A DNA stretch of 64,000 nucleotides from positions 6,438-70,437 of the forward strand of contig JAFRDO010000065.1 of NCBI GenBank assembly GCA_017403825.1, read 5' to 3'. Each line of letters begins with the position of its first letter. Position 1 is the stretch's first letter. Source of the stretch: Kiritimatiellia bacterium (GTDB taxonomy: Bacteria > Verrucomicrobiota > Kiritimatiellia > RFP12 > UBA1067). The position numbers and the translations under genes were made by a program. The notes under the pieces are model-generated. The model was not told the DNA's origin and made no database searches. It was given only the letters and a program-made list of their open reading frames with translations. Shown here piece after piece: positions 1 through 64,000 of this stretch.

Positions 1-635
1 TGGTTCCAGTATGTCAGTCGCCCGGAAGACCATTCCGTCAAATATCGTACGACCGTAGTGGGCGTCGCCGGATCGGCAGAAACAGCCGACAGGCTGCCGA
101 GTCGTCTCTTGTCTGCCGACGGCTCGCCGGACAGCTTCGTCCACTTTCGCTTGGCGCGGCTTCGCGCAGTCGCGGCGGATACGACAGTCGTTCCGCCTTC
201 GGACGCCGAAGCGGAACTCGCGCCGGTCTTCATGCGTTCGTCTTGCGCCGCACCGTCAGGAAGCATGGCAAGGCGTCCGCGCATGTCGGACAGCAGCATC
301 GCCTCCAGCGGGTGACCCTGCGGAATTGCGCCGTCGTACCAGTCAACCACGGCTACAATTGGCTCGATCTCCGTGTCAGCCGACGCAACTACGCAACCGC
401 CGCCGCTCATGGCGACCTCGTACCAGAGAAGCGTCCCGTCGTCGTCACGGCGCTCCTTGACGGAGACAGGACCCCCAATCTCGCCTGACAGCGATCGGTT
501 CTGCGCCGCCCACGCCCTGGCGGCGGCAAGAGCCATGTCGCCAGTCACTTCTGCAGCTTGGGCCGCCGTTGCCAAGGCAGTTGCAGCGAACAGGAATGTC
601 CGTTTCAGCAATTTGCCGAACGACGTTGACGTCAC
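1..635 (-). CDS. Partial secreted protein with a C10-propeptide / I69 (Spi-like) inhibitor-type N-terminal domain. The gene continues beyond the window start.
   Basis: I translated the reverse strand by hand and it is stop-free from ~635 to position 1. It is not in the ORF track, presumably because it has a GTG/TTG start and no stop inside the window. N-terminus: (V/L)...KLLKRTFLFAATALATAAQA, a signal peptide. It is followed by 'DMALAAARAWAAQN...LLWYEVAMSGGGCVVASADTEIEPIVA', which mirrors the prodomain of the adjacent C10 peptidase ('SPEQAQAAVGKWIS...AVYHAVNLKGGGFVVTSGDTRLPPIIAFS'). Candidate starts are GTG 635 or TTG 611; there is no strong RBS. Confidence 0.4.
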   Translation of the reverse strand, partial: MTSTSFGKLLKRTFLFAATALATAAQAAEVTGDMALAAARAWAAQNRSLSGEIGGPVSVKERRDDDGTLLWYEVAMSGGGCVVASADTEIEPIVAVVDWYDGAIPQGHPLEAMLLSDMRGRLAMLPDGAAQDERMKTGASSASASEGGTTVVSAATARSRAKRKWTKLSGEPSADKRRLGSLSAVSADPATPTTVVRYLTEWSSGRLTYWN

Positions 636-735
636 ATCCGCACAAGCGGTTCTTTCGCAAACAGTTTCTGCAGTCACGGTTTTTATCTTACGTAGTGTCC
701 TTGATGGGCGAATTATCCGTTTTGAGTCTCCAACG

Positions 736-3621
736 TCACTGCAACGACGCCGCGAAATCAACAACAGCCCCATAATCGCCGATGTCCACGTCGATTAAAA
801 GCTCCTTGTAATACTTCAGCTTCGCATCGATGACACATGCGCACAGCGAGTATCTCGTGACGTAGGTCTCTGACTCCTTGCCTTCGTCGATCACAACAAG
901 CGTCGAGTCCAAGACGATCAGCGGAGCCGAAAGCGAGAGCGTCTTGCCGCCCACCGTGCCGGACACCTTCACAGAGTCGCCGTTCGCCAACCGCACGTCC
1001 AGCTTGTCCTTGGCCTTCGTAAGCCCCGAACCCTCGTCCGCTTTCGTGAAGCTGTCCGTGCGGCCAATCAACGCGGCAAGCTTCCCGCCCTCCTTCACCA
1101 GGTTCGGTTTCTTCTGCCCAATGAAAGTCCTCTTGGAGTTTGCGCACTCCTTTACGAACACCTCGTCGGCCAAGCCCCTCGTCTTGATCGTCAACGTGCC
1201 CGGGCTAAAGCTCTTGGAGCCCATCTTGACCTTCGGGCTGAACTTCACACCAGAGGACGCGTAAGACGAGCATGTCACCTTGAACGAATATGCCTTGCCG
1301 CCAGACGTCATCTTGCCGGACACGCTGCCAGTCGACCCAACGGTGAACTTGAGGGACGCCGGCGGCTTGCCCGTGCCATTCGGATACGCCACGCCATAGT
1401 ACGTGCCCCTCGCCCATTCCGGCATCAAGACCTTGATCTTGACCTTCTGCGTAATCTTGTTCCCAGCCGCACTCTTTACGGTCACCGTCGCCGTGAACGT
1501 ACCGAACTTCGTAGGCGTCCCCGTTATCTCGCCGGTTGCCTTGTCGATGTCAAGACCTTTCGGAAGTCCCTTCGCAGACACAGTCACGAGCGAGGCGGAC
1601 GATATCCCGAGACCGAGATAAAACTCCTCGCCGGCCACCGTGCCAGCGGGTGTATTCGCGAGTTTCTTCGTCTTGGACGAGAACTTCAGCGCCTTCTTGT
1701 CCGCTGCTTTCGTGATGAACTTCGCGTAGATGGTGGTGTTCTCCGCGGGCATCACAATCTTCACCTTCGGGTCAAGGTTGTCGTAGTCGTCAGGGTTCAG
1801 CGGATTCTTGCACGCCTTGTCCGTGAACCACCCGCCGAACGCGTTCCCGCTCTCAGCCTTAGCCGTGATCGTCACCGTCTTGCCCGCCAGATACTTTCCG
1901 CCGCCGCTTACCGTTCCGCGCGAAGTGCTGTTCGGCTTAAGCGTGAGGGTCCTTTTGACCGGGGCTGCCCACTCCGTGAACTTCAGGTCCACGCCCCACT
2001 TGTTCCCTGTCTCGCAATTGTTCCCTGCCTCGTAGTTGTAATAGCCATACGATCCGCCCGTGCTGAGAACGGACATGTTGACGGACTCCGACGGCTCCTC
2101 TTCCGTCTTGTCGTTCGAAGCCCGGACCGTGTAGCGCCCCGTAGCCGTAATCCTGAACGAGTAGATGCCCTTTGAGTCGGTGGTCGTGGACGCCTTCGCG
2201 TTCTTCGCCGAGTCGTAGAGCGTAACCGTCGCGCCCGCCACCGCCGTGCCGGCGGCGTCGAGCACCCGGCCAGAGAGTACGTCGCCCGCCTCCGTCGGGT
2301 GGATGTTAAACCCGATGCCCTCGAACTCGAAGTAAGTCTCCTGGTCGTCTCTGACCAGCAACGGTTCATTCACCAGATAGTACCAGGCATCGTCACCGCC
2401 ATACCACCCGAAGTTAAGATGCGTGTACCGCTTGCCAGACGTATAGCCATAGCCGTCGGCGACGATCGCATGGCCACCGTAATGGCCGTCGACCGACAGG
2501 ATCACGGGCATCTTCGCATCGAGACTGGCATAAAGCGCATTGTTGAAGTCGGCCACCCTCTGCTCGAAATCGTCCGGCCTGTACGCTTCCGCCTCGCTGA
2601 GCGCATCGATGTCGTGGTAGATGAACGTTCCGGACTTGTAGCCGAACCGGGTCTTCATCACATCCACCAGAACGCTTGGGGACGCACTGCCAAAACCAGG
2701 ACCCCACTCCATTCCCACAGCAACGGCTATGTTGTATGTCAGCATTCCAACAGCCTTGATCTGAGCGGCGGAGGGAGCGGGCGCATTCTGATCCCATATC
2801 AGGAACATGTTGCTCCAATCGAAGGCACCGGCGATTGATTTCTGCGTGGTCTTCTTTTTGTCGACAACGCATGCGTTCGAGAACTGGGCTATGGAGTTTT
2901 TAGGCATCTCCCAGTACTTCATGATCTGCGCACCCGCCGTGGCGACGCATCCGCACGGATAGTTGTTCGGCGTGTAGTAGTTGAACACATAATAATCGTC
3001 CCACATGTATTTTTGGGAGTTCCATGCAATGTCCCCGACCTGTCCCCACTCCGTCTTGAGCAACTTGCCGACGCGCACGTCAGAGACGGAAGTCTTCCGG
3101 CTTCCGACTGCGCAAACGCGGCGGTCGCCTTCAGCCGCCGCCGCGGACTTCGAAGGCAAAAGCTCGCTCCATTCCGCCATGGCGGCGGCATATGGGTTCG
3201 CGCCGCCGCCCTGACCGGACGACGCGGCAGCAACCTTGCGGTCGGAGCGCTCAAGGGCTGAGACCGCGCCCGCCAGGTCCTTCTGGAGAAGCGCATGGAA
3301 CGGACCGGACTCATCGCCGCTGAAACGACCCTCGGTGGAAAACGCGATGATCGGCGGCAACCGCGTGTCGCCGGAGGTCACGACGAACCCGCCGCCCTTG
3401 AGGTTCACCGCATGATAGACAGCGCGTCCCGTCTTGCTTCGGACGGTCTTAGGCGTTTCGGCGTCCTTCGACTGAAACTCCGAATCCATCCTTTTCGGAC
3501 CGAGGCTTATCCATTTCCCCACGGCGGCCTGAGCCTGTTCAGGCGACACTTCCGCAGCCCACAGCGCAAACGCCGCGAAAAACGCTGCAAATGAAAAAAC
3601 AAATTTGACAATCAGTTTCAT
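736..3621 (-). CDS. Secreted C10-family (streptopain/SpeB-like) cysteine peptidase with a carboxypeptidase-regulatory-like domain and Ig-like/putative-Ig domains
   Basis: ATG at 3621 is preceded by AAGGAGG. Signal peptide MKLIVKFVFSFAAFFAAFALWA. The catalytic Cys motif 'YPCGCVATAGAQIMKYW' closely matches SpeB 'CVATATAQIMKYH', and a His motif 'GHYGGHAIVADGYGY' follows. 'SGRVLDAAGTAVAGATVTLYD' is a CarboxypepD_reg-like segment. Repeated 'KGLPKGLDIDKATGEITGTP' units are putative Ig domains. Confidence 0.8.
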   Translation of the reverse strand: MKLIVKFVFSFAAFFAAFALWAAEVSPEQAQAAVGKWISLGPKRMDSEFQSKDAETPKTVRSKTGRAVYHAVNLKGGGFVVTSGDTRLPPIIAFSTEGRFSGDESGPFHALLQKDLAGAVSALERSDRKVAAASSGQGGGANPYAAAMAEWSELLPSKSAAAAEGDRRVCAVGSRKTSVSDVRVGKLLKTEWGQVGDIAWNSQKYMWDDYYVFNYYTPNNYPCGCVATAGAQIMKYWEMPKNSIAQFSNACVVDKKKTTQKSIAGAFDWSNMFLIWDQNAPAPSAAQIKAVGMLTYNIAVAVGMEWGPGFGSASPSVLVDVMKTRFGYKSGTFIYHDIDALSEAEAYRPDDFEQRVADFNNALYASLDAKMPVILSVDGHYGGHAIVADGYGYTSGKRYTHLNFGWYGGDDAWYYLVNEPLLVRDDQETYFEFEGIGFNIHPTEAGDVLSGRVLDAAGTAVAGATVTLYDSAKNAKASTTTDSKGIYSFRITATGRYTVRASNDKTEEEPSESVNMSVLSTGGSYGYYNYEAGNNCETGNKWGVDLKFTEWAAPVKRTLTLKPNSTSRGTVSGGGKYLAGKTVTITAKAESGNAFGGWFTDKACKNPLNPDDYDNLDPKVKIVMPAENTTIYAKFITKAADKKALKFSSKTKKLANTPAGTVAGEEFYLGLGISSASLVTVSAKGLPKGLDIDKATGEITGTPTKFGTFTATVTVKSAAGNKITQKVKIKVLMPEWARGTYYGVAYPNGTGKPPASLKFTVGSTGSVSGKMTSGGKAYSFKVTCSSYASSGVKFSPKVKMGSKSFSPGTLTIKTRGLADEVFVKECANSKRTFIGQKKPNLVKEGGKLAALIGRTDSFTKADEGSGLTKAKDKLDVRLANGDSVKVSGTVGGKTLSLSAPLIVLDSTLVVIDEGKESETYVTRYSLCACVIDAKLKYYKELLIDVDIGDYGAVVDFAASLQ

Positions 3622-3808
3622 TTTCCGCCTCCTTGTATCCCCGTTAGACAACAGACAATACCCTATGTGCAGCTCTGTGCCACCATATGATTATTTGCCT
3701 GCGATCGGTATTATAGCAGTTTCGGTTTGGGTCTGTAAAGCGAACCTCAGCCTGAGATCCCGCCTTGGGCGAGTGAGGACGGCGCAGCCATTGGGCCGCA
3801 CCGTCTGT

Positions 3809-5770
3809 TTATTTATACGTCTGCACGAAACCAGCAGTCTCTTCTACCGCAAGAACCGGCAGAACGGAAGCGCCAAGCCGCAGCATCACGTCCTCATCAG
3901 CCTTTATGTCAAGCGACCAGACTTCAGCCGGCGCCATATTCCGTTCCCCAGTCAGCGTGACCGCCGCCGTCTGGCGCGGCATGGACGCGACAACCGCACC
4001 TGCGGCGTTCAGCATAGATACCGCCGCCGGCTCCTCGGGAGTGACCGCCGCATACACCTTCTTCGCGCCGTCCGGCACAGGGAAATAGAGTCGGCAAGTT
4101 TCGCGGAACAGGTTGAGAGACGTGTCGGCCAGAAGCCCCTGGCCGGGATATGGCGAGCTAACGGACACCGTGTTGCCGCGCGTGTCGATCTCGAACCGGC
4201 GCAGGTTGCGTCCCGCCGTCTTGACCGATGCTTTCTGCACGGCGGCGGTGATGCTGAACGTGCCAAGGTCCGTCCCCATCATGTCCCTCATCTGCACGGG
4301 ACAGTTCAGCTTGCGGTTGCCGACGGTCTTCGCCCTGAAGGTCAGCGTGTACTCGCCTTCCTTCGGCAGATGCTGTAGGAACGTGAACTTTCCCCGGCAC
4401 ATGGGCGTCGCCTTCTTCACCGCAGAATCCGGCGCAATCGGACGCAGCGCCCGATAGTCCACAAATCCGCCGCCGAACGCCTTGCGCAATTCCGGGTTCG
4501 GACGGTTCTTCGCGGCAAGCGCGACAAAGTCAAACGGCGCAGACGCACCGTCGCGCTCGACCGAAAGCGTGCCGCCGACGGACTCGATGCCGACGCCCAC
4601 CGTCCCGGAGAACTCGACCGCCGGCTCCTTGTCCACGACAAGGCGGCAATTCTCGAACGACAGGTTCGCGGCATCGTCTGACAATCCGTTGTTGCTGACC
4701 AGTAGTCCGCTCCATGTTCCGCCGCGCGCGTCAAGCAACGTGTCCTTCACTGCAACTGACGCCGTCTCGCGCGAGACCCCGTTGACGACCATCGCCCGCG
4801 AACGGTTTCCGGCGAACTGGCAGTTCTCAACGCGAATCGCGCCTTTCACTGGCTTCCGCCTGCCGTTGGCGCCCACCGTAATCGCAAGGCCGTTCGCCGC
4901 ATTGCCGCGCGCGCGGCAGTTCCTCAGGGTTACGGAAATCGGCTCCGTCGTCTCGTCCAGACACGTCAGGTGAAACAGAATGCCGCTCGAGGCGTTGCCA
5001 TCGAACTCGCAGTTCTCGACGACGCAGTTGGAGAGGCGGTCAGTCGGCCTGTTCGGCTCGAAGTCGATGCCGCACTGCGGCGGCGTTCCCTTCGTGGCCG
5101 TAAAGCGCGAATCCGCGATGGTGAGATTGTGCGCCCCTGTGATGCTGATGCCCTGTCGGTAGTGGTCGCGGCAGTCCACGCGGCGAATGTCAATGTCCGT
5201 GCTGTTCCGTCCGACGTAGATGCCGTCGCCTCCGGAATAGCGGAACGAGAGATCTGAGACGCGGACATTGGCGCTGTTTATGATATTGAGAGTGTGACGC
5301 CATTCGCTGAAGCAGTATGCCTTGCGGTCGGTATAGGCGTCGCGCTCCATCCGAAGAAGCGCATTCCCCTCTCCGCGCAAAACGACGTTAGAAACGCCGC
5401 GAGCGGTGAACAGGCAGTCGTTCCGACCCTTGTACGCGCCTGTCAGCGCCCGCACCGTCACACCGTCTTCGACGACAACCTCCTGATTGGAGCGAAGGAA
5501 TACCGGCTCGACGATCCAGTCTCCCGACTGCCGGTCGATCACAACTTTCGCCGCGCCGGAGTCAAAAGCCGTCTGAAGGCACTTAGTCGCATTCGTCGCG
5601 TTCCACCCGAACGACGAGGCCTTCACGCCACAGGGAGAACTGGTTTCTCGCCCATTCACTTGTAGCTCTCGCCGCGCAGCACAACTGGCGAGATGTCCGT
5701 TGTTCCGATGACATCCCGCCACCGATATAGCTGCCAAAGACAAAGCAACCACAAGTTTCACCGGCGACAT
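3809..5770 (-). CDS. Lipoprotein with right-handed parallel beta-helix repeats (pectate-lyase fold, GH28/polysaccharide-lyase-like)
   Basis: ATG at 5770 gives MSPVKLVVALSLAAISVAGC, a lipobox. The body has repeated beta-helix signatures ('NCVVENCEFDGNASSGILFH', 'RNCRARGNAANGLAIT', 'ENCQFAGNRSRAMVV'). The track ORF extends to 5881, but that upstream part lacks a signal peptide. Confidence 0.6.
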   Translation of the reverse strand: MSPVKLVVALSLAAISVAGCHRNNGHLASCAARRELQVNGRETSSPCGVKASSFGWNATNATKCLQTAFDSGAAKVVIDRQSGDWIVEPVFLRSNQEVVVEDGVTVRALTGAYKGRNDCLFTARGVSNVVLRGEGNALLRMERDAYTDRKAYCFSEWRHTLNIINSANVRVSDLSFRYSGGDGIYVGRNSTDIDIRRVDCRDHYRQGISITGAHNLTIADSRFTATKGTPPQCGIDFEPNRPTDRLSNCVVENCEFDGNASSGILFHLTCLDETTEPISVTLRNCRARGNAANGLAITVGANGRRKPVKGAIRVENCQFAGNRSRAMVVNGVSRETASVAVKDTLLDARGGTWSGLLVSNNGLSDDAANLSFENCRLVVDKEPAVEFSGTVGVGIESVGGTLSVERDGASAPFDFVALAAKNRPNPELRKAFGGGFVDYRALRPIAPDSAVKKATPMCRGKFTFLQHLPKEGEYTLTFRAKTVGNRKLNCPVQMRDMMGTDLGTFSITAAVQKASVKTAGRNLRRFEIDTRGNTVSVSSPYPGQGLLADTSLNLFRETCRLYFPVPDGAKKVYAAVTPEEPAAVSMLNAAGAVVASMPRQTAAVTLTGERNMAPAEVWSLDIKADEDVMLRLGASVLPVLAVEETAGFVQTYK

Positions 5771-5787
5771 CCCTTCACTTATATGAT

Positions 5788-7107
5788 TCACCGCGCAACA
5801 GCCGGGCAGACCACGCGGAAGCCGATATCGGGCTCGTAGGGCGTAGCAGTGGAAGAAGTAGTGCGCATTCCACTTCCGCACTCGCCCTTGCCTGTTTTAT
5901 AGCCGCCGCCTTTGATGACGCGATAGGTGCCGCCATCACCTGCTTCAGGCCCTTCGGGATCGACAACCGCGCTCCCGTCGGAAGCGGTAGGGCCACCACC
6001 CCAGGCATCAAGACAAATTTCTCCTACATTGCCGTGCATATCGTAGAGCCCGTATGCGTTCGGCTTCAGCAAACCGACCTCTTGGGCAGTTCCCAACGCA
6101 GTCCCCCACGAATCCGCCCACATGTATTGATCGCATACGCCACGACCATCTACAAAAACGCCTTGTGTGCCGTTCCATGAGATGTTGTCATACCAGAGCG
6201 TAGTCGAACCAGCTCGGCAGGCGAATTCCCATTGTGCCTCGGTCGGAAGGTCGAACTCCATTCCTCCCGCAATGCCGCGAATTAGCTTGATGAAACGATC
6301 CGGGCTATCCTGAACCTCATGACCGTCACGCGGCCAATACTTGCTGGAGCCTCTGATATTGGCGCATGGCGTGTAAGCCCTTGGCTGCTTTTCCTCCTGA
6401 TGGTACTGATTGTCAGGAGCCAGATTCGACTGCGAAGGCCAGACGGTGGCATACTGCTTTGCCGTCAGTTCGTAGATGCCCATGTAGAAGTCATCCGTGA
6501 GCGATACGGCGTGCGGCGGCATGGCAATGTTGCGACTAAGCCAATAGCTGTAATAGGCGGACATTCCAGGGTCGTTCGTCGGATATCCCATCGTGAACGT
6601 CTCGCCGCCGGCGGGGATGCGGCGCATGACAAGCTTGGTCGTCTTGTAAACGTCGTCGGAGATGCCGCCAGGAATGGCGTTAGTGCTGTTGTAGTACTTG
6701 CGGCCACCATTCGTCAGGTCTAGCACGAAATAGTCAGGCGGGTTCGTGAGCGCCCTTGCGCTCACCTTCACCGAAACACCAGAAGCGATCTTGTGTTCCG
6801 GCCAGTCCTTCGTCGCCGCCCAGTAGATGAAGTTCGTCGCCGTTGCGCTTGGTGCGACAACCGTGTTCACCGCGCCCTTAAGACTGGTGAAGTTCTCCTC
6901 GCCGATGCTCACGCCGTTAGTGAGGACATCTACCGTGACGACGGCACTCTCCGTACCTGTCAGCTTGTAGTTGATAACAACATCCCGCTTGCCATTCTGA
7001 GCATAGGCGACATCGGAGACGTTGATTTCTCCGGCAGCGCAGATGCCGGATATGAGAGTCACTGCGGCAGCCGAAAAGGACTTGATGAAGTGATTGGTGC
7101 TTTTCAT
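5788..7107 (-). CDS. Secreted protein with a C-terminal FGE-sulfatase (SUMF1/EgtB/PvdO-type) domain
   Basis: ATG at 7107 with AAGGAA upstream. Signal peptide MKSTNHFIKSFSAAAVTLISGICAAG. The C-terminal half has FGE-domain hallmarks 'YGLYDMHGNVGEICLD' and 'RVIKGGGYKTGKGECGSGMRTTS'. The N-terminal ~200 aa are not recognised. Confidence 0.65.
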   Translation of the reverse strand: MKSTNHFIKSFSAAAVTLISGICAAGEINVSDVAYAQNGKRDVVINYKLTGTESAVVTVDVLTNGVSIGEENFTSLKGAVNTVVAPSATATNFIYWAATKDWPEHKIASGVSVKVSARALTNPPDYFVLDLTNGGRKYYNSTNAIPGGISDDVYKTTKLVMRRIPAGGETFTMGYPTNDPGMSAYYSYWLSRNIAMPPHAVSLTDDFYMGIYELTAKQYATVWPSQSNLAPDNQYHQEEKQPRAYTPCANIRGSSKYWPRDGHEVQDSPDRFIKLIRGIAGGMEFDLPTEAQWEFACRAGSTTLWYDNISWNGTQGVFVDGRGVCDQYMWADSWGTALGTAQEVGLLKPNAYGLYDMHGNVGEICLDAWGGGPTASDGSAVVDPEGPEAGDGGTYRVIKGGGYKTGKGECGSGMRTTSSTATPYEPDIGFRVVCPAVAR

Positions 7108-7135
7108 GGTTGTTCCTTGTTGCGTTTGTCAAAAA

Positions 7136-7339
7136 TTACCGAACATAGATTACCATGCCGAGAGGAATGGTATCGAGCGATCCATCAGCAGAAACGGCCC
7201 AATGGCCGACCGTAGTATTGATGGCTCCTGCGGAAGACGTCGCCGTTGAATCTGGCAAACGGTTGGTATTGGCGAATGCGGCCAACACCACAAGCATGGC
7301 CGCAACAATGGCAGCCACGCGCAATCCTGATGTTTTCAT
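7136..7339 (-). CDS. Small secreted peptide (67 aa precursor, ~44 aa mature), function unknown
   Basis: ATG at 7339 sits 12 nt downstream of AAAAAGGAGG. Signal peptide MKTSGLRVAAIVAAMLVVLAAFA. The mature part, NTNRLPDSTATSSAGAINTTVGHWAVSADGSLDTIPLGMVIYVR, ends in the same tail motif as the four PATR proteins (see findings). It sits in a 270 bp gap between two genes on the same strand. Confidence 0.45.
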   Translation of the reverse strand: MKTSGLRVAAIVAAMLVVLAAFANTNRLPDSTATSSAGAINTTVGHWAVSADGSLDTIPLGMVIYVR

Positions 7340-7375
7340 GTTCAAGTTAGGCCTCCTTTTTGCTGATGACGATGG

Positions 7376-10117
7376 TTATTCTTTGCAGATCTCAATCTTT
7401 ACTGGCCCAAGCAGCCCGGAATCCAGCAGCTTGTCGTGCTTCGACCAGTGCTTCCAGCTCGTCCACGTCGTCCGCTCGTCCTCCGGCAACATGTCCTCGC
7501 CGACGAGCCGATTCGGCCAACGGTTGGTGACGCGTACCTCTATGTCGAACACGACAGGCTTCTGCGCGCGTTTCGGGGCATCGGTGATGTCGATCCTGAA
7601 CGGTGGCTTCCAGAGCGTACGAAACTCCTTGCCATTGACGGTGACGGTGGCAAAGTCCCTCACGTCACCAAGGTCAAGTACGATACGGCTCTTCGGCTTA
7701 AGCGATGGCGACTTCTCCAGTTCCATCATGTCGGACACGTCGATTTTCCTGGAATAGTACGCCGATCCGGAGAAATACTTAAGGTCGCGGATTCCCGACT
7801 CGTTCCACTTCGCTCCCGGCGTCAGTTCCATGGGCAGAGGTTCACGCCCCGCAGGCGACTCGAAGCGTACCTTCCATGCACCTTCCACAGGAATCGTCCG
7901 TACAGTCTTAAATGCCTGTTGCAAAGGCAGGTCGCCGCCGCCGTTGCGCAGCACAACGAACGCCGACCCGGCGACAGGCAGATCGACCGACACCACAGTG
8001 CGGCCATTTTCATAGCGCCAGTTCGCGGCCGTGACCATCTCGCCGGATTCGGGGTACCATATCTCCGGCGTACGTCCAGTGACGGCGCAGGACTTCTCTA
8101 TCGTGACGGGATAGTGGTTCGTTGATGTCACGAAGTACCAGTCCGCCAGCGCGTTGCGCCTGTGGCAAACGTCGTCCTTGACCTTGGTCCCCTCCTGCAG
8201 CAAATATTGGCAACGCGTCTGGTAGCGCACGAATTCCGCGCCCTCGCGCCACCACGTCTGGGTCCTGTCGAAGTGCATGCCCCACGGCCCCATCGTCATG
8301 CCGGGATATTTCGGCTTTGCCCACGGCTGGTGCGTGAAGCGATGGAAGAAGATGCGGTTGACGCCGAGCTCGTATGCATGGTCGCACTGGCACTTGATAG
8401 AATACGGATACACCTGCCAGCGCCCGTCACTCGCGCTCGCAGTGAACGCCTCCGCCGCAACGATGCCGTGGCCCCATGCGTCGGCGGCCGCGACCACCCC
8501 TTCCACGTTGCCGAGGTGTGGACCTGTCGAAAGCCAGAAACGGTCCGTGTTCGGACGGCTCCAGAACTCGCACTGCGGCACATCGCAGAAACGCGCGTAG
8601 GTGAAATCGTCGGAAGGGCCGTTGCCATAAGGCTCCAGATAGAACAGCAGCCCGTATTCGTGCGACTTGCGCAGCATGGTGCCTGCGTAGTTCTCGGCGA
8701 ACATGTCGTTGATCACCTTGCGATAGTCGGCGAGGAATTTCTCGGATTTGTCGACGGAACCGACGATGCGCCCGGTGAACGTAGGCAGGTACGGGACAAT
8801 GGAATAGCCCATGCGGCTTTCGAACTCCTTCTCGAAACCCTGCGTCCAGTTCTGGCATTCCGCCTCGAAGCTGTCGTTGAGCACCATCTTCACGGACGCG
8901 CCGTCAGGGCCGAGCAGACGCATCAGCCTACCTACATACGCCTCGAAGTGGCGTTCCACGGCAGGCGTGGAAAGCTTGTCTACCTCAAGTCCCCGGCCTG
9001 CGGCCGTACCAGACGAGCTTACGAGCTTGCCGTTCGCGTGGTAGCCGACGCGGATGATGGTCCATTCGCCATCCGGCACGTCCCAGACGAGCCGCCCCGA
9101 TGCGTCCATTCTGTCGGTCAGGACGACCGTCTCTGCCGGATCGACCACGCCCCGCCTCGCCGTCGTGGCAAGCGACTTCGCGCAAGGCATCTTGAAGCGA
9201 AGTTTCTTTCCGTCGATGTCCTCCAAACGCGGTTCCGACTCGAGATGGAATTCTTCCATCTTTATCTTCCAGTCGCAGCACGTCGTGAAGCGCAACGCCT
9301 TGAACGTCACCGGCTTCTCGAACGTATGTCGCCGCAGGTCACGGAACTGCGCATTGAAGTACGACACGTGGAACGACATTGTCTCAAGGTGGCGGAATTC
9401 CTTGCCGTCGTCTGACACCTCTATCTCCGCGATGCCCGGCAGGTTCCAGTGCCACGGGAACGAGATGCGCCACGAGAAACCCGCCGCAGTCACCTTCTCC
9501 GGCGCAGTCACGGTGGTGACGTTTCCCTTTGTCGCCCTCACCGTGAATTCCGCTTCGTCGTGCCTGGACATCGCATCCGGCACGTTCTCGACCGTCGTCA
9601 CATCCGCTTGTATGCGACGGTCGATCCCCTTCACCGCCAATACCGCTATGTCGGCGTAGAAGCCGTTGTCGTCCATACGCCGGGGCAGAACAGCATCGAA
9701 ACGCGACGGTCCCTTCACGGGCGTCTCGGTGCAGGTCGTATACTTCATCGATTCGGCAGGCTTGACCCACGGCCCGCCCGAATTGGCCCAGCCGGTACCG
9801 TTCGCGACGCCCAGCACAAGCCCGAGCCGCGTCGCCTCCTTCGCCGCATGTCGTATGCAGTCAAAATACTCGCGATTCCCGAAAGTGACCGGCCCCTTGG
9901 GGATGTGGCAGCTTGCGTCAAACATCATGGCGCCCGCGAGTCCGTTCCCGGCAAGCGCTTCGAGGTCTGCGGTAATGCCTTCCTTCGTCACGTTGCCGTT
10001 CATCCAGTGCCACCACACGTATGGAGCATACCGACGTGGCGGATTAGCGAAGTCGTCCGGCGAAATGTCGGCTGAGGACATCGTGGAAAGCGCAACCAGC
10101 GCAATGACCACAGACAT
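7376..10117 (-). CDS. Secreted glycoside hydrolase, GH106-like (alpha-L-rhamnosidase family candidate), with a C-terminal GH2-type sugar-binding jelly-roll domain
   Basis: ATG at 10117 gives MSVVIALVALSTMSSA, a signal peptide. The N-terminal 'PPRRYAPYVWWHWMNGNVTKEGITADLEALAGNGLAG' is the P..RP...WW.W..G signature I associate with GH106/GHL families. The C-terminal 'YFSGSAYYSRKIDV...TVNGKEFRTLWKPPFRIDIT' resembles the GH2 sugar-binding domain. The exact family is uncertain. Confidence 0.6.
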   Translation of the reverse strand: MSVVIALVALSTMSSADISPDDFANPPRRYAPYVWWHWMNGNVTKEGITADLEALAGNGLAGAMMFDASCHIPKGPVTFGNREYFDCIRHAAKEATRLGLVLGVANGTGWANSGGPWVKPAESMKYTTCTETPVKGPSRFDAVLPRRMDDNGFYADIAVLAVKGIDRRIQADVTTVENVPDAMSRHDEAEFTVRATKGNVTTVTAPEKVTAAGFSWRISFPWHWNLPGIAEIEVSDDGKEFRHLETMSFHVSYFNAQFRDLRRHTFEKPVTFKALRFTTCCDWKIKMEEFHLESEPRLEDIDGKKLRFKMPCAKSLATTARRGVVDPAETVVLTDRMDASGRLVWDVPDGEWTIIRVGYHANGKLVSSSGTAAGRGLEVDKLSTPAVERHFEAYVGRLMRLLGPDGASVKMVLNDSFEAECQNWTQGFEKEFESRMGYSIVPYLPTFTGRIVGSVDKSEKFLADYRKVINDMFAENYAGTMLRKSHEYGLLFYLEPYGNGPSDDFTYARFCDVPQCEFWSRPNTDRFWLSTGPHLGNVEGVVAAADAWGHGIVAAEAFTASASDGRWQVYPYSIKCQCDHAYELGVNRIFFHRFTHQPWAKPKYPGMTMGPWGMHFDRTQTWWREGAEFVRYQTRCQYLLQEGTKVKDDVCHRRNALADWYFVTSTNHYPVTIEKSCAVTGRTPEIWYPESGEMVTAANWRYENGRTVVSVDLPVAGSAFVVLRNGGGDLPLQQAFKTVRTIPVEGAWKVRFESPAGREPLPMELTPGAKWNESGIRDLKYFSGSAYYSRKIDVSDMMELEKSPSLKPKSRIVLDLGDVRDFATVTVNGKEFRTLWKPPFRIDITDAPKRAQKPVVFDIEVRVTNRWPNRLVGEDMLPEDERTTWTSWKHWSKHDKLLDSGLLGPVKIEICKE

Positions 10118-10175
10118 CCTCTTGTAGAGTAGAGACCCACGCCTCGGCGTTGCCGCCGGTGCGACTTCCCCCTCA

Positions 10176-10213
<38 letters not shown>

Positions 10214-10379
10214 CCGTAGAGCTGCGTTCGTCATAGCTTGGCTTTTCCTTGATTGGCACTATGGCATATAAGGTTGCAGGCATTATACATCATTCCCGCC
10301 CCTCGCCACAATTATACCAAAGTATAATCGGCAGGCGTTGACACCGCTTTGCACATTTAATATCATATTGAAAACAATC

Positions 10380-12416
10380 ATGTTGAAAATGACGTTACGC
10401 GAAAAGACAAAGCGGATTCTGCTTGCCACGATTTTGGCGGCGGCGACCCCAGCTTTTGCCGTGGGCGCGGACGCAATGGCGTCTTTAAGGCCTAAGGCCG
10501 TGGAACATGTCGGCGACTTCTGCCACACGGGCACCGTCACCATGGTATGCCAGAACCTGGACTTCTCTCTCGCGGAGCGGAATGGGCGTCACCATTTTCT
10601 TGTCGTGCGGAAGCAATTTGGAATTCGCGTCGGCGAAATCATCGTCGCAGCCGGCGAATGCGTCCGCTGCGACAACGGCTCCGTGCTTAAAATAGCACGC
10701 CGCGTTCTTCATCTGGGGCAGGAGTTGCTGCCGTCACCGGAGAAAGTGTCGATCGCCGAACTAACCAAAAAGGATTTCCTATACAAAATGGTGACGACGG
10801 AAGGCACGCTCGTCCTCGCACGACGCGACGAAATAGACACCGCCTACATCCAGATGCTTGTCAAGGACGGCGCGTCCATCGTTAATGCGGCTTTTATGGC
10901 AAGCACCAACCGGACGATTGACGCAATTTCGCTTCTGGGGGCGCGCGTTCGGCTTACCGGGGTCCTGATGCAAGGCTACGGTGCCCGCAGGAACATATCC
11001 AACTATCTCTCTCTCGACCCTCCCGGAGGCTTTGAGGTGGTGACGCCCCCGCCTGCCGACACTTTTAAGGTACCGGAGCTCAACTTAGATTCCCAATATA
11101 CGCCAGAGGAAATCGTGCAAATGGATCCCCGACGCTTCAACGGCGTGGTAATGGCGACCTGGGGCGGCAACCAGCTGATGCTGGCAGGAAAAGGCAGCCG
11201 ATGCGTAAGAGCAACGCTTGCCCGCGACGGCGAACTCCCTGTCGCTGGCGACTATGTGGCCGTCGTCGGCTTCCCGGATACGGATCTCTATGGCATCAAC
11301 CTTGTCTACGCGCAATGCAGGCCTTTGGCGGACGGAAAGGATTTCGGATTCGATCCGAAGCCGGTAGAAGTCACGCTACGGCAACTTCTGACTGACGGAC
11401 ACGGCAGGCCTAGAATCAACGGCTACAGCCACGGACGCCTGCTGCGGCTCAGGGGAACGGTCCTTGACGTGCAGCCGTCGCTTGCCCTATTCTCGATAAA
11501 CGATGACGGGCTGACCTTGCCGGTAGATTGCTCGTCCTCGCCAAACGTCATTCCGCGCCTGGAAGCCAACTCCAGGATAGAGGTCGTCGCTCTCGCCATC
11601 ACGGAAACGGACAGCTGGCGCGAATGCATCGCCTTGCCGCAGACGCGCGGCCTCAGGCTTGTGCTGCGCTCCGCCTCAGACCTCGAGGTATTGGCGTTCC
11701 CGCCATGGTGGACTCCCGCCAGGTTGACGGCGACCGTCATATCCCTTCTCGTGATCATCGTGCTGATCATCGCAGCCAACCGCATCATCAACAGGATAAT
11801 GATGCGCCGCAAGGTGTCCGAGCGTACGCGCCTTGCAGTGGAGCTTCACGACTCGCTGTCCCAGACCCTCGCCGGCGTCGCCTGCCAGATTTCCGCAGGA
11901 CACGATGCCATAGACGATGACCCGAAGTCTGCCAAGGAACTTCTGGGCACGGCCGAACGGATGCTGGAGTCCAGCAGGACCGAGCTCAAGAACTGCCTGT
12001 TCGACCTCAGGAACGACACGGTGGACGACCCGGACTTCACACGGGCCATCTCAAAGACGCTCACCGGGTTCAGGACCGAGGCGAACATCTCGATTCGGTT
12101 CAACGTCGCGCGGTCTCTGCTGACCGACTCGACGGCGCACGCGATTCTCTGCATAGTCAGGGAACTCGTCGCTAACGCCGTCAGGCACGGCGCAGCGACA
12201 CGCATCAGGATCGCAGGCGTCGCCGCCGACAAGCGGCTCCGGTTTTCCGTACACGACAACGGCCGCGGATTCGATACCGAGCGCCGCCCCGGGCCACGCG
12301 AAGGACACTTCGGGTTGGCAAGCATCCGCGAGCGGCTAGCCGACATCAAAGGCTCCTTCAAGATAACATCAAGGGCAGGGGATACCCGCGCCACCGTGAA
12401 CATGACATTGCCATGA
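10380..12416 (+). CDS. Sensor histidine kinase (HisKA_3 + HATPase_c) with a large periplasmic sensor domain
   Basis: ATG at 10380 gives MLKMTLREKTKRILLATILAAATPAFA, a signal peptide. A ~430 aa periplasmic region is followed by a TM segment (ATVISLLVIIVLIIAANRII), the H-box 'RTRLAVELHDSLSQTLAGV' and the ATPase motif 'ELVANAVRHGAA...FSVHDNGRGFD'. Confidence 0.85.
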   Translation: MLKMTLREKTKRILLATILAAATPAFAVGADAMASLRPKAVEHVGDFCHTGTVTMVCQNLDFSLAERNGRHHFLVVRKQFGIRVGEIIVAAGECVRCDNGSVLKIARRVLHLGQELLPSPEKVSIAELTKKDFLYKMVTTEGTLVLARRDEIDTAYIQMLVKDGASIVNAAFMASTNRTIDAISLLGARVRLTGVLMQGYGARRNISNYLSLDPPGGFEVVTPPPADTFKVPELNLDSQYTPEEIVQMDPRRFNGVVMATWGGNQLMLAGKGSRCVRATLARDGELPVAGDYVAVVGFPDTDLYGINLVYAQCRPLADGKDFGFDPKPVEVTLRQLLTDGHGRPRINGYSHGRLLRLRGTVLDVQPSLALFSINDDGLTLPVDCSSSPNVIPRLEANSRIEVVALAITETDSWRECIALPQTRGLRLVLRSASDLEVLAFPPWWTPARLTATVISLLVIIVLIIAANRIINRIMMRRKVSERTRLAVELHDSLSQTLAGVACQISAGHDAIDDDPKSAKELLGTAERMLESSRTELKNCLFDLRNDTVDDPDFTRAISKTLTGFRTEANISIRFNVARSLLTDSTAHAILCIVRELVANAVRHGAATRIRIAGVAADKRLRFSVHDNGRGFDTERRPGPREGHFGLASIRERLADIKGSFKITSRAGDTRATVNMTLP

Positions 12417-13060
12417 ACAAAATCCGCATACTCCTTGCCGACGACCATTCCATAATGCGCGTCGGGCTTGCATCGCTCCTTTCGCGTGAAAAGGACATGA
12501 CCGTCGTGGGAGAGGCCGAAACGGGCGAAGAGGCCGTCGCAAAGGCGCGCGAACTCAAGCCTGACATCGTCGTGATGGACCTCATGATGCCGACACTTTC
12601 AGGTGCCGAAGCCACGCGGCAGATCACATCCAACGCATCGGCGGGAGATTCGGCAGAGGGAGAGACTCTGCCGCGCGTACTCGTATTCACGTCATACGGA
12701 ACGTCCGCTGACCTGGCGGACGCCGTCAAGAACGGCGCTTCGGGGGTCCTGCTAAAGAACGCCCCGACGCGCGACCTTCCGCAAGCGATCCGGAGCGTCT
12801 TTGCGGGCGAGAAGGTGCTTTCAAAGGAGATTACGGCGCTTGTGAACGAAGAATCGTCTACGCCCCATCTCACAGACCGCCAGCTGCTGCAGCTTGAACT
12901 TGCCGCCCGCGGGTTCACCAACCAGGAAATCGCCAACAGGCTGAACGTCTCGCTGATCACGGTCAAGAAACAGTTCTCCGACATCTTCGCACGGCTCAAC
13001 GTCTCAAACAGGTCGGAGGCCATCGGTCTCGCACTGCAACGCCACATCATCAAGATGTAA
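12413..13060 (+). CDS. Response regulator, NarL/FixJ family (REC + LuxR HTH)
   Basis: The start overlaps the kinase stop by 4 nt (ATGA). The REC domain shows 'ILLADDHSIMRVGLASLL ... IVVMDLMMP'. The LuxR HTH shows 'LTDRQLLQLELAARGFTNQEIANRLNVSLITVKKQ'. Confidence 0.9.
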   Translation: MNKIRILLADDHSIMRVGLASLLSREKDMTVVGEAETGEEAVAKARELKPDIVVMDLMMPTLSGAEATRQITSNASAGDSAEGETLPRVLVFTSYGTSADLADAVKNGASGVLLKNAPTRDLPQAIRSVFAGEKVLSKEITALVNEESSTPHLTDRQLLQLELAARGFTNQEIANRLNVSLITVKKQFSDIFARLNVSNRSEAIGLALQRHIIKM

Positions 13061-13399
13061 GAGGCATCCGGGGTCAGTCCCTGAAAATCTCCTCATGCAG
13101 CTTGACAGGAGTCCCCCACGAATCTACTGCCGGTTGAATTACGCGAAGCATGAACCGAAGCGGAAATGCACCGAAGAACGCGAAGCGTTCGAAGGGGAGA
13201 TTCGGCAAAGCCGAACCCGAATGGCGCGCAAGCGTCTGCGCGGAGGTCTTTTGCCATCCTCGGAGTTCCTTCAAAAACGCGATAACCGCTCAAAACAGCG
13301 CATTTCTCAGCCAAAAACCACAACGCCATTGGGGTGGCTCCCCAATTTTCCCAATTTTCTCGTGGGAGGTTAAGTCGTCGCCGGAGTCGGATTTAGCAG

Positions 13400-13840
13400 T
13401 TAAGTTTCGCCGCTGCCATCGTCATCTTCGTAGATAAAGCAACTCTTGAGAAGGAACTGTGCCTCTGGATCGTCGTCGGAAAACAACTTCACAATCGGAT
13501 TGTTGAAAAACACGAAATAAAAATCGTCGTTGCCCCAGTCTTCTTTGTCGCCGAGTTCGTCGACGTCGCCGGATTCTGCCCGCGAAATCATGCAGTAGTC
13601 GCAGGCGTCACCCAAAGAGAGGTTCCTGTATCTAGGCAAAAGCCCAAGGTTGTGGAAGAGCTTGTTGCAGGTACGCTCAACAAGCCCCCTGTCGTTAGAA
13701 CCTTTTATCAGGAAGTGGAACCCAAAAGGATTCTGGGCGGACTTTTTGCAGCCACCGAAATCTGCAATGCCGTTGCTTTTGAACAGATAGTCAACATAGT
13801 CAATCAGGGACTTGTCTGCCGCACGTGTCGGTTTTCTCAT
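13400..13840 (-). CDS. Hypothetical protein (146 aa, acidic C-terminus); low-GC foreign operon
   Basis: ATG at 13840 overlaps the upstream stop (ATGA coupling). MRKPTRAADKSLIDYVDYLFKSNG...FYFVFFNNPIVKLF...EDDDGSGET. I recognise no domain. Local GC is well below the window mean. Confidence 0.45.
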   Translation of the reverse strand: MRKPTRAADKSLIDYVDYLFKSNGIADFGGCKKSAQNPFGFHFLIKGSNDRGLVERTCNKLFHNLGLLPRYRNLSLGDACDYCMISRAESGDVDELGDKEDWGNDDFYFVFFNNPIVKLFSDDDPEAQFLLKSCFIYEDDDGSGET

Positions 13841-14061
13841 GTTCGCTGTCTCCTTTTCTCCGCCTCTCTCGCAAGACGCATCTCGTGCAGCCTCATGCTT
13901 GCCGCACGCTTCTCTTCCCATGTCATCGGATATTTCTCTATCGTCTCTATCAGAGCCTCCTCCAATCCAGGCGTCCTGTAAGGACTGGGAGCCCCGCCTT
14001 CTGCGGAGGGCCCCCTCAGTCTCTCAATCATCTCCTTGCTTAACTTGCTTGCCATCTTCAA
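13837..14061 (-). CDS. Hypothetical small helical, charged protein (74 aa)
   Basis: MKMASKLSKEMIERLRGPSAEGG...MTWEEKRAASMRLHEMRLAREAEKRRQRT. Its stop overlaps the start of the downstream gene. It shares the low-GC operon. Confidence 0.4.
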   Translation of the reverse strand: MKMASKLSKEMIERLRGPSAEGGAPSPYRTPGLEEALIETIEKYPMTWEEKRAASMRLHEMRLAREAEKRRQRT

Positions 14062-14091
14062 ACCTCCAGACTTAACCCTCTATTCTTTCTG

Positions 14092-14826
14092 TCACCTAAT
14101 TCTCCGCCCTAATACAATTGCATACAAATCTGGATTGAAGTCATCTGGCAGTTCTTCTATTGTTACGAACCGTCCGTCCTTCATGGCGGGGAAGGTTCTG
14201 TCCTCGTCATCACGAGCAAGCAGAATGTCTTTAACTTCCCAGGTCATCTGCTCGGGGCGTCCGCCAAGGGGATTAGAATAGCCCAACTGAAGACAGACGG
14301 TTGAAACAGGCTTGCCAGTGCCAAACAACTTATCGCAGTAATACTGGTTCAACGTCCTATATTCTCTTGTCTTCTCCCCTGACTCAATCATGCGGTAGTA
14401 GACTTTCTTCATAACCATAAATGCGCGGGTTGAAGCAGGTACTGTATTCAGTGGCGTCGGGAGTTCTGGTCTGCCGCCATATCTCAATGCCATCGCACGA
14501 TTCTTATCTCTACGATATCCCAAATTGGCGGCAGGTATATCTGGGTGTATGAAAGACCATTCATACATATTATCTAAATTCCTGCCAAAGAAACAGAGGT
14601 CTGCCTCCTTGACATTGAAGTCTCTGACAAGCATCTTAGTGACCTTAGGGTCTACCTGCTTTATCCTCATTCCTTTTGCTTCAATAAGAAGTGCTATGTC
14701 CCAAGTGTCTTCATCATCTATACGAATAGACGCTCGGTTTGGGTCTATGCCAAATGCTGACATTTTAGACTTTATCCGCTCCAAGAGCACCTGACAGGTG
14801 GCTTCTGTAAGTTTCTGCAGTTTCAT
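14092..14826 (-). CDS. ASCH (PUA-like) domain protein with an uncharacterised N-terminal half
   Basis: ATG at 14826 is preceded by AAGGAAGGAGC. The C-terminal 'RAFMVMKKVYYRMIESGEKTREYRTLNQYY...VCLQLGY...MTWEVKDILL' fits the ASCH consensus (K..yf..I.sGkKT.E.R). The N-terminal 120 aa are not recognised. The gene is low-GC. Confidence 0.5.
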   Translation of the reverse strand: MKLQKLTEATCQVLLERIKSKMSAFGIDPNRASIRIDDEDTWDIALLIEAKGMRIKQVDPKVTKMLVRDFNVKEADLCFFGRNLDNMYEWSFIHPDIPAANLGYRRDKNRAMALRYGGRPELPTPLNTVPASTRAFMVMKKVYYRMIESGEKTREYRTLNQYYCDKLFGTGKPVSTVCLQLGYSNPLGGRPEQMTWEVKDILLARDDEDRTFPAMKDGRFVTIEELPDDFNPDLYAIVLGRRIR

Positions 14827-14840
14827 ATGGACATTGCTCC

Positions 14841-14896
14841 TTCCTTGGTTTTCACTATATATTACCATGTACCGCCGATTTCTGACAGGCAAAAAC
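14841..14896. repeat. Left copy of an imperfect ~56 bp direct repeat (42/56 identical to 23212..23267)
   Basis: tccttggttttCACTATATaTTACCAtgtaccgccgatTTCTGACAggcaaaaacg versus tccttgtcttcCACTATATgTTACCAcacccaaccgttTTCTGACAagcaactacg. Both copies are in the same orientation and they bracket an ~8.4 kb module. Confidence 0.7.
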
Positions 14897-14955
14897 GATT
14901 TTTAAGCTCGCACTGCCGCATTACGGTCCGAAGCGTTCCTTGGCAAAGGGGCTGT

Positions 14956-17900
14956 CTATCCGGCGCTACAGACATGATCGATCGAGACAATCACGCCGTC
15001 ATTGTCACAATCAGGCGCGGCAACGGCGATCTTTTCGCCAAGGCTCTGCTCAAGGGACGTCAAATAGCCACCCAGCGCCGGAAGCCCCCGCCGCCCCTGC
15101 TTGATTATTTCCCGCAAGACATGGTCTGGCAGCGTGCCGCGATTCTGAAGGTCGCTCAGGAGTTTCTGGGCGAACTCGCGCTTTACTCCGTTCGCCGCAG
15201 CCTCCATCAGGATCGGGCGCGCCTTGTTCGCCAACGACTGCGCCCCCTCCGTGCGCTTCACTTCATGGACCGGGACTTCGCTCGCCAGTTTCTCGTACCT
15301 GTCCCAGAACCCTTCCGAAAAGCTTTCCAGGCGCGGCTGGTCAAACGGGCATGTCACCTCAGGCAACGCATCCTTCATCAGACGATAGACCGGCGCCTTG
15401 TCTTCTGCGCCCATGAACGCCGCGAACAACGTCAGCCCCTTGCGCGTGAACAGGTGCGTGCCGGCTCTCGGCCCCGTCGTTGCCGTCTTCACCCGGTTCG
15501 GCAGCCGCTCGATCCGCTTCACCACCTCAGGGTGCTTCTGCTCGATCTCCGCCCACTTTACCTTGCATTCCGTCAGGAACGTCGCCCTCTCGGAATCCTC
15601 GGGATTCGTCCCCAGCCGCTCGAACAGCCCCGCCGCCTCCAGCGATTCGTCCGCATCGAATATCCGCGCGTCCTCTCCGACCGTCTTGTGGATCATCAGT
15701 ACCTTGTTCTTTGCGATCGTCCTGATGTTGTAGTGCTGCGCTCCCTGGTCCGTCGGGAAGTAGTTGTACAGATATAGGTCGTTGAACACCTTCACGCCGA
15801 TGCGGTTGATGCGTCCCAGGCGCTGGATCACGCGCGTGGGGTTCCACGGTATGTCGTAGTTGATGACCAGGCCCGCCCGGTTCAGGTTGTATCCCTCGCT
15901 CATCTTGTCCGTGGCGATCATCACGTCGTAATCGTCTCGCTTCGCCGCCTTTTCAACAGTCCCGTCGAAGTTGCGCCGAATCAGGCGGCTCGCGTCCTTC
16001 GACAGCGACCGCACCGTGCAGACGCGCCCCGGGAAAGCCTGCTCCAGGTATGCCGTCACATGTTCCACCGTGTCGGCGAACTCGCTGAATATCAGCACCT
16101 TCCGTTTCGGCTCGCCCCTCCTCGTCGCCAGGTTCGCCTTGCCTTTCAGGACCTTCCGGACGATGGTCACAAGCTGCCTTGCCTTGGGGTCGTTCGCAAT
16201 AAGGTCCAGCTTCTCCACCTCGCGCCGCACGCGCCTGAAGAGCGCAATGTCGCTTTTCACGTCCTTGATGAACGCATCGTACCCTTCTTTCGAGAAATCC
16301 TCCTCCACACGGTATATCTGCTTGTTCACGGCCTCCACGGAGACGGCAGCCTCATAATCCGAAAGCATCGTCTCGAAGATCTCGTCCCCGAGCGTGGCGT
16401 CGCAGAACTTCTCCATCATCACGCGGTCGAGTATGATGATGCCGCGGTGCCCGTCGCCAGGGTTTCCCGTCGGCTTGATGGCGAGCTTCAGCACCATCTC
16501 GTGGATTTCGATCAGGTTGCCGATAGTCTTCGCGAACGCGCCGAAGGAACTCTCGAACCGATGGACGAGCAGCCGCCTGATGAACTTGTACATGTTCTCC
16601 TGCTGCGTCTTCAGCGTTTCGCGATCTTCATCGTCATCATTCGCGATGCTTGCGTAAAGCCCCGGACGGTAGATTGCGCCCTTGAAGTTTCCGCGCGGTC
16701 CGAAGTATTTGTCGATCACCCGGTCGTAAAACTCGCTCTGCTCGCGGTCGAGTTTGTAGAACTGCTCGATCGGCGGGTGGACGGTCGGCAGGTTCTTGCC
16801 GATTTCCGCACGGTACTGGGGGTCAAGCCGCAGGTCGATCCGGTTGCGCCGTATCATGACCGGCTCGATGATGGCACGGATGCTTGAGGCTGTCTGCTCC
16901 AGAATGGCGTGCGCAAACTTCTTTGCGGCGGCAACGTCAAGCGGTTCGTCGTCCGCCCCCGCGAATCCGAGCTTACGCAGCCGGTTGCGGACATAGCGCT
17001 CCAGGTTTCCGCTGTCGTCCGGACTGGCCAAGCCGACGTTCTTCAGCACGTAGTCGCAGTCGTCATAGGCACTCTGGAACTCCGCGAACCGCGCATACAG
17101 GTCGCCGTCAGGCGCGAGTTTGCTCTTCTTCGGCACCGTGAACAGCTTCAGCAGCGAGTATATGTCGCTCGGCCTGTTCCCGAACGGCGTGGCCGTCATC
17201 AGCACCACCTTCTTGCCCCGGCAGATGCGCCAGAGGTAGTCGTAGTCTATCGACCCCTCGTTGCGGAAGTAGTGCGCCTCGTCGACCAGCACCACGTCGA
17301 TGTCGGGGTGCGTCTGCACATACCGCTCCACCTCGTCCATCTTCCCCCGGCTCATCGCCCGCCAGCCGTACATGTTGAAGTCATCCAAATAGCCGCACCA
17401 GCCCGTCTTCTCGGTTTCGCTGCCGACAAGCCCCGGCGGAGCCACCACGATTCCCCGCCGCACGTCCATCACGCACCCGAGAACGCTCCCGATCACCGAC
17501 TTCCCCAAGCCCACGACGTCCGCGATGATGATGCCATTGTATTCGTTGAGAATGGACAGCGCCTGGTTGACGGCGTCCTTCTGGAACATGAGCGGACGGT
17601 ATTTCGGTTCGCCGGTGAAAGGGTCGCGCGGAATCGCAAAGGCCCGGTCGATCTTCGGCGTCTCGTCGACGAGCGCACGGTGTTCGAGATAGTTCTTCAG
17701 GACGATCGCATAGGCCTCGTAGGGCGTAACCTCCGCATGGACGCCCTCGTCCTTGACCGTCCTGCGGATCTTCTCGGCCATTCCCGCAAAGTCCGTGATC
17801 TCCTCGGCTTCCGCCCACTGCGCCTCAAAGTATTCCTTCGCATCGCGCCCGCCGAAGTTCGACAGCTCCACGTTGAACTCGTTCTGGCTGTTCAGTCCGG

Positions 17901-18384
17901 GGAACGTGAGGTTGCTCGACCCAGTGATCCAGCGTATCGGCTCGATCACCCGCAGCTGTTCGTTCATCTCGAAGACATAGAGCTTGGCGTGGTTCGGCTC
18001 TTTCGTCTTCCTGATTGCAAGCCGCCCCTCTTCCATCATCTTGAGAAACGTCTCCATAGACTGCGCGCATCTCTCCCGGTCGAAGAGCCGCGACCTCGCG
18101 CTGTTGCGCAGCGAATTGAGGAACTGTTCCTGCGCAGTCGCACCGTCCCCTGCGCGAGCCAGCTCGTAGCCCATCTTGTCAACGTCCAGTCCCACAAGGA
18201 TACGAAGTTTCAAACTCGTGTTCTCGGAAATCGGTCCCATCAACGGCGGAATGCCGTTAAAGTAGAAGTAGCCCGAAAGGACGGACAGCGTCTCCGTCAC
18301 GGGAATCAAGTCCCGCAGCCGTGCGCTCATGCTCGCCGGCTCGGCCGGCTGCTCGTTGACATTGTTCTTGTTTGTTATGAACAT
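14956..18384 (-). CDS. Fusion protein: N-terminal PLD-family (HKD) nuclease domain + SNF2/SF2 helicase (DEAH) + helicase C-terminal domain
   Basis: ATG at 18384 with AGGAGAAAG upstream. HKD motif 'NHAKLYVFEMNE...ITGSSNLT'. Walker A/motif I 'IIADVVGLGKSVIG'. Motif II 'VVLVDEAHYFRN'. Helicase-C 'MIATDKMSEGYNLNRAGLVINYDIPWNPTRVIQRLGRINRIG'. Confidence 0.85.
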   Translation of the reverse strand: MFITNKNNVNEQPAEPASMSARLRDLIPVTETLSVLSGYFYFNGIPPLMGPISENTSLKLRILVGLDVDKMGYELARAGDGATAQEQFLNSLRNSARSRLFDRERCAQSMETFLKMMEEGRLAIRKTKEPNHAKLYVFEMNEQLRVIEPIRWITGSSNLTFPGLNSQNEFNVELSNFGGRDAKEYFEAQWAEAEEITDFAGMAEKIRRTVKDEGVHAEVTPYEAYAIVLKNYLEHRALVDETPKIDRAFAIPRDPFTGEPKYRPLMFQKDAVNQALSILNEYNGIIIADVVGLGKSVIGSVLGCVMDVRRGIVVAPPGLVGSETEKTGWCGYLDDFNMYGWRAMSRGKMDEVERYVQTHPDIDVVLVDEAHYFRNEGSIDYDYLWRICRGKKVVLMTATPFGNRPSDIYSLLKLFTVPKKSKLAPDGDLYARFAEFQSAYDDCDYVLKNVGLASPDDSGNLERYVRNRLRKLGFAGADDEPLDVAAAKKFAHAILEQTASSIRAIIEPVMIRRNRIDLRLDPQYRAEIGKNLPTVHPPIEQFYKLDREQSEFYDRVIDKYFGPRGNFKGAIYRPGLYASIANDDDEDRETLKTQQENMYKFIRRLLVHRFESSFGAFAKTIGNLIEIHEMVLKLAIKPTGNPGDGHRGIIILDRVMMEKFCDATLGDEIFETMLSDYEAAVSVEAVNKQIYRVEEDFSKEGYDAFIKDVKSDIALFRRVRREVEKLDLIANDPKARQLVTIVRKVLKGKANLATRRGEPKRKVLIFSEFADTVEHVTAYLEQAFPGRVCTVRSLSKDASRLIRRNFDGTVEKAAKRDDYDVMIATDKMSEGYNLNRAGLVINYDIPWNPTRVIQRLGRINRIGVKVFNDLYLYNYFPTDQGAQHYNIRTIAKNKVLMIHKTVGEDARIFDADESLEAAGLFERLGTNPEDSERATFLTECKVKWAEIEQKHPEVVKRIERLPNRVKTATTGPRAGTHLFTRKGLTLFAAFMGAEDKAPVYRLMKDALPEVTCPFDQPRLESFSEGFWDRYEKLASEVPVHEVKRTEGAQSLANKARPILMEAAANGVKREFAQKLLSDLQNRGTLPDHVLREIIKQGRRGLPALGGYLTSLEQSLGEKIAVAAPDCDNDGVIVSIDHVCSAG

Positions 18385-18404
18385 GACTTTCTCCTAACAC
18401 CCCA

Positions 18405-18433
18405 TTGACACGATGCCGTACATGATGTATTAT
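18405..18433 (+). promoter_or_regulatory. Sigma-70-type promoter for the vapBC operon (TTGACA, 17 nt spacer, TATTAT), likely giving a leaderless transcript
   Basis: TTGACA at 18405-18410. The 17 nt spacer is cgatgccgtacatgatg. TATTAT at 18428-18433. The antitoxin ATG lies only ~8 nt downstream at 18441. Confidence 0.55.
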
Positions 18434-18440
18434 ATTGCAC

Positions 18441-18698
18441 ATGAAAACTTTGGTAACAAAAGTGACTGAGCGTGGTCAAGTCTCGATTCCCGCCTCGATT
18501 CGCGAGTCCATGCAGATGATACCTGGAACGACCCTGTTGTGGAATCGCGGACAAGATAACTACACATGCGTGATAACGATTGTTCGCAAGCAACAGCGTA
18601 AAGGGGCAAAGGCCATGCTCGGCTACGCCTCCACATTCCGCAAACCGCGTACGACAGCGGAATGGATGGCAGAGATTCGCGAAGGAGAAGAGCGGTGA
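18441..18698 (+). CDS. vapB: AbrB/MazE/SpoVT-type antitoxin (VapB-like)
   Basis: MKTLVTKVTERGQVSIPASIRESMQM... carries the swapped-hairpin 'RGQVtIPa.iR' motif. Its stop overlaps the region just before the PIN gene start. Confidence 0.75.
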   Translation: MKTLVTKVTERGQVSIPASIRESMQMIPGTTLLWNRGQDNYTCVITIVRKQQRKGAKAMLGYASTFRKPRTTAEWMAEIREGEER

Positions 18699-18700
18699 GC

Positions 18701-19105
18701 ATGGTAGTGGATACGTGCGTCATACTCGACGTGCTTGATCGCGACCCCGTCTTCGGCGCCGCTTCGGCGGAAGCAATCGACAGGTACGCAGAGGGCGGGC
18801 TTCTCATTTCACCACTCACATACGTTGAACTCGCTCCTGCTTTCCTCGGTGATGAAACGCGAGAACGCGATTTTCTCTTTGAAATCGGAATAGACCTCCC
18901 GCCGACCTTCGGGGAGGACGATCTTTCGCTTGCACACGCCGCCTGGAACAACCATATCCAGCGCAAGCGTTCAGGCAAAGTCGCCAAACGCCCCGTCGCA
19001 GACGTGATGATAGGCGCGCTCGCACAGGCCACCAATGGACTCATCACACGCAATGCAGACGATTTCCGAGCACTCTTCCCGACTCTCAACATAGTCACTC
19101 CTTGA
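18701..19105 (+). CDS. vapC: PIN-domain toxin (VapC-like)
   Basis: ATG at 18701. MVVDTCVILDVLDRDP... has the conserved N-terminal Asp of PIN domains, and ...LITRNADDFRALFP is a typical VapC C-terminus. It lies immediately after vapB. Confidence 0.8.
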   Translation: MVVDTCVILDVLDRDPVFGAASAEAIDRYAEGGLLISPLTYVELAPAFLGDETRERDFLFEIGIDLPPTFGEDDLSLAHAAWNNHIQRKRSGKVAKRPVADVMIGALAQATNGLITRNADDFRALFPTLNIVTP

Positions 19106-19111
19106 CTTACC

Positions 19112-22100
19112 TTAGAATTCCTCTTCGAACTTCGGAGTCCGTTTTTTCTTTTGGGAGCCCTGCACGCGGGAGGGGCGCGATTTGCCGAGGGTGGTGCTAT
19201 CAGCAGCATTATGGGGAGGAGTGGAGAGAGGACTGCCTTCGATGACGGCGATTTCGTCTTTGGAGAGTCCGTAGAGGGTATAGACGAGGGCGTCGATTTC
19301 GCGCTCCAGGGCTGAGGTGTCGGCAGAGGGGTTGCGGCGCTTGGCGGAGAGAATGCGGTCAACGAGGGCGATCATTTGTGCCTGTTGCTTTGGAGAAGCA
19401 AAAGGAAAAACTGGTAAAGCATCTACCTCATAGCCGTTCACATTGGAGTTTGTACTAAACTTTGAAAAATAAAAATTCATGAGCCGACTGTTCAAAACAC
19501 CTAACAGAACACGAGCCTTTTTACCACCAATAGGAATATAGTTAGCCGAATTCGCACAATACACGCCCCGTGCCAGAGTCGCTTTGATGCGCCACTTCTC
19601 ATTTACACCAGTGATTCCCTGTAAAACTATCCGCTCACTATCCCGCAGCTTATGCATCGCCTCAAGATCTTTCAGTTTTTTCTCGTTTACAAAAAGATGT
19701 TCGCCCTGACTCATTATCGTCGGCAACGAGTACCGCGCAATGCCTGCCCCTCTTAACATTTTGGGGAACTTAGAGTTTTTAGAAAATGCTTCTCTGGCAA
19801 AGGTCATGTCCAATTCGCCTGTCGCACATCTACTTACAGTAGTCAGCCTTTGCGCCGCACCACGCACCTTGAAAAGCACACGATAGTCTATCTCCCCCGC
19901 TATTGGAAGACGTCCATATTCGGGATCAAGTTCAATCAATGATTTGCACGGCAAATGAAATGACTCACCATCATAATCAACATAACTATCAGTATTGATT
20001 CTTAACACCATGTCACCTTGTGGCCTTGCATTTAGGGCCAAAAAAATGCAGACGGACATTTTTGCAGCTTCAAACACTCGTTTAGCGGGATTGTCTCGTT
20101 CTGGGAATGCATCAAAAGATATTGCTTGATAATTTGAAAACACATATTTTCGCAACGACGCCGCACTTAAATCTCCTGCAAAAGCTAAAGGAAAAATCTC
20201 TGAAAACACACCTGCATCAGATAGCAATTTAAGACTTTTCTGAATAAATAGACGATAGATATTTATAGTTCCACGGCCTCTTGCCTCCGAGAACTCTGGC
20301 GAATTTTTATAATAGGACATCGTGTCTTCATCGACAACAATCGCCACGCCCTTGTTTTGCCGCTTATTTACCAATCCATACGGCGGGTTGCCGATGACAA
20401 TATCAAAGCCGTCCTTGACGTTGAACATCCATTCGGGGTCGAAGAACTCGGCATGGACGTTCTGGTTGTATGGGTCCCATGAGGCCATCAGCCGTGTCGA
20501 TTCCTCCGAATAGCCTACCTTCTTCGCCGCGACGGCAAGGCGCTTGCGAAGCCTCTTGTCCTCATGGCGGAGTTCGTTCTTCTCCTGCCGCGTCTTCGCA
20601 AGGAAATGCCTGTGCCGCACGTCCCAGAGCGCATCCTTCGTCTCCTGTATGTCGCCCGTCTCGAAGAACAGGTCTCGCTGCGCCTCCTTCTCCAGTCCGA
20701 TGAGCGAATTCGCCGCGACGAATTTCGTCTCAAGGTTCGGCAACGTGTTTATGCCGTAGTTCGGCTTCGTCTTGTCGGGCTTTTGCTCGCAGACGAGCGA
20801 GATGAACATGCGGAGTTTGGAAATCTGCACCGCTATCTCCTGAATGTCAGAGCCGAAGATGCAGTTCTCTATGAGGCTCAGTTTGAGTCCGTAGAGATTG
20901 GCGTCCTCGGGTAGCCCCTTCAGGATTCGCAGGAGTTCGGTCATTTTCAGCAGTTCCCCCATCGGGAATGCACCAGAGCCGCAGGCAGGGTCAAGAATCT
21001 TCGCCGCCTCAACTGCCGCGACAAGCCGTGCGCAAATGGCATCGTCGGACGGGCGAATGCCGTCCGCGACAAGCGCACGGACGGTCGCCTCGTCTGCCTT
21101 TGCCTTTTCTGTGAGATAGACGACAAGCGATTCGTCAACCATGTAGTTTACGATTTCGCGGGGCGTGTAGAATGAGCCCGTTGAATTCCGCACGACCACC
21201 TCAGTCTCGGGATTGTATGCACCCAGCAGGTTCTCGAACACCTTGCCGAGCAGTTCTGGGTCAAGCGCAACGTCCTCGTCGCCAGGCGAATTCTCCTCAA
21301 CCGTGAAATTGTATCGCTTGAGGAGAGGAATGATGCCGTAGTCTGGGTCAAAGAAAAGGTCGTTCGGCACGTGCGCCCATGTGAGCGTGCCGAGGTCGCG
21401 ATGATGTTCCTGCAACGAAAACCCGTCATAGTACATGACCTTGCCGTCGTCGCCCTCTTGGTCAAGGCACTCGAAGAGCCCGCCGTTCAGGAACGGAATC
21501 GGACGGAAGAGGTCAAGGACCGCCTCCTTTGAAATCGCAAACTCATCGGCATAGCGGTATGTTGTCTTGACGCCATGATGCCGCGACATCGCCTTCCCGC
21601 CTGCCTTCCGCCCACTCGGCGCGTCCGCAAATTTCCTGTCGCCGATTTCGGAGTTGAGAGTGGCAAAGAACAGGTTCTGGAGGATTGCGCGATAGTACTG
21701 GTGCTGCTTGCGTCCGACAGGATTGAAGTCCTTGAGAATTTTCCGCAGATAGTTCTCATCGAAGAGTTCGGCAGGCACAAGCCCCTTCTGCTTCAGGAAC
21801 CACACGAACATGAGGCGAGTGATAAGCCGCAGGAGATGCTTGCGGTTCTTGTCCTCGCGGTTGTCTGCGTCGGTGTCAAGCCCGTTCGGGTATTCGACGC
21901 GCCTGTCGTCGCAGGCACGCTCGTACCACGCAAAGAGCAGGTTGTAGAACTCCTTGGTGAGCTTCTCGACCGAAAATGCCTCCTTGATGCCTTTCAGCGT
22001 GCTCCAGCTCATGCACATGCGCTGGACGAACGTTGCATTGGCGTCGGGGTCGTTCGTCACATAGAAACTCTGGCGGCGGGCCTTGCTCCAGTTGAACTTC

Positions 22101-22510
22101 CCGTTCTCGGGGGTGGCGGTGACGAGGCTCACGCGGAAACGTCCCTTCGCATCGTGGAACACGAACACCCCTTGGGCGATCACGCCGTCGAGTTCCATCG
22201 GCGGCGTCGCGGCAAAATGCTCCAGCACCTTCTTCGCCAGCTTGAACTGACGGATACGGCTGGAGCGCTCGGTAAGGGCGGCGGAGAGCGGCACGTCTGC
22301 CACGAGGAGCGGAGCCGTAAGGCCGTTCTCGCCAGGGAGGTCCCTGACCACGCCCAGAACACTGACCTTCTCGTCGCTGACCGCCCGAAAGAAGTAATCC
22401 CGTCCCACCGACACAAATGCCGCAGGGGCACAGGCCAACTTCAAGATTCGCACGAAACCATCTGCCGTATAGTCCCCGATCAGTTCCCGAACCGCCTCTT
22501 TCGACACCAT
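19112..22510 (-). CDS. Large gamma-class N6-adenine DNA methyltransferase of Type IIG / Eco57I / BREX-PglX type (~1130 aa) with a C-terminal target-recognition region. No recognisable endonuclease domain.
   Basis: ATG at 22510; the track start at 22522 is TTG. Motif I 'ILDPACGSGAFPMGEL'. Motif IV 'DIVIGNPPYGLV'. The C-terminal ~430 aa (coordinates ~19112-20400) are markedly lower in GC (~43%) than the N-terminal part (~58%). Confidence 0.8.
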   Translation of the reverse strand: MVSKEAVRELIGDYTADGFVRILKLACAPAAFVSVGRDYFFRAVSDEKVSVLGVVRDLPGENGLTAPLLVADVPLSAALTERSSRIRQFKLAKKVLEHFAATPPMELDGVIAQGVFVFHDAKGRFRVSLVTATPENGKFNWSKARRQSFYVTNDPDANATFVQRMCMSWSTLKGIKEAFSVEKLTKEFYNLLFAWYERACDDRRVEYPNGLDTDADNREDKNRKHLLRLITRLMFVWFLKQKGLVPAELFDENYLRKILKDFNPVGRKQHQYYRAILQNLFFATLNSEIGDRKFADAPSGRKAGGKAMSRHHGVKTTYRYADEFAISKEAVLDLFRPIPFLNGGLFECLDQEGDDGKVMYYDGFSLQEHHRDLGTLTWAHVPNDLFFDPDYGIIPLLKRYNFTVEENSPGDEDVALDPELLGKVFENLLGAYNPETEVVVRNSTGSFYTPREIVNYMVDESLVVYLTEKAKADEATVRALVADGIRPSDDAICARLVAAVEAAKILDPACGSGAFPMGELLKMTELLRILKGLPEDANLYGLKLSLIENCIFGSDIQEIAVQISKLRMFISLVCEQKPDKTKPNYGINTLPNLETKFVAANSLIGLEKEAQRDLFFETGDIQETKDALWDVRHRHFLAKTRQEKNELRHEDKRLRKRLAVAAKKVGYSEESTRLMASWDPYNQNVHAEFFDPEWMFNVKDGFDIVIGNPPYGLVNKRQNKGVAIVVDEDTMSYYKNSPEFSEARGRGTINIYRLFIQKSLKLLSDAGVFSEIFPLAFAGDLSAASLRKYVFSNYQAISFDAFPERDNPAKRVFEAAKMSVCIFLALNARPQGDMVLRINTDSYVDYDGESFHLPCKSLIELDPEYGRLPIAGEIDYRVLFKVRGAAQRLTTVSRCATGELDMTFAREAFSKNSKFPKMLRGAGIARYSLPTIMSQGEHLFVNEKKLKDLEAMHKLRDSERIVLQGITGVNEKWRIKATLARGVYCANSANYIPIGGKKARVLLGVLNSRLMNFYFSKFSTNSNVNGYEVDALPVFPFASPKQQAQMIALVDRILSAKRRNPSADTSALEREIDALVYTLYGLSKDEIAVIEGSPLSTPPHNAADSTTLGKSRPSRVQGSQKKKRTPKFEEEF

Positions 22511-23211
22511 CTTGTCCACCAATTCCCGTCCGCGCTACCAAGTTTGACCCGCCGTGCCGCGCAGACAGAAAAAAGAAACGCGGCGTGCCTTCAGTCCAAT
22601 ATCCCGATTGAGGCACGACCAAGCGCCTTGTAGTGAATACGGAAAGAAAGCACGTCGCGTGTGCAACGCACACGCGACGCACCCCGCTTATCTCGCTCAC
22701 TACTTGAATGTTTGGTCGTTTTCAATCAGAGCTCGATACGCAAGTTGCGTAGCGTGACCTCCTTTGCGCTTTCCACCTTCGCGCGAGGCTACTGTGGACG
22801 AATTGCGCTACGGAGGTCGTGCCGGGTTCCTTTTGGGATTTCCCGGCTCCTCGTTCCGCCGTTCATTGCCGACACGGCATCTGCGAGGTTCTGCCAGTTG
22901 CGTCGCTTGCGCGGCGCTTCGGGCCGATGGCGGGCGTTGAATGCCACCCGCCGATGTCAAAGATCACCTGTCCCCCATTCAAGGAACAGCACAATTATAT
23001 CATAAAAAAAGTGGCTAGTGGGTAGGCGAAAAATGGCGGACGTGTCGTCTCCGCCTGTGGGTGAAATCCTAAGCCGATGAGCGCTGAAACACAGAGCCTC
23101 CATGACAAACAGCTCTTGGCGGCACGCTCCGACCACGTTCACCACGGCAAGTGGAGGTCCTCCTTGCTTCCGTTAGCCGCACATCCTGAATGAAAGTCGT
23201 TGTCTTCCCCT

Positions 23212-23267
23212 TCCTTGTCTTCCACTATATGTTACCACACCCAACCGTTTTCTGACAAGCAACTACG
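23212..23267. repeat. Right copy of the imperfect ~56 bp direct repeat (pairs with 14841..14896)
   Basis: See the left copy. It lies ~250 bp upstream of the rhamnosidase-like gene, in sense orientation. The left copy is antisense to its neighbouring gene, so the two copies are not a shared promoter. Confidence 0.7.
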
Positions 23268-23517
23268 TGGCGGGCGAGTTGTTCATGCAAAGTCATAGCG
23301 ACATGATTTCGTCATGGGTTAACCATTGCGACCGAAGAATCTCATCTCTAGCCCCTTGCGCCTGTAAACGAAACGCTCATTTCGTCAATGCTCGTTTCGG
23401 TTGCAAGCGATATCATTTACTCCCCAAGGCTGTCAAATGGACAGCGGGGGATATTCCCCTCGCGACGACCAAAGCTTGGGACTCCATGCTACGCCTGTTT
23501 TTGATATAATGTTCCGT

Positions 23518-25263
23518 ATGACGAATGTCACTATGCTCCCGTCGCTGCTAGCGTTCGCTGCGCTGGCGGCGTCCGCCTCATGCCCGGACGAGCCGAAGCG
23601 TACCGTAGCCGAGATACAGTTCCCGGAGCGGGTGTTCACGAACGCCGCAGGGCGCCTCTGCGCCGACTTCGGCAAGGACGCGTTCGGGTGGCTCGAGATA
23701 GATGCGCCGGCCGCCGGGCTCGACTACTTCCTCGCCATGGGCGAGCACCTGCTGGGCGACGGAACGCTGAACCGCATACCGCCGCCCTGCGTCCGTTGCG
23801 CCGGCATCAGGTGGCACACGGAAAAGGCCGGTTTCCAGCGCCTGCCCATGCCGCCGGACCTTCGCAACCTCTTTGCCGCGAAAGAAGGCGCGGCAATCGC
23901 CCTGCCGAAGGAGTTCGGCACCGTCATGCCGTTCAGGGCCGTGGAGATATACGACTGCGCGTTCCCGGTGACAAGGGAAACCATACGCCGCCATGTCGTC
24001 ACGTATCCGGCGGACCGCGCCGAATCGTCGTTCTCCTGCGACGACGCCCGCCTGACCGCAGTCTGGGACTTCTGCAAGCATTCCATGTTCGCGACATCGT
24101 TCGCCGGGCAGTTCGTCGACGGCGACCGCGAGCGGATACCCTACGAAGCCGACGCCTACGTGTCGCAGCTCAACTGGTATGCGGTCTCCTCAGACTACGC
24201 CTATCCGCGCCACTCGATCGAATATCTCTACACGCACCCGACGTGGCCGACGGAGTTCCGCCAGATCTCCATACTTAGCGCCCGGGCGGACTGGCTGTGG
24301 ACGGGCGACACGCGCTCGCTGGAACGCAATTACGACATGCTAAAGCGTGGCAAGCTCCTCATGTCGCACCGACGCGACGACGGCCTCCTAGTCAGCGGCG
24401 GCGAGCGCCGTCCCCATCCGCACATAACCAACAAGCTCGGGCTGGCCGACATCGTCGACTGGCCGATGTCCGAACGCGACAACTTCGAGTTCCGCGACGT
24501 GAACGCCGTCGTCAACGCTTTCCACTACCGCGACCTCGTGGCGATGTCGGAGATCGCATCGGTCCTTGGCAAGAACGATGACGCCGAGACGTTCAAGGCC
24601 CAGGCAAAGGAAACGTACGCGGCCTTCCAGCGCGTCTTCTTCGACGCCGGACGCGGACTTTACCGCGACGGCGAAGGCGCACAGCACTCTTCGCTGCATG
24701 CGAACGCCATCGCACTTGCGTTCGGCCTTGTGCCGGAAGACCGCGTCGGCAAGGTCGCGGACTGGGTGGAGTCCCGCGGCATGGCCTGCAGCGTGTACTT
24801 CTCGCAGTATCTCCTTGAGGCGCTGTACCGCACGGGACGCAACAAGGCGGCCCTGCGTCTTCTGACGGCGGAGAACGACCGGAGCTGGATCGGCATGATG
24901 AGGCAGGGCGCGACCATAACGATGGAGGCGTGGAACAGCCGTGTGAAGCCCAACCTGGACTGGAACCATGCGTGGGGCGCGACGCCTCTCAACGCAATCT
25001 CCCGATTCCTGCTGGGCGTCACGCCTCTCGAGCCTGGCTTCAAGAAGATCGCCATACGTCCGCAGACGGGCGGTCTCAAGCACGTATCCGCCACCGTGCC
25101 TACGTGCGCCGGACCCGTTACCCTGAAGATTTCGCAGGACGCGCTGGAGTTCAGTTCGCCCGCGCCGACGGAGGCGACCTTCGCCGGCATCACGCGCACC
25201 TTTCCGCCCGGACAGCATCAGATGAAGGCCCCGGGCGACAAAAAAATAAAAAAGAGGAAATGA
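23518..25263 (+). CDS. GH78-related six-hairpin glycosidase (alpha-L-rhamnosidase-like catalytic + C-terminal domains), lipoprotein
   Basis: ATG at 23518 with TATAAT at 23505-23510. MTNVTMLPSLLAFAALAASASC is a lipoprotein signal. The C-terminal 'NHAWGATPLNAISRFLLGVTPLEPGFKKIAIRPQTGGLKHVSATVPTCAGPVTLKI' matches the conserved GH78 C-terminal block. Confidence 0.6.
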   Translation: MTNVTMLPSLLAFAALAASASCPDEPKRTVAEIQFPERVFTNAAGRLCADFGKDAFGWLEIDAPAAGLDYFLAMGEHLLGDGTLNRIPPPCVRCAGIRWHTEKAGFQRLPMPPDLRNLFAAKEGAAIALPKEFGTVMPFRAVEIYDCAFPVTRETIRRHVVTYPADRAESSFSCDDARLTAVWDFCKHSMFATSFAGQFVDGDRERIPYEADAYVSQLNWYAVSSDYAYPRHSIEYLYTHPTWPTEFRQISILSARADWLWTGDTRSLERNYDMLKRGKLLMSHRRDDGLLVSGGERRPHPHITNKLGLADIVDWPMSERDNFEFRDVNAVVNAFHYRDLVAMSEIASVLGKNDDAETFKAQAKETYAAFQRVFFDAGRGLYRDGEGAQHSSLHANAIALAFGLVPEDRVGKVADWVESRGMACSVYFSQYLLEALYRTGRNKAALRLLTAENDRSWIGMMRQGATITMEAWNSRVKPNLDWNHAWGATPLNAISRFLLGVTPLEPGFKKIAIRPQTGGLKHVSATVPTCAGPVTLKISQDALEFSSPAPTEATFAGITRTFPPGQHQMKAPGDKKIKKRK

Positions 25264-25265
25264 CA

Positions 25266-27866
25266 ATGAGAAGAACGTGTTTCGTCATGTCGGTCGTGGC
25301 GCTTGCCGCGATATGCCAGGGTTCGTTCGGGCCGCTCACGCCGTCGGCGAAGCCCTACGAGCGAGAGTACATCTGGCCGGACGGGAAGATGCCCGACGTG
25401 CAGGCGCACCAGATCGCCGCGAAGACAGGCGAGAAGAGCAGTCCTGACTTCAAGGCGGAAAACTTCCGCCGCCCGTACATCGACTGGTATGCGCCTAACC
25501 CGGAATGCAAGACCGACCTCTGCGTCATTACCATTTCCGGCGGCGGGTTCTACACCTGCTGTGACGCCGAACGGCTCCAGCCAGCCATCGACAGATTCGT
25601 CAAGGCGGGCGTCACGGTCGCGGACGTCACGTACCGCACGCCGCGTCCGAACGGCCTGCCGATCCACCAGTCGGCATGGGAAGACGTGCAGCGCGCGGTG
25701 CGAGTGGTGCGCTCGGAGGCGGCGAAGCGCGGGTTCAACCCGGACAAGATCGGCGCGACCGGCATCTCCGCCGGATCCAAGGCGCTGCTGCTAGTGGCGA
25801 CGAGTTCCCTTACGCCCGCATACGCACCAATCGACGAGATCGACAACCTGCCGTGCAACCTGCTCTTCGCAATTCCGCAGGCCCCGGCGTACGTGCTGAC
25901 CGACGGCGAGGGTACGCCGAACTCGCGCGACGGCGACGCGCCTGACGTGGCGCTCGTGCCGGAGCTGAAGTTCGACGAGAAGACGTGTCCGATGTGCTTC
26001 TTCCAGGGCGGCATCGACGAGTATTCGCCATCCGGTTCCACACAGATTTACCGCCAGCTCCGCCGCATGAAAATCCCCGCCGAGGTGCATCTCTTCGCCG
26101 ACCGCTGGCACGGTTTCCACGGCGACATGAACAAGGGCGACGACGCCACCGGCTGGGATCACTGGTTCCATCGCGCCGAGGAATTCATCCGCCAGATGAA
26201 CTACGACGGGCGGCTAGGGGCCGACGAGGCGCTGATGCATCGCTTCGCGAGTGACGAAAGCCGCGGCACGTGGGAGAAGGAAGACATCTGGCCGGAAGGC
26301 AAGACGCCGCCCGGCTACACCAACCAGTGCACGCCTTTCATCGAATGGCATTTTCCGAAAGAGCTGAAGACACGGTCGATCCAGATCATCTTCTCCGGCG
26401 GCGGATACCACTGGAACAAGCCGGAAGGCATGGAGGTGACGCCGGCGAGGCGCTACTTGAACGCGAAGGGAATGACGGTCGTCACGCTCAAGTACCGCGA
26501 GCCACGCCCGGCAGGAGGCCTCGCAAAGCACACGTCCGCCTGGCAGGACCTGCAGCGCGCCGTCCGCATCGTCCGCTCCAAGGCGGCGGCAAAGGGGCTC
26601 AACCCCGACCGCATCGGCATAATGGGCGGCTCAGCCGGCGGACACCTCGCGCTGATGGGTGCCACGTCGTCGCGCCACAAGTCCTACCTGCCGGTCGATG
26701 CAATCGACAAGACGCCCTGCAACGTGCAGTGGGCCGTAGCCGTCTACCCGGCATATTCCCTCACCGACGGCATCGACTGCAAGAACACGGACGGCGGGAA
26801 CGGCGACGGCGACAGGCTCGTGCCGGAGTTCTCGTTCGACCTCGACACGTGTCCGGTACTCTTCCTCCACGGCGATGCTGACGGCTACTCGCCTATGGCA
26901 TCGGTCAAGGCATGGGAGCAGTTGCGGCGTATGGGCGTCCAGGGCGAGGTGCACACGTTCGCGACGCGCGGCCACTGCTTCCAGAACAAGTCTGCGCCCG
27001 GCACCGGCAGCTATACCTACCTCGACCGCATCTGGGAGTTCATGAACCACAAGGGGTACAACGCGCCAACGCCACTTCTGAACCGGATAGCAGCCTCGCA
27101 CAAGATCATCAAGCAAGACGTGTGGCACGGCTATTCGCGGGTCGTCTTCGATTTCGAGGGACATCAGGCGTGGATCGTTGAGCCGAACGGCGAATGGGCC
27201 GCCGGCCATCCGTGGACATGGACCATGCAGTGGGCCGATGCGTACGTCGAGAGGACCGGAGTGCCTGACATGCTCGGGAAAGGCTGGCGGCATGTCACGA
27301 TCGACACGTTCAGGCACAGGATGGATGAAGAGGGGCTTCGCGTGAGCCGGGCGTTCCAGAAGTACCTCGTCGACGAGCTTGGCTTCGCGGCCAAGGCGAA
27401 CCTCGTCGGCATGAGCTGGGGCGGATTCTTCTCGGTGCGCTACGCCGCGGCGTATCCCGACTGCGTGTCGAGGATATACCTTGACGCGCCGCTCCTGACG
27501 TTCGGTGGCGGATTCGGCGTTTCGGACGGTGCGCCGTCCGGCTCGGCGGCGCAGATCGGGCCATGGGCCGGAACGCCGCCGAAAAACGGCGACTGGCTTG
27601 CCGATCCGCGAATGCCGGTGAACATGGCGGGCGCAATCGCCAAGGCGGGGATTCCCATCCTTCTGCTCTACGGCGAGCACGACCAGACCGTGAAGCCGGT
27701 GTACAACTGCGAACCGTTCGCGGAGCGCTTCAAGGCCGCCGGGGGGACAATTGACGTACGGAAGCGCGCGGCGTTCGGGCATCATCCGCACGGCGAAGAC
27801 CCTGGCGCGACCCGCCGCATTACGGATTTCTTCGCAACCCCCTTGCGGAACGCGTCCGCTTTATGA
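25266..27866 (+). CDS. Secreted multi-domain carbohydrate esterase with three alpha/beta-hydrolase modules
   Basis: The ATG at 25266 lies 3 nt from the upstream stop, with AAGAGGA as RBS. Signal peptide MRRTCFVMSVVALAAICQG. It has nucleophile elbows 'GISAGSKALLL' and 'GGSAGGHLALMG', and a third module with 'GMSWGGFFS'. Confidence 0.7.
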   Translation: MRRTCFVMSVVALAAICQGSFGPLTPSAKPYEREYIWPDGKMPDVQAHQIAAKTGEKSSPDFKAENFRRPYIDWYAPNPECKTDLCVITISGGGFYTCCDAERLQPAIDRFVKAGVTVADVTYRTPRPNGLPIHQSAWEDVQRAVRVVRSEAAKRGFNPDKIGATGISAGSKALLLVATSSLTPAYAPIDEIDNLPCNLLFAIPQAPAYVLTDGEGTPNSRDGDAPDVALVPELKFDEKTCPMCFFQGGIDEYSPSGSTQIYRQLRRMKIPAEVHLFADRWHGFHGDMNKGDDATGWDHWFHRAEEFIRQMNYDGRLGADEALMHRFASDESRGTWEKEDIWPEGKTPPGYTNQCTPFIEWHFPKELKTRSIQIIFSGGGYHWNKPEGMEVTPARRYLNAKGMTVVTLKYREPRPAGGLAKHTSAWQDLQRAVRIVRSKAAAKGLNPDRIGIMGGSAGGHLALMGATSSRHKSYLPVDAIDKTPCNVQWAVAVYPAYSLTDGIDCKNTDGGNGDGDRLVPEFSFDLDTCPVLFLHGDADGYSPMASVKAWEQLRRMGVQGEVHTFATRGHCFQNKSAPGTGSYTYLDRIWEFMNHKGYNAPTPLLNRIAASHKIIKQDVWHGYSRVVFDFEGHQAWIVEPNGEWAAGHPWTWTMQWADAYVERTGVPDMLGKGWRHVTIDTFRHRMDEEGLRVSRAFQKYLVDELGFAAKANLVGMSWGGFFSVRYAAAYPDCVSRIYLDAPLLTFGGGFGVSDGAPSGSAAQIGPWAGTPPKNGDWLADPRMPVNMAGAIAKAGIPILLLYGEHDQTVKPVYNCEPFAERFKAAGGTIDVRKRAAFGHHPHGEDPGATRRITDFFATPLRNASAL

Positions 27867-27891
27867 TATACTTTATTTTACCGCAAGCGAT

Positions 27892-27967
27892 GGGGAAGTA
27901 GCTCAGTTGGTAGAGCATCACGTTCGCAACGTGGGGGTCGGGAGTTCGAATCTCCTCTTCTCCACCA
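27892..27967 (+). tRNA. tRNA-Ala (anticodon CGC), with encoded CCA
   Basis: GGGGAAGTAGCTCAGTTGGTAGAGCATCACGTTCGCAACGTGGGGGTCGGGAGTTCGAATCTCCTCTTCTCCACCA. The acceptor stem has the G3:U70 alanine identity pair. The anticodon loop is TTCGCAA (CGC). The T-arm is GGGAG/TTCGAAT/CTCCT. Confidence 0.85.
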
Positions 27968-27975
27968 TCGCAAAA

Positions 27976-28025
27976 GTGCATTTCGCCCAATAAAATCAAA
28001 GGTGAAATGCATTTTGTGTTTTATT
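27976..28025 (+). terminator. Rho-independent terminator after the tRNA
   Basis: The stem TGCATTTCGCC / GGTGAAATGCA (one mismatch) with loop caataaaatcaaa is followed by TTTTGTGTTTTATT. Confidence 0.7.
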
Positions 28026-28144
28026 GATCCGTCGTTGACTCTTGCCGTCTCTTTACTTTCCTTCCCAATGTGACAAGGGGGCAATTCCGGGGGCAAGGAT
28101 CGAACCTCCCACCGTGAGAGAATCGGCTTCTGCGCAAAAGGATC

Positions 28145-28268
28145 AAAAAATGTGCGCGACGAGGTTTGATTTCGGTCGAAAAATGTGCAGATGAAGGCAG
28201 ACTTTCGGTTGAAAAATGTGCAGATGAAGGCAGACTTTCGGTTGAAAAATGTGCAAGAGAAATGATAT
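28145..28268. repeat. Tandem 33-bp direct repeats (two perfect copies, one degenerate, one truncated) overlapping the promoter of the downstream ATPase gene
   Basis: The unit is GAAAAATGTGCAGATGAAGGCAGACTTTCGGTT, at 28178-28210 and 28211-28243. The degenerate copy at 28145-28177 is aaaaaatgtgcgcgacgaggtttgatttcggtc. The truncated copy at 28244-28268 runs into GATATAAT (-10), then GGAGG, then ATG at 28289. There are no spacers, so this is not CRISPR. Confidence 0.75.
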
Positions 28269-28288
28269 AATTTGCGCAGGAGGTCACT

Positions 28289-29626
28289 ATGCAAAGAGTT
28301 GCTTTCAATGAAATTGAGGCTTGGAACAAGCGAAAAAACCGCAAGCCGCTCATATTGATGGGCGCACGCCAAGTCGGCAAGACGTGGCTCATGGACGAAT
28401 TTGCCCGATCGGTCTATTCGGGTGATTCCGTTTCGGTGAACTTTATGGAGGACGATGCGATTCGCGAGAATTTCGAGACGGTGAAGCTTGATCCGAAAAC
28501 GCTTGTTTCGCTCATCCAGGCAAGAAGCGGACGAAGGATTGTACCCGGGAAGACACTTCTCGTCCTGGACGAGATACAGGAATCGCCCAGAGCATTGACC
28601 TCGCTCAAGTTCTTCAACGAGAAGATGCCGGAGTTGGCGATCATCGCCGCAGGGTCTCTCCTTGGTCTCAGCCTTCGCAGAAAGCACGGCACGAAGGAGC
28701 GAGAGTCAAAAGGTTCCTTTCCCGTCGGAAAAGTCGATTTCATAGACGTTCGGCCGATGACGTTCTCAGAGTATCTTTTGGCAAGAGGCGAATCGGTGAA
28801 GTCCGACGAGCTTGCCACCGGGAACTGGGAGATCCTCAACCTTATCCACGATGAAATGGTTAGACACCTCAAGGATTATCTGTTTGTCGGCGGAATGCCT
28901 GACGCAGTTAGGACTTTTGTCGCAAACGGTGACTATCTTGAGACACGCCGAACGCAGAAATCCATTCTGAAGGCATATGACAAGGATTTCGTCAAACACG
29001 CCGAGCCTTCGCTCCTCCCCCGCATCCGTCTTCTCTGGAACAACGTCTCGGCACAGCTTGGGAAACCAAACAAGAAGTTCATATACAAAGCGATGAAGGA
29101 AGGTGCGCGCGGGCGAAGCTATGAGGACGCCTTGCAGTGGCTGGACGACGCAGGCATGGTTCATCAGGTGTTCCGTGCGGATCCGCCTCGTATGCCGCTC
29201 AAGTCTTACGAGGATTTTTCCGCGTTCAAGTTGTACATGCATGACGTGGGGCTTCTTGGTGCGATGAGTGGACTTCCGGCATCGGCGCTTCTCGAACTAA
29301 ACTCGATATTTACAAATTTCAAAGGCGCCTTGACGGAACAGTACGTGCTCCAAGAATTGCTTGCGGCAGGGGTGTCTCCGTCGTACTGGGCGGCGGAACG
29401 CGGTGACGCAGAGGTGGATTTTATCGTGCAGGGGTCCAAGGCCGTATTCCCCGTAGAAGTCAAGGCCGAGCGCAATCTCAAGGCGAAAAGCCTGAAGACA
29501 TATCGTGAATTCTTCAAGCCACCGGTCTGCTATCGAACATCGCTTTCTGAATATGCCGCAGGGCGATTGACACGCGACATTCCGCTCTATGCCGTCGCCC
29601 GCATCGCCGAGGAAGTGCGCAAATGA
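28289..29626 (+). CDS. AAA+ ATPase of the DUF4143 family ('ATP-binding protein')
   Basis: The Walker A 'ILMGARQVGKTWL' is followed by the long C-terminal region typical of DUF4143 proteins. It has its own promoter (TATAAT at ~28264) and RBS GGAGG. Confidence 0.75.
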   Translation: MQRVAFNEIEAWNKRKNRKPLILMGARQVGKTWLMDEFARSVYSGDSVSVNFMEDDAIRENFETVKLDPKTLVSLIQARSGRRIVPGKTLLVLDEIQESPRALTSLKFFNEKMPELAIIAAGSLLGLSLRRKHGTKERESKGSFPVGKVDFIDVRPMTFSEYLLARGESVKSDELATGNWEILNLIHDEMVRHLKDYLFVGGMPDAVRTFVANGDYLETRRTQKSILKAYDKDFVKHAEPSLLPRIRLLWNNVSAQLGKPNKKFIYKAMKEGARGRSYEDALQWLDDAGMVHQVFRADPPRMPLKSYEDFSAFKLYMHDVGLLGAMSGLPASALLELNSIFTNFKGALTEQYVLQELLAAGVSPSYWAAERGDAEVDFIVQGSKAVFPVEVKAERNLKAKSLKTYREFFKPPVCYRTSLSEYAAGRLTRDIPLYAVARIAEEVRK

Positions 29627-29650
29627 GATGGCCGAAAGAGAGATGAAGTC

Positions 29651-30097
29651 ATGGAGAAGTTCGAGGTGGTCGTGATGTGCGGGATTCCCGGAAGCGGCAA
29701 GACGACGTTTTGCCGCGAGCGGTTGTTTCCGCAGTATCTCTACATTTCGCTCGACCGGCTCAGGTCGCGGTCGGCGGAGGCGGAGCTTTTCGCATTTGCG
29801 CTGCGCCGCAGAAAGAGTTGCGTCATCGACAACACTAACATCAACGGACACGAGAGGACTCGTTACGTCCCGGCCGCCAAGAAAGCAGGCGCGAGCGTTG
29901 TCGCATACTGGTTCGATCCAGACGTCAGGGCGTGCAGGGCAAGGAACGCGAGCCGGACTGGGCGCGAGCGCGTGCCTGACTTCGTAATAGGGACCAAGGC
30001 GGCCCGCTTTGCCCCGCCGAACAAGGCGGAAGGGTTCGACGACATCCGCAAGGTGTCCATAGACGGCGACGGTTTCAAGGTGGAGGAGGGAATATGA
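29651..30097 (+). CDS. P-loop polynucleotide 5'-kinase-like protein (T4 Pnk kinase-domain-like / AAA_33)
   Basis: 'VVMCGIPGSGKTTFCRE' aligns to T4 Pnk 'TIGCPGSGKSTWARE'. 'VIDNTNINGHER' aligns to 'IISDTNLNPERR'. 'CRARNASRTGRERVPDFVI' aligns to 'VKRNSKRGTKAVPIDVL'. It overlaps the next gene by 4 nt. Confidence 0.65.
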   Translation: MEKFEVVVMCGIPGSGKTTFCRERLFPQYLYISLDRLRSRSAEAELFAFALRRRKSCVIDNTNINGHERTRYVPAAKKAGASVVAYWFDPDVRACRARNASRTGRERVPDFVIGTKAARFAPPNKAEGFDDIRKVSIDGDGFKVEEGI

Positions 30098-30834
30098 GAA
30101 AGAATGGTCTTGGCGACCGAATGAAAGAGTACGAGCGTGCGAGCGACGTGAAACTAGTCCGCCGGCTGCCGATGATCGTTCGGCTTGACGGCAAGGCGTT
30201 TCATTCATGGACGAAGAAAACGGGATGCGTCCGCCCGTTCGACCACACGTTCATCGAAATGATGGCGGGGCTGGCGCAGTACCTCTGCGAGAACATCGGC
30301 GGCGCGGAACTGGCCTACGGGCAGTCCGACGAGATATCAATTCTCGTGCGGGACGACCAGAACCTCGACACCGACGCGTGGTTCGACAAGCGGTTGCAGA
30401 AGGTCGTTTCCATCGTGGCATCGATGGCAACGTATTGGTTCAACGCGAACAACGCCTTCGAGAAAAAGCTCCCCGCGTTCTTCGATGCGAGGGCATTCAT
30501 ACTGCCTGAACATGAGGTCAAAAATTACTTCATCTGGCGGCAAGAGGATGCCACGACGAACAGTCTCTCTATGCTGGCCCAGAGCCTGTACCGACATGGG
30601 GAGTTGCAGCACAAGAAGTGGACAGAGCTGCAGGAAATGTGCTGGCGGAAGGATTGCAACTGGAACAACCTCGATTCGGTCGAGAAGCGGGGTTTCTGTG
30701 TCTATCGCCAAGAGGTGGTCGTAGAAGGACGACAGGGGCCTGTCAAGCGGATGAAGTTCCTCGTGGACCGCGCCATCCCGATCTTCACAAGCTCGGATTC
30801 CGCCGGGTGGTGGTCTCGGTTCCTGAAGGCGTAA
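30094..30834 (+). CDS. Thg1-like protein (tRNA-His guanylyltransferase family; 3'-5' nucleotidyltransferase)
   Basis: 'MKEYERASDVKLVRRLPMIVRLDGKAFHSWTK' matches the Thg1 N-terminal signature (fe....l.p...ivvRiDGr.FHkF). It is 246 aa, typical of bacterial TLPs. Confidence 0.8.
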   Translation: MRKNGLGDRMKEYERASDVKLVRRLPMIVRLDGKAFHSWTKKTGCVRPFDHTFIEMMAGLAQYLCENIGGAELAYGQSDEISILVRDDQNLDTDAWFDKRLQKVVSIVASMATYWFNANNAFEKKLPAFFDARAFILPEHEVKNYFIWRQEDATTNSLSMLAQSLYRHGELQHKKWTELQEMCWRKDCNWNNLDSVEKRGFCVYRQEVVVEGRQGPVKRMKFLVDRAIPIFTSSDSAGWWSRFLKA

Positions 30835-30846
30835 GGAGTTATAGCA

Positions 30847-31084
30847 ATGCGGATAATGGCGACAACTGGCTTGCACGGCAACCTTGAGGGCTCGACCCCA
30901 AGAGTGCGGATATCGTCGTCCTTACGGGCGACATCGCACCGCTGCGCGGTTGCGGGCTATGGACGCCTGTACAAAGCAACGTTGGGCGTGATTTGCAGCC
31001 AATCCCGCCCGACAGTTTCCGGCCTCGAAAGCGTCATTGGCACGACTCGACGGACGCAAGGAACTCCAGCCTGTCGGCGACATA
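30847..31084 (+). pseudogene. Frameshifted, truncated calcineurin-like metallophosphoesterase remnant
   Basis: AAGGAG, 8 nt, then ATG at 30847, which reads MRIMATTGLHGNLEG. After an apparent 1-nt deletion the +1 frame reads LDPKSADIVVLTGDIAP. Together these form the canonical phosphoesterase N-terminus (DxHG...GDxx). Homology is lost after ~35 codons, and the frame runs into the convergent GH78 gene end. Confidence 0.5.
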
Positions 31085-34000
31085 GACCATGCAGTTCACC
31101 CAGTCGCTGCCGTTCCGGCTGTCGAAGTAGGTTGGTATGGTGCCGTCGGCGCGCTGGTGCCGCGTGACGTTGTCGGCGAGAGCCTTCGCCTTTTCAATGA
31201 AAAGCCCGTTCCCAGTCGCCTTATACGCCGCCGCAAATGCGCCGATCATGTCGCCCATAGAAGCGTCGATCGGCGTGTAGTAGTCGTATTGCTCGAGCGC
31301 AGTCGGGGTCTTCCAGTTCTTCCAGTCCATGTTGTGGATCGGATCGCTCCACACGACAAACTGGTCTTCGCACCAGTCTACGATTTCGCAAGCCTCGGCG
31401 TTGCGTCCGAGCGAAAAGAGACTGAGCGCCGTATCTACGGCGACGCCCTTCTGCATGTTCCGGTAAGGCGGCATGGGATCCATGTCCTCGAACTGTCCGT
31501 CCCAGTTCCAGTTCGTTGCAGGCCCCTTCAGCACGTATCCGAACGCGCGGTCGCGCGCAGCGGCGAAAGCCGCGTCGCCCGTGGCGGCGAACGCGCGGTC
31601 GAACGCTCCAAGCACGTAGCGCGACGGCACAAGGCGGTTGGCGCGGACGGGCGAGCCGTCCTTCTCGCTCACCTTGAGCGGCCACGTACCGTCCTCGCCC
31701 TGAAGCCTCATGTAGCTTCGGACAATGTCAAGCGCGGCGTCGCGGTATTTCCCGTCGCGCGTCGCTTCCGCCAAGTCAAGGTAGGCGTGCGCGGCATGAG
31801 CGGGATAGTGCAGCATGTGCTGCCCCGCGTACTTCACCGCCACGTCGCGGCGGTCGCCCCAGTACGTGGGCGGGAAATGCGCGAGCGGCGTCCCGGCAGG
31901 CTGGCTGTGGGCAATGAGCCAGTCGGCCATCTTACGGGCGATGGCAAGGGCATCCGCCGAGTCCTTAGGCTCCGCCTTGGCGTGGCGGCAGAGCGCACGA
32001 ATCATCGAACTGAGTATCTTGGCCGGATAGCAGTAGAGGTCGTAGCCTTTCGGCGGATCGTCGGACGTGCGCCAGCCCTGCACCTGCAGCATGTTGAACA
32101 CCGCCGCATATACCTTCCTCGCCGCATCGCGATAGTCGCACGCGCCCGAAGGATACGGACCGCGGAACACGGCGGCGCGGTAGAACGAGCGCTCGCCAGA
32201 GCCTTCGACCTTCAAAGTATAGTAGCCGGGCGCAAGTGAATCCCAGATGTCGGCGGGAACGGGAATCCAAGGCTTGACGGCAGTCCAATCCTTCAGCCAC
32301 TCGACCTCCGCCGATTGCTCCCGATTGCGTCCGATGCGATACCGATATTCCTTCACGCCGCCGATCTCCTTGAAGTCAAACGCCGGCGGATGCATGAACG
32401 CCTTAGAATGTCCGTTCCAGAACGGACGCACTCCCGGCACGCCTGCCCGCACCGGCGTCTTGGCTTGCTCACGTGCGGCGGCGTTCAGCTCCTGCCAACG
32501 GTCAGGAGCCCCCGACAGCTCGTAGTCGCCGGCGGCGTATTCACGAGAGGTGCCGTCAAGTCCGGAGACAAGAGCTACGCTTCCCGGCGGCACTGAGAAC
32601 TGCCAGACAAGCCGCCCCGCATCGTCGTACCGCCATGCGCTCCGAATCACGCCGAAGCCGCTGCGGTACGTCGCCGAACACGACCCGAGCCTACGGTCGG
32701 GATACGGCCTCAGCCTGAACCGCCGCCAGCCGCCATGCTCCGGGTCGGGGCGAATCCCCGCCGCCGCAGAGAACAGCCACTCCAGCACGCAACCGTAGGC
32801 GTAGTGGTTGAAGCTGTTCATGCCGACCGGACCGAAGCCCTTCTCCTTCGTGTAGCCGTTCCATCGCTCCCAGACAGTAGTCGCGCCCTGATCGACAGAG
32901 TAGAGCCAGCTCGGGAAGGCGTCCTGCAGCAGCAGCGAATACGCCAGATCCGGCGCGTCCGCCTCGAACGTCAGCGTCGGCAGCAGGATAGCCGTGCCGA
33001 GAAAGCCAGTCTGGAGCCGGTTCCCGTGAGCCTTGATGTTGGCGATCAGGTCGCGCTTCGTGGCCTCGACCGCCGCCGCGTTGCCGCAAAGGCCGAGCTT
33101 CAGCATGTAGAGGTCGTTGCACTGCCCCTTGTATTCGTCCTTGATCGTCCCGTCCGGCCCGACGTATTCCGCCGCGAACGCCTTGCGCAGCTTCGCCTCT
33201 TCCTCCGCATAGTGGCGCGCCGCCTCGGCTCTTCCAGTCGCCGCCGCCATCTCGCGCATGAGCATCGCCATCCACACGCGGAAGTACGCGTTGAGCGCCT
33301 TGACCTGGCGATCGTCCATCGCGTCGTCGGTGAGGTCGCCGGCGGGCTTTTCGTGATGCTCGAACGCAAGCCAGTCGCCGTGGTTGATGCGGTACGGCTC
33401 CGCGTCGCTTTCGAGGAAGTCCATGTAGCGGACCATCGAATCCCACGACTCGTCGACGAACCTGCGCTCGCCGTACCACTTCCACAGGCGGTATGGGACG
33501 ATCACCCCGGCGTCAGTCCACCCCGCGCTCGCCCACGGATCGGTGGTATGGCGCACGTTCGGCACGAAGCACATGTAACAGCCGTTGGCGCGCTGCGCGT
33601 CGCGCAGGTCGGCGAGAAACTTGCCGAGGAACTCCCGCGTGTCTGCTAGATATGCCGCGCTGTTCATGAACACCTGCGTGTCCGCCGTCCAGCCGAGACG
33701 CTCGTCGCGCTGCGGACAGTCCGTCGGCGACGAAAGATAGTTCGACAGCATCCCCCAGCGAATGTTCCCGACGAGCCTGTTCACGCGGTCGTTCCCGGTC
33801 ACGATGCTTCCCCTCTCCATCCCCTTCGTGACGGACGATACGGGCGTAGAGCGCCAGCGCGCGAACACGACCGGCCCTGTCGCCGTCACGCCCAAATAGC
33901 GGTAGCCGAAGTAAGTGTAGCGCGGCATGTACGACTGCGGGCCGTCCTTGAGCATGTAGCGGATTCCGGCGTAGGCCTCGCGCAGAGAGGCGAGATACGG

Positions 34001-34945
34001 CGTCCCCGCAGGGCCGTCGTTGCCGCGAGACTTTTCGCCGTGCGACTCGTTGAGCATCTCCGACGTGCGGATCTCAAGCGCCGTCCCTGACTCGCCAGTC
34101 ACATCGAACGACGGCACGGCGGAGCAGTTCTGCCCGAAGTCGACGACCAGCATTTCGCCCGGGTCCAGGCGGACGTCTTCCCCGTCCTTGCAGCGCCGGA
34201 CGACCCTGGCGACGCCAAACGCATCCGCCGACGCTCCGTCCGCGCCGCACACGACCCACATCTCGCGCGGCTTTAGCACAAGGTCTTCGCGCAGCGTCAC
34301 TTTCGCCACCGCCGGCCGCAGCTCGCCGGTGAATTCCGTGTTGCGGCGGACGGGCTTGAGCCCCTCCACCTTCCGCCGCGCGTCATACACCTCGCCCTCG
34401 TATATTCCTGCCGAGACGACTGGCCCCGTGTAAGCGGCGAGCCAGCTCTTGTCCGTGCCGACCGCCTGCGCCGAGCCATTGTCGAACTCAAGGCGCAGCT
34501 CGCCGTAGAACGCAATCTCCTTTCCGAGCTGCCACTCCTGTTTGAAGTCTTTCTGCCATTTGGGCTTTTCGGCAGGCGGACGCATCATCTGGTCGCACCA
34601 CCAGCCCGGGGTGACCGTGGCCGAGAGGACGTTCGTCGCCCCGGCGCGGCAGTCGAGCATGCCCGTCACGTCATAGCAATAGACGTGGCGGCAAATGCCG
34701 CACTCCGTGATGCCGGGCTTCAGGAAGTCGTCGCCCACGCGCCGTCCGTTGGCAAACGCCTCGAACACGCCTTGCGCCGTGACGCCCCACGTCGCGCGGC
34801 GGACGGCCCTGTCATTCACGAAACTTTTCTCGAACACGGCAGCCGCGCCGTCGGCAGGCGACTTCTCCTGCGGTGAAACAAACGCTGCGGCTCCCGCAAC
34901 GGATGCGGCAAGCGCAGCGACGCAAAGACATGTCATATTTTTCAT
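31034..34945 (-). CDS. Secreted GH78 alpha-L-rhamnosidase with an additional C-terminal (alpha/alpha)6-like domain (~1300 aa)
   Basis: Signal peptide MKNMTCLCVAALAASVAGAAA. N-domain 'VFEAFANGRRVGDDFLKPGITE...VTPGWW'. GH78 hallmark 'SSPTDCPQRDERLGWTADTQVF'. Confidence 0.8.
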   Translation of the reverse strand: MKNMTCLCVAALAASVAGAAAFVSPQEKSPADGAAAVFEKSFVNDRAVRRATWGVTAQGVFEAFANGRRVGDDFLKPGITECGICRHVYCYDVTGMLDCRAGATNVLSATVTPGWWCDQMMRPPAEKPKWQKDFKQEWQLGKEIAFYGELRLEFDNGSAQAVGTDKSWLAAYTGPVVSAGIYEGEVYDARRKVEGLKPVRRNTEFTGELRPAVAKVTLREDLVLKPREMWVVCGADGASADAFGVARVVRRCKDGEDVRLDPGEMLVVDFGQNCSAVPSFDVTGESGTALEIRTSEMLNESHGEKSRGNDGPAGTPYLASLREAYAGIRYMLKDGPQSYMPRYTYFGYRYLGVTATGPVVFARWRSTPVSSVTKGMERGSIVTGNDRVNRLVGNIRWGMLSNYLSSPTDCPQRDERLGWTADTQVFMNSAAYLADTREFLGKFLADLRDAQRANGCYMCFVPNVRHTTDPWASAGWTDAGVIVPYRLWKWYGERRFVDESWDSMVRYMDFLESDAEPYRINHGDWLAFEHHEKPAGDLTDDAMDDRQVKALNAYFRVWMAMLMREMAAATGRAEAARHYAEEEAKLRKAFAAEYVGPDGTIKDEYKGQCNDLYMLKLGLCGNAAAVEATKRDLIANIKAHGNRLQTGFLGTAILLPTLTFEADAPDLAYSLLLQDAFPSWLYSVDQGATTVWERWNGYTKEKGFGPVGMNSFNHYAYGCVLEWLFSAAAGIRPDPEHGGWRRFRLRPYPDRRLGSCSATYRSGFGVIRSAWRYDDAGRLVWQFSVPPGSVALVSGLDGTSREYAAGDYELSGAPDRWQELNAAAREQAKTPVRAGVPGVRPFWNGHSKAFMHPPAFDFKEIGGVKEYRYRIGRNREQSAEVEWLKDWTAVKPWIPVPADIWDSLAPGYYTLKVEGSGERSFYRAAVFRGPYPSGACDYRDAARKVYAAVFNMLQVQGWRTSDDPPKGYDLYCYPAKILSSMIRALCRHAKAEPKDSADALAIARKMADWLIAHSQPAGTPLAHFPPTYWGDRRDVAVKYAGQHMLHYPAHAAHAYLDLAEATRDGKYRDAALDIVRSYMRLQGEDGTWPLKVSEKDGSPVRANRLVPSRYVLGAFDRAFAATGDAAFAAARDRAFGYVLKGPATNWNWDGQFEDMDPMPPYRNMQKGVAVDTALSLFSLGRNAEACEIVDWCEDQFVVWSDPIHNMDWKNWKTPTALEQYDYYTPIDASMGDMIGAFAAAYKATGNGLFIEKAKALADNVTRHQRADGTIPTYFDSRNGSDWVNCMVYVADRLEFLASVESCQ

Positions 34946-34961
34946 AATTGACAAAAGACTA

Positions 34962-37844
34962 TCACCGAACGGAGTATGTCATTCCGTAAACATGGGGAGC
35001 GAGGTAGCCGTCGGAATCAAGAATCACGCGGCGGCCGTCCCAGCGAATGCGATTGACCTGCTGCGGCGTGAGCCCGTTCCCGTCCGTGCCGAAACGGAGC
35101 GTGCGCGCCGCCGAAGGCCCCGTGATGGTCAGGCGACGGCTGCCCCAGTCCTGCGCGGAAGAATCGCCGAACGAAAGTTCCGAGCCCTCAGCCACGGCAA
35201 TCGTGCTGTTGGAGATAACGGAAAGCGTTCCCGCCACATTCGTGCTTGCGCCCGCATCGAACGTACCGCCCGCGAGCGTCAAGTTGATGCCCGCGTTGAA
35301 CGCGCCGTTCGTGCCGAGCAGGATCGCGCCCTCGACGATGGAGACGCTGCCGGCATAGCTGTTCGCCGCGCCGAGACGCACAGTACCAGCGCCCGTCTTC
35401 TCGATTGGCCGCCCGGCGAACGCTCCGCCGCTTCCGACATAGTTCGCAATCGCGCCGTTCAGGTAGAGATCGGTGCCTTCGGCAACGTCCGCGACATTAA
35501 GCTTCCACAGGTTGTCGTAACCGACCAAAGCAGATGAGTAGTTACCGCGCAGAATAGAGAACGGAAGATTTACGACCGCAGCGGCCGTTCCCGCCACCGT
35601 GATGCCAGAAACGGCCATGTCGCCCTCATAGCCGGAACGGAATTCATCGCCATTCACGGTCGCGCCGTCCGTCAGCGTAAGGCGCGTCAAATAGCCATAG
35701 TCCTGCCCATTGTCGCCGTTACCACCCGCCATGAACACCTCCGAACCTCCCGACACGTTGACGGTCGTCTGCGCACCATTCGAGCGGAAGCGTCCGAAGC
35801 ACAGGTAGCTGTCCTCCGTGACGTTGACCGTAGATTTGCCCAACACACCGACTGACGACTCGGGGCGGTTAACATCGATGAAGAGCTTGGCGCGGCTCTT
35901 CAGTGTCGTCTTGCACGACACATCACGTGGCAATGCACCGACCGCCGTAAGCCCCAGCAAGGCACCATCGACCACCGTGCCACCATAGTATGTATTCGCA
36001 GCACCAAAAGTGACCGCCGTGTCTGTTTCGTTCGTGACTGTGACAGTAAATTCGCTGCATGTATAGCCATTCGGCAAAGTTCCGTTCTCAAAATCGCACC
36101 CCCAATAGGCAAAACCCGTTCGATAGGAGCTACCCACGCGTCTGCATGTGATGTCTGCACCATTCTGTGCAAACTCGTACACGGCGCATTTCACATAGTT
36201 GTTTCTCTTATCATCTTTTATCTGGAACTGACAACGGACAGACTGCCCGTTGTTGCGGAAAAAGAAGGTGCCCGGCGGTTCATCGATATCTCTGCTCATG
36301 CTGCCACTTCCCTTGAATGTAGCCGTTGCAGCAACCCAGCCGGATATGTCGGCATTCTGAAAAAGGACACCGCCTGATTCTGGCAATTTTGCCGAATATG
36401 TGAGTGTGCGCCCCGAAGGATCGACCGTACCCTTAATGACAACGCTGCCAGCCGATGAAGCTCCAGACGAATCAGAGATGTCGCCGTTCAGAACCTGCCG
36501 CGTATGGGCAATTTCAAGGGTGCTGCGATAAATAACGATGGGGCTGCTGAATGTTCCGCCGCCAAGCGTTCCGCCCGTGACGGCGAGAGTGGACATGTTG
36601 TCGGCGCGCACCATTCCGGTGAAGGTGTTGTAGGCGGCCAGCTCCACGCGCGGGCAGAGATGCAAATCGCACATGCCGTAGACCGCAGTGTTGCCGTCGA
36701 ACAGACGCATGTTCGTCGCCTTCGGGTGTGTGCGGAAATCCACGCCGCGGCAATCGACATACTGGTCGTTGATGTAGGCCGCACCCGTCACCCTGCCGCA
36801 GATGTCCGGTCCGACCTGCGTCAGCTCCAGGAAAATGCACTTGGTGTAGCCGCCGCCGTACCACTGCATCTGCGCTGTGAGCGTAGAGCCGTTGTTTTCA
36901 AGGAAATACGATTGCTGCGGGGTGGAATCCCAGCCGACGGAATTGCCGCTCGCCGTGGAGATCAGGTTGCTGATGCCAGCCAAGGTGGCGTTTTGGAACA
37001 GCACCTGCGAGGCAGCCGGAAGCACGGTATGCGCAGCCAAACCATATTGATAAATGCAATTGGCGACGCGGAAGCCGTTTGCGCCGGCAAGCGGACATTC
37101 GAATCTGGCCAGACCGGAATACATGATGACTTCGGATGCCCCAACCATCGTGATCGTTCCACCCGTGAACGTGACAGGCCAGCCCTTCATCGTGAAGTGG
37201 CTCGCCGTGATGCCGGAAGCCTCAACATTGACGGTCGTCGCGACAGCGTTCGTGAACACCGCCCGAGCACCGGGAACCCAAGCCGTCGCCTCGCCGCTCT
37301 CCGTAAGCCAGTTCGCCGTTGTGCCGTCCCATGCATCGCCTCTCGCGCCGTTCCAGTAGAGCTTCGTGCGCAGGAAGGAGTCGTCCTCGTCGCTCAACGT
37401 CACGTCGCGGATCTTGTAGCTGCCGTTTGACCAGCCAGAAGACATGTCTGAACCTTCATGGTTGTGGTACTGGTCGTTGAAGTACCTTGCGAAGGCTTTG
37501 CCCTTGATGTCATCGCCGTCCTGCGTGAGCTGAAGCACCACGCCCTTGGTGTAGTCGCCCAGATACACCTGAAACTGCACCGTCAGAGTCGAACCGTCGT
37601 TGGAATAGTGGTACGCCGTGGCGGGTGCGCTCTTGCCGGCTGTTCCCATTGAATCCCCGGTGACCCACGCTGAAACGGACTTTACGTCGGCAAGACTCAC
37701 GCCCGTGAACATCACGGTGTCCGTCGCCGGAACGGTACCGGAGTAGGTTCCGAGCGTTGCCGCCGGAGCAACTGGCGAACATGTCGCGGCGATGCCGGCA
37801 ATCGCAGCCGCCAGAATGGTTCCATGTGGCTTTTTCATTTCCAT
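34962..37844 (-). CDS. Large secreted protein built from autotransporter-associated beta-strand (PATR) repeats; the C-terminus ends ...DSDGYLAPHVYGMTYSVR
   Basis: Signal peptide MEMKKPHGTILAAAIAGIAATCSP. PATR-type repeats, for example 'GAGTVRLGAANSYAGSVSIVEGAILLGTNGAFNAGINLTLAGGTF'. Confidence 0.7.
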   Translation of the reverse strand: MEMKKPHGTILAAAIAGIAATCSPVAPAATLGTYSGTVPATDTVMFTGVSLADVKSVSAWVTGDSMGTAGKSAPATAYHYSNDGSTLTVQFQVYLGDYTKGVVLQLTQDGDDIKGKAFARYFNDQYHNHEGSDMSSGWSNGSYKIRDVTLSDEDDSFLRTKLYWNGARGDAWDGTTANWLTESGEATAWVPGARAVFTNAVATTVNVEASGITASHFTMKGWPVTFTGGTITMVGASEVIMYSGLARFECPLAGANGFRVANCIYQYGLAAHTVLPAASQVLFQNATLAGISNLISTASGNSVGWDSTPQQSYFLENNGSTLTAQMQWYGGGYTKCIFLELTQVGPDICGRVTGAAYINDQYVDCRGVDFRTHPKATNMRLFDGNTAVYGMCDLHLCPRVELAAYNTFTGMVRADNMSTLAVTGGTLGGGTFSSPIVIYRSTLEIAHTRQVLNGDISDSSGASSAGSVVIKGTVDPSGRTLTYSAKLPESGGVLFQNADISGWVAATATFKGSGSMSRDIDEPPGTFFFRNNGQSVRCQFQIKDDKRNNYVKCAVYEFAQNGADITCRRVGSSYRTGFAYWGCDFENGTLPNGYTCSEFTVTVTNETDTAVTFGAANTYYGGTVVDGALLGLTAVGALPRDVSCKTTLKSRAKLFIDVNRPESSVGVLGKSTVNVTEDSYLCFGRFRSNGAQTTVNVSGGSEVFMAGGNGDNGQDYGYLTRLTLTDGATVNGDEFRSGYEGDMAVSGITVAGTAAAVVNLPFSILRGNYSSALVGYDNLWKLNVADVAEGTDLYLNGAIANYVGSGGAFAGRPIEKTGAGTVRLGAANSYAGSVSIVEGAILLGTNGAFNAGINLTLAGGTFDAGASTNVAGTLSVISNSTIAVAEGSELSFGDSSAQDWGSRRLTITGPSAARTLRFGTDGNGLTPQQVNRIRWDGRRVILDSDGYLAPHVYGMTYSVR

Positions 37845-37984
37845 TGCTCCTTTTCACTTTTCAGACACGTCACTTGCCCGCTCCATCAAAACGCCTTGAA
37901 TTATACCATAAAATCCGTATTCCCGCGCAGGACAATCCGGCTTCCGGCCCGCTTGCAGGACCTTGAAAGACATCCTTATGAATC

Positions 37985-38095
37985 AATTGCAAAACCTCCC
38001 CGTGTGTATTTTTCAACCACGGAAATCACGGAATAACACGGAAAACAAGCAATTTCGATTCCGTGTATTCTGTGTATTCCGTGGTTTTGCAATTG
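37985..38095. repeat. ~110 bp complex palindromic element between two genes on the same strand
   Basis: The outer 13-bp perfect arms are CAATTGCAAAACC and GGTTTTGCAATTG. The inner left arm has 3x CACGGAA at a 10-bp period. The inner right arm has TTCCGTG / TTCTGTG / TTCCGTG at a 10-bp period. Confidence 0.7.
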
Positions 38096-38109
38096 CCTCT
38101 TAATATAAG

Positions 38110-40494
38110 TTACTTCCTTGCCCACCCCTTAGGCAACTTCACATCAACCTTCAAGCCATCGCCGGTCCTGCGCCACTTCACAACCGCAACTTCGTCTCGT
38201 GACAACGGCAGCGTCCCCTCGCACCACTCAAGCGGAATGTCCGCCGCCGGACTGACGCGGACGACCTTCGCCTGCCTGTCGATCTCGCGCACCCCGAGAA
38301 CGTCTCGGAAAAGATATTCGCTTGCGATCGAGGCGAAGCCATGGCAGCAGCTGCAATTCCCCTTCGTGTCAAGATGTTCCCACAAAGTCCCCGTTTGATC
38401 TGCCATCGTCAGGAACCAGTCCCGCGTTTCGTCGAGAATCTGCCTCGAGCGCCCTGCGCGCGCCAGAAGCTCAAGCCTCTCGCAGGTGCCGAAGATGAAA
38501 TTCGCAGGCCATATGCGCTTGTGGAGTCCTTTAGCAACGCGGTCCGGACCGAACTCGTCAAGCATGCGTTTCCACAGCGCCGAATGGCTCTCCGGCGTCA
38601 CCGTGTTGAAGAAGAATGCGCAATATTGGCATGTTTCGGTGCACTCGCCGGACAGCTTCAGCGTTCCGTCCGGCTGCCTGACCGCGTTGTCGCAGAACCA
38701 TTCGCCGTTCCAGCTCTGGCGAACCACTTCCGCCCGAACCGCCCGCGCCTCAGCCGCCAGCTCCGGCATCTGATACAGCTTCGCGCAGGCCTCCAGCATC
38801 CGCGCATACATCATGTTTGACGGATAGTTCACGTCCTGGACGAGTTCGTTGGCCTTCGACCATTCCACGAACACCCAACCGGGGAGCTTCTCAAGAAGAC
38901 CGTCGGCGTTCTTGAACTTCCCGAGGAAACGCACAATGCCGAGAACCGCAGGCCGGCACTTTTCCGCAAATTTCCGGTCGCCATAGCGGGCGACGTGCTC
39001 TTCCAGCTGCATGACCGTCCACATCATGTAGTTGGGAATGAAGTTGTCCCAGAATATCCCGCCGGGATAAAGGGCCGGAATCGCGCCATCCATGCTGACG
39101 CCCTTCGAATCGTAGTGGGACCAGTCGAATCCGTCCGCCAGCAGGAAGTTCGAGAGGAACGTCTTCTCCACGGAGCCGTCTCCGGTCAGCCATGAGGACG
39201 CACGCCCCGTAAAGAACGTGTCGCCGGACCAATAAGCGCGTTCCCGCGTCGGGCAATCGGTGAACCCGTCTACCGCGTTCGCCCTGTACGATTCCCTCGC
39301 CGCCCGGAAGATGCGCTCAAGAGCCGGATCGGAAGCACGGAACGACGCGCGGTCAGCAAGCGGCGACACGTAAGTTCTCACCCACAGCGAATCGACGGCG
39401 GCCTTGCCTTCAAGCACGGCAACGTCTATGTACTTGGCCGCATATGGCTCAAACGTCTCAAGCTCATATTCTCCCGCCGATGCGATGCGCCACTCCGCGA
39501 CCGCCGCGCAGTCAAGGCGGGAGAAATAATTCAGAATGCCGTCCTTCCCAAGTATCTCGTCCCACGAAATGACGATGCGGCACGGTCCGTCCGTCCGCAC
39601 CTTCAGTCCGATAAACCCGGAGACGTTGCGGTCGCCCTCGAACGTGGCGGACTCGCCTGATGCAAGCGTTCCTGCATCGCCGCCGATGCATGACCTTGCG
39701 AAGCCCTGCAACTCGTAGTAGGGGTTCGTCTCCAGCTCGTCGAGCGGGAACCGGGTGTGCATCGGATCGTCGCTGGGATCGATGAAACCCAAGCGATAAA
39801 TCTTGCGTGACGGGTCTTTCGCGAGACGTTCCTTTCGGATCGGGCGAAACGACCTGTTCACGGCGAAATCAGGGTAGGGGAGCGGCCTCGGCTCGTATCT
39901 CTTCGTCGGCTGCACCGCCAGCCTGGGCGGCGATCCGGCCGCAGCGCCGACACGCCATGCATCGATGAACGTGCGTTGGCCAGAGAAGCGCGGCGCCTTG
40001 CATATGCGCCCTGCATCAAAAGCCTCGAAGCCGCCGCATGCTCCTGTCGCGGCGGCGACTTTTCCGCCGACCAGCAACTCCGCCTGCATAAACGAAGGCT
40101 GATTGATGAAATAGTAGCAGTTGCAGCAGTACCCTGCGGCCTCGACTTCAAGCACGTTGTCTCCCGCCTTGGCGTCAAGTTTCCACTCGTCAATGCGGAA
40201 GACACCCTCTGGTCCCCGGACGGGGCCAAAGCCGACGAAGCGGCCGTTCAGCCGCACGCGATAGTCGTAGGCGGCGGTCACGCGCAGGACCGCGGCGCCT
40301 AAATCGCCGTTGAAACGGCTGCGTATCGCACAGAAGGAGTTTGTCGCCCGCTCCTCGCCCGCTATCCACACCGGCTTTGCTTCGGCAAAAGATCCGACGG
40401 CTGAACCCGGCTCGGCGACACATGCAGCCGACATGCAGACAAGCCCCGCCGAGACGAACGCCGCACTTGCGGCCAAAAAATCTTTCCGCGTCAT
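38110..40494 (-). CDS. Tat/Sec-secreted GH78-family glycoside hydrolase (alpha-L-rhamnosidase-like)
   Basis: The ATG at 40494 gives MTRKDFLAASAAFVSAGLVCMSAACVA (the track start at 40500 is TTG). It has the rhamnosidase N-domain and 'FTDCPTRERAYWSGDTFFTG', matching the GH78 'DCPtRERlgWtGD' motif. Confidence 0.7.
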   Translation of the reverse strand: MTRKDFLAASAAFVSAGLVCMSAACVAEPGSAVGSFAEAKPVWIAGEERATNSFCAIRSRFNGDLGAAVLRVTAAYDYRVRLNGRFVGFGPVRGPEGVFRIDEWKLDAKAGDNVLEVEAAGYCCNCYYFINQPSFMQAELLVGGKVAAATGACGGFEAFDAGRICKAPRFSGQRTFIDAWRVGAAAGSPPRLAVQPTKRYEPRPLPYPDFAVNRSFRPIRKERLAKDPSRKIYRLGFIDPSDDPMHTRFPLDELETNPYYELQGFARSCIGGDAGTLASGESATFEGDRNVSGFIGLKVRTDGPCRIVISWDEILGKDGILNYFSRLDCAAVAEWRIASAGEYELETFEPYAAKYIDVAVLEGKAAVDSLWVRTYVSPLADRASFRASDPALERIFRAARESYRANAVDGFTDCPTRERAYWSGDTFFTGRASSWLTGDGSVEKTFLSNFLLADGFDWSHYDSKGVSMDGAIPALYPGGIFWDNFIPNYMMWTVMQLEEHVARYGDRKFAEKCRPAVLGIVRFLGKFKNADGLLEKLPGWVFVEWSKANELVQDVNYPSNMMYARMLEACAKLYQMPELAAEARAVRAEVVRQSWNGEWFCDNAVRQPDGTLKLSGECTETCQYCAFFFNTVTPESHSALWKRMLDEFGPDRVAKGLHKRIWPANFIFGTCERLELLARAGRSRQILDETRDWFLTMADQTGTLWEHLDTKGNCSCCHGFASIASEYLFRDVLGVREIDRQAKVVRVSPAADIPLEWCEGTLPLSRDEVAVVKWRRTGDGLKVDVKLPKGWARK

Positions 40495-40522
40495 TTTCAA
40501 ACCTCTCCGCCCTTCTCGGCCG

Positions 40523-41566
40523 TCAAGCGTCCATTGCGGCGGCGAGCTGGTCCATGCCCGCGCAGTTCAGCTTGAACGCCCAGTCGTTCTTGCATTCCAG
40601 CCACGAAGCCATCAAAAAGCCCTTGAGATGCTCCGGCGAAACGTTGGCGCGGCAGAACTTCACCAGTTCGCCGGCACAGTCGGAGTTCTCGGTGCGGCCG
40701 GAAGCCTTCAGCTTCGGCGACACCCAATTCGTAGGCATCGCCACCATGTCGAACCCCGCCTTGTCCAGATTGATGAAGTTCTTGAGGCGCGGCTGATAGC
40801 GCTTTTCCATCTTCTCTATCACGTACCCCTGCACGTCTTCATTGTAGTAGCCGGGGTTCTGAAGGACGCTCTTCGGGCATTTCTCGACATATTCCGGATG
40901 GCTCCAGGCGTAGCCTGTGAACATCCACGGCCTCACGCCGTGGCTCTCGACCGCACCGACGAGCTTGTAGAGCCAATGCCACCACAGCTCATGCTGGCGG
41001 CAGGTCACGTGTGCAAACTTCTTCTGCCACTCGAGGGTCTCTTCGTCCATGCCGATGTGCATGAAGCGCGGCGTCTCGAAGATTTCGCACACGTCCTTGA
41101 TCACATCGAAGCACACGCGGTAGTACGGCTCAGTCGCCACCATGCGGTGGTACTGCTTGAGCCACTGGTCGTGAGATGCGGAGAAGTTGAGTTTCGGGAT
41201 AGGTTCAAGCCCCATCGCCCTCAGCCGCCGCACTTCGTTGCGCATCCGGTCGGGCGGCCAGCTGCCCTTGACCGCCAGCTCGGGGTGGCTCGGATACTCG
41301 ATGAATTCGCCAAGGTCCATCACCACCATGTTGAAGTTGCGCTTCTTTGCGTGGTCGACGGTCTTCTTCCAGATGTCTTCTGAGAAATAGATCTCGTCGC
41401 GCGTGTAGCGCTTGCCTTCGATCCTCGGCTCGTCCGGCGCAGCCCATTCGCCCCACATGTTCATGCCCATGTGCAGCAACACGCCGCGGATATCCTCCGG
41501 CTTCTTCGCAAACGTCGGCGCGGCGGCCAAAGCGCTCATGCCCGCAATGAATTCTTTTCGCGTCAT
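40523..41566 (-). CDS. Tat-signal secreted TIM-barrel hydrolase-like protein (family unresolved; paralog of 53958..55016)
   Basis: MTRKEFIAGMSALAAAPTFA is a Tat-like signal. It is ~60% identical over its full length to the 53958 protein ('LHMGMNMWG.W.AP.EP...RY..DEI.FSEDIW.KTVDHAK...NMVVMDLGEF.EYPSHPELAVKGSW'). Confidence 0.6.
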   Translation of the reverse strand: MTRKEFIAGMSALAAAPTFAKKPEDIRGVLLHMGMNMWGEWAAPDEPRIEGKRYTRDEIYFSEDIWKKTVDHAKKRNFNMVVMDLGEFIEYPSHPELAVKGSWPPDRMRNEVRRLRAMGLEPIPKLNFSASHDQWLKQYHRMVATEPYYRVCFDVIKDVCEIFETPRFMHIGMDEETLEWQKKFAHVTCRQHELWWHWLYKLVGAVESHGVRPWMFTGYAWSHPEYVEKCPKSVLQNPGYYNEDVQGYVIEKMEKRYQPRLKNFINLDKAGFDMVAMPTNWVSPKLKASGRTENSDCAGELVKFCRANVSPEHLKGFLMASWLECKNDWAFKLNCAGMDQLAAAMDA

Positions 41567-41586
41567 CCTACATTCACTACTGAAGC

Positions 41587-43812
41587 CTACCTGATGGACA
41601 TAATGAAGCCGCTCCGGACCAGATAGCCGTCAGGATCCTGAACGGCACGATGTCCGTTGATCCTGACTTTAGACAACTGCGCGCCCGTCAGGAACTTCGT
41701 CGTGCCAACGCGGAACGTCTTCTCGCCGACATCTCCCGTCAGACTCAGACCCTTGGCGTTCGCCGCAAACGCAAGATTGGTGCACGTAAGAGACGAGCCT
41801 GCCGCGAAGTTAATCGTGTTGATCGCGTTCGTGCCGCCGACCGTCAGCATCGCAACGTCCGTATTGACGCCAGCGGCAGAATCGACCGTGCCGTCGCCGT
41901 AGAGCGAAAGCGCCTGTGTCCTGACAATCGCGTTGTTCTTGCAAAGCTCCAACGTGCCCTCATCAACGCAGACCTCAATCGTATTCTCCTTCTGGGAATT
42001 GGCAGGATAGTCATCCTGCGTATAGTCGAGAATCAGTTTCCCCGAACCACACTTGCGCAGACGCCTGCCGACTTGATAATATTCAGCAGACGTAGGAGCC
42101 GTCATGATTCCGCCCGTAAGCCGCAGATTCTGCCGCGTGTCGAACGTAGTGTACTGAGAATTCCCGTTCCAGCTGTAGTTTCCGTCCGACATTATCCTGA
42201 TGCGGCCGGCGACCGTGACCCCATTCGTACCGTCAACCGTCAAGCGCGGTGTCGTCGTCAACGAACCCACGGACCCGAAACGCAAGGAACCGATTGTGAT
42301 GGCATCTTCGGTGACCTGTGCGCCGTTCCTGAGCGTCAGATCGAAGACCTCCTGACTAATCGTTCCTGAACTACTCCCGCTGCAGTCAGACCTAAGCGTT
42401 CCGCCGTCAATGATAGCCCGCAGCCACCTGAGATTGCGGTGTGATCTGGACGACGTGAACTTTGAATTCGGCCCTACATAAAGCGCAGCCCCAGTGTCGC
42501 TATCGCCTCCAGGAGTGTTATGCGCATACGTATTGATTTCAAGCATGCCGCCGTTTATGACACGAATTGGGCAACCTGGCCCGCAGACTTGAGTTCCCTT
42601 GAACGTGTCACCATGACACGTCAGCTTTCCTCCGTCAATGGTAAGGCCACCCGTGAGACTGTTCGTGAACCAATAGTCGAAATAGACCGTGGGAGTCGCA
42701 CCCGTATGCTTGATGAGCAGCGATCCGTTACCCGACAGGGAATCGCCCCAATCTACAGAAACGAGAGGTTTTGTTCCAGGCACATAATCCCAAATGAACT
42801 TATGCTGCTGCCTTCCGCTGTCATTGCCGGTAATCTGCCAGGTGCCGTTGCTTACAATGCAGGCTCCGATCACGGTCGTGGAATTCGTGTGCGCAAAGCC
42901 TCCGCTGAACTCCAGAGTCCCCTTCGGTTCGGCATGTATTTCGCTCCCATACACGCACCAGCCCGATGTGTTGACGCCATCGTAGATTTTGCTCACACCG
43001 CCAGAGAGAAGACCTGCATTCTCAAGTGCAACAAAATCATCGCCCAGCTTAAGCTGTTCTCCGTTCACATCGAACTTCAGGGAACGAATCCTCATCCCCT
43101 TCACTGTCACGTCATCCCCGACCTGCTCGAACTTAAGCGTAACCCAATCGATGTTGCCCAAAATTCCGCTGGGGTACTGGAACTGAATGGTCAGTTCGCC
43201 GTTATTCCATGTCGGGTGATAGGCGTTCGCCCGAAGCGCACTGTTTATCACGCCTCCGCTTCCGACCTTGTGGAAGTAGAGCGACTTGATTTCGAGGTCC
43301 TCAAGACGGCAGTTCCGCCAAAGCGTGTTGGTTCCGCCAGTATAGATATCCCATGTCCCATACCCTCTGCACGTAAGAAATCCCGGATGCGCGCACTCCG
43401 GCTGAACGAAATTGGCGACGAAGCCGTTGGCGAACGTCAGCTTGGACGAGATTGTCGCGCCCTTGTAGGTGTTCACATCGATCGGCATCTTCGCGGCGAA
43501 ATTGAGCGTGCCGCCGGAAATCGTCGGCCTTATCGTGCCGTTGAAGACGAGTCCGCCAAGATTAATTGTTCCCGAGGCCGCGATACTCGCACCGCCATAG
43601 TCGCCGAAGACGGCTGTCGAGCCGTCCACCCACGCGCTCGGATCGCCGTTCTCGTCCTCCCAGTTCTGAGCCGTGGTGTTCCACGCGCCGCCGGAGGCTC
43701 CGACCCATTTAAGTGTGCCTGCCGTCACAGTAAGAACGCCTGCCATGACGCCGAGAAGGAAAACTGAAAGTTTACCTCCGCCCATGCGCACATTATTCGT
43801 AATTGTGTTCAT
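41587..43812 (-). CDS. PATR-repeat large secreted protein; the C-terminus ends ...DPDGYLVRSGFIMSIR
   Basis: ATG at 43812 is preceded by AAGGGAGGAGG. The N-terminal 'WVGASGGAWNTTAQNWEDENGDPSAWVDGSTAVF' is typical of the family. Confidence 0.7.
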   Translation of the reverse strand: MNTITNNVRMGGGKLSVFLLGVMAGVLTVTAGTLKWVGASGGAWNTTAQNWEDENGDPSAWVDGSTAVFGDYGGASIAASGTINLGGLVFNGTIRPTISGGTLNFAAKMPIDVNTYKGATISSKLTFANGFVANFVQPECAHPGFLTCRGYGTWDIYTGGTNTLWRNCRLEDLEIKSLYFHKVGSGGVINSALRANAYHPTWNNGELTIQFQYPSGILGNIDWVTLKFEQVGDDVTVKGMRIRSLKFDVNGEQLKLGDDFVALENAGLLSGGVSKIYDGVNTSGWCVYGSEIHAEPKGTLEFSGGFAHTNSTTVIGACIVSNGTWQITGNDSGRQQHKFIWDYVPGTKPLVSVDWGDSLSGNGSLLIKHTGATPTVYFDYWFTNSLTGGLTIDGGKLTCHGDTFKGTQVCGPGCPIRVINGGMLEINTYAHNTPGGDSDTGAALYVGPNSKFTSSRSHRNLRWLRAIIDGGTLRSDCSGSSSGTISQEVFDLTLRNGAQVTEDAITIGSLRFGSVGSLTTTPRLTVDGTNGVTVAGRIRIMSDGNYSWNGNSQYTTFDTRQNLRLTGGIMTAPTSAEYYQVGRRLRKCGSGKLILDYTQDDYPANSQKENTIEVCVDEGTLELCKNNAIVRTQALSLYGDGTVDSAAGVNTDVAMLTVGGTNAINTINFAAGSSLTCTNLAFAANAKGLSLTGDVGEKTFRVGTTKFLTGAQLSKVRINGHRAVQDPDGYLVRSGFIMSIR

Positions 43813-43905
43813 TGCCGTTTTCCTCCTCCCTTTTTGTGACATAACATCTTCAGTTTGTTACATTATACCATATTTTTCACACATGATGCACAAACCGCGG
43901 AAACG

Positions 43906-45372
43906 TCAGGCGAAGAACCAGTCGGTTGAAATCGGAACCCCCTTTCGCCCGAAGCAGCTGCAGGGACGCACGACGAACCGCCAGGCGATCGTTGCGCGCT
44001 GAGGGCCGTCGTTCACCGTGAACGGCTTCGGCAGCTCGTCCTTCGCGAAGACGCATGCGACGGTCTTGGCGTCCGCCTGCTCCGGCATGTAGAACTTGGG
44101 CGAGAACACGCGCTTGACGAGGTGCGGACGCTCCACGTCGAAGTCCCGCACCTCGCACGTCACCTCGAAGTCGTAGGCGCGCGCAAGGCTGCCGTCCATC
44201 TTGCGGACGTTCGGGAACTCGACAACGACCTGGTCGACGTCCTCCTTGCGCCTGTTCTTCCCGCGCCGCTCGGACACCTTCACCGCCGCTCCTACGGCGA
44301 ACTGCGGCACGGGAAGCTTCCTGTACCGCTCCTCGTAGGAGCAGCCGTGCCCTGTGCCGTTCGACCACGGAACGACCCAGTCCGCGCCAAGCGGCAGCTT
44401 GCTGATTATGTCGTACCGCGAAAAGACCAAGGCGTCGTCATAGACGTCCATCGTCATGGCGGGGGCGCTGTCGGGCGCCCAGATGAAAGGCATCTGCGAC
44501 GTCTTGGGGTCCTCCACGCCGAACGTGCGCGAGTTCTCGCGGCCGCCGTTGACCGCCGTGTAGCGCAGCGAGCCGGCGTTGACGCACGTGAACTCGCCCT
44601 GCCAGAGCGACCGCTCGTCGACGATCGTCGCGTGGGAATGCCCGGTAATCGCCACAACGTTCGGGAACTCCTTGAGGGCGGCGGTGATCGTGCCGTCGTC
44701 GCCGCTCCAGACGTACGGAATCGTCCCCTTCGGATGCGGATGCTGCATATAGAAGAACGGACGTTCCCCTTTCAGCTCGTCTGCATGGGCGCGCAGCCAC
44801 TGCGGTGCGCCGTCCACGTGGAACGGGCCGCGGCTCCAACTGCCGCCAACGAACACATAGCCCTTGACGGTCTTCTTCCAGATCGGCTCCCACGGTTCCT
44901 TGAAGAGCTCCTCCCAGAAAGTCTTGCGGTGGTCGCCGAGCGCGGTGGCGTTGGCGTCCATCCATTCTTTGCTCTTCGTCTTTCCCTCTGGATACGAATA
45001 CTTGTGTCCGCCGATGTCGTGGTTGCCGTATATGAAGAGCTTCTCGACCGGCTTGCCGTCCGCGCCGAGATTATTGGGGAATACCTTGAACCACGTATCC
45101 GCTACGATGGCAAGCTGCGGCTTCACGCCGCCGTCCGCAAGGTCCCCCGGAATGCACACTCCGTCGACCCCGATGGAGCGGAAATGCTCAAGCGCCCTGC
45201 GGAAGCGCTGCGCCACCTCCTCGCTCGTCACGTGGATGTCGCTCACGATGCCGATCCTCAGCCGCCGCTTCCCGGCGGCCAGCCCTGCGCCCTGCGCCGC
45301 GATCAAGCCTCTTCCCGCAAGGGCGGCAAATGCGGTGCCCGCTCCGATGAACCCTCTTCTTGTCAAACTCAT
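43906..45372 (-). CDS. Tat-signal calcineurin-like metallophosphoesterase
   Basis: MSLTRRGFIGAGTAFAALAGRG is a twin-arginine signal. Phosphoesterase motifs: 'IGIVSDIHV', 'GDLADGG', 'GNHD'. It is a paralog of the next gene. Confidence 0.75.
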   Translation of the reverse strand: MSLTRRGFIGAGTAFAALAGRGLIAAQGAGLAAGKRRLRIGIVSDIHVTSEEVAQRFRRALEHFRSIGVDGVCIPGDLADGGVKPQLAIVADTWFKVFPNNLGADGKPVEKLFIYGNHDIGGHKYSYPEGKTKSKEWMDANATALGDHRKTFWEELFKEPWEPIWKKTVKGYVFVGGSWSRGPFHVDGAPQWLRAHADELKGERPFFYMQHPHPKGTIPYVWSGDDGTITAALKEFPNVVAITGHSHATIVDERSLWQGEFTCVNAGSLRYTAVNGGRENSRTFGVEDPKTSQMPFIWAPDSAPAMTMDVYDDALVFSRYDIISKLPLGADWVVPWSNGTGHGCSYEERYRKLPVPQFAVGAAVKVSERRGKNRRKEDVDQVVVEFPNVRKMDGSLARAYDFEVTCEVRDFDVERPHLVKRVFSPKFYMPEQADAKTVACVFAKDELPKPFTVNDGPQRATIAWRFVVRPCSCFGRKGVPISTDWFFA

Positions 45373-46877
45373 GCCTCTTTCCTCCTCACCTCGAAATCCG
45401 TCATGATCGGTCGCCCGCGCGTGTAGTACGAATTCATCGGATTGACGATGAACCGCGACGGCAAGTCTGCCGGCACGTCACTCTTGAGCATCCGGCAGAC
45501 GACCTGCTTCTTCTCTGCCCCGTAGATGTAGTCCATTGGATAGAAACGGCGAGTGGCGACCGTCTTGACCACATCGCAAGCCTGCAGCTCAACGCGCACC
45601 TCGTACTCGTTGGCACGTGGCGTGGACGCCGTTGACGCGGCTGGCGGAAACGTCAGCTCGTACATCTCCCGCATCTCACCCAGCCGGTCTTTTGCACGCA
45701 CCTCTTTCACCGTGATCACCGCGCCGACAGGGAACTGCGGAGCCGGAACAACCTTCCGACGCGTCTCGAACGCATAGGGCCTGTCGCCCGGCGCAGGAAA
45801 CGGAATCACCCAGTCCGGCCCAAGTGAAACGCCGTACTTGAACTCATGACGCTTCACCACCATGCAGTTGTCATAGACTGAGACGAAATAGCCCTGACGC
45901 GTAAAGTCGTAGCCTTCGCCCACGGCCATTTCCGGCATCGTTCGCACGATGTGCCGCGTCTCGCGGTCGAACAGCGAGAAACCGTTCTCTCGCCCGCCGA
46001 GCGTCACGCAATATCTGAGCGACGGCACCTCGATGGCGCTGAACGCGCCCTGCCACACGCACTGGTCGTTCACGGCGCACTGATGGGCGTGTCCGCAGAA
46101 CGCGATGACGTTAGGAAACTTCGCCGCGAAGAGCGCACCAGTCGTTCCGTCTTCCTGTCCCCACACGTACGGACCGCACGCGGTATTGCGGTACACGCGG
46201 TGCTGCGAATGGAAGAATGGACGGTTAGGATCGAGATCGAGCCCAGCCATGAACTTTTCCAGCCCCGGCGTGTTGTCTCCCCGCTCGTTTCCCTTCTCGC
46301 CCTGCGTGAAGTGCGACAGCACGAAGTCATAGCCTTTCACGCGCTTATGGACGATCGGCGACCACGGCTCGTGGAAGCACTTCTCCCAGATCGCCTTGCG
46401 ATCGTTGAGGCGGATGATGACCTTCTTCATTTCCTCTTCGTCGGGAAACATCTTCACGCACGGCTTGCAGCGGCGGTAGGTCGATCCGCGCGTGTCATGA
46501 TCTCCGTAGTGCATCAGGTTCGCGACGGGGCGGCCGTCGCGCCCCTTGCCGTCCGGGAACACCTCAAACCACGCTCTCGCGACACACTCAAGCTGCGGAA
46601 TGACGCCGTAGTCGGCAAGGTCGCCGCACACCATCACGCCGTCCGCCCCCCAACTGTCGAACTCGCGCAGCACGGCCCTGAACGGCCCAGTGGCCTCCCA
46701 GTCCGTGATGTGTATGTCGCTCAGCACGCCAAGCTTGAGGCGTACTGGGCCGCGCGGTTCCACGATCGGTCTGCCGAACGACGGCACGGACGCCATCGTC
46801 ACTCCCGCAAACGATCCCTTCAGAAACGAACGCCGATTCATGCCATCCCGTATATAACGCGCAAAAAGATTTTTCAT
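45369..46877 (-). CDS. Tat-signal calcineurin-like metallophosphoesterase (paralog)
   Basis: MNRRSFLKGSFAGVTMASVP is a Tat signal. Phosphoesterase motifs: 'LGVLSDIHI', 'GDLADYG', 'GDHD'. It has 4-nt overlaps with both neighbours. Confidence 0.75.
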   Translation of the reverse strand: MKNLFARYIRDGMNRRSFLKGSFAGVTMASVPSFGRPIVEPRGPVRLKLGVLSDIHITDWEATGPFRAVLREFDSWGADGVMVCGDLADYGVIPQLECVARAWFEVFPDGKGRDGRPVANLMHYGDHDTRGSTYRRCKPCVKMFPDEEEMKKVIIRLNDRKAIWEKCFHEPWSPIVHKRVKGYDFVLSHFTQGEKGNERGDNTPGLEKFMAGLDLDPNRPFFHSQHRVYRNTACGPYVWGQEDGTTGALFAAKFPNVIAFCGHAHQCAVNDQCVWQGAFSAIEVPSLRYCVTLGGRENGFSLFDRETRHIVRTMPEMAVGEGYDFTRQGYFVSVYDNCMVVKRHEFKYGVSLGPDWVIPFPAPGDRPYAFETRRKVVPAPQFPVGAVITVKEVRAKDRLGEMREMYELTFPPAASTASTPRANEYEVRVELQACDVVKTVATRRFYPMDYIYGAEKKQVVCRMLKSDVPADLPSRFIVNPMNSYYTRGRPIMTDFEVRRKEA

Positions 46878-49177
46878 CGAATGCCCACCAATGCCGAAAC
46901 GGCGTCATGGTCGGACGGGAACTTGCCGCCAGGACGGTCGTCGTGGGTGTGATGCCGCAAAATACGAAAAGCGTCCGACACGAAGATGTAGTCGATGCGG
47001 CGCGTCGCCGGCGGCTTGTAGCCGTGCGACGTGCAGACCGGCCCTGTGTGCGGCGTCTCGGTCAGGTCGAACGAATCGCGCAACACACCCTTCGCCAGAC
47101 GGATGGATTCACCGAATTCGTGTTTTGGGTCGAACGGAGACCACGGCACGATGCCGCCGATCATCTCGTTCAGGTCGCCGGTCATGATCACGTCCTCGCC
47201 GTCGGCCATGGCCTTCTTCGCTTTTTCAAGTACAAGCGCCATGCCCTTCGAGCGCGATTCCTGGCTCTTCCAGTCGGGATGCTGGCTGAACACCCGCATG
47301 AGACGGCCCGTCGCCTTGTGCTTCAGAAGCGCCCACTGGCATATGCGCACGCTCGACGATCCCCATGTGCACGTCTTGAAGTCGTCCGGCTTTGCCGAAA
47401 GCGCAAATCGTCCGGAATCGATGCGCTCGAAGAGTTCGGGGCGGTAGGCGATGGGATTAGGCCCGTTCTTGTCGCGTCCGTCTGCGAACTCGTACTCCGT
47501 CAGTGCGCCGACGAGATCTGGCCACATGTTCTTCGTCACCTCCTGAAAGCCGATCAGGTCGAACCGACCGTCACGTATGACCTTCACGACGCGCGGCAGG
47601 CGTTCAGGCCACGCCTTGTCGCCGGTGTCCGTGACCTTGCCGCCCTCCGTGTCGATGCGGATGTTGAACGTGGCCACGCGGAACGTGTGCGCCGGAGCCG
47701 CTGGCGGCTCGACGTACTCTATCATCGTGAAGGACTGCGGCGGCATCCGAAGCGTCAGCTCGGTCGGGGACGTCGGCCGCATGGCGACTTCGGTGTACAG
47801 GCGCGCGCTGTCCGTCACGTGCGTCACCACCTCCGGCGGGAACAGGCATCCCTTCGCGAGCTTCACCTTCACGATACGGCCCGACGAATAGTTGTTGTCG
47901 TCGTCATAGCGCACAAGGAAGATGGCGCGTTTCCCGCCTTCGCCACGCGCCGCCGTGACGTAGATGTCCTGGATGTCGGAGTCGGCCTTCACGGTGCGGC
48001 CGCAGGTCGAGGCGAGCCGCCCCCATGCGTATATGGCGTAGTACGGACGCACCGGCTCAAGCGTCGTGTTGTCGAACATCCCGTTGAAGTGGGCCGTCGG
48101 CATTGCGTCGTAGTACATGAGCATGTCCACCGGCGCGGCCTGGCAGGCCACCATGCCCGACGCGACGAGCGCGGCGCCCTTCTGCGACGAAAGCTGCACG
48201 ATGGAATAGTGGTAGTCCTCCTTCCAGCCCTTCACGTAGTTCCACTCGTTGAGGATGGACTCGGCGTTCCCGTAGCCGTACTTCTCCATGAGGCCCCTCG
48301 CCCACTTCGCCTTCTGCGCCATCGACTTCGGGCTGCGCGCGTAGATGTGCCACGAGAAGAAGTCCATCGGCGTCTTGTGCGCCTGCTGGTACGCGAGGAA
48401 CTGCTCGCACCACTCGGGGATTCCCGCCGCCGCGGGCCCGCCGATCTTGAGTGCGGGGAACTTGGCCTTCAGGTGCTTCGCCACGACCTCGAAGAACTCG
48501 AAGAACTGCTCCGCCGTGCCGCCCCAGGTGCGTGGCGGACCCTTGCGGTTCCAATCCACGTCCGCCTCGTTCCAGATCTCCCAGTAGTGGATGTTCCATT
48601 GGAAGCCGTTGGCCCAGCCGTAGTCGTAGTGGCGAATCACGTGCTCGCAGATGCGCGCCCACTTCGCGTAGTCCTTCGGCGGATAGACGTTGTACTTCTT
48701 CACGGCGTGCTCGATGCGCTGCCCAAGACGGAAGAACGGTTCAGTGCCGGCGGCGCGGACGTTCCTGAGGTATGCGTCGGTCACCGCGAAGTCATAGCTG
48801 TTCGGGTCGTTCTCGTCGGCGTCGAAGTTCGGAAACACCGCCGAAATGTCCACGCAGTGGTCACCGCCGTAGACGATGTACTCCGAAGTGTCGTGGGTGC
48901 GCGCATAGGGAATATGCGCCGCCTTGAACGTGGCGAAGTTGCCGTGCTGCGAGCCGAGCGACGAGCCGTCCACCCCGACGGGGCCGTTGTTCACCGCGTT
49001 CATCGGCTTGACGGGGCCGCAATCCACCGCGAAGTCGACCGTGACCGTCGCGTCGGCGGGACGCTCCTTAGACGACGTGACGTTCAGGTTCTCGGCGTCG
49101 GCGAACGCGCCGCCGGACATCATCGCCGCCGCCAGCACGGCGGCCGCCTTCCTGATTCTCTCGTTTTTCGCTTTCAT
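46874..49177 (-). CDS. Secreted fusion: GH39-like TIM-barrel glycosidase domain + C-terminal endonuclease/exonuclease/phosphatase (EEP) domain
   Basis: ATG at 49177 is preceded by AAGGAG. Signal peptide MKAKNERIRKAAAVLAAAMMSGGAFA. 'NIHYWEIWNEADVD' matches the GH39/GH5 catalytic NEP motif. The C-terminus 'FRVATFNIRID...LIGFQEV...GDLNE...SDHDAV' is EEP-type. The track ORF to 50065 is an upstream extension across the GRE gene and is not credible. Confidence 0.65.
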   Translation of the reverse strand: MKAKNERIRKAAAVLAAAMMSGGAFADAENLNVTSSKERPADATVTVDFAVDCGPVKPMNAVNNGPVGVDGSSLGSQHGNFATFKAAHIPYARTHDTSEYIVYGGDHCVDISAVFPNFDADENDPNSYDFAVTDAYLRNVRAAGTEPFFRLGQRIEHAVKKYNVYPPKDYAKWARICEHVIRHYDYGWANGFQWNIHYWEIWNEADVDWNRKGPPRTWGGTAEQFFEFFEVVAKHLKAKFPALKIGGPAAAGIPEWCEQFLAYQQAHKTPMDFFSWHIYARSPKSMAQKAKWARGLMEKYGYGNAESILNEWNYVKGWKEDYHYSIVQLSSQKGAALVASGMVACQAAPVDMLMYYDAMPTAHFNGMFDNTTLEPVRPYYAIYAWGRLASTCGRTVKADSDIQDIYVTAARGEGGKRAIFLVRYDDDNNYSSGRIVKVKLAKGCLFPPEVVTHVTDSARLYTEVAMRPTSPTELTLRMPPQSFTMIEYVEPPAAPAHTFRVATFNIRIDTEGGKVTDTGDKAWPERLPRVVKVIRDGRFDLIGFQEVTKNMWPDLVGALTEYEFADGRDKNGPNPIAYRPELFERIDSGRFALSAKPDDFKTCTWGSSSVRICQWALLKHKATGRLMRVFSQHPDWKSQESRSKGMALVLEKAKKAMADGEDVIMTGDLNEMIGGIVPWSPFDPKHEFGESIRLAKGVLRDSFDLTETPHTGPVCTSHGYKPPATRRIDYIFVSDAFRILRHHTHDDRPGGKFPSDHDAVSALVGIR

Positions 49178-49191
49178 TCCGTTTTCTCCTT

Positions 49192-51504
49192 TCAATATCC
49201 CTTCATCACGTTTTCGGCGCGGCGGATGTAGGCATCCTGCTCGGCCTTGCAGAGGTCGTTCCACCTGACGTTCCAGCCGCACACGCGCACCTGGAGGCTC
49301 TCGTACCTCTCCGGGTGCGCCTGCGCGTCGCGCAGCTCCTCCGCGCTGAACACGGTGAACTGGATGACGCTGCCGCCGTTCCTGTGGAAGATCTCGACGA
49401 GCGACCTCATCGCCACGAGGCCCTTGTCGCCTGCACAGACGGAAGGATGCAGCATCATGTCGAGCGGATAGTCGCCGGGGAGCTTCGTCACGTCCGATGC
49501 CGCAAGTGTCGCCACGAGCGCCGTCGCGCCTTCCGTGTCCACGCCCATGGTTGGCGAGAGGTTCTTCGACATCTCCTCGCCCCTCCTCCGCCCGTCGGGC
49601 GTCGCACCGGTCTTTTCGCCGAGCACGATGTACTGACGCGCGCAGTGGCCGGAGGCGAGGAAAACTCCGCCGCGCGAATTGGGCTTGCCGTTCAACTGCG
49701 CGGCGAAGCAGTCGATCAGCTCCGCGCCGAGCGCATTCGCTGCAGCGTCGTTGTTCCCCCACTTGCGCTTCGACCGGAGCATCCGCCTGCGCAGCGCCTC
49801 GTGTCCCTCCCAGTTGGCCGCCATGATCTTTCCAAGTTCCGGAAGCGGCATGTTCTCCTCGTACACCAACTCCTTCACGGCCAGAAGCGAGTCGACAGCG
49901 GTGCCAAGGCCGACGGCGAGGATTGCGGTGTCGTTTCCGCGCGGGCAACCGTTCGCGAAACCATCGCAGCGGACCTTGAGCGAGTGTTCGGTCGCGAGCG
50001 TCATGCAGTTGGCGGGGTTCACCTCGGGCAGAACCTTCTCCAGCTCGAAAGCCACCTTGCGGCACCGGTCGGTCACGTCGGCGAGCCGACGCAGATATTC
50101 GGTCTTGAAGGAAGAAAAAGTTTCGAATTGAAACTTAGTTGGAGTTTTGAGTTGGAGTTGGAGAGCGGAATTTTCCATTCTCGAACTCGAACTCTGGACT
50201 CCAACTTCTTCCAGCATCGTCTCTATCGGCTTCAGGAAGTTGACGTGTCCGACGGCGGTGTCGTTCACAGCGTCGCGCAGCGCGAACTCGTAGCAGCCCT
50301 TCACCACCATCGTGCGGCAGTCATCGTCGCTCGCGCCGCTCCACTTCTTGAGCGCCCTTGCCGTCGGCTCCTCGCCGATGAACGCGATGGAGCGGTGCCG
50401 GCGGGCCATGTCGAGCATCTTGTCCCAGGCCCAGCCAGGCGTGTTCGGCGCGACCTTCGCCAAGAACTTCGGCGTCGCAAGCGCACAGTCGTCCATCACG
50501 TCAAGGACGATCCTGGACACGTGGTTGTACTCGCTCGCGCCGTCCTTTCGCGTGCCGCCGAGGCCGACGGGCTGGTTCCAGTAGTTGGCGACGGATCCCC
50601 ACTGACAGAAGAAGTGCCTGAGCTGCTCGCGGAACTCGGCCTCCGTGGTACGTCCGGCGGCACGGTCGGCGTCGTAGTACGGCGTGAGGGTCACGTCGAT
50701 CTCAGTCAGCGAGCGGCACTGGATGCCGTCAAGATGCTCCGAGAAAAAGAAGTAGAGCCACACGAACATCATCACGTCGTAGGCCGTTTGCGGCGGATCG
50801 CTCTTCAGACGCTCAAGACACGCAACCTCCTTCTCCAGGCGCTGCGCCCCCGCGTCCCCGCGCGGGATTCGACCCAGCCGCTTCCGCCCCTGCGCGGCGA
50901 ACCGTTCGATACCTCCCAGCATAGCGTCCATCGCGATCCGCAGCCCCTCGTAGAACGGATCGCCCGCAACGGCGTGCCTTTCCAGCCGCGCCTTCATCCC
51001 CGGAAAGCCCAGGGACAGTATCACGCGCCAGTCGGGAACGGAGTGATCGAAGTCCTGCCAGATGTTCCAGGTGCCGTCGCGGTTTCCGGCCTGCCATTCC
51101 CCGACGACCTCGGCGGATAGCATCCGCGCGTTGACCTCGGCGGCGCGGTCGCGCTTCGTCACCTTCCATATCGGCAGCGAAAGCCTGTCCCAGATCGCGA
51201 TCGCCGGAAACCAGTCGAGCGGCGAGACGTCTATCGCCTGTTCCAGGGCCTCGGCGGCGAAGCACCTGGCCTTGGTGACGCGCCACGGTTCGCCGGACGC
51301 CTTGCCTGCCGCGACTATCTCCGACAGGCGCTTTGCGACTCCCTCCTGCGAAAGCCCCGTCGTCCTGTCTGTCACGTCCTGCCTGAACTTCCGGCGCAGG
51401 TACGTGTCGACGTCGGCGATGTCCGCGACATACGGATCCCACCACGTCATGTCGAGGTAGTTCCTCTGCCGTCGCAGATCCGTCTGGCCTTCGGTGCCCA
51501 TCAT
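49192..51504 (-). CDS. Glycyl radical enzyme, eliminase/dehydratase class (PFL-fold). No signal peptide.
   Basis: The C-terminus 'GEKTGATPDGRRRGEEMS...LQVRVCGWNVRWNDLCKAEQDAYI' aligns to PFL 'GKKTGNTPDGRRAGAPFG...[23 protein letters not shown]', with the radical Gly retained. The Cys-loop 'VVKGCYEFAL' is of the single-Cys GCxE type (as in choline TMA-lyase and GRE dehydratases), not the PFL 'CC' type. The start is either ATG 51504 (just after the PATR stop) or ATG 51450 (better RBS, AGAGGAA). Confidence 0.7.
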   Translation of the reverse strand: MMGTEGQTDLRRQRNYLDMTWWDPYVADIADVDTYLRRKFRQDVTDRTTGLSQEGVAKRLSEIVAAGKASGEPWRVTKARCFAAEALEQAIDVSPLDWFPAIAIWDRLSLPIWKVTKRDRAAEVNARMLSAEVVGEWQAGNRDGTWNIWQDFDHSVPDWRVILSLGFPGMKARLERHAVAGDPFYEGLRIAMDAMLGGIERFAAQGRKRLGRIPRGDAGAQRLEKEVACLERLKSDPPQTAYDVMMFVWLYFFFSEHLDGIQCRSLTEIDVTLTPYYDADRAAGRTTEAEFREQLRHFFCQWGSVANYWNQPVGLGGTRKDGASEYNHVSRIVLDVMDDCALATPKFLAKVAPNTPGWAWDKMLDMARRHRSIAFIGEEPTARALKKWSGASDDDCRTMVVKGCYEFALRDAVNDTAVGHVNFLKPIETMLEEVGVQSSSSRMENSALQLQLKTPTKFQFETFSSFKTEYLRRLADVTDRCRKVAFELEKVLPEVNPANCMTLATEHSLKVRCDGFANGCPRGNDTAILAVGLGTAVDSLLAVKELVYEENMPLPELGKIMAANWEGHEALRRRMLRSKRKWGNNDAAANALGAELIDCFAAQLNGKPNSRGGVFLASGHCARQYIVLGEKTGATPDGRRRGEEMSKNLSPTMGVDTEGATALVATLAASDVTKLPGDYPLDMMLHPSVCAGDKGLVAMRSLVEIFHRNGGSVIQFTVFSAEELRDAQAHPERYESLQVRVCGWNVRWNDLCKAEQDAYIRRAENVMKGY

Positions 51505-51508
51505 ACGC

Positions 51509-53941
51509 CTACCAAATCGACAGGATGAATCCTCTCTTGATTCTCGGCACGATCCATCCGTACTCGTCCACCGAGACGCCGCGCTCGCCGTAGAATATGT
51601 TTCCAAGTTCGCTGCGGGACGGCTGGTTCACTACCCGGATCTGCCCGCCGGCTTCACTAAGTTCGTTAGTGATCGTCAGCGTGGCATTCGCCAGATTCTC
51701 AATCGAATCCACCACGAGCGTGGAGTTCGTCGGCACGTCCAACACACCCGCTGTCGTAAGCGACACCTTCCCGATCGCATTGGAGACGCCGTCCGCAAGC
51801 GCAAGCCCGCCGCCGAACAAAAGCGAGATGTTCTGCGATGCGTTCATCGTCCCCGTCCGCCCGAGTTTTAAGAATCCGCCGGAGACGAGCGTGGGGCCGA
51901 CGCAGCTGTACGTGCCGTTCATGAGCCATGTGCCGCTTCCGCGTTTGAGGACTGTGACATTCGTGTATGCCTCATTCAGAGGCGTGAGGATGTTGCCGGT
52001 GAACGTGAAATCCACGCCGCCGTCACCCGTCACGTCCTCGACGTCCACCGTGAACGTCCTGGGTTTGGGATTCTGCTCTGTAGAGGAGTTGTCGCCGTAG
52101 AGGTAGAGCGGGCTTGCCGAGGCGGAGCACGGAGTCGAACCGTAGACGTACCAGTTCCCCGCATGAAGCTTGCCGCAGTACACCTGGGCCGCATTGACGG
52201 TGGCGCCGTCGCAAAGCCAGAGATGGTTGAGGTAGCCGACGAAGCCGGAGCCTCCGACAGACCCGAACTCCACCGCACCGCCATCGTTCCATATTGAAAA
52301 CATGTAGCCAATGGAGTACCTCGCCGTCTGGCGGAGCGTGCCGCCCGGCTTGATGCAGAGCGCGCAGGTGTTGGACCCATAGTTGTACGACTGCTCGGTC
52401 ATGTTGAAGTTGAAGAGGACGGACGAGCCGTTTCCGGCGACAATCGACCCCATGCACGGAAGCGCGAACTTGCTGTCCAGCGACAGCGTGACGTCGCCGT
52501 ACGCCCTGTATTCGCCGCTGTCCATCGTGTTGACGCCGGAAAGCGCCGCCGCCGCCAACTCGATCGGCTCCGAGAACTCAAGTTCCACATCATAGACATA
52601 GACTGCAGCGCCGTTCGCGCTGTCGGTTGTAGATGCCGTCACCCTCTGCTGACTCCCGACCAATTCCGACCCTTGCGTCCCGGTGCCCTGCCTTGCTTCG
52701 GCGTACTTCACAAAAATGTCGTCTCCGACCTGAGTAAACTCGAGCGTGGCGCACCGCATGAAATTGGCGCCTGTCGATTTGTCAAGGCCCTGAATCTGCC
52801 AGCGTTGCGTCGTGGCCGTGGAAGAGAGGAGAACATACCCGTTCCCGTTGTTGGCAATCGGCAGCACGCCTTTGCTGTAGCATCCGACGACGGCCTTTAC
52901 GTTCGTTACGTTGGAAAGCCTCGCGTTTGTCTTGAACACCATGGAGGTCGTGTGATACTCCGTGTCCATGTCGGCCGCCGTGTAGAAGAAGCCGTCCCGC
53001 TTATATGAATAGACCGGGTCGTTCTCGAAAACGACGTCGCCCGCCCCGGAAACGGCGCTGGCGACGGAGATCCCGCAGGAATTGCGCAGTTCAACAGTGG
53101 AGCCGGCCCCCACGTTCAGACCGTTTGCGAACGTTCCCGCCACGGCGGCCCGACCGGCGTCTATCGCGACGAATGCGCCGTCCGCCGCCGAAACGGAACC
53201 TGAGAGCGCGCCGGCGAAGATGACCTTGGCGGCGTCATGCCCAGCCGTGATCTCCACGGTCAGGTTGTCCACGGTTCCTTCGACCGCAGTGCCGACGTCC
53301 GTGAAATCTCTCCTGCCGCGATAGTCACCGTAATCCGTGCCGTTCGTCTTCGTCCAGGCGACGGAGCCGTAGATGTCTGCACCGTTCTGCACGAGCACGA
53401 GCTTGGCGGACTGCGTCTGCCCGGCGTTGTAGCTGGTGACAAAACACTGCGACTGCATCTGCACTTCCAGCCGCCCGGCCTCGCGCACGATGAAATACGG
53501 CCTTGCTACGCCGGCAAGTTCTCCGCTGAAGCGCGATGCGACGGGAGTGACGGCGTCGAGCGAAAGGTTCTCGAACATCAATGCGCCGGGATTGCCGTCT
53601 TGGTACGCCGGAAGCGCAGCGCCGCTGTAGGTGAACTGCTGCCCCGTGCGCGAACAGGTCAGCCATGCGCCGGCGACATCGTTGGAGAACACGAGCGTTC
53701 CCGAGGCCGCCATTGTCACCGTTGCACCGGCGGCAAAGGCGATCGCATCGCCTGTGACGGTCAGGGTTTCACCGTTCGCCGGCGTGGCGACGAGCGTCTT
53801 CACGGCTCCGTTCTCGTATGTGAACGCAAGGGGACCAAGCGACGATGGAGTTGTGCCGGATGTCCAGACATAAGTTTCATCCGCCGTACAGACGGAACAT
53901 ATGGCGAACGCTGCCAACATCGTTTTGATTTTCCTGTTCAT
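51509..53941 (-). CDS. PATR-repeat large secreted protein; the C-terminus ends ...DEYGWIVPRIKRGFILSIW
   Basis: ATG at 53941. Signal peptide MNRKIKTMLAAFAICSVCTA. Repetitive beta-strand composition (G/T/S/A/V-rich). Confidence 0.7.
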   Translation of the reverse strand: MNRKIKTMLAAFAICSVCTADETYVWTSGTTPSSLGPLAFTYENGAVKTLVATPANGETLTVTGDAIAFAAGATVTMAASGTLVFSNDVAGAWLTCSRTGQQFTYSGAALPAYQDGNPGALMFENLSLDAVTPVASRFSGELAGVARPYFIVREAGRLEVQMQSQCFVTSYNAGQTQSAKLVLVQNGADIYGSVAWTKTNGTDYGDYRGRRDFTDVGTAVEGTVDNLTVEITAGHDAAKVIFAGALSGSVSAADGAFVAIDAGRAAVAGTFANGLNVGAGSTVELRNSCGISVASAVSGAGDVVFENDPVYSYKRDGFFYTAADMDTEYHTTSMVFKTNARLSNVTNVKAVVGCYSKGVLPIANNGNGYVLLSSTATTQRWQIQGLDKSTGANFMRCATLEFTQVGDDIFVKYAEARQGTGTQGSELVGSQQRVTASTTDSANGAAVYVYDVELEFSEPIELAAAALSGVNTMDSGEYRAYGDVTLSLDSKFALPCMGSIVAGNGSSVLFNFNMTEQSYNYGSNTCALCIKPGGTLRQTARYSIGYMFSIWNDGGAVEFGSVGGSGFVGYLNHLWLCDGATVNAAQVYCGKLHAGNWYVYGSTPCSASASPLYLYGDNSSTEQNPKPRTFTVDVEDVTGDGGVDFTFTGNILTPLNEAYTNVTVLKRGSGTWLMNGTYSCVGPTLVSGGFLKLGRTGTMNASQNISLLFGGGLALADGVSNAIGKVSLTTAGVLDVPTNSTLVVDSIENLANATLTITNELSEAGGQIRVVNQPSRSELGNIFYGERGVSVDEYGWIVPRIKRGFILSIW

Positions 53942-53957
53942 GACCGTTCTCCTTTCT

Positions 53958-55016
53958 TTACAATTTCATCGCGGCGGCGAGCTGGTCGATGCCAGCGCAG
54001 TTGAAGCGGCACGTCGCTTCGCCCTGCGTGTCGGCCCATGACGCCATCATGAACCCCAGGAGCCTCTCCGGGGCAATGTGCTTGCGGCAGAACTCGACCA
54101 TCTTCCGCGAGTTCTCCGAGTTGTTCTTGAGCCCCGCCTTCTTCGCACGCTCGGAAATCCAGTTTGTGACGCACGGCAGCTGGTCGAAACCCGCCTTCTC
54201 CAAGTCGATGTACAGCTGGAGCTGCGGCTTGAACTCGGGCGCCATGTTCTCGATCACGTAGCCCTGCGCGTCCTGGTTGTAGTACCAATTCTGCTGAACT
54301 GTGCTTTTGGGCATCTTCTTCACGTATTCGGGATGCTTCCACCCGTAGTCGGCGCTCACGATGGCCCGCATGCCCAGCTTCTCGACGGCATTCACGAACC
54401 AGTAGAGGTCATGCCACCACATCTCATGCTGACGGATCATGACTACGCCACGCCCGCTCTGCAGTTTGTAGCACTCCTCGTCAAAGCCGATGTGGATCAT
54501 GCACGGCGTCTCAAATATCTCGGCGACGTCCTTCAGAATGTCGGAGCAAACGTTATAGTAGATCCGCGTGGAAAGCATGCGGTGATATTCCTGCAGCCAG
54601 CAGTCGTGCGTAGCCGAGAAGTTGAGACTCGGGATCGGCTCAAGCCCCATCTTCTTCAGCCGCTTTACCTCCGCCGCCATGCGCTCCGCCTTCCAGCTGC
54701 CCTTCACCGCCAGTTCGGGATGGCTCGGATATTCCAGGAACTCGCCAAGATCCATCACGACCATGTTCAGCCCCTTCGCCTTGGCGTGGTCGACGGTCTT
54801 CCGCCAGATGTCTTCGCTGAAGAATATCTCGTCTTTCGCGTACCGGCGGCCGGGGGCGACCGGCTCGCCGGGCGCATGCCAGTCGCCCCACATGTTCATG
54901 CCCATGTGCAGCATCACGGCGCGGACAGCCTCTGGAGATGCGGCGAACGATGGACTCACCGCAAGCCCGGCAGAGCCAATCATCGCCTCCTTGATGAATG
55001 TTCGCCTCGTCTGCAT
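53958..55016 (-). CDS. Tat-signal secreted TIM-barrel hydrolase-like protein (paralog of 40523..41566)
   Basis: ATG at 55016 lies 9 nt after GAAGGAGG. MQTRRTFIKEAMIGSAGLAVSPSFAASPEA is a canonical RRxF(I)K Tat signal. Its RBS overlaps the stop of the upstream activase gene. Confidence 0.65.
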   Translation of the reverse strand: MQTRRTFIKEAMIGSAGLAVSPSFAASPEAVRAVMLHMGMNMWGDWHAPGEPVAPGRRYAKDEIFFSEDIWRKTVDHAKAKGLNMVVMDLGEFLEYPSHPELAVKGSWKAERMAAEVKRLKKMGLEPIPSLNFSATHDCWLQEYHRMLSTRIYYNVCSDILKDVAEIFETPCMIHIGFDEECYKLQSGRGVVMIRQHEMWWHDLYWFVNAVEKLGMRAIVSADYGWKHPEYVKKMPKSTVQQNWYYNQDAQGYVIENMAPEFKPQLQLYIDLEKAGFDQLPCVTNWISERAKKAGLKNNSENSRKMVEFCRKHIAPERLLGFMMASWADTQGEATCRFNCAGIDQLAAAMKL

Positions 55017-55021
55017 TCCCA

Positions 55022-55879
55022 TCAACCTCCTTCGTTTTCCCTTTTCGGCGGCATCGTATCCTTCATGCCGAGCGCAAGGTACTTCGAGCGGGCGTAGTCG
55101 TAGTACTCAAGGTTGACGATCGACGACTCAGGGATGCCGATGGAATCGAGGTAGCGGTGGCGGGCGACGATGTCGTCGCCGTCCGTGCAGCCGGGAACCA
55201 CAAGGCACCGGACCTCCAGCTTCGCCTTAGCCGCCACGAGCCGTTCGAGGTTCTTCTTTATGGCACCGTTCGAGACGCCGGTGTACTTCACGTGAAGCGC
55301 ATCGTCGTCCGCCTTGTAGTCGGGAAGCCACAGATCCGTCACCGGCAGGAGCGCGTCTATCGCGGCGGGCGGAGCGTAGAGCGACGTGTCGAGGCAGGTG
55401 TGGAGCCCAGCCTTCTTGAACGCCGCGAACAGCTCAGCCGCCCATTCCCAGAAGAAGAGCGGCTCGCCGCCGGACAGCGTCACGCCGCCGCCGGACTCGT
55501 CGTAGAACGCCTTGTCCTCAAGCGCCTTGGCCACGATTTCATCAATCGTCATCGGCTTGCCGTAGAACTTCAGCGCGCGCGTGGGACACGTTGCCTCGTC
55601 CATCGTGCATTTAGCGCAATTCCTGCAGAGATGCCGGAAGCGCGCAGTCTGCGGCTTCACGTCGATGGACTCCGGGTTGTGGCACCAGATGCACTTCAAG
55701 GGGCATCCTTTCACAAAGAACGTCGTGCGGATTCCCGGCCCGTCATGGATAGCCATCCGCTTCGTGTCCAGCATCAGCGGCGTCTTTGCGGCGCGGCCGG
55801 CAGCGGACGCGACAGTCAGCGGCCCACAGGCCGCATACGCGGCGGAGACAGCGATGAACTCTTTGCGTGTCATCTTCAT
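55022..55879 (-). CDS. Glycyl-radical-enzyme activating enzyme (radical SAM, PflA-like) with an unusual ~40-aa Tat-signal-like N-terminal extension
   Basis: The core 'MAIHDGPGIRTTFFVKGCPLKCIWCHNPE' aligns to E. coli PflA '[26 protein letters not shown]' and contains the CxxxCxxC cluster. 'GVTLSGGEPL' is the SAM motif. Upstream and in frame, MKMTRKEFIAVSAAYAACGPLTVASAAGRAA is preceded by GGGAGGT and then 10 nt before the ATG at 55879. An alternative core start is the ATG at 55756 (MAIHDG...). Confidence 0.7.
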   Translation of the reverse strand: MKMTRKEFIAVSAAYAACGPLTVASAAGRAAKTPLMLDTKRMAIHDGPGIRTTFFVKGCPLKCIWCHNPESIDVKPQTARFRHLCRNCAKCTMDEATCPTRALKFYGKPMTIDEIVAKALEDKAFYDESGGGVTLSGGEPLFFWEWAAELFAAFKKAGLHTCLDTSLYAPPAAIDALLPVTDLWLPDYKADDDALHVKYTGVSNGAIKKNLERLVAAKAKLEVRCLVVPGCTDGDDIVARHRYLDSIGIPESSIVNLEYYDYARSKYLALGMKDTMPPKRENEGG

Positions 55880-55897
55880 GGACGCCGCGACCTCCCG

Positions 55898-57421
55898 TCA
55901 ATTCTCTCCGAACAGTCCGTTGATGTCTTCAACCGCCGCATCGCAGAGCTTGAACGCGCCCTCGTGGCCGATCTGGCCGTTGTTCACGCCGCCGCCGTAG
56001 CCGCGCGCCTCCTCGGCGGCGGGCGTCGGCACGTAGCCGTATGTGCCGCCGCACTGCTCCACCACGAACGTCTGCTTCGCCCGGCTCCGCGCCTTGATCG
56101 ACTGGCCGTAGGCGAGGTACAGCTCGAACGGACACGTCGCGAACGCAACGTCGCCGATGCGGCAGACGTGCATTTCGAACGTGAGGTCCGGCTGCTCGAC
56201 CTGATCCTTGCCCCGCCGCACGATGGCCTTGTTGATCTCGCGGCTGATGAAATCCATCTCCTTGTCGTCGTACGGGCCAGGGCCGCCAGTCGCCTCGTTC
56301 TTGTGGACGACGGCAAGGAACTCGTCCCATGTCTCCTTGTCCGTCTTGGTCTTCCGCGCTTCCGCGAGCGCCTTCTCCGCCGCCGCCACCTGCGTCGCAG
56401 TCACCTTCCGGCGCGGCACGGTCACGGACAGCTTCTCGTGCTTAAGCACGGGCATCGTCTCCACAGCGCGCGGCTTCGCCTCCGTGATGCACTTAACGAG
56501 CCTGTCCGAAAGGAGCGCACATGATGCCGCGTTCCAGCCGTGGAAGCCGTCGCGGTAGCCGCGCACGAGGTCACGCGGACTCTGGCAGCCCGCCGCGCCG
56601 ATCTGGTAGATCATGTGGAAGTTCTCGCCGTATGTCTTCTTCAGCTTCTCGCGCGTCTCGCCCGCGATGTCGCTCGAAACCTGATACGTCGCCTCCATAA
56701 CCTGCGCCGGACACGCCACGTTGACGAAAAGCCCTGTGTAACGCCCCTGCGCATCAACGGTGAACAGCATCTCCACGCCGTCGTCTTCGCTCTCCAGCAT
56801 TCTCACGAAATCGGGGCGCGTCGTGTCGCCGTACATCTGCGCTGAGCCGTCGGCGTACAGCGCGAGTCGGCAGTGCCCGATGCGCGCCGAGCCAAGCGCT
56901 CGCCGCACGCCGCCGGGCTTGCGTCCGCGCCATGCCTCCGCGAACGCCGCCGCCGCACGTTCCAGCGCGAAGTCGGCATATTCATTCGGCCCCCATACGT
57001 CGGGCTGTTTCCGCTCCATCTCCGCGCCCTTCGGCGTGCCGGAATGGCGGATCGCCGGCGCGCAGTGCGTATGGATGCAGTTGATGAAGATATGCTCAGG
57101 CGCGACCTCCGGCACGAGTTCGTGCACGCGGGCCCGCACGCGGTCCTGCCACGGCCCCCACACGCATTCGTTGTCGATAGTGCCCATCAGAAAGTAGTCT
57201 CCGCCACGCTGAACCGCCGCCGCCACGAACTTGAGCCGCGTGTGAATCGGATTCTTCGTATCCGCAAGCCTTTGATAGTACTGGCCGTCAAGCGGCACGC
57301 GCTTCGTCAAGGGCGGCGTAACGTCCACCTCCGCCCAGCCGATGTTCAGCGTATCGGATGCCGGCAACGACAGGGTCGCAACCGCAAACACGGAACATAA
57401 ATAATGATTCATTAACTTCAT
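55898..57421 (-). CDS. Secreted neutral/alkaline ceramidase-family-like protein
   Basis: ATG at 57421 with AAGGAGG upstream. Signal peptide MKLMNHYLCSVFAVATLSLPA. The N-domain 'IGWAEVDVTPP...IHTRLKFVAAAV..GGDYFLMGTID' matches the ceramidase_alk pattern (IG.g.aDiTgp...GiHtRL.aRAf......vfvs.D). Confidence 0.45.
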   Translation of the reverse strand: MKLMNHYLCSVFAVATLSLPASDTLNIGWAEVDVTPPLTKRVPLDGQYYQRLADTKNPIHTRLKFVAAAVQRGGDYFLMGTIDNECVWGPWQDRVRARVHELVPEVAPEHIFINCIHTHCAPAIRHSGTPKGAEMERKQPDVWGPNEYADFALERAAAAFAEAWRGRKPGGVRRALGSARIGHCRLALYADGSAQMYGDTTRPDFVRMLESEDDGVEMLFTVDAQGRYTGLFVNVACPAQVMEATYQVSSDIAGETREKLKKTYGENFHMIYQIGAAGCQSPRDLVRGYRDGFHGWNAASCALLSDRLVKCITEAKPRAVETMPVLKHEKLSVTVPRRKVTATQVAAAEKALAEARKTKTDKETWDEFLAVVHKNEATGGPGPYDDKEMDFISREINKAIVRRGKDQVEQPDLTFEMHVCRIGDVAFATCPFELYLAYGQSIKARSRAKQTFVVEQCGGTYGYVPTPAAEEARGYGGGVNNGQIGHEGAFKLCDAAVEDINGLFGEN

Positions 57422-57483
57422 GTTTCACCTCCTTCGGTCGGCCAGCGTGCGAAGCGAAGCCTCCCGATTTCCTTTACATAACG

Positions 57484-60432
57484 CTACGGACAACGCACAA
57501 ACTCCGCCTTGTCGATGTAGACGCCGTTGACGGACGACTTGCCGTCGTCGCCGAACGTGCCGGGCGCGATCCACAGGATTTCGCCGATGCGCGGCGTCCA
57601 GGTCAGAATGTCGTACCAGGCGTACTCGTTGGGCGTCTGGCTCGTCTTGAAGTTCGCGCTGCCAGGCGACTTGCGGTCGTCGGTGCTGTAGACGCCCGCG
57701 CTGAACGCCATGCCGTCGCGACGGCTGTCGACGCGCACCCTGAGGCGCAGCTTGTATTTTGCGCCCGGCTCGAACGCGATGCGCGAGATCGGGAACTGCA
57801 CGCACCACGTGTAATGCGTGTTGAAGAGCTTGAGAGCCTTGCCGTCGTCGGCCTTCGGGTCGTCCACGAACTCGCCCCACGTGCCGGGGTTCATGATGCC
57901 GATGAACCGCTCCTCAAGCTCGCCCCTGTCGGCGCACGGCGGACGCGAAAACGCCTTGGCCACGTCGCGCCAGCACTGCTTGACGTTCTGGCGCGGCGAC
58001 TCCGCTATCCGTATGTCCTTGGCCTCGTCCAACCGCGCGACAAGCGAGCGGGCGAGAGCTCGGGTCTCTTCCGAAGACAATATGCCGGCCTCGCTGCGCG
58101 AAAGGTTCAGCAGCTTGCAGCCGCGCTCCATGCGCACGTAATCGACCGAAAACGCGCCCATGCGCACGTTGTAGGAGGTCGCCGGATCGTCCTTCACGGC
58201 ATCCTCGGCCTTGCGCCACATCTCCGCCGCCTCGGCAAGGAATTCATCGGTTAGAGAGGGAATCGCCTCGCTGTCGAACACGCGGAGCGGACGTTCGGGC
58301 GAACTGGAATACTCGCGCTGAATGCGGTGCAGCTTCTCGAAGTACGCGCGCACGAACGGCGCGCCCTTGCCGTAGTAGCCCGCGAAGAACTCGTCCAGGA
58401 GCGGCTTCATCGGCAGGTCGGGGTTCCACATCCATTTAGCGAGCAGCCACGTCTTCAACTCCCCGAAGTCGGCGTGACGCCCCTGCCACGCGCCAAGCGC
58501 GAACAGCGCCTTTACGTTGTTGCGGCGGAAGAACCGGAGGTTCCCCTGAAGCGAATAGACGTTCGCCCACGGCAGCGGATAGTGCGCGAAGTCCGTCGTG
58601 TAGTCCCAGACGAACAGGAAGTCAGTCTGCCGCCCCCAGTCCTCGATGTCCTTGCGAAACTCCACATTCTCCTTGTAGGGACTTTCGTCGATCGGCCGCG
58701 CGAAATCGCAGCTGATCGCACAGAGACACGGCACCACGTTGTGCCGGAGCTTCGTCTTCTTCGGCGCCTTCTGCGTGTAGGAATAGGCGAGCGTCTCAAT
58801 GAGCACATCGGGAAACTCCTTCTCCACCGCCTCGGCGACTGCGTTCACGAACCGCACGTTCGTTCCAGAGGGCGATCCTTCCTCGTCGTCCACCGCCTTG
58901 CACTTCGGACAGCGGCAATACATGCTGTTGTCCTCCTGGCTCACGCCGTAGAACTTCGCGCCGGGATCCTTGCGTATGCGGTCCAAGACATTCGAGGTGA
59001 CGATCCTAAGCACGTCTGGATTCGTGAGGCATGGCTGCGTCTTGCCCCGGACGCGCTTGCCGTCGATCATGCTGAAGTATTCCGGGTGCGAATCGAAGTA
59101 TTCCTTTTGCTGCAGAAGCGTGTCGAACGTGTGGCAGCTGCCCAGCCCGCCGCCGAAGCGGTAAGGGTTCCCGCCGTACTTCTCGTCGAGCGACTTCCAC
59201 GAACGGCTGTTCGCCCTGAGCCGAGCCGCGAACTCCGGGTGCTGGGTCACGTCGTACCAGTACGGCTCGCGCATCTCGAATGCCGGGGCCTGCGTTTCGT
59301 CCAGGTCGGCAGGAATCTCGATGCGGTCGAGGCGCGGCACGGTCGAATGCCACGACGCGTACCACCGGCAGCCAGCGAAGCGCTCCAGCACCTCATACGC
59401 GCCGTATAGCACGCCGCGACCGTTTTCGCCGATGATGCGCAACCGCTTGCCATCGGCTTTAAGGCGAAATCCGTCCACCCCTTTTGTCCCTGGCCCTACC
59501 TCCAGCACAATCGCCTTCTTCGGCATAGGCTCCGAGTCGGAGACGATCGGCAGCCGAACGCCCGTCGTCTTCTCGGTGAAGTCGCGCAGCTCCTCCGCCG
59601 CGTACTTCTGCGACGGCGACGCCTTCTTCGGAAGCACGATCGAATACTCCGCCGCCTTCCCGCGCTCGGCAATGGTTATCACTGGACGCGGAAAGATGTT
59701 CGTGACGGCACCGAGCCAAGCCTTAGCCATCTTTTTGTAGCCTATGTCATTGGGGTGCAGTCCATCGGCAAGGTTTTCAAACCCAACGACAGAATGCATG
59801 TCGAGGAAAAACGCCTTCTGTCCCTTCGACCGCTGCCGTTCCACGATTTGCGGGACGGCGGGGTTGAAGACATTGACGATGTCCGCATATTTCCAGTTGC
59901 CATCCGCCTTTGTCACGTCCGTGCGACGCGGTAAAAGCGTGGTCACCACCACGCAGGCGCGCGGGCTTCGCGCATGTATGCGGTCCAGCAGCCGGACAAG
60001 GCGGTTTGTCGCCTCGTTCACGAATACGTCCCGCCCCTTAAGCGACTCATTGGTGCCAAGATGCAACAGGACGCAATCGACCTCTCCGCACTTGTCGAAC
60101 ACCCCGTCAATCCGATCGATCATCCCCCCAATGGTGATGCCGCTGATTCCCTCGTGGTCGGGGTCGCCGAGCAACGGATCAAACCGACCATAGCTGTCCG
60201 TCTGCGTCCCGACGAAATCGACACGATAGCCAAGATTCGTCAGTGCGCACCAAAGAGGGGCGCGATACCCGTTGCCGGTGGAGGAATGCGAACCATGGGT
60301 GATGGAATCGCCAACGGGCATGATGCGAAGCGGCTTTTCCACTTGCAAGGCTGAGTCCCCAAGTACGATCAGAGCCGCAAGCCCAGCCGTCAGAACAACG
60401 CTGCCGTTCAGAAGTCCAGTTCTCGGGAACAT
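57484..60432 (-). CDS. Secreted multidomain protein: N-terminal SGNH/GDSL esterase + central DUF4838-like glycoside-hydrolase-related region + C-terminal beta-sandwich
   Basis: ATG at 60432 gives MFPRTGLLNGSVVLTAGLAALIVLG. The SGNH domain shows 'MPVGDSITHG ... DGLHPNDIGYKKMAKAW'. 'KYAAEELRDFTEKTTGVRLPIV' is the N-terminal signature of DUF4838/GH-like proteins. Confidence 0.6.
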   Translation of the reverse strand: MFPRTGLLNGSVVLTAGLAALIVLGDSALQVEKPLRIMPVGDSITHGSHSSTGNGYRAPLWCALTNLGYRVDFVGTQTDSYGRFDPLLGDPDHEGISGITIGGMIDRIDGVFDKCGEVDCVLLHLGTNESLKGRDVFVNEATNRLVRLLDRIHARSPRACVVVTTLLPRRTDVTKADGNWKYADIVNVFNPAVPQIVERQRSKGQKAFFLDMHSVVGFENLADGLHPNDIGYKKMAKAWLGAVTNIFPRPVITIAERGKAAEYSIVLPKKASPSQKYAAEELRDFTEKTTGVRLPIVSDSEPMPKKAIVLEVGPGTKGVDGFRLKADGKRLRIIGENGRGVLYGAYEVLERFAGCRWYASWHSTVPRLDRIEIPADLDETQAPAFEMREPYWYDVTQHPEFAARLRANSRSWKSLDEKYGGNPYRFGGGLGSCHTFDTLLQQKEYFDSHPEYFSMIDGKRVRGKTQPCLTNPDVLRIVTSNVLDRIRKDPGAKFYGVSQEDNSMYCRCPKCKAVDDEEGSPSGTNVRFVNAVAEAVEKEFPDVLIETLAYSYTQKAPKKTKLRHNVVPCLCAISCDFARPIDESPYKENVEFRKDIEDWGRQTDFLFVWDYTTDFAHYPLPWANVYSLQGNLRFFRRNNVKALFALGAWQGRHADFGELKTWLLAKWMWNPDLPMKPLLDEFFAGYYGKGAPFVRAYFEKLHRIQREYSSSPERPLRVFDSEAIPSLTDEFLAEAAEMWRKAEDAVKDDPATSYNVRMGAFSVDYVRMERGCKLLNLSRSEAGILSSEETRALARSLVARLDEAKDIRIAESPRQNVKQCWRDVAKAFSRPPCADRGELEERFIGIMNPGTWGEFVDDPKADDGKALKLFNTHYTWCVQFPISRIAFEPGAKYKLRLRVRVDSRRDGMAFSAGVYSTDDRKSPGSANFKTSQTPNEYAWYDILTWTPRIGEILWIAPGTFGDDGKSSVNGVYIDKAEFVRCP

Positions 60433-60443
60433 GTGTTCCCTCC

Positions 60444-62861
60444 TTACCTGATGATGACTTTCGTTCCCTTCACACAAACCATCTTCAGTTCATGCGAGCC
60501 AGGATAATACCTCACCATCCAATCGCCGGTAAGGTTGGTGGAGCTGAACTCGCCCGTGCAACCATGAGACAGCGTGGCGATCGTGTACTTCTTCGCCTCG
60601 TTCAGCTTCGAGGTGTCGTTTACCTGAAGCGTCATCTTCGAGAGGTCGAGCTGCGTCGGACAGCTGAAGCAGTCGCTCCCGCCCGTCTCATCCACGTCAA
60701 TCTCCAGCACGACATTGTCTGCGATGTTGATTCTGCCGTCGTCTGCGATGGTCAGCGTACCAAGCGAATCCGCACTCATGCCAGGAGCGATGGCGGAGGT
60801 CACTGACAGGACGGAACTGGACGAAAAGCCTCCAAACCTGCCGCTTCCCTCGATACGCGCGAAAGTCTGCGAGAAGGTGTTCATGCTGAAGCTCGCGTCG
60901 GCGTTGACACGTGCTGTGGTTGTCGAAGGAAGCGCCTCGCTCATACCGATGGAGACGGTACCCTGCATGACGGTGAGCGGCCCGTTGAAGGTGTGGCCCG
61001 ACCTCATGATTGCGAAGGTATGTCTCCCCCACTTCGTGAGACCACCGTCCGTCTCGCCAGCCGGGACACCGCTCTTGATACGCGGGTAGAACCACATCTG
61101 GAGGTCATTCGTGATGTTCATACCGCCCTTCAGCACATTGTAGGCGACATTGGTCTCGGTGGAGCCATTGTCGCCGCCGAAGGGGCAGTTGGCGAACTGA
61201 TTGCCTGGAACCTCCGGTTTGGCCCACTCAATCGCGCCGCCGTTAAAGTTGACGGTCGCCTTGTATTCCTGCTGAACGCCATGAATGTAGAGGCTGCCCT
61301 TGAGACGCACTACGCCACCCGTTTCGATGTTGAAGACGGACTTCGACGCATCGCTCCCCGCACCATTGCCGCCGATACGGACGTTCTGGAGGTAGAGGCG
61401 GCCGCCGTTCCGGACGGTTGTCGTGGCAGCGACGGAATTTGCATGGAGCATTTCATGGCCGTCGCAATCGACAAGCCCGCCATCGATGATCAACCTTCCG
61501 TTCTGCGTGATAATGCGGCTCCCCGCGACAGTCCTGAGTTCGGCGCCGCTTTTGACCGTCAAGGTACTGCCGTTGTGCAACGGCGAACCATTGTTCGTTC
61601 CAAATCCTTCGTCGCTGCTCTCATTAAGACCCTTCGTGCTGTAGAGAAGCGTCGTACCGCTGGCAAGGACGGTCGGTATGCCGACGGAGAGGCGGCTGAG
61701 GTGATTTGTACGGCCATTTCCAGGATCAAGCGTAACCGTGGCGGCACCACCCCAATGCCGCGTAAGCAGGAAACCATGCTCTAAGTTCTCACACGAAATC
61801 GTGCCCTTGATCGTCAACGGCGAGTTGTCCGCGTAAGTGCCGATTTGAGCCGCAATGCCATTGCCGATGCGGATATTGCGGTTCGAATTAACGGTGACGC
61901 CGCCATGTGCGATGAACATGGACGAGGTCGTATTGGACGGGCACTCGAAGAAGATGTTGTCCGTAGGCTCGGACGGAACCGCGCCAAGAGCCGAATCGCC
62001 ATCGATGCCAACGCCGCCGCCTGTACCCGCGATGTGCAGGCCGCCGCGAAAGGCGTTGGATGAGTGGTTCTGCATATAGATGTAGCTGCTGTGATCACCC
62101 GTAATAAGACCGCCGTCAGTAGGCAGATCTTCGTCCGTGCCGATCGGACCGGGCAGATAGGTCCAACCGCCGGGACGCTCCGCAATGTACATTCCGCCCG
62201 CGCCGACAACCAGCTTTGTATTGCCGAGATTGACCCTGTTCTGGTACGTATCATAGGTGTGGAGCAACGTTCCGCCGTTGAAATAGATCGTGGGCCTGTT
62301 GCTGTTGTTGAGGGCGTTCTTGTTGAACGTGGCCCTGAAAGTGCCGTTTGTGAGGACAACCAGCTTGCCTGCGTTGCTGCTGTCGTACGGCGAATAGTAC
62401 GCATCGAGATAGCCGCCGTCGCCGACGGTGAAAGTTCCGGTTCCCCCATACATGCGGAATCCATAAGAAGTGTCTGTGCAGATTACGGTATTGTAGATCG
62501 TGAGGTTGCCATTGTTCACGTCGATGACCCGCATCGTGACCGGTCCGCCGGAAAGCGTATGAACGCCGCCCATGTCGAACTCGAATCCTTCCACGCCCTC
62601 GGCCATGACCGTTATGTCCGTAGCACCGTTCGAGTCGAACTTCGGGTTGGAGCTGGAAGAGTTGTTGACCCATGCTTTCCGGTTGGCCGACGATGCGTCC
62701 GACGCCCAGTTCTCGGACACCATGTCCCAGTCGGGGTTCTCCGTCGTGCCGCGCCAGATGAAAGTCTCGGCGCTCGCACGGAGAGCCAAGGTCACACAAG
62801 CTATAACAACGACGGCTTTCATTACAGCAGCCATCTCTCCCAGTTGCTTCATCTTACTCAT
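60444..62861 (-). CDS. PATR-repeat large secreted protein; the C-terminus ends ...GSHELKMVCVKGTKVIIR
   Basis: ATG at 62861 lies 7 nt after AAGGAGG; the track start at 62867 is TTG. Signal peptide MSKMKQLGEMAAVMKAVVVIACVTLALRASA. The N-terminal 'WRGTTENPDWDMVSENW' motif is typical of the family. Confidence 0.7.
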   Translation of the reverse strand: MSKMKQLGEMAAVMKAVVVIACVTLALRASAETFIWRGTTENPDWDMVSENWASDASSANRKAWVNNSSSSNPKFDSNGATDITVMAEGVEGFEFDMGGVHTLSGGPVTMRVIDVNNGNLTIYNTVICTDTSYGFRMYGGTGTFTVGDGGYLDAYYSPYDSSNAGKLVVLTNGTFRATFNKNALNNSNRPTIYFNGGTLLHTYDTYQNRVNLGNTKLVVGAGGMYIAERPGGWTYLPGPIGTDEDLPTDGGLITGDHSSYIYMQNHSSNAFRGGLHIAGTGGGVGIDGDSALGAVPSEPTDNIFFECPSNTTSSMFIAHGGVTVNSNRNIRIGNGIAAQIGTYADNSPLTIKGTISCENLEHGFLLTRHWGGAATVTLDPGNGRTNHLSRLSVGIPTVLASGTTLLYSTKGLNESSDEGFGTNNGSPLHNGSTLTVKSGAELRTVAGSRIITQNGRLIIDGGLVDCDGHEMLHANSVAATTTVRNGGRLYLQNVRIGGNGAGSDASKSVFNIETGGVVRLKGSLYIHGVQQEYKATVNFNGGAIEWAKPEVPGNQFANCPFGGDNGSTETNVAYNVLKGGMNITNDLQMWFYPRIKSGVPAGETDGGLTKWGRHTFAIMRSGHTFNGPLTVMQGTVSIGMSEALPSTTTARVNADASFSMNTFSQTFARIEGSGRFGGFSSSSVLSVTSAIAPGMSADSLGTLTIADDGRINIADNVVLEIDVDETGGSDCFSCPTQLDLSKMTLQVNDTSKLNEAKKYTIATLSHGCTGEFSSTNLTGDWMVRYYPGSHELKMVCVKGTKVIIR

Positions 62862-63083
62862 CTTCAAGCCTCCTTGTTGCCGTTGTACGGCGAAACGCTT
62901 TTCCTAGTTGTGTGATAATAATATCATAAACTCATTCGCGTCCGCAACAGCTATATAGACAGGTGGAGCGTTGGACGCGATTCGGAACGTCGTTTCCGGA
63001 ACCGGCATTGCGGCGGTTGACTTCGGGCGCGATCTTTGGGATAATGCGCTGAAGTGAAACACCCTCAAGACCGGAGAAACGCC

Positions 63084-64000
63084 ATGAACGGGATGACAGG
63101 CGCCGCCGCGCTGGCGGCGGGCCTTCTGCTGGCGTCGCACGCCATGTGCGACGTGGTGATCGACAATGCGAAGTTCCGCCTCACCGTCGGCGACGACGCA
63201 TGCGTGAAGTCGCTGGTGCTGAAGTCGAACGGCGAGGAACTCGTCGACGCGACGGAGCGCATTCCGCTCTTCGCCACGACTCAGGAACGTCCCTTCAACA
63301 ACGAGATCAAGCTTGCCTGGCCGAACAAGCGCACCACGTGGCCGGCCAACCGCCTGCGCCGCGAAGGCGACACGCTCATAGCCGGCTTTGAGATCGTGCC
63401 TTACGAGGCGGTCGTGCGCGTAACCTGCGGCGACGGCTACGCTGTGCTGACGCTCGAGCGGTTCAACTGCGTCGCCGACCTCCAGTACGAGGGGCTGTAC
63501 ATGGATGTCCCGCCCGTGTCTGAGTTCCGCATCGCACAGCTGCCGGTCAGGAAAAGGGCCAATGTCGGAGACTGGCTCAACGTCGTATGGGACGAGCGCG
63601 GCGCGGCGGCGGTCGTCGGGGCCGACCCGTTCTCCGCCGTGGACCACGACCGCAGGCACGGCTTCGAGCTCCTCCACGCCAGCCTCCTCAAGGGAATTTC
63701 GCTCGTCGGAGGCAAGGCGGCGATCGTCGCAGGCGCGGGGCGCGACGACTTCCTCGCGTCCGTCGAGGCGATGGAACGCGACCTCGGCCTGCCACGAGGC
63801 GTAGAGAGCCGCCGCGACCCGAGGCTTAACGCATCGATATACTGGACTGACGACATAAACCCGTCGAACGTCGACAGCTACATCGCCATCGCGAAGAAGG
63901 GCGGGTTCCGCATGATGCTCATCTACTATCCGGCGATGACCAAGGCCCCGGGCGGTTACCGCCAGCTCGGAGACTACGACTGGAACGACGCGTACCCGAA
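63084..64000 (+). CDS. Secreted protein (partial; runs off the window end), function unknown
   Basis: GGAGA, then ATG at 63084. MNGMTGAAALAAGLLLASHAMC is a signal peptide. It is stop-free to position 64000 with high GC3. It is not in the ORF track because it has no in-window stop. The listed minus-strand ORF 62904..63677 is its shadow. Confidence 0.55.
   Translation, partial: MNGMTGAAALAAGLLLASHAMCDVVIDNAKFRLTVGDDACVKSLVLKSNGEELVDATERIPLFATTQERPFNNEIKLAWPNKRTTWPANRLRREGDTLIAGFEIVPYEAVVRVTCGDGYAVLTLERFNCVADLQYEGLYMDVPPVSEFRIAQLPVRKRANVGDWLNVVWDERGAAAVVGADPFSAVDHDRRHGFELLHASLLKGISLVGGKAAIVAGAGRDDFLASVEAMERDLGLPRGVESRRDPRLNASIYWTDDINPSNVDSYIAIAKKGGFRMMLIYYPAMTKAPGGYRQLGDYDWNDAYP

What the first reader, a model, noticed from the sequence alone, without database searches (positions are those of the whole stretch)
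55022..55879. Radical-SAM GRE-activating enzyme with an in-frame, RBS-supported twin-arginine-like signal peptide, separated from its GRE by two exported-protein genes
The PflA-like core begins at ~residue 42. The 41 preceding codons read MKMTRKEFIAVSAAYAACGPLTVASA-AGRAAKTPLMLDTKR: an n-region TRKEF (RK variant of the RR motif), a hydrophobic h-region and an AxA site. This is almost identical to the Tat-type signal of the GH78 gene at 40494 (MTRKDFLAASAAF...). A properly spaced GGGAGGT RBS precedes this start, not the internal Met.

A Tat-exported [4Fe-4S]/SAM activase would be unprecedented because SAM is cytoplasmic. Alternatives are a recombination-derived fusion of a paralogous signal-peptide module, a vestigial Tat-like chaperone-binding tag, or translation from the internal ATG at 55756. 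The activase is also 3.5 kb from the GRE, with a Tat hydrolase and a PATR protein in between.
Basis: seen in the sequence. Interest (0 to 1): 0.75.

Follow-up and report, generated by a model that had tools for sequence, protein, structure and literature searches.

The report
Export signal on a radical-SAM activase
A glycyl-radical-enzyme activase, expected to work only inside the cell, carries a conserved Tat-type export signal, and in gut Kiritimatiellae its partner enzymes usually carry export signals too, so this oxygen-sensitive radical system may work outside the cytoplasm.

Summary
ORF 55022-55879 (-) is a bona fide glycyl-radical-enzyme (GRE) activase. It has a 32-residue N-terminal extension shaped like a Tat signal: T-R-K-E-F, a weakly hydrophobic h-region, A-S-A, then basic residues.

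- **Conservation:** all 120 nearest protein clusters and 37 of 50 species-level Kiritimatiellae loci carry the extension. A Shine-Dalgarno site precedes its start codon, never the internal Mets. Basal lineages have true R-R.
- **Relatives without it:** Lentisphaeria and Clostridia activases, and 13 Kiritimatiellae ones, start exactly at residue ~32.
- **Partner GREs:** they usually carry their own Tat- or Sec-type signals. Some are fused behind secreted GH16, GH29, GH2 or tannase domains.
- **Co-variation:** activases have only Tat-type signals. They lack one only where the GRE has a Tat signal (7 loci) or where the whole locus is signal-less (1 locus). All 17 loci with a Sec-type GRE have a Tat-signal activase (Fisher p = 5e-4).

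Best reading: a working export signal within an extracytoplasmic GRE system. In this window the GRE has no signal and may ride out with the activase.

Export is inferred, not shown. The source of SAM and electrons outside the cytoplasm is unexplained. No description was found in the searched literature.

The parts
55022..55879 (-). GRE-activating radical-SAM enzyme, 285 aa including the N-terminal signal
   Evidence: TIGR02494 234.7 bits (cut-off 174.35), Radical_SAM and Fer4_12. Aligns to E. coli PflA structures. An identical protein in the database is named 'radical SAM protein [Kiritimatiellae bacterium]'.
55890..55896 (-). Shine-Dalgarno-like GGGAGGT, with the GGAGG core 11 nt before ATG 55879
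   Evidence: Read directly. In orthologues, 27/38 loci have a strong SD 3-13 nt before the start codon just upstream of the Tat motif, and 0/38 before the internal Mets.
55802..55879 (-). Predicted Tat-type signal peptide, residues 1-26 (MKMTRKEFIAVSAAYAACGPLTVASA), putative cleavage A-S-A|A
   Evidence: n/h/c architecture read directly. Conserved in 120/120 nearest clusters. dN/dS 0.41. In-frame GC3 0.75. Cleavage is inferred only.
55856..55870 (-). Tat-like motif T4-R5-K6-E7-F8 (R-K variant of S/T-R-R-x-F)
   Evidence: Across 120 clusters: R 120/120; second position K 101, R 16; F(+3) 116; T(-1) 109. Basal lineages and the window's own sister lineage (P0002, L087) have R-R.
55784..55801 (-). 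Basic linker A27-G-R-A-A-K32 between the signal and the core (c-region and early mature positive charges)
   Evidence: G-R at -5/-4 and K/R at -1 before TPLMLD in 116-120 of 120 clusters. Absent from signal-less paralogues, which start M-K-TPLMLD.
55025..55783 (-). Catalytic core of the activase (residues 33-285). DGPGIR 55727-55744; CPLKCIWC (CX3CX2C) 55682-55705; four-Cys auxiliary-cluster motif CRNCAKCTMDEATC 55586-55627; SGGEP 55460-55474
   Evidence: Motif coordinates. Core boundary from outgroup alignments.
49192..51504 (-). Glycyl radical enzyme, 770 aa, no signal peptide (MMGTEGQTDLRRQRNYLD...). Gly loop RVCGW 49273-49287; Cys loop GCYEF 50284-50298
   Evidence: PFL-like and Gly_radical. 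Best solved relative is HypD 6vxc, E = 2e-49. Most 72-88%-identical homologues carry Tat- or Sec-type signals in front of the same ...RKQRNYLD start.
53958..55022 (-). 353-355-aa protein of unknown family with an RR signal (MQTRRTFIKEAMIGSAGLAVSPSFAAS). Its start overlaps the activase stop (TGATG)
   Evidence: TIGR01409 16.5 bits against a cut-off of 16.7. Orthologue in L087.
51509..53941 (-). 810-aa exported beta-strand-repeat protein between the activase and the GRE (Sec-type signal MNRKIKTMLAAFAICSVCTA)
   Evidence: PATR model only 13 bits against a cut-off of 27. Orthologue in L087.
55898..57421 (-). 507-aa exported protein of unknown family directly upstream of the activase
   Evidence: In L091 and L093 the same gene precedes the AE-type signal.
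38110..40494 (-). GH78-type rhamnosidase whose signal MTRKDFLAASAAFVSAGLVCMSAACVA has the same T-R-K-x-F flavour

Best explanation
The first 26-32 codons of the activase gene encode a translated, selected, Tat-type export signal.

The activase must receive its [4Fe-4S] clusters while folding in the cytoplasm. It therefore uses the folded-protein (Tat) route to leave the cytoplasm. It belongs to a system specific to gut Kiritimatiellae in which the GREs also work outside the cytoplasm, alongside secreted glycan-degrading enzymes.

Three layouts occur:
- **GRE with a Sec signal:** it crosses the membrane unfolded, and the activase needs its own Tat signal to meet it.
- **GRE with a Tat signal:** the activase can lose its signal and ride along.
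- **GRE with no signal (this window):** the activase keeps its signal. The GRE either rides out bound to the activase (Tat 'hitchhiking') or is activated before the activase leaves.

**Shown:** the extension is real, it starts at the upstream ATG, it is conserved, it has Tat-type architecture, and its presence co-varies with the partner's signal type.

**Inferred:** export, cleavage after A-S-A, and hitchhiking.

**Unknown:** how SAM and a low-potential electron reach an activase outside the cytoplasm. My guess is that the activase is exported pre-loaded with a reduced cluster and bound SAM, and fires once.
For: **1. Conservation**
- All 120 nearest clusters (81-87% identity, 275-296 aa) have M..T-R-[K/R]-E-F-h-region-P...A-x-G-R-x-x-K before TPLMLD.
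- 37 of 50 GTDB species-level Kiritimatiellae loci have it.
- More divergent members have canonical R-R (P0127, P0124, P0269, L036, L039, L045-L054).

**2. Translation start**
- A strong SD precedes the signal's start codon in 27/38 loci, and the internal Mets in 0/38.
- ATGA overlaps with the upstream GRE stop are seen in L001 and L087.
- dN/dS is 0.41 for the signal and 0.11 for the adjacent core.
- No locus has an in-frame stop or frameshift in the extension.

**3. A modular add-on**
- Outgroup activases (28 Lentisphaeria/Clostridia loci) and 13 Kiritimatiellae paralogues start at residue ~32.

**4. Partner GREs carry export signals**
- In the GTDB loci.
- In one GRE subfamily: 50 Tat-like, 62 hydrophobic (Sec-type), 8 with none, of 120.
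- In the window's own subfamily: 59 Tat-like, 35 hydrophobic (Sec-type), 26 with none, of 120.
- Single-ORF fusions exist: Sec signal-GH16-GRE (P0270; 11 member sequences, 4 contigs), Sec signal-GH29-GRE, GH2-GRE, Sec signal-tannase-GRE (18 member sequences) and signal-DUF1080-GRE.

**5. Cell-biological logic**
- The cofactor-bearing activase has only Tat-type signals. The cofactor-free GRE has either type. Tat-like h-regions are less hydrophobic than Sec-like ones (1.7-2.0 against 2.2-2.5).

**6. Co-variation**
- Sec-type GRE: activase has a Tat signal in 17/17 loci. Tat-type GRE: 5/12 loci. Fisher p = 5e-4.
- Signal-less activases fall in at least 6 separate places on the tree, each next to a Tat-signal GRE.
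- Signal-less GREs (window, L004, L006, L042, L087, L093) always sit with a Tat-signal activase.

**7. Natural experiments**
- L091 is the window layout with the activase core deleted and the AE-type signal fused in frame to the GRE.
- L088 is an all-cytoplasmic locus in which both GREs, the activase and the neighbouring hydrolases all lack signals.

**8. Background**
- Kiritimatiella has a normal Gram-negative envelope with Sec, Tat and T2SS (PMC5148204).
- Tat export of heterodimers with one signal is established (abstract of 10.1101/2023.11.02.564894).
Against: - There is no experimental localisation. Everything rests on sequence.
- The window's motif is R-K, not R-R. Pfam TAT_signal and TIGR01409 give no hit for it, and only sub-threshold hits (14.9-18.2 bits against 22.7; 15.8 against 16.7) for R-R orthologues.
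- R-K dominates in the GRE/activase family, whereas neighbouring exported hydrolases mostly use R-R. This could point to a role other than efficient export.
- SAM and flavodoxin/ferredoxin-type reductants are cytoplasmic, and no conserved third gene that could supply them sits next to the pair.
- Signal-less activases at ~80% identity show that the signal is not needed for catalysis.
- In this window the GRE has no signal and is not adjacent. The pair could therefore act in the cytoplasm, with the signal serving other GREs elsewhere in the genome.
- Signal types were assigned by my own heuristics and by eye, not blind and not with SignalP or TatP.
- Loci are phylogenetically related, so the Fisher p-value is only indicative.
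- dS is saturated.
- The AF2 model was too poor to use (pLDDT 55.7).
Confidence: 0.6

Rival explanations
1. The peptide is translated and selected, but it is not an export signal for the activase. It docks the activase at the membrane, the Tat receptor or a chaperone. The activase then activates GRE precursors in the cytoplasm just before they are exported, and itself stays inside (a NarG-like 'remnant' or escort tag).
For: - SAM and the reductants are cytoplasmic.
- R-K (101/120) is a weaker Tat determinant than R-R, and it is enriched in this family relative to neighbouring exported proteins.
- The Tat-signal HMMs do not reach threshold.
- There is precedent from established knowledge: NarG keeps a vestigial Tat motif that binds NarJ.
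Against: - The peptide has the full n/h/c architecture, with a helix-breaking Pro, small residues at -3/-1 and basic c-region residues. It is not a degenerate remnant.
- No chaperone gene is conserved nearby.
- This reading cannot serve the 17 loci where the GRE has a Sec-type signal or sits behind a Sec-exported GH16, GH29 or tannase domain. A glycyl radical cannot be installed on an unfolded chain.
- It does not predict that activases lose the peptide only when the GRE has a Tat signal.
Confidence: 0.22
2. In this particular lineage the signal is a leftover. The GRE has already lost its signal and returned to the cytoplasm, and the activase signal is neutral or mildly harmful and has not yet decayed.
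For: - The window GRE and its nearest relatives are signal-less.
- A completely signal-less locus exists (L088), so reversion to the cytoplasm does happen.
- Here the activase is uncoupled from the GRE by two inserted genes.
Against: - Several distinct lineages keep the same combination with an intact motif: window, L004/L006, L042, L087 and L093. L087 and L093 have true R-R.
- dN/dS is below 1.
- Every other gene of the window cluster is exported.
- In L091 the AE-type signal was captured by the GRE rather than lost.
Confidence: 0.1
3. Translation starts at an internal ATG (M36 at 55774 or M42 at 55756), and the upstream 35-41 codons are untranslated leader.
For: Two in-frame ATGs exist. M36 would give MLDTKRMAIHDG..., close to the length of a normal activase.
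Against: - No SD-like sequence precedes either internal ATG in the window or in 38 orthologous loci, while 27/38 have a strong SD before the upstream start.
- M42 would remove the conserved first strand.
- The reading frame, the motif and hydrophobicity are conserved across more than 100 clusters, with dN/dS 0.41.
- Genuine signal-less paralogues start one residue before T33, not at M36 or M42.
Confidence: 0.03
4. The extension is a chance ORF extension, an assembly chimera, or a recent recombination that pasted a neighbour's signal onto the activase.
For: The first 13 residues resemble the GH78 signal in the same window.
Against: - The identical protein occurs on 6 contigs. The extension is found in 120/120 nearest clusters and across independent assemblies from sheep, goat, yak, deer and human gut.
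- DNA identity to the GH78 signal is 31/60.
Confidence: 0.01

Closest known systems
GRE-activating enzymes of the PflA/PFLE_PFLC family (TIGR02494; e.g. PflA, CutD, HypD activase)
   Same: Radical-SAM core with DGPGIR, CX3CX2C and GGEP motifs. Encoded next to or near a GRE, often with overlapping start and stop codons. Scores above the family cut-off.
   Different: All described members are cytoplasmic and begin about 10-15 residues before DGPG. This clade adds a 27-39-residue Tat-type signal. It has a single four-Cys auxiliary motif instead of two ferredoxin motifs. It is far more conserved (>=80%) than the GREs it sits beside (24-86%).
Tat 'hitchhiker' pairs: the small Fe-S subunit carries the signal and the large catalytic partner has none (HybO/HybC, HyaA/HyaB; DmsA/DmsB in reverse)
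   Same: In the window a small Fe-S protein has a Tat-type signal and a large partner has none. Across loci at least one partner keeps a Tat signal unless the whole locus is cytoplasmic. Signals move between partners (L091).
   Different: The hydrogenase subunits form a permanent heterodimer. An activase normally binds its GRE only transiently, with the glycine loop flipped out. No stable AE-GRE complex is known, and none was testable here.
Vestigial Tat motif of cytoplasmic-facing NarG (binds the NarJ chaperone)
   Same: An N-terminal Tat-like motif on a cofactor-containing enzyme expected to stay in the cytoplasm.
   Different: NarG's remnant has no h-region or cleavage site and works with a dedicated chaperone gene in the operon. 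Here the signal is complete, and no chaperone gene is conserved.
Anaerobic sulfatase-maturating enzymes (anSME; radical-SAM maturases of exported sulfatases)
   Same: A radical-SAM enzyme that installs a catalytic modification on enzymes destined for the periplasm, in glycan-degrading anaerobes.
   Different: anSME has no signal and modifies the unfolded sulfatase before export. A glycyl radical needs the folded GRE, so the same order of events cannot work for Sec-exported GREs.

Membership tests
GRE-activating enzyme (radical SAM, TIGR02494 PFLE_PFLC) | Profile score above the curated cut-off | tested here: met
   234.7 bits against 174.35. Radical_SAM and Fer4_12 in Pfam.
GRE-activating enzyme (radical SAM, TIGR02494 PFLE_PFLC) | CX3CX2C cluster motif, N-terminal DGPGIR motif, GGEP SAM motif | tested here: met
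   C59/C63/C66, D46-R51, S136-P140. Invariant in 36 aligned orthologues.
GRE-activating enzyme (radical SAM, TIGR02494 PFLE_PFLC) | A cognate GRE with RVxG glycine loop and catalytic Cys encoded nearby | tested here: met
   GRE 49192-51504 with RVCGW and GCYEF, 3.5 kb away. Directly adjacent or overlapping in most orthologous loci.
GRE-activating enzyme (radical SAM, TIGR02494 PFLE_PFLC) | SAM-dependent generation of the glycyl radical | not testable with these tools
   Needs EPR or biochemistry.
Twin-arginine (Tat) signal peptide | Consecutive arginines in S/T-R-R-x-F-L-K | tested here: not met
   The window has T-R-K-E-F. R-R is present in 16/120 orthologue clusters, in the sister lineages L087 and L093, and in most basal lineages. 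From established knowledge, single R-to-K changes are tolerated by some Tat substrates.
Twin-arginine (Tat) signal peptide | Tripartite n/h/c structure with a weakly hydrophobic h-region, small residues at -3/-1 and basic residues in the c-region (Sec avoidance) | tested here: met
   FIAVSAAYAACGPLTV, then A-S-A|A-G-R-A-A-K. Family-wide: Pro at -11, A/S at -8/-7/-6, G-R at -5/-4. Median h-region hydrophobicity 2.0, against 2.2-2.5 for Sec-type GRE signals.
Twin-arginine (Tat) signal peptide | Match to TAT_signal profiles (PF10518, TIGR01409) above cut-off | tested here: not met
   No hit for the window peptide. R-R orthologues reach 14.9-18.2 bits (cut-off 22.7) and 15.8 bits (cut-off 16.7). 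A bona fide RR signal in the window (355-aa protein) also reaches only 16.5 against 16.7, so the test has low power.
Twin-arginine (Tat) signal peptide | Passenger that must fold or bind a cofactor before export | tested here: met
   [4Fe-4S] motifs are present. All AE signals are Tat-type and none is Sec-type, whereas the cofactor-free GREs use both.
Twin-arginine (Tat) signal peptide | TatABC-dependent translocation and signal-peptidase cleavage | not testable with these tools
   A Tat system is reported for Kiritimatiella glycovorans (PMC5148204). It could not be checked for this genome.
Tat hitchhiker pair | Only one partner carries the signal, with a complementary distribution across relatives | tested here: met
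   Window: AE has a signal, GRE has none. AE lacks a signal only beside a Tat-signal GRE (7 loci, at least 6 lineages) or in the all-cytoplasmic L088. Sec-type GRE goes with AE Tat in 17/17.
Tat hitchhiker pair | Stable complex of the two partners during transport | not testable with these tools
   No multimer modelling or biochemistry was available.
Vestigial Tat motif / chaperone-binding tag (NarG type) | Degenerate motif without h-region or cleavage site, plus a dedicated chaperone gene in the locus | tested here: not met
   The signal has a complete architecture. GRE and AE are the only genes conserved across 50 loci.

The most novel reading that the evidence does not exclude
Radical-SAM and glycyl-radical chemistry operates outside the cytoplasm. 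In gut Kiritimatiellae the activase would be exported folded by Tat, possibly pre-loaded with a reduced cluster and SAM as a single-shot device. There it would activate GREs that arrive by Sec or Tat, or that ride on the activase as in this window. These GREs would work in the periplasm with, and sometimes fused to, glycoside hydrolases and esterases on glycan-derived substrates. That would make them a new, CAZyme-like class of exported radical enzymes.
Probability: 0.45. Interest if true: 0.95.

Novelty: new variant of a known kind. Interest (0 to 1): 0.85.

Why it matters
Radical-SAM enzymes and GRE activation are treated as strictly cytoplasmic, because SAM and low-potential reductants are found there.

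A conserved export signal on the activase, export signals on most partner GREs, and GREs fused behind secreted GH16, GH29, GH2 and tannase domains all point to an extracytoplasmic radical-enzyme system.

If that is true:
- It overturns the compartment assumption.
- It raises a sharp, testable question: how do SAM and electrons get there, or is the activase a pre-loaded single-use reagent?
- It adds a radical mechanism to anaerobic glycan breakdown in rumen and human-gut Kiritimatiellae.
- It gives a natural test bed for Tat hitchhiking and for R-K signals.

Even if the activase stays inside, a conserved full-length Tat-like peptide on a cytoplasmic radical-SAM enzyme would need a new explanation.

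Tried and rejected
- **AlphaFold2 of the activase** with 36 close orthologues gave pLDDT 55.7 and an unusable N-terminal third. No fold search was run.
- **Pfam and NCBIfam Tat-signal profiles** gave only sub-threshold hits for R-R orthologues and none for the window peptide. The test has low power, because a clear RR signal in the window also misses the cut-off.
- **Search for a conserved third gene** (reductant, SAM carrier, chaperone) next to GRE-AE in 50 loci. The only extra 'family' was an antisense ORF artefact.
- **Recent recombination with the GH78 signal:** rejected at 31/60 identical bases.
- **Lipoprotein signal:** rejected. Only the window sequence has a Cys in the h-region, and Y-A-A-C is not a lipobox. 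Orthologues have no Cys.
- **Microcompartment encapsulation peptide:** rejected. The peptide is not amphipathic, three different signal types occur on the GREs, and no shell genes are among the conserved neighbours.
- **Membrane anchor holding the enzyme on the cytoplasmic face:** rejected. The h-region is short, Pro/Gly/Ser-rich and flanked by positive charges on both sides. For the GREs the charge distribution predicts an N-in/C-out orientation.
- **Literature:** seven full-text searches pairing 'glycyl radical', 'radical SAM' or Kiritimatiell* with twin-arginine, Tat signal, periplasm, signal peptide or CAZyme found no description of signal-bearing activases or exported GREs.
- **My first rule, 'every pair keeps at least one Tat signal',** was broken by L088/L089. 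I replaced it with co-variation of signals across the whole locus.
Full report
**1. The observation**

It is a glycyl-radical-enzyme (GRE) activase.
- TIGR02494 scores 234.7 bits against a cut-off of 174.35.
- Pfam finds Radical_SAM and Fer4_12.
- It aligns to the E. coli PflA structures.
- Motifs: DGPGIR (residues 46-51), C59-x3-C63-x2-C66, a four-Cys auxiliary motif (C85...C98) and SGGEP.

The upstream gene stops at 55900-55898. GGGAGGT lies at 55896-55890, so the GGAGG core is 11 nt from ATG 55879.

The GRE is at 49192-51504. It has PFL-like and Gly_radical domains, the motifs RVCGW and GCYEF, and its best solved relative is HypD 6vxc. It has no signal peptide.

Between activase and GRE lie a 353-355-aa protein with an RR signal and an 810-aa exported repeat protein. 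The PATR label for the latter rests on a 13-bit hit against a cut-off of 27. The 'hydrolase' label for the former has no family support.

The organism is a gut Kiritimatiellae bacterium. An identical protein in the database carries that name.

**2. Where the core begins, and where translation starts**

The nearest activases outside the clade (49-50% identity and below) align from query residues 32-37 to their own residues 2-10. PflA V15 aligns with H45. The core therefore starts at about T33 (TPLMLDTKR), not residue 42, and the extension is residues 1-32.

Besides M42 there is an in-frame M36. Neither internal ATG has an SD-like sequence in front of it.

In 38 non-redundant orthologous loci:
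- A strong SD lies 3-13 nt before a start codon just upstream of the T-R-[K/R] motif in 27 loci.
- A strong SD lies before either internal Met in none.

In L001 and L087 the signal's ATG overlaps the stop codon of the preceding GRE (ATGA), with GGAGG 6 nt upstream. In-frame GC3 of the extension is 0.75, against 0.83 for the core.

**3. Conservation**

All 120 best database clusters (81-87% identity, 275-296 aa) carry the extension. Its length is 27-39 residues. Aligned on the motif:
- R is present in 120/120.
- The next residue is K in 101, R in 16, and S or G in 3.
- F at +3 is present in 116, and T at -1 in 109.
- An A/S-rich h-region ends in Pro, followed by small residues.
- G-R sits at -5/-4 and K/R at -1 before TPLMLD in 116-120.

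More divergent members have canonical twin arginines. Examples are P0127 MSRIERRDFLRSGAAFAG and P0269 MKRREFIGLGAAAM, plus L036, L039 and L045-L054. The window's sister lineages L087 and L093 also have twin arginines.

Pairwise dN/dS over 27 signal codons is 0.41, against 0.11 for the adjacent core. dS is saturated.

Chance, assembly artefact and internal initiation are therefore excluded for practical purposes. The likeness to the GH78 signal at 40494 is at motif level only (10/20 residues, 31/60 bases).

**4. Distribution**

A scan of one genome per species returned 79 loci.
- The clade at 68-87% identity comprises 50 loci. All are MAGs from rumen, hindgut and human gut, labelled Kiritimatiellae or a PVC synonym, often with several copies per genome.
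- Of these, 37 carry the signal.
- The other 13 start M-K-TPLMLD or similar, with a stop or the upstream GRE's coding sequence just before.
- The next relatives are 28 loci from Lentisphaeria, Victivallales and Clostridia at 39-47% identity. None has an extension.

On a neighbour-joining tree of the cores the Kiritimatiellae clade is monophyletic. The signal-less members fall in at least six separate places.

**5. The partner GREs**

This is the main new point. In orthologous loci the GRE is usually directly adjacent to the activase, and it very often has its own N-terminal signal.
- Tat-like examples: L008 MMTTRKCILGGMAVLGLMGGSASA, L031 LTRRAFVSGAIGASVMLG, L040 TTRRMFIGGAVAFAAMSG, L036 VSRRQFFGFLGTGAAAAALP.
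- Classical Sec-type examples: L010 MNKKNKNILVIALLAAFPAVSFA|RGEGW, L024, L030, L050, L039.

Counts among 120 cluster representatives in each of two GRE subfamilies:

| GRE subfamily | Tat-like | Hydrophobic (Sec-type) | None |
|---|---|---|---|
| One subfamily (24% identical to the window GRE) | 50 | 62 | 8 |
| The window's own subfamily (72-100% identity) | 59 | 35 | 26 |

In the first subfamily the 8 without a signal are mostly truncated gene calls. In the window's subfamily about half of the 26 are truncated calls. The genuine signal-less group is the window's closest kin (MGTE.Q...RRQRNYLD, MTASRPKQKSYLD).

Outgroup GREs have no signals.

Several GREs are fused, in one ORF, behind domains that are normally secreted:

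| Fusion | Protein | Support |
|---|---|---|
| Sec signal + GH16 (EIDVLE motif) + GRE | P0270 / L032 | 11 member sequences, 4 contigs, three sources |
| Sec signal + GH29 + GRE | P0417 | - |
| GH2 + GRE | P0326 | - |
| Sec signal + tannase/feruloyl esterase + GRE | P0493 | 18 member sequences; joined exactly at the mature N-terminus APRRKQRSYDD |
| Signal + DUF1080 + GRE | L048 | - |

**6. Co-variation**

Activases carry only Tat-type signals, never Sec-type. The cofactor-free GREs carry either. Tat-like h-regions are less hydrophobic than Sec-like ones.

Signal types at non-redundant loci where both partners could be read:

| Partner GRE | Activase with Tat signal | Activase without signal |
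|---|---|---|
| Sec-type signal | 17 | 0 |
| Tat-type signal | 5 | 7 |
| No signal | window, L004, L006, L042, L087, L093 | L088/L089 only |

Fisher p = 5e-4 for the first two rows. L088/L089 is one locus, in which both GREs and the neighbouring GH63-like and DUF5696 genes are also signal-less, so it is a fully cytoplasmic version.

In L091 the window's layout recurs, with the activase core and the two intervening genes deleted. The AE-type signal is fused in frame to the GRE: MMTRGEFLALSGALAVAPAFASDRR|TGGQERFRIRRQRNYLD.

Caveat: I assigned signal classes by rule and by eye, not blind, and the loci are related.

**7. Best explanation**

The peptide is a working Tat-type signal. An Fe-S enzyme can leave the cytoplasm only folded, which explains the exclusive use of Tat-type signals.
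- GREs exported unfolded by Sec need the activase on the far side, which explains the 17/17.
- A GRE with its own Tat signal can carry the activase, which explains the repeated losses.
- A signal-less GRE, as here, can be carried by the activase.

Tat export of heterodimers with one signal is established (abstract; HybO/HybC from textbook knowledge). Kiritimatiella has an ordinary Gram-negative envelope with Sec, Tat and T2SS (PMC5148204).

What is shown: sequence conservation, start-site evidence, signal architecture and co-variation.

What is inferred: translocation, cleavage after A-S-A, and hitchhiking.

What is not explained: the supply of SAM and a low-potential electron outside the cytoplasm. 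No conserved accessory gene was found. My working guess is export of a pre-loaded activase (reduced cluster plus bound SAM) that fires once. The frequent 4-nt GRE/AE overlaps would fit roughly equimolar synthesis.

Another open point is the dominance of R-K over R-R in this family. The ratio is 101:16 in activases and 51:7 in the window-type GREs, whereas neighbouring exported hydrolases mostly use R-R. A deliberately slow signal that leaves time for cluster insertion or activation is possible, but that is pure speculation.

**8. Rivals**

| Rival | Case against | Confidence |
|---|---|---|
| (a) Non-export docking or chaperone tag | Cannot serve Sec-exported GREs; no chaperone gene; full n/h/c architecture | 0.22 |
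| (b) Decaying leftover in this lineage | Several lineages keep the same combination with an intact motif; L091 shows capture of the signal rather than loss | 0.10 |
| (c) Internal start | See section 2 | 0.03 |
| (d) Artefact or recent recombination | See section 3 | 0.01 |

**9. Comparison with known systems**

It is a member of the GRE-activase family, and all sequence criteria are met.

It works like a Tat signal, but the window copy fails the strict twin-arginine criterion and the profile cut-offs. I therefore call it 'Tat-type, R-K variant' and do not file it as a certified Tat signal.

It resembles hydrogenase-type hitchhiker pairs in logic, but not in known subunit stability. It differs from NarG's vestigial motif and from anSME, which is signal-less and acts before export.

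**10. Novelty**

Seven full-text searches found no report of signal-bearing activases or exported GREs. The library is incomplete, so this is absence of evidence only.

What is demonstrated is a new variant of a known kind. If export is confirmed, the biology (radical-SAM and glycyl-radical chemistry outside the cytoplasm, with GREs acting as exported glycan-processing enzymes) would be categorically new.

**11. Dead ends**

- The AF2 model was poor.
- Tat profile HMMs lacked power.
- tatABC could not be checked for this genome.
- No standard signal predictor was available.

Noticed in passing
L032:4829-7963 (=P0270); also P0417, P0326, P0493, P0490, L048:5134-8004: Single-ORF fusions place secreted-type domains in front of a GRE. 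The domains are GH16, GH29 fucosidase, GH2, tannase/feruloyl esterase, a beta-lactamase-type esterase and DUF1080. Several fusions sit behind a Sec signal. They suggest these GREs act with glycan or ester hydrolases on the same substrates.
   Followed up: partly
L091:310-2745: This is a relative of the window locus in which the activase core and the two intervening genes are missing. The activase-type signal is fused in frame to the GRE (MMTRGEFLALSGALAVAPAFASDRR|TGGQ...RRQRNYLD). The orthologue of the window's 507-aa gene lies upstream and the GH39 gene downstream.
   Followed up: partly
L088 / L089 (GCA_017962605.1, JAGCUY010000044.1): This is an all-cytoplasmic version of the system. Two GREs, a 247-aa activase starting MKTPLLLD, and the neighbouring GH63-like and DUF5696 genes all lack signals.
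   Followed up: partly
AE and GRE families: Activases are far more conserved (>=80% identity) than the GREs they sit next to (24-86% identity to the window GRE). This may reflect interchangeability, gene conversion or an extra constraint on the activase.
   Followed up: no
AE and GRE signals against neighbouring genes: R-K is the dominant form of the motif in activase and GRE signals (101:16 and 51:7). Other exported proteins in the same loci mostly use R-R.
   Followed up: partly
L085 (P0264, JGI 3300010167) and L086 (P0127): P0264 is a distant (40% identity) activase with two ferredoxin motifs and its own signal (MISKRKFLRTATLLGGACLINPCKVLG), with a GRE downstream. It may be an independent origin. 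P0127 has a canonical RR signal, but HGPGRRT replaces DGPGIRT.
   Followed up: partly
window 53958-55022 and 55022-55024: The start codon of the 353-aa RR-signal protein overlaps the activase stop codon (TGATG) and lies behind GAAGGAGG. The activase is therefore translationally coupled to an exported protein of unknown family rather than to its GRE.
   Followed up: no
window 14956-22534 (-): A 1145-aa SNF2-helicase/PLD-domain protein sits next to a 1140-aa Eco57I/MmeI-type methylase-restriction fusion. This is probably a restriction or defence island.
   Followed up: no
window 29980-30834 (+): A Thg1-like tRNA-His guanylyltransferase homologue, next to an AAA/DUF4143 ATPase (28271-29626).
   Followed up: no
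window 31034-34978, 38110-40494, 43906-46877, 46874-~49000 (-): The GRE sits in a rhamnose/deoxy-sugar glycan locus. It contains two GH78-type rhamnosidases, two Tat-signal metallophosphoesterases and a GH39 + endonuclease/exonuclease/phosphatase fusion, all with signals. L087 has the same genes in a different order, so the locus has been rearranged.
   Followed up: partly
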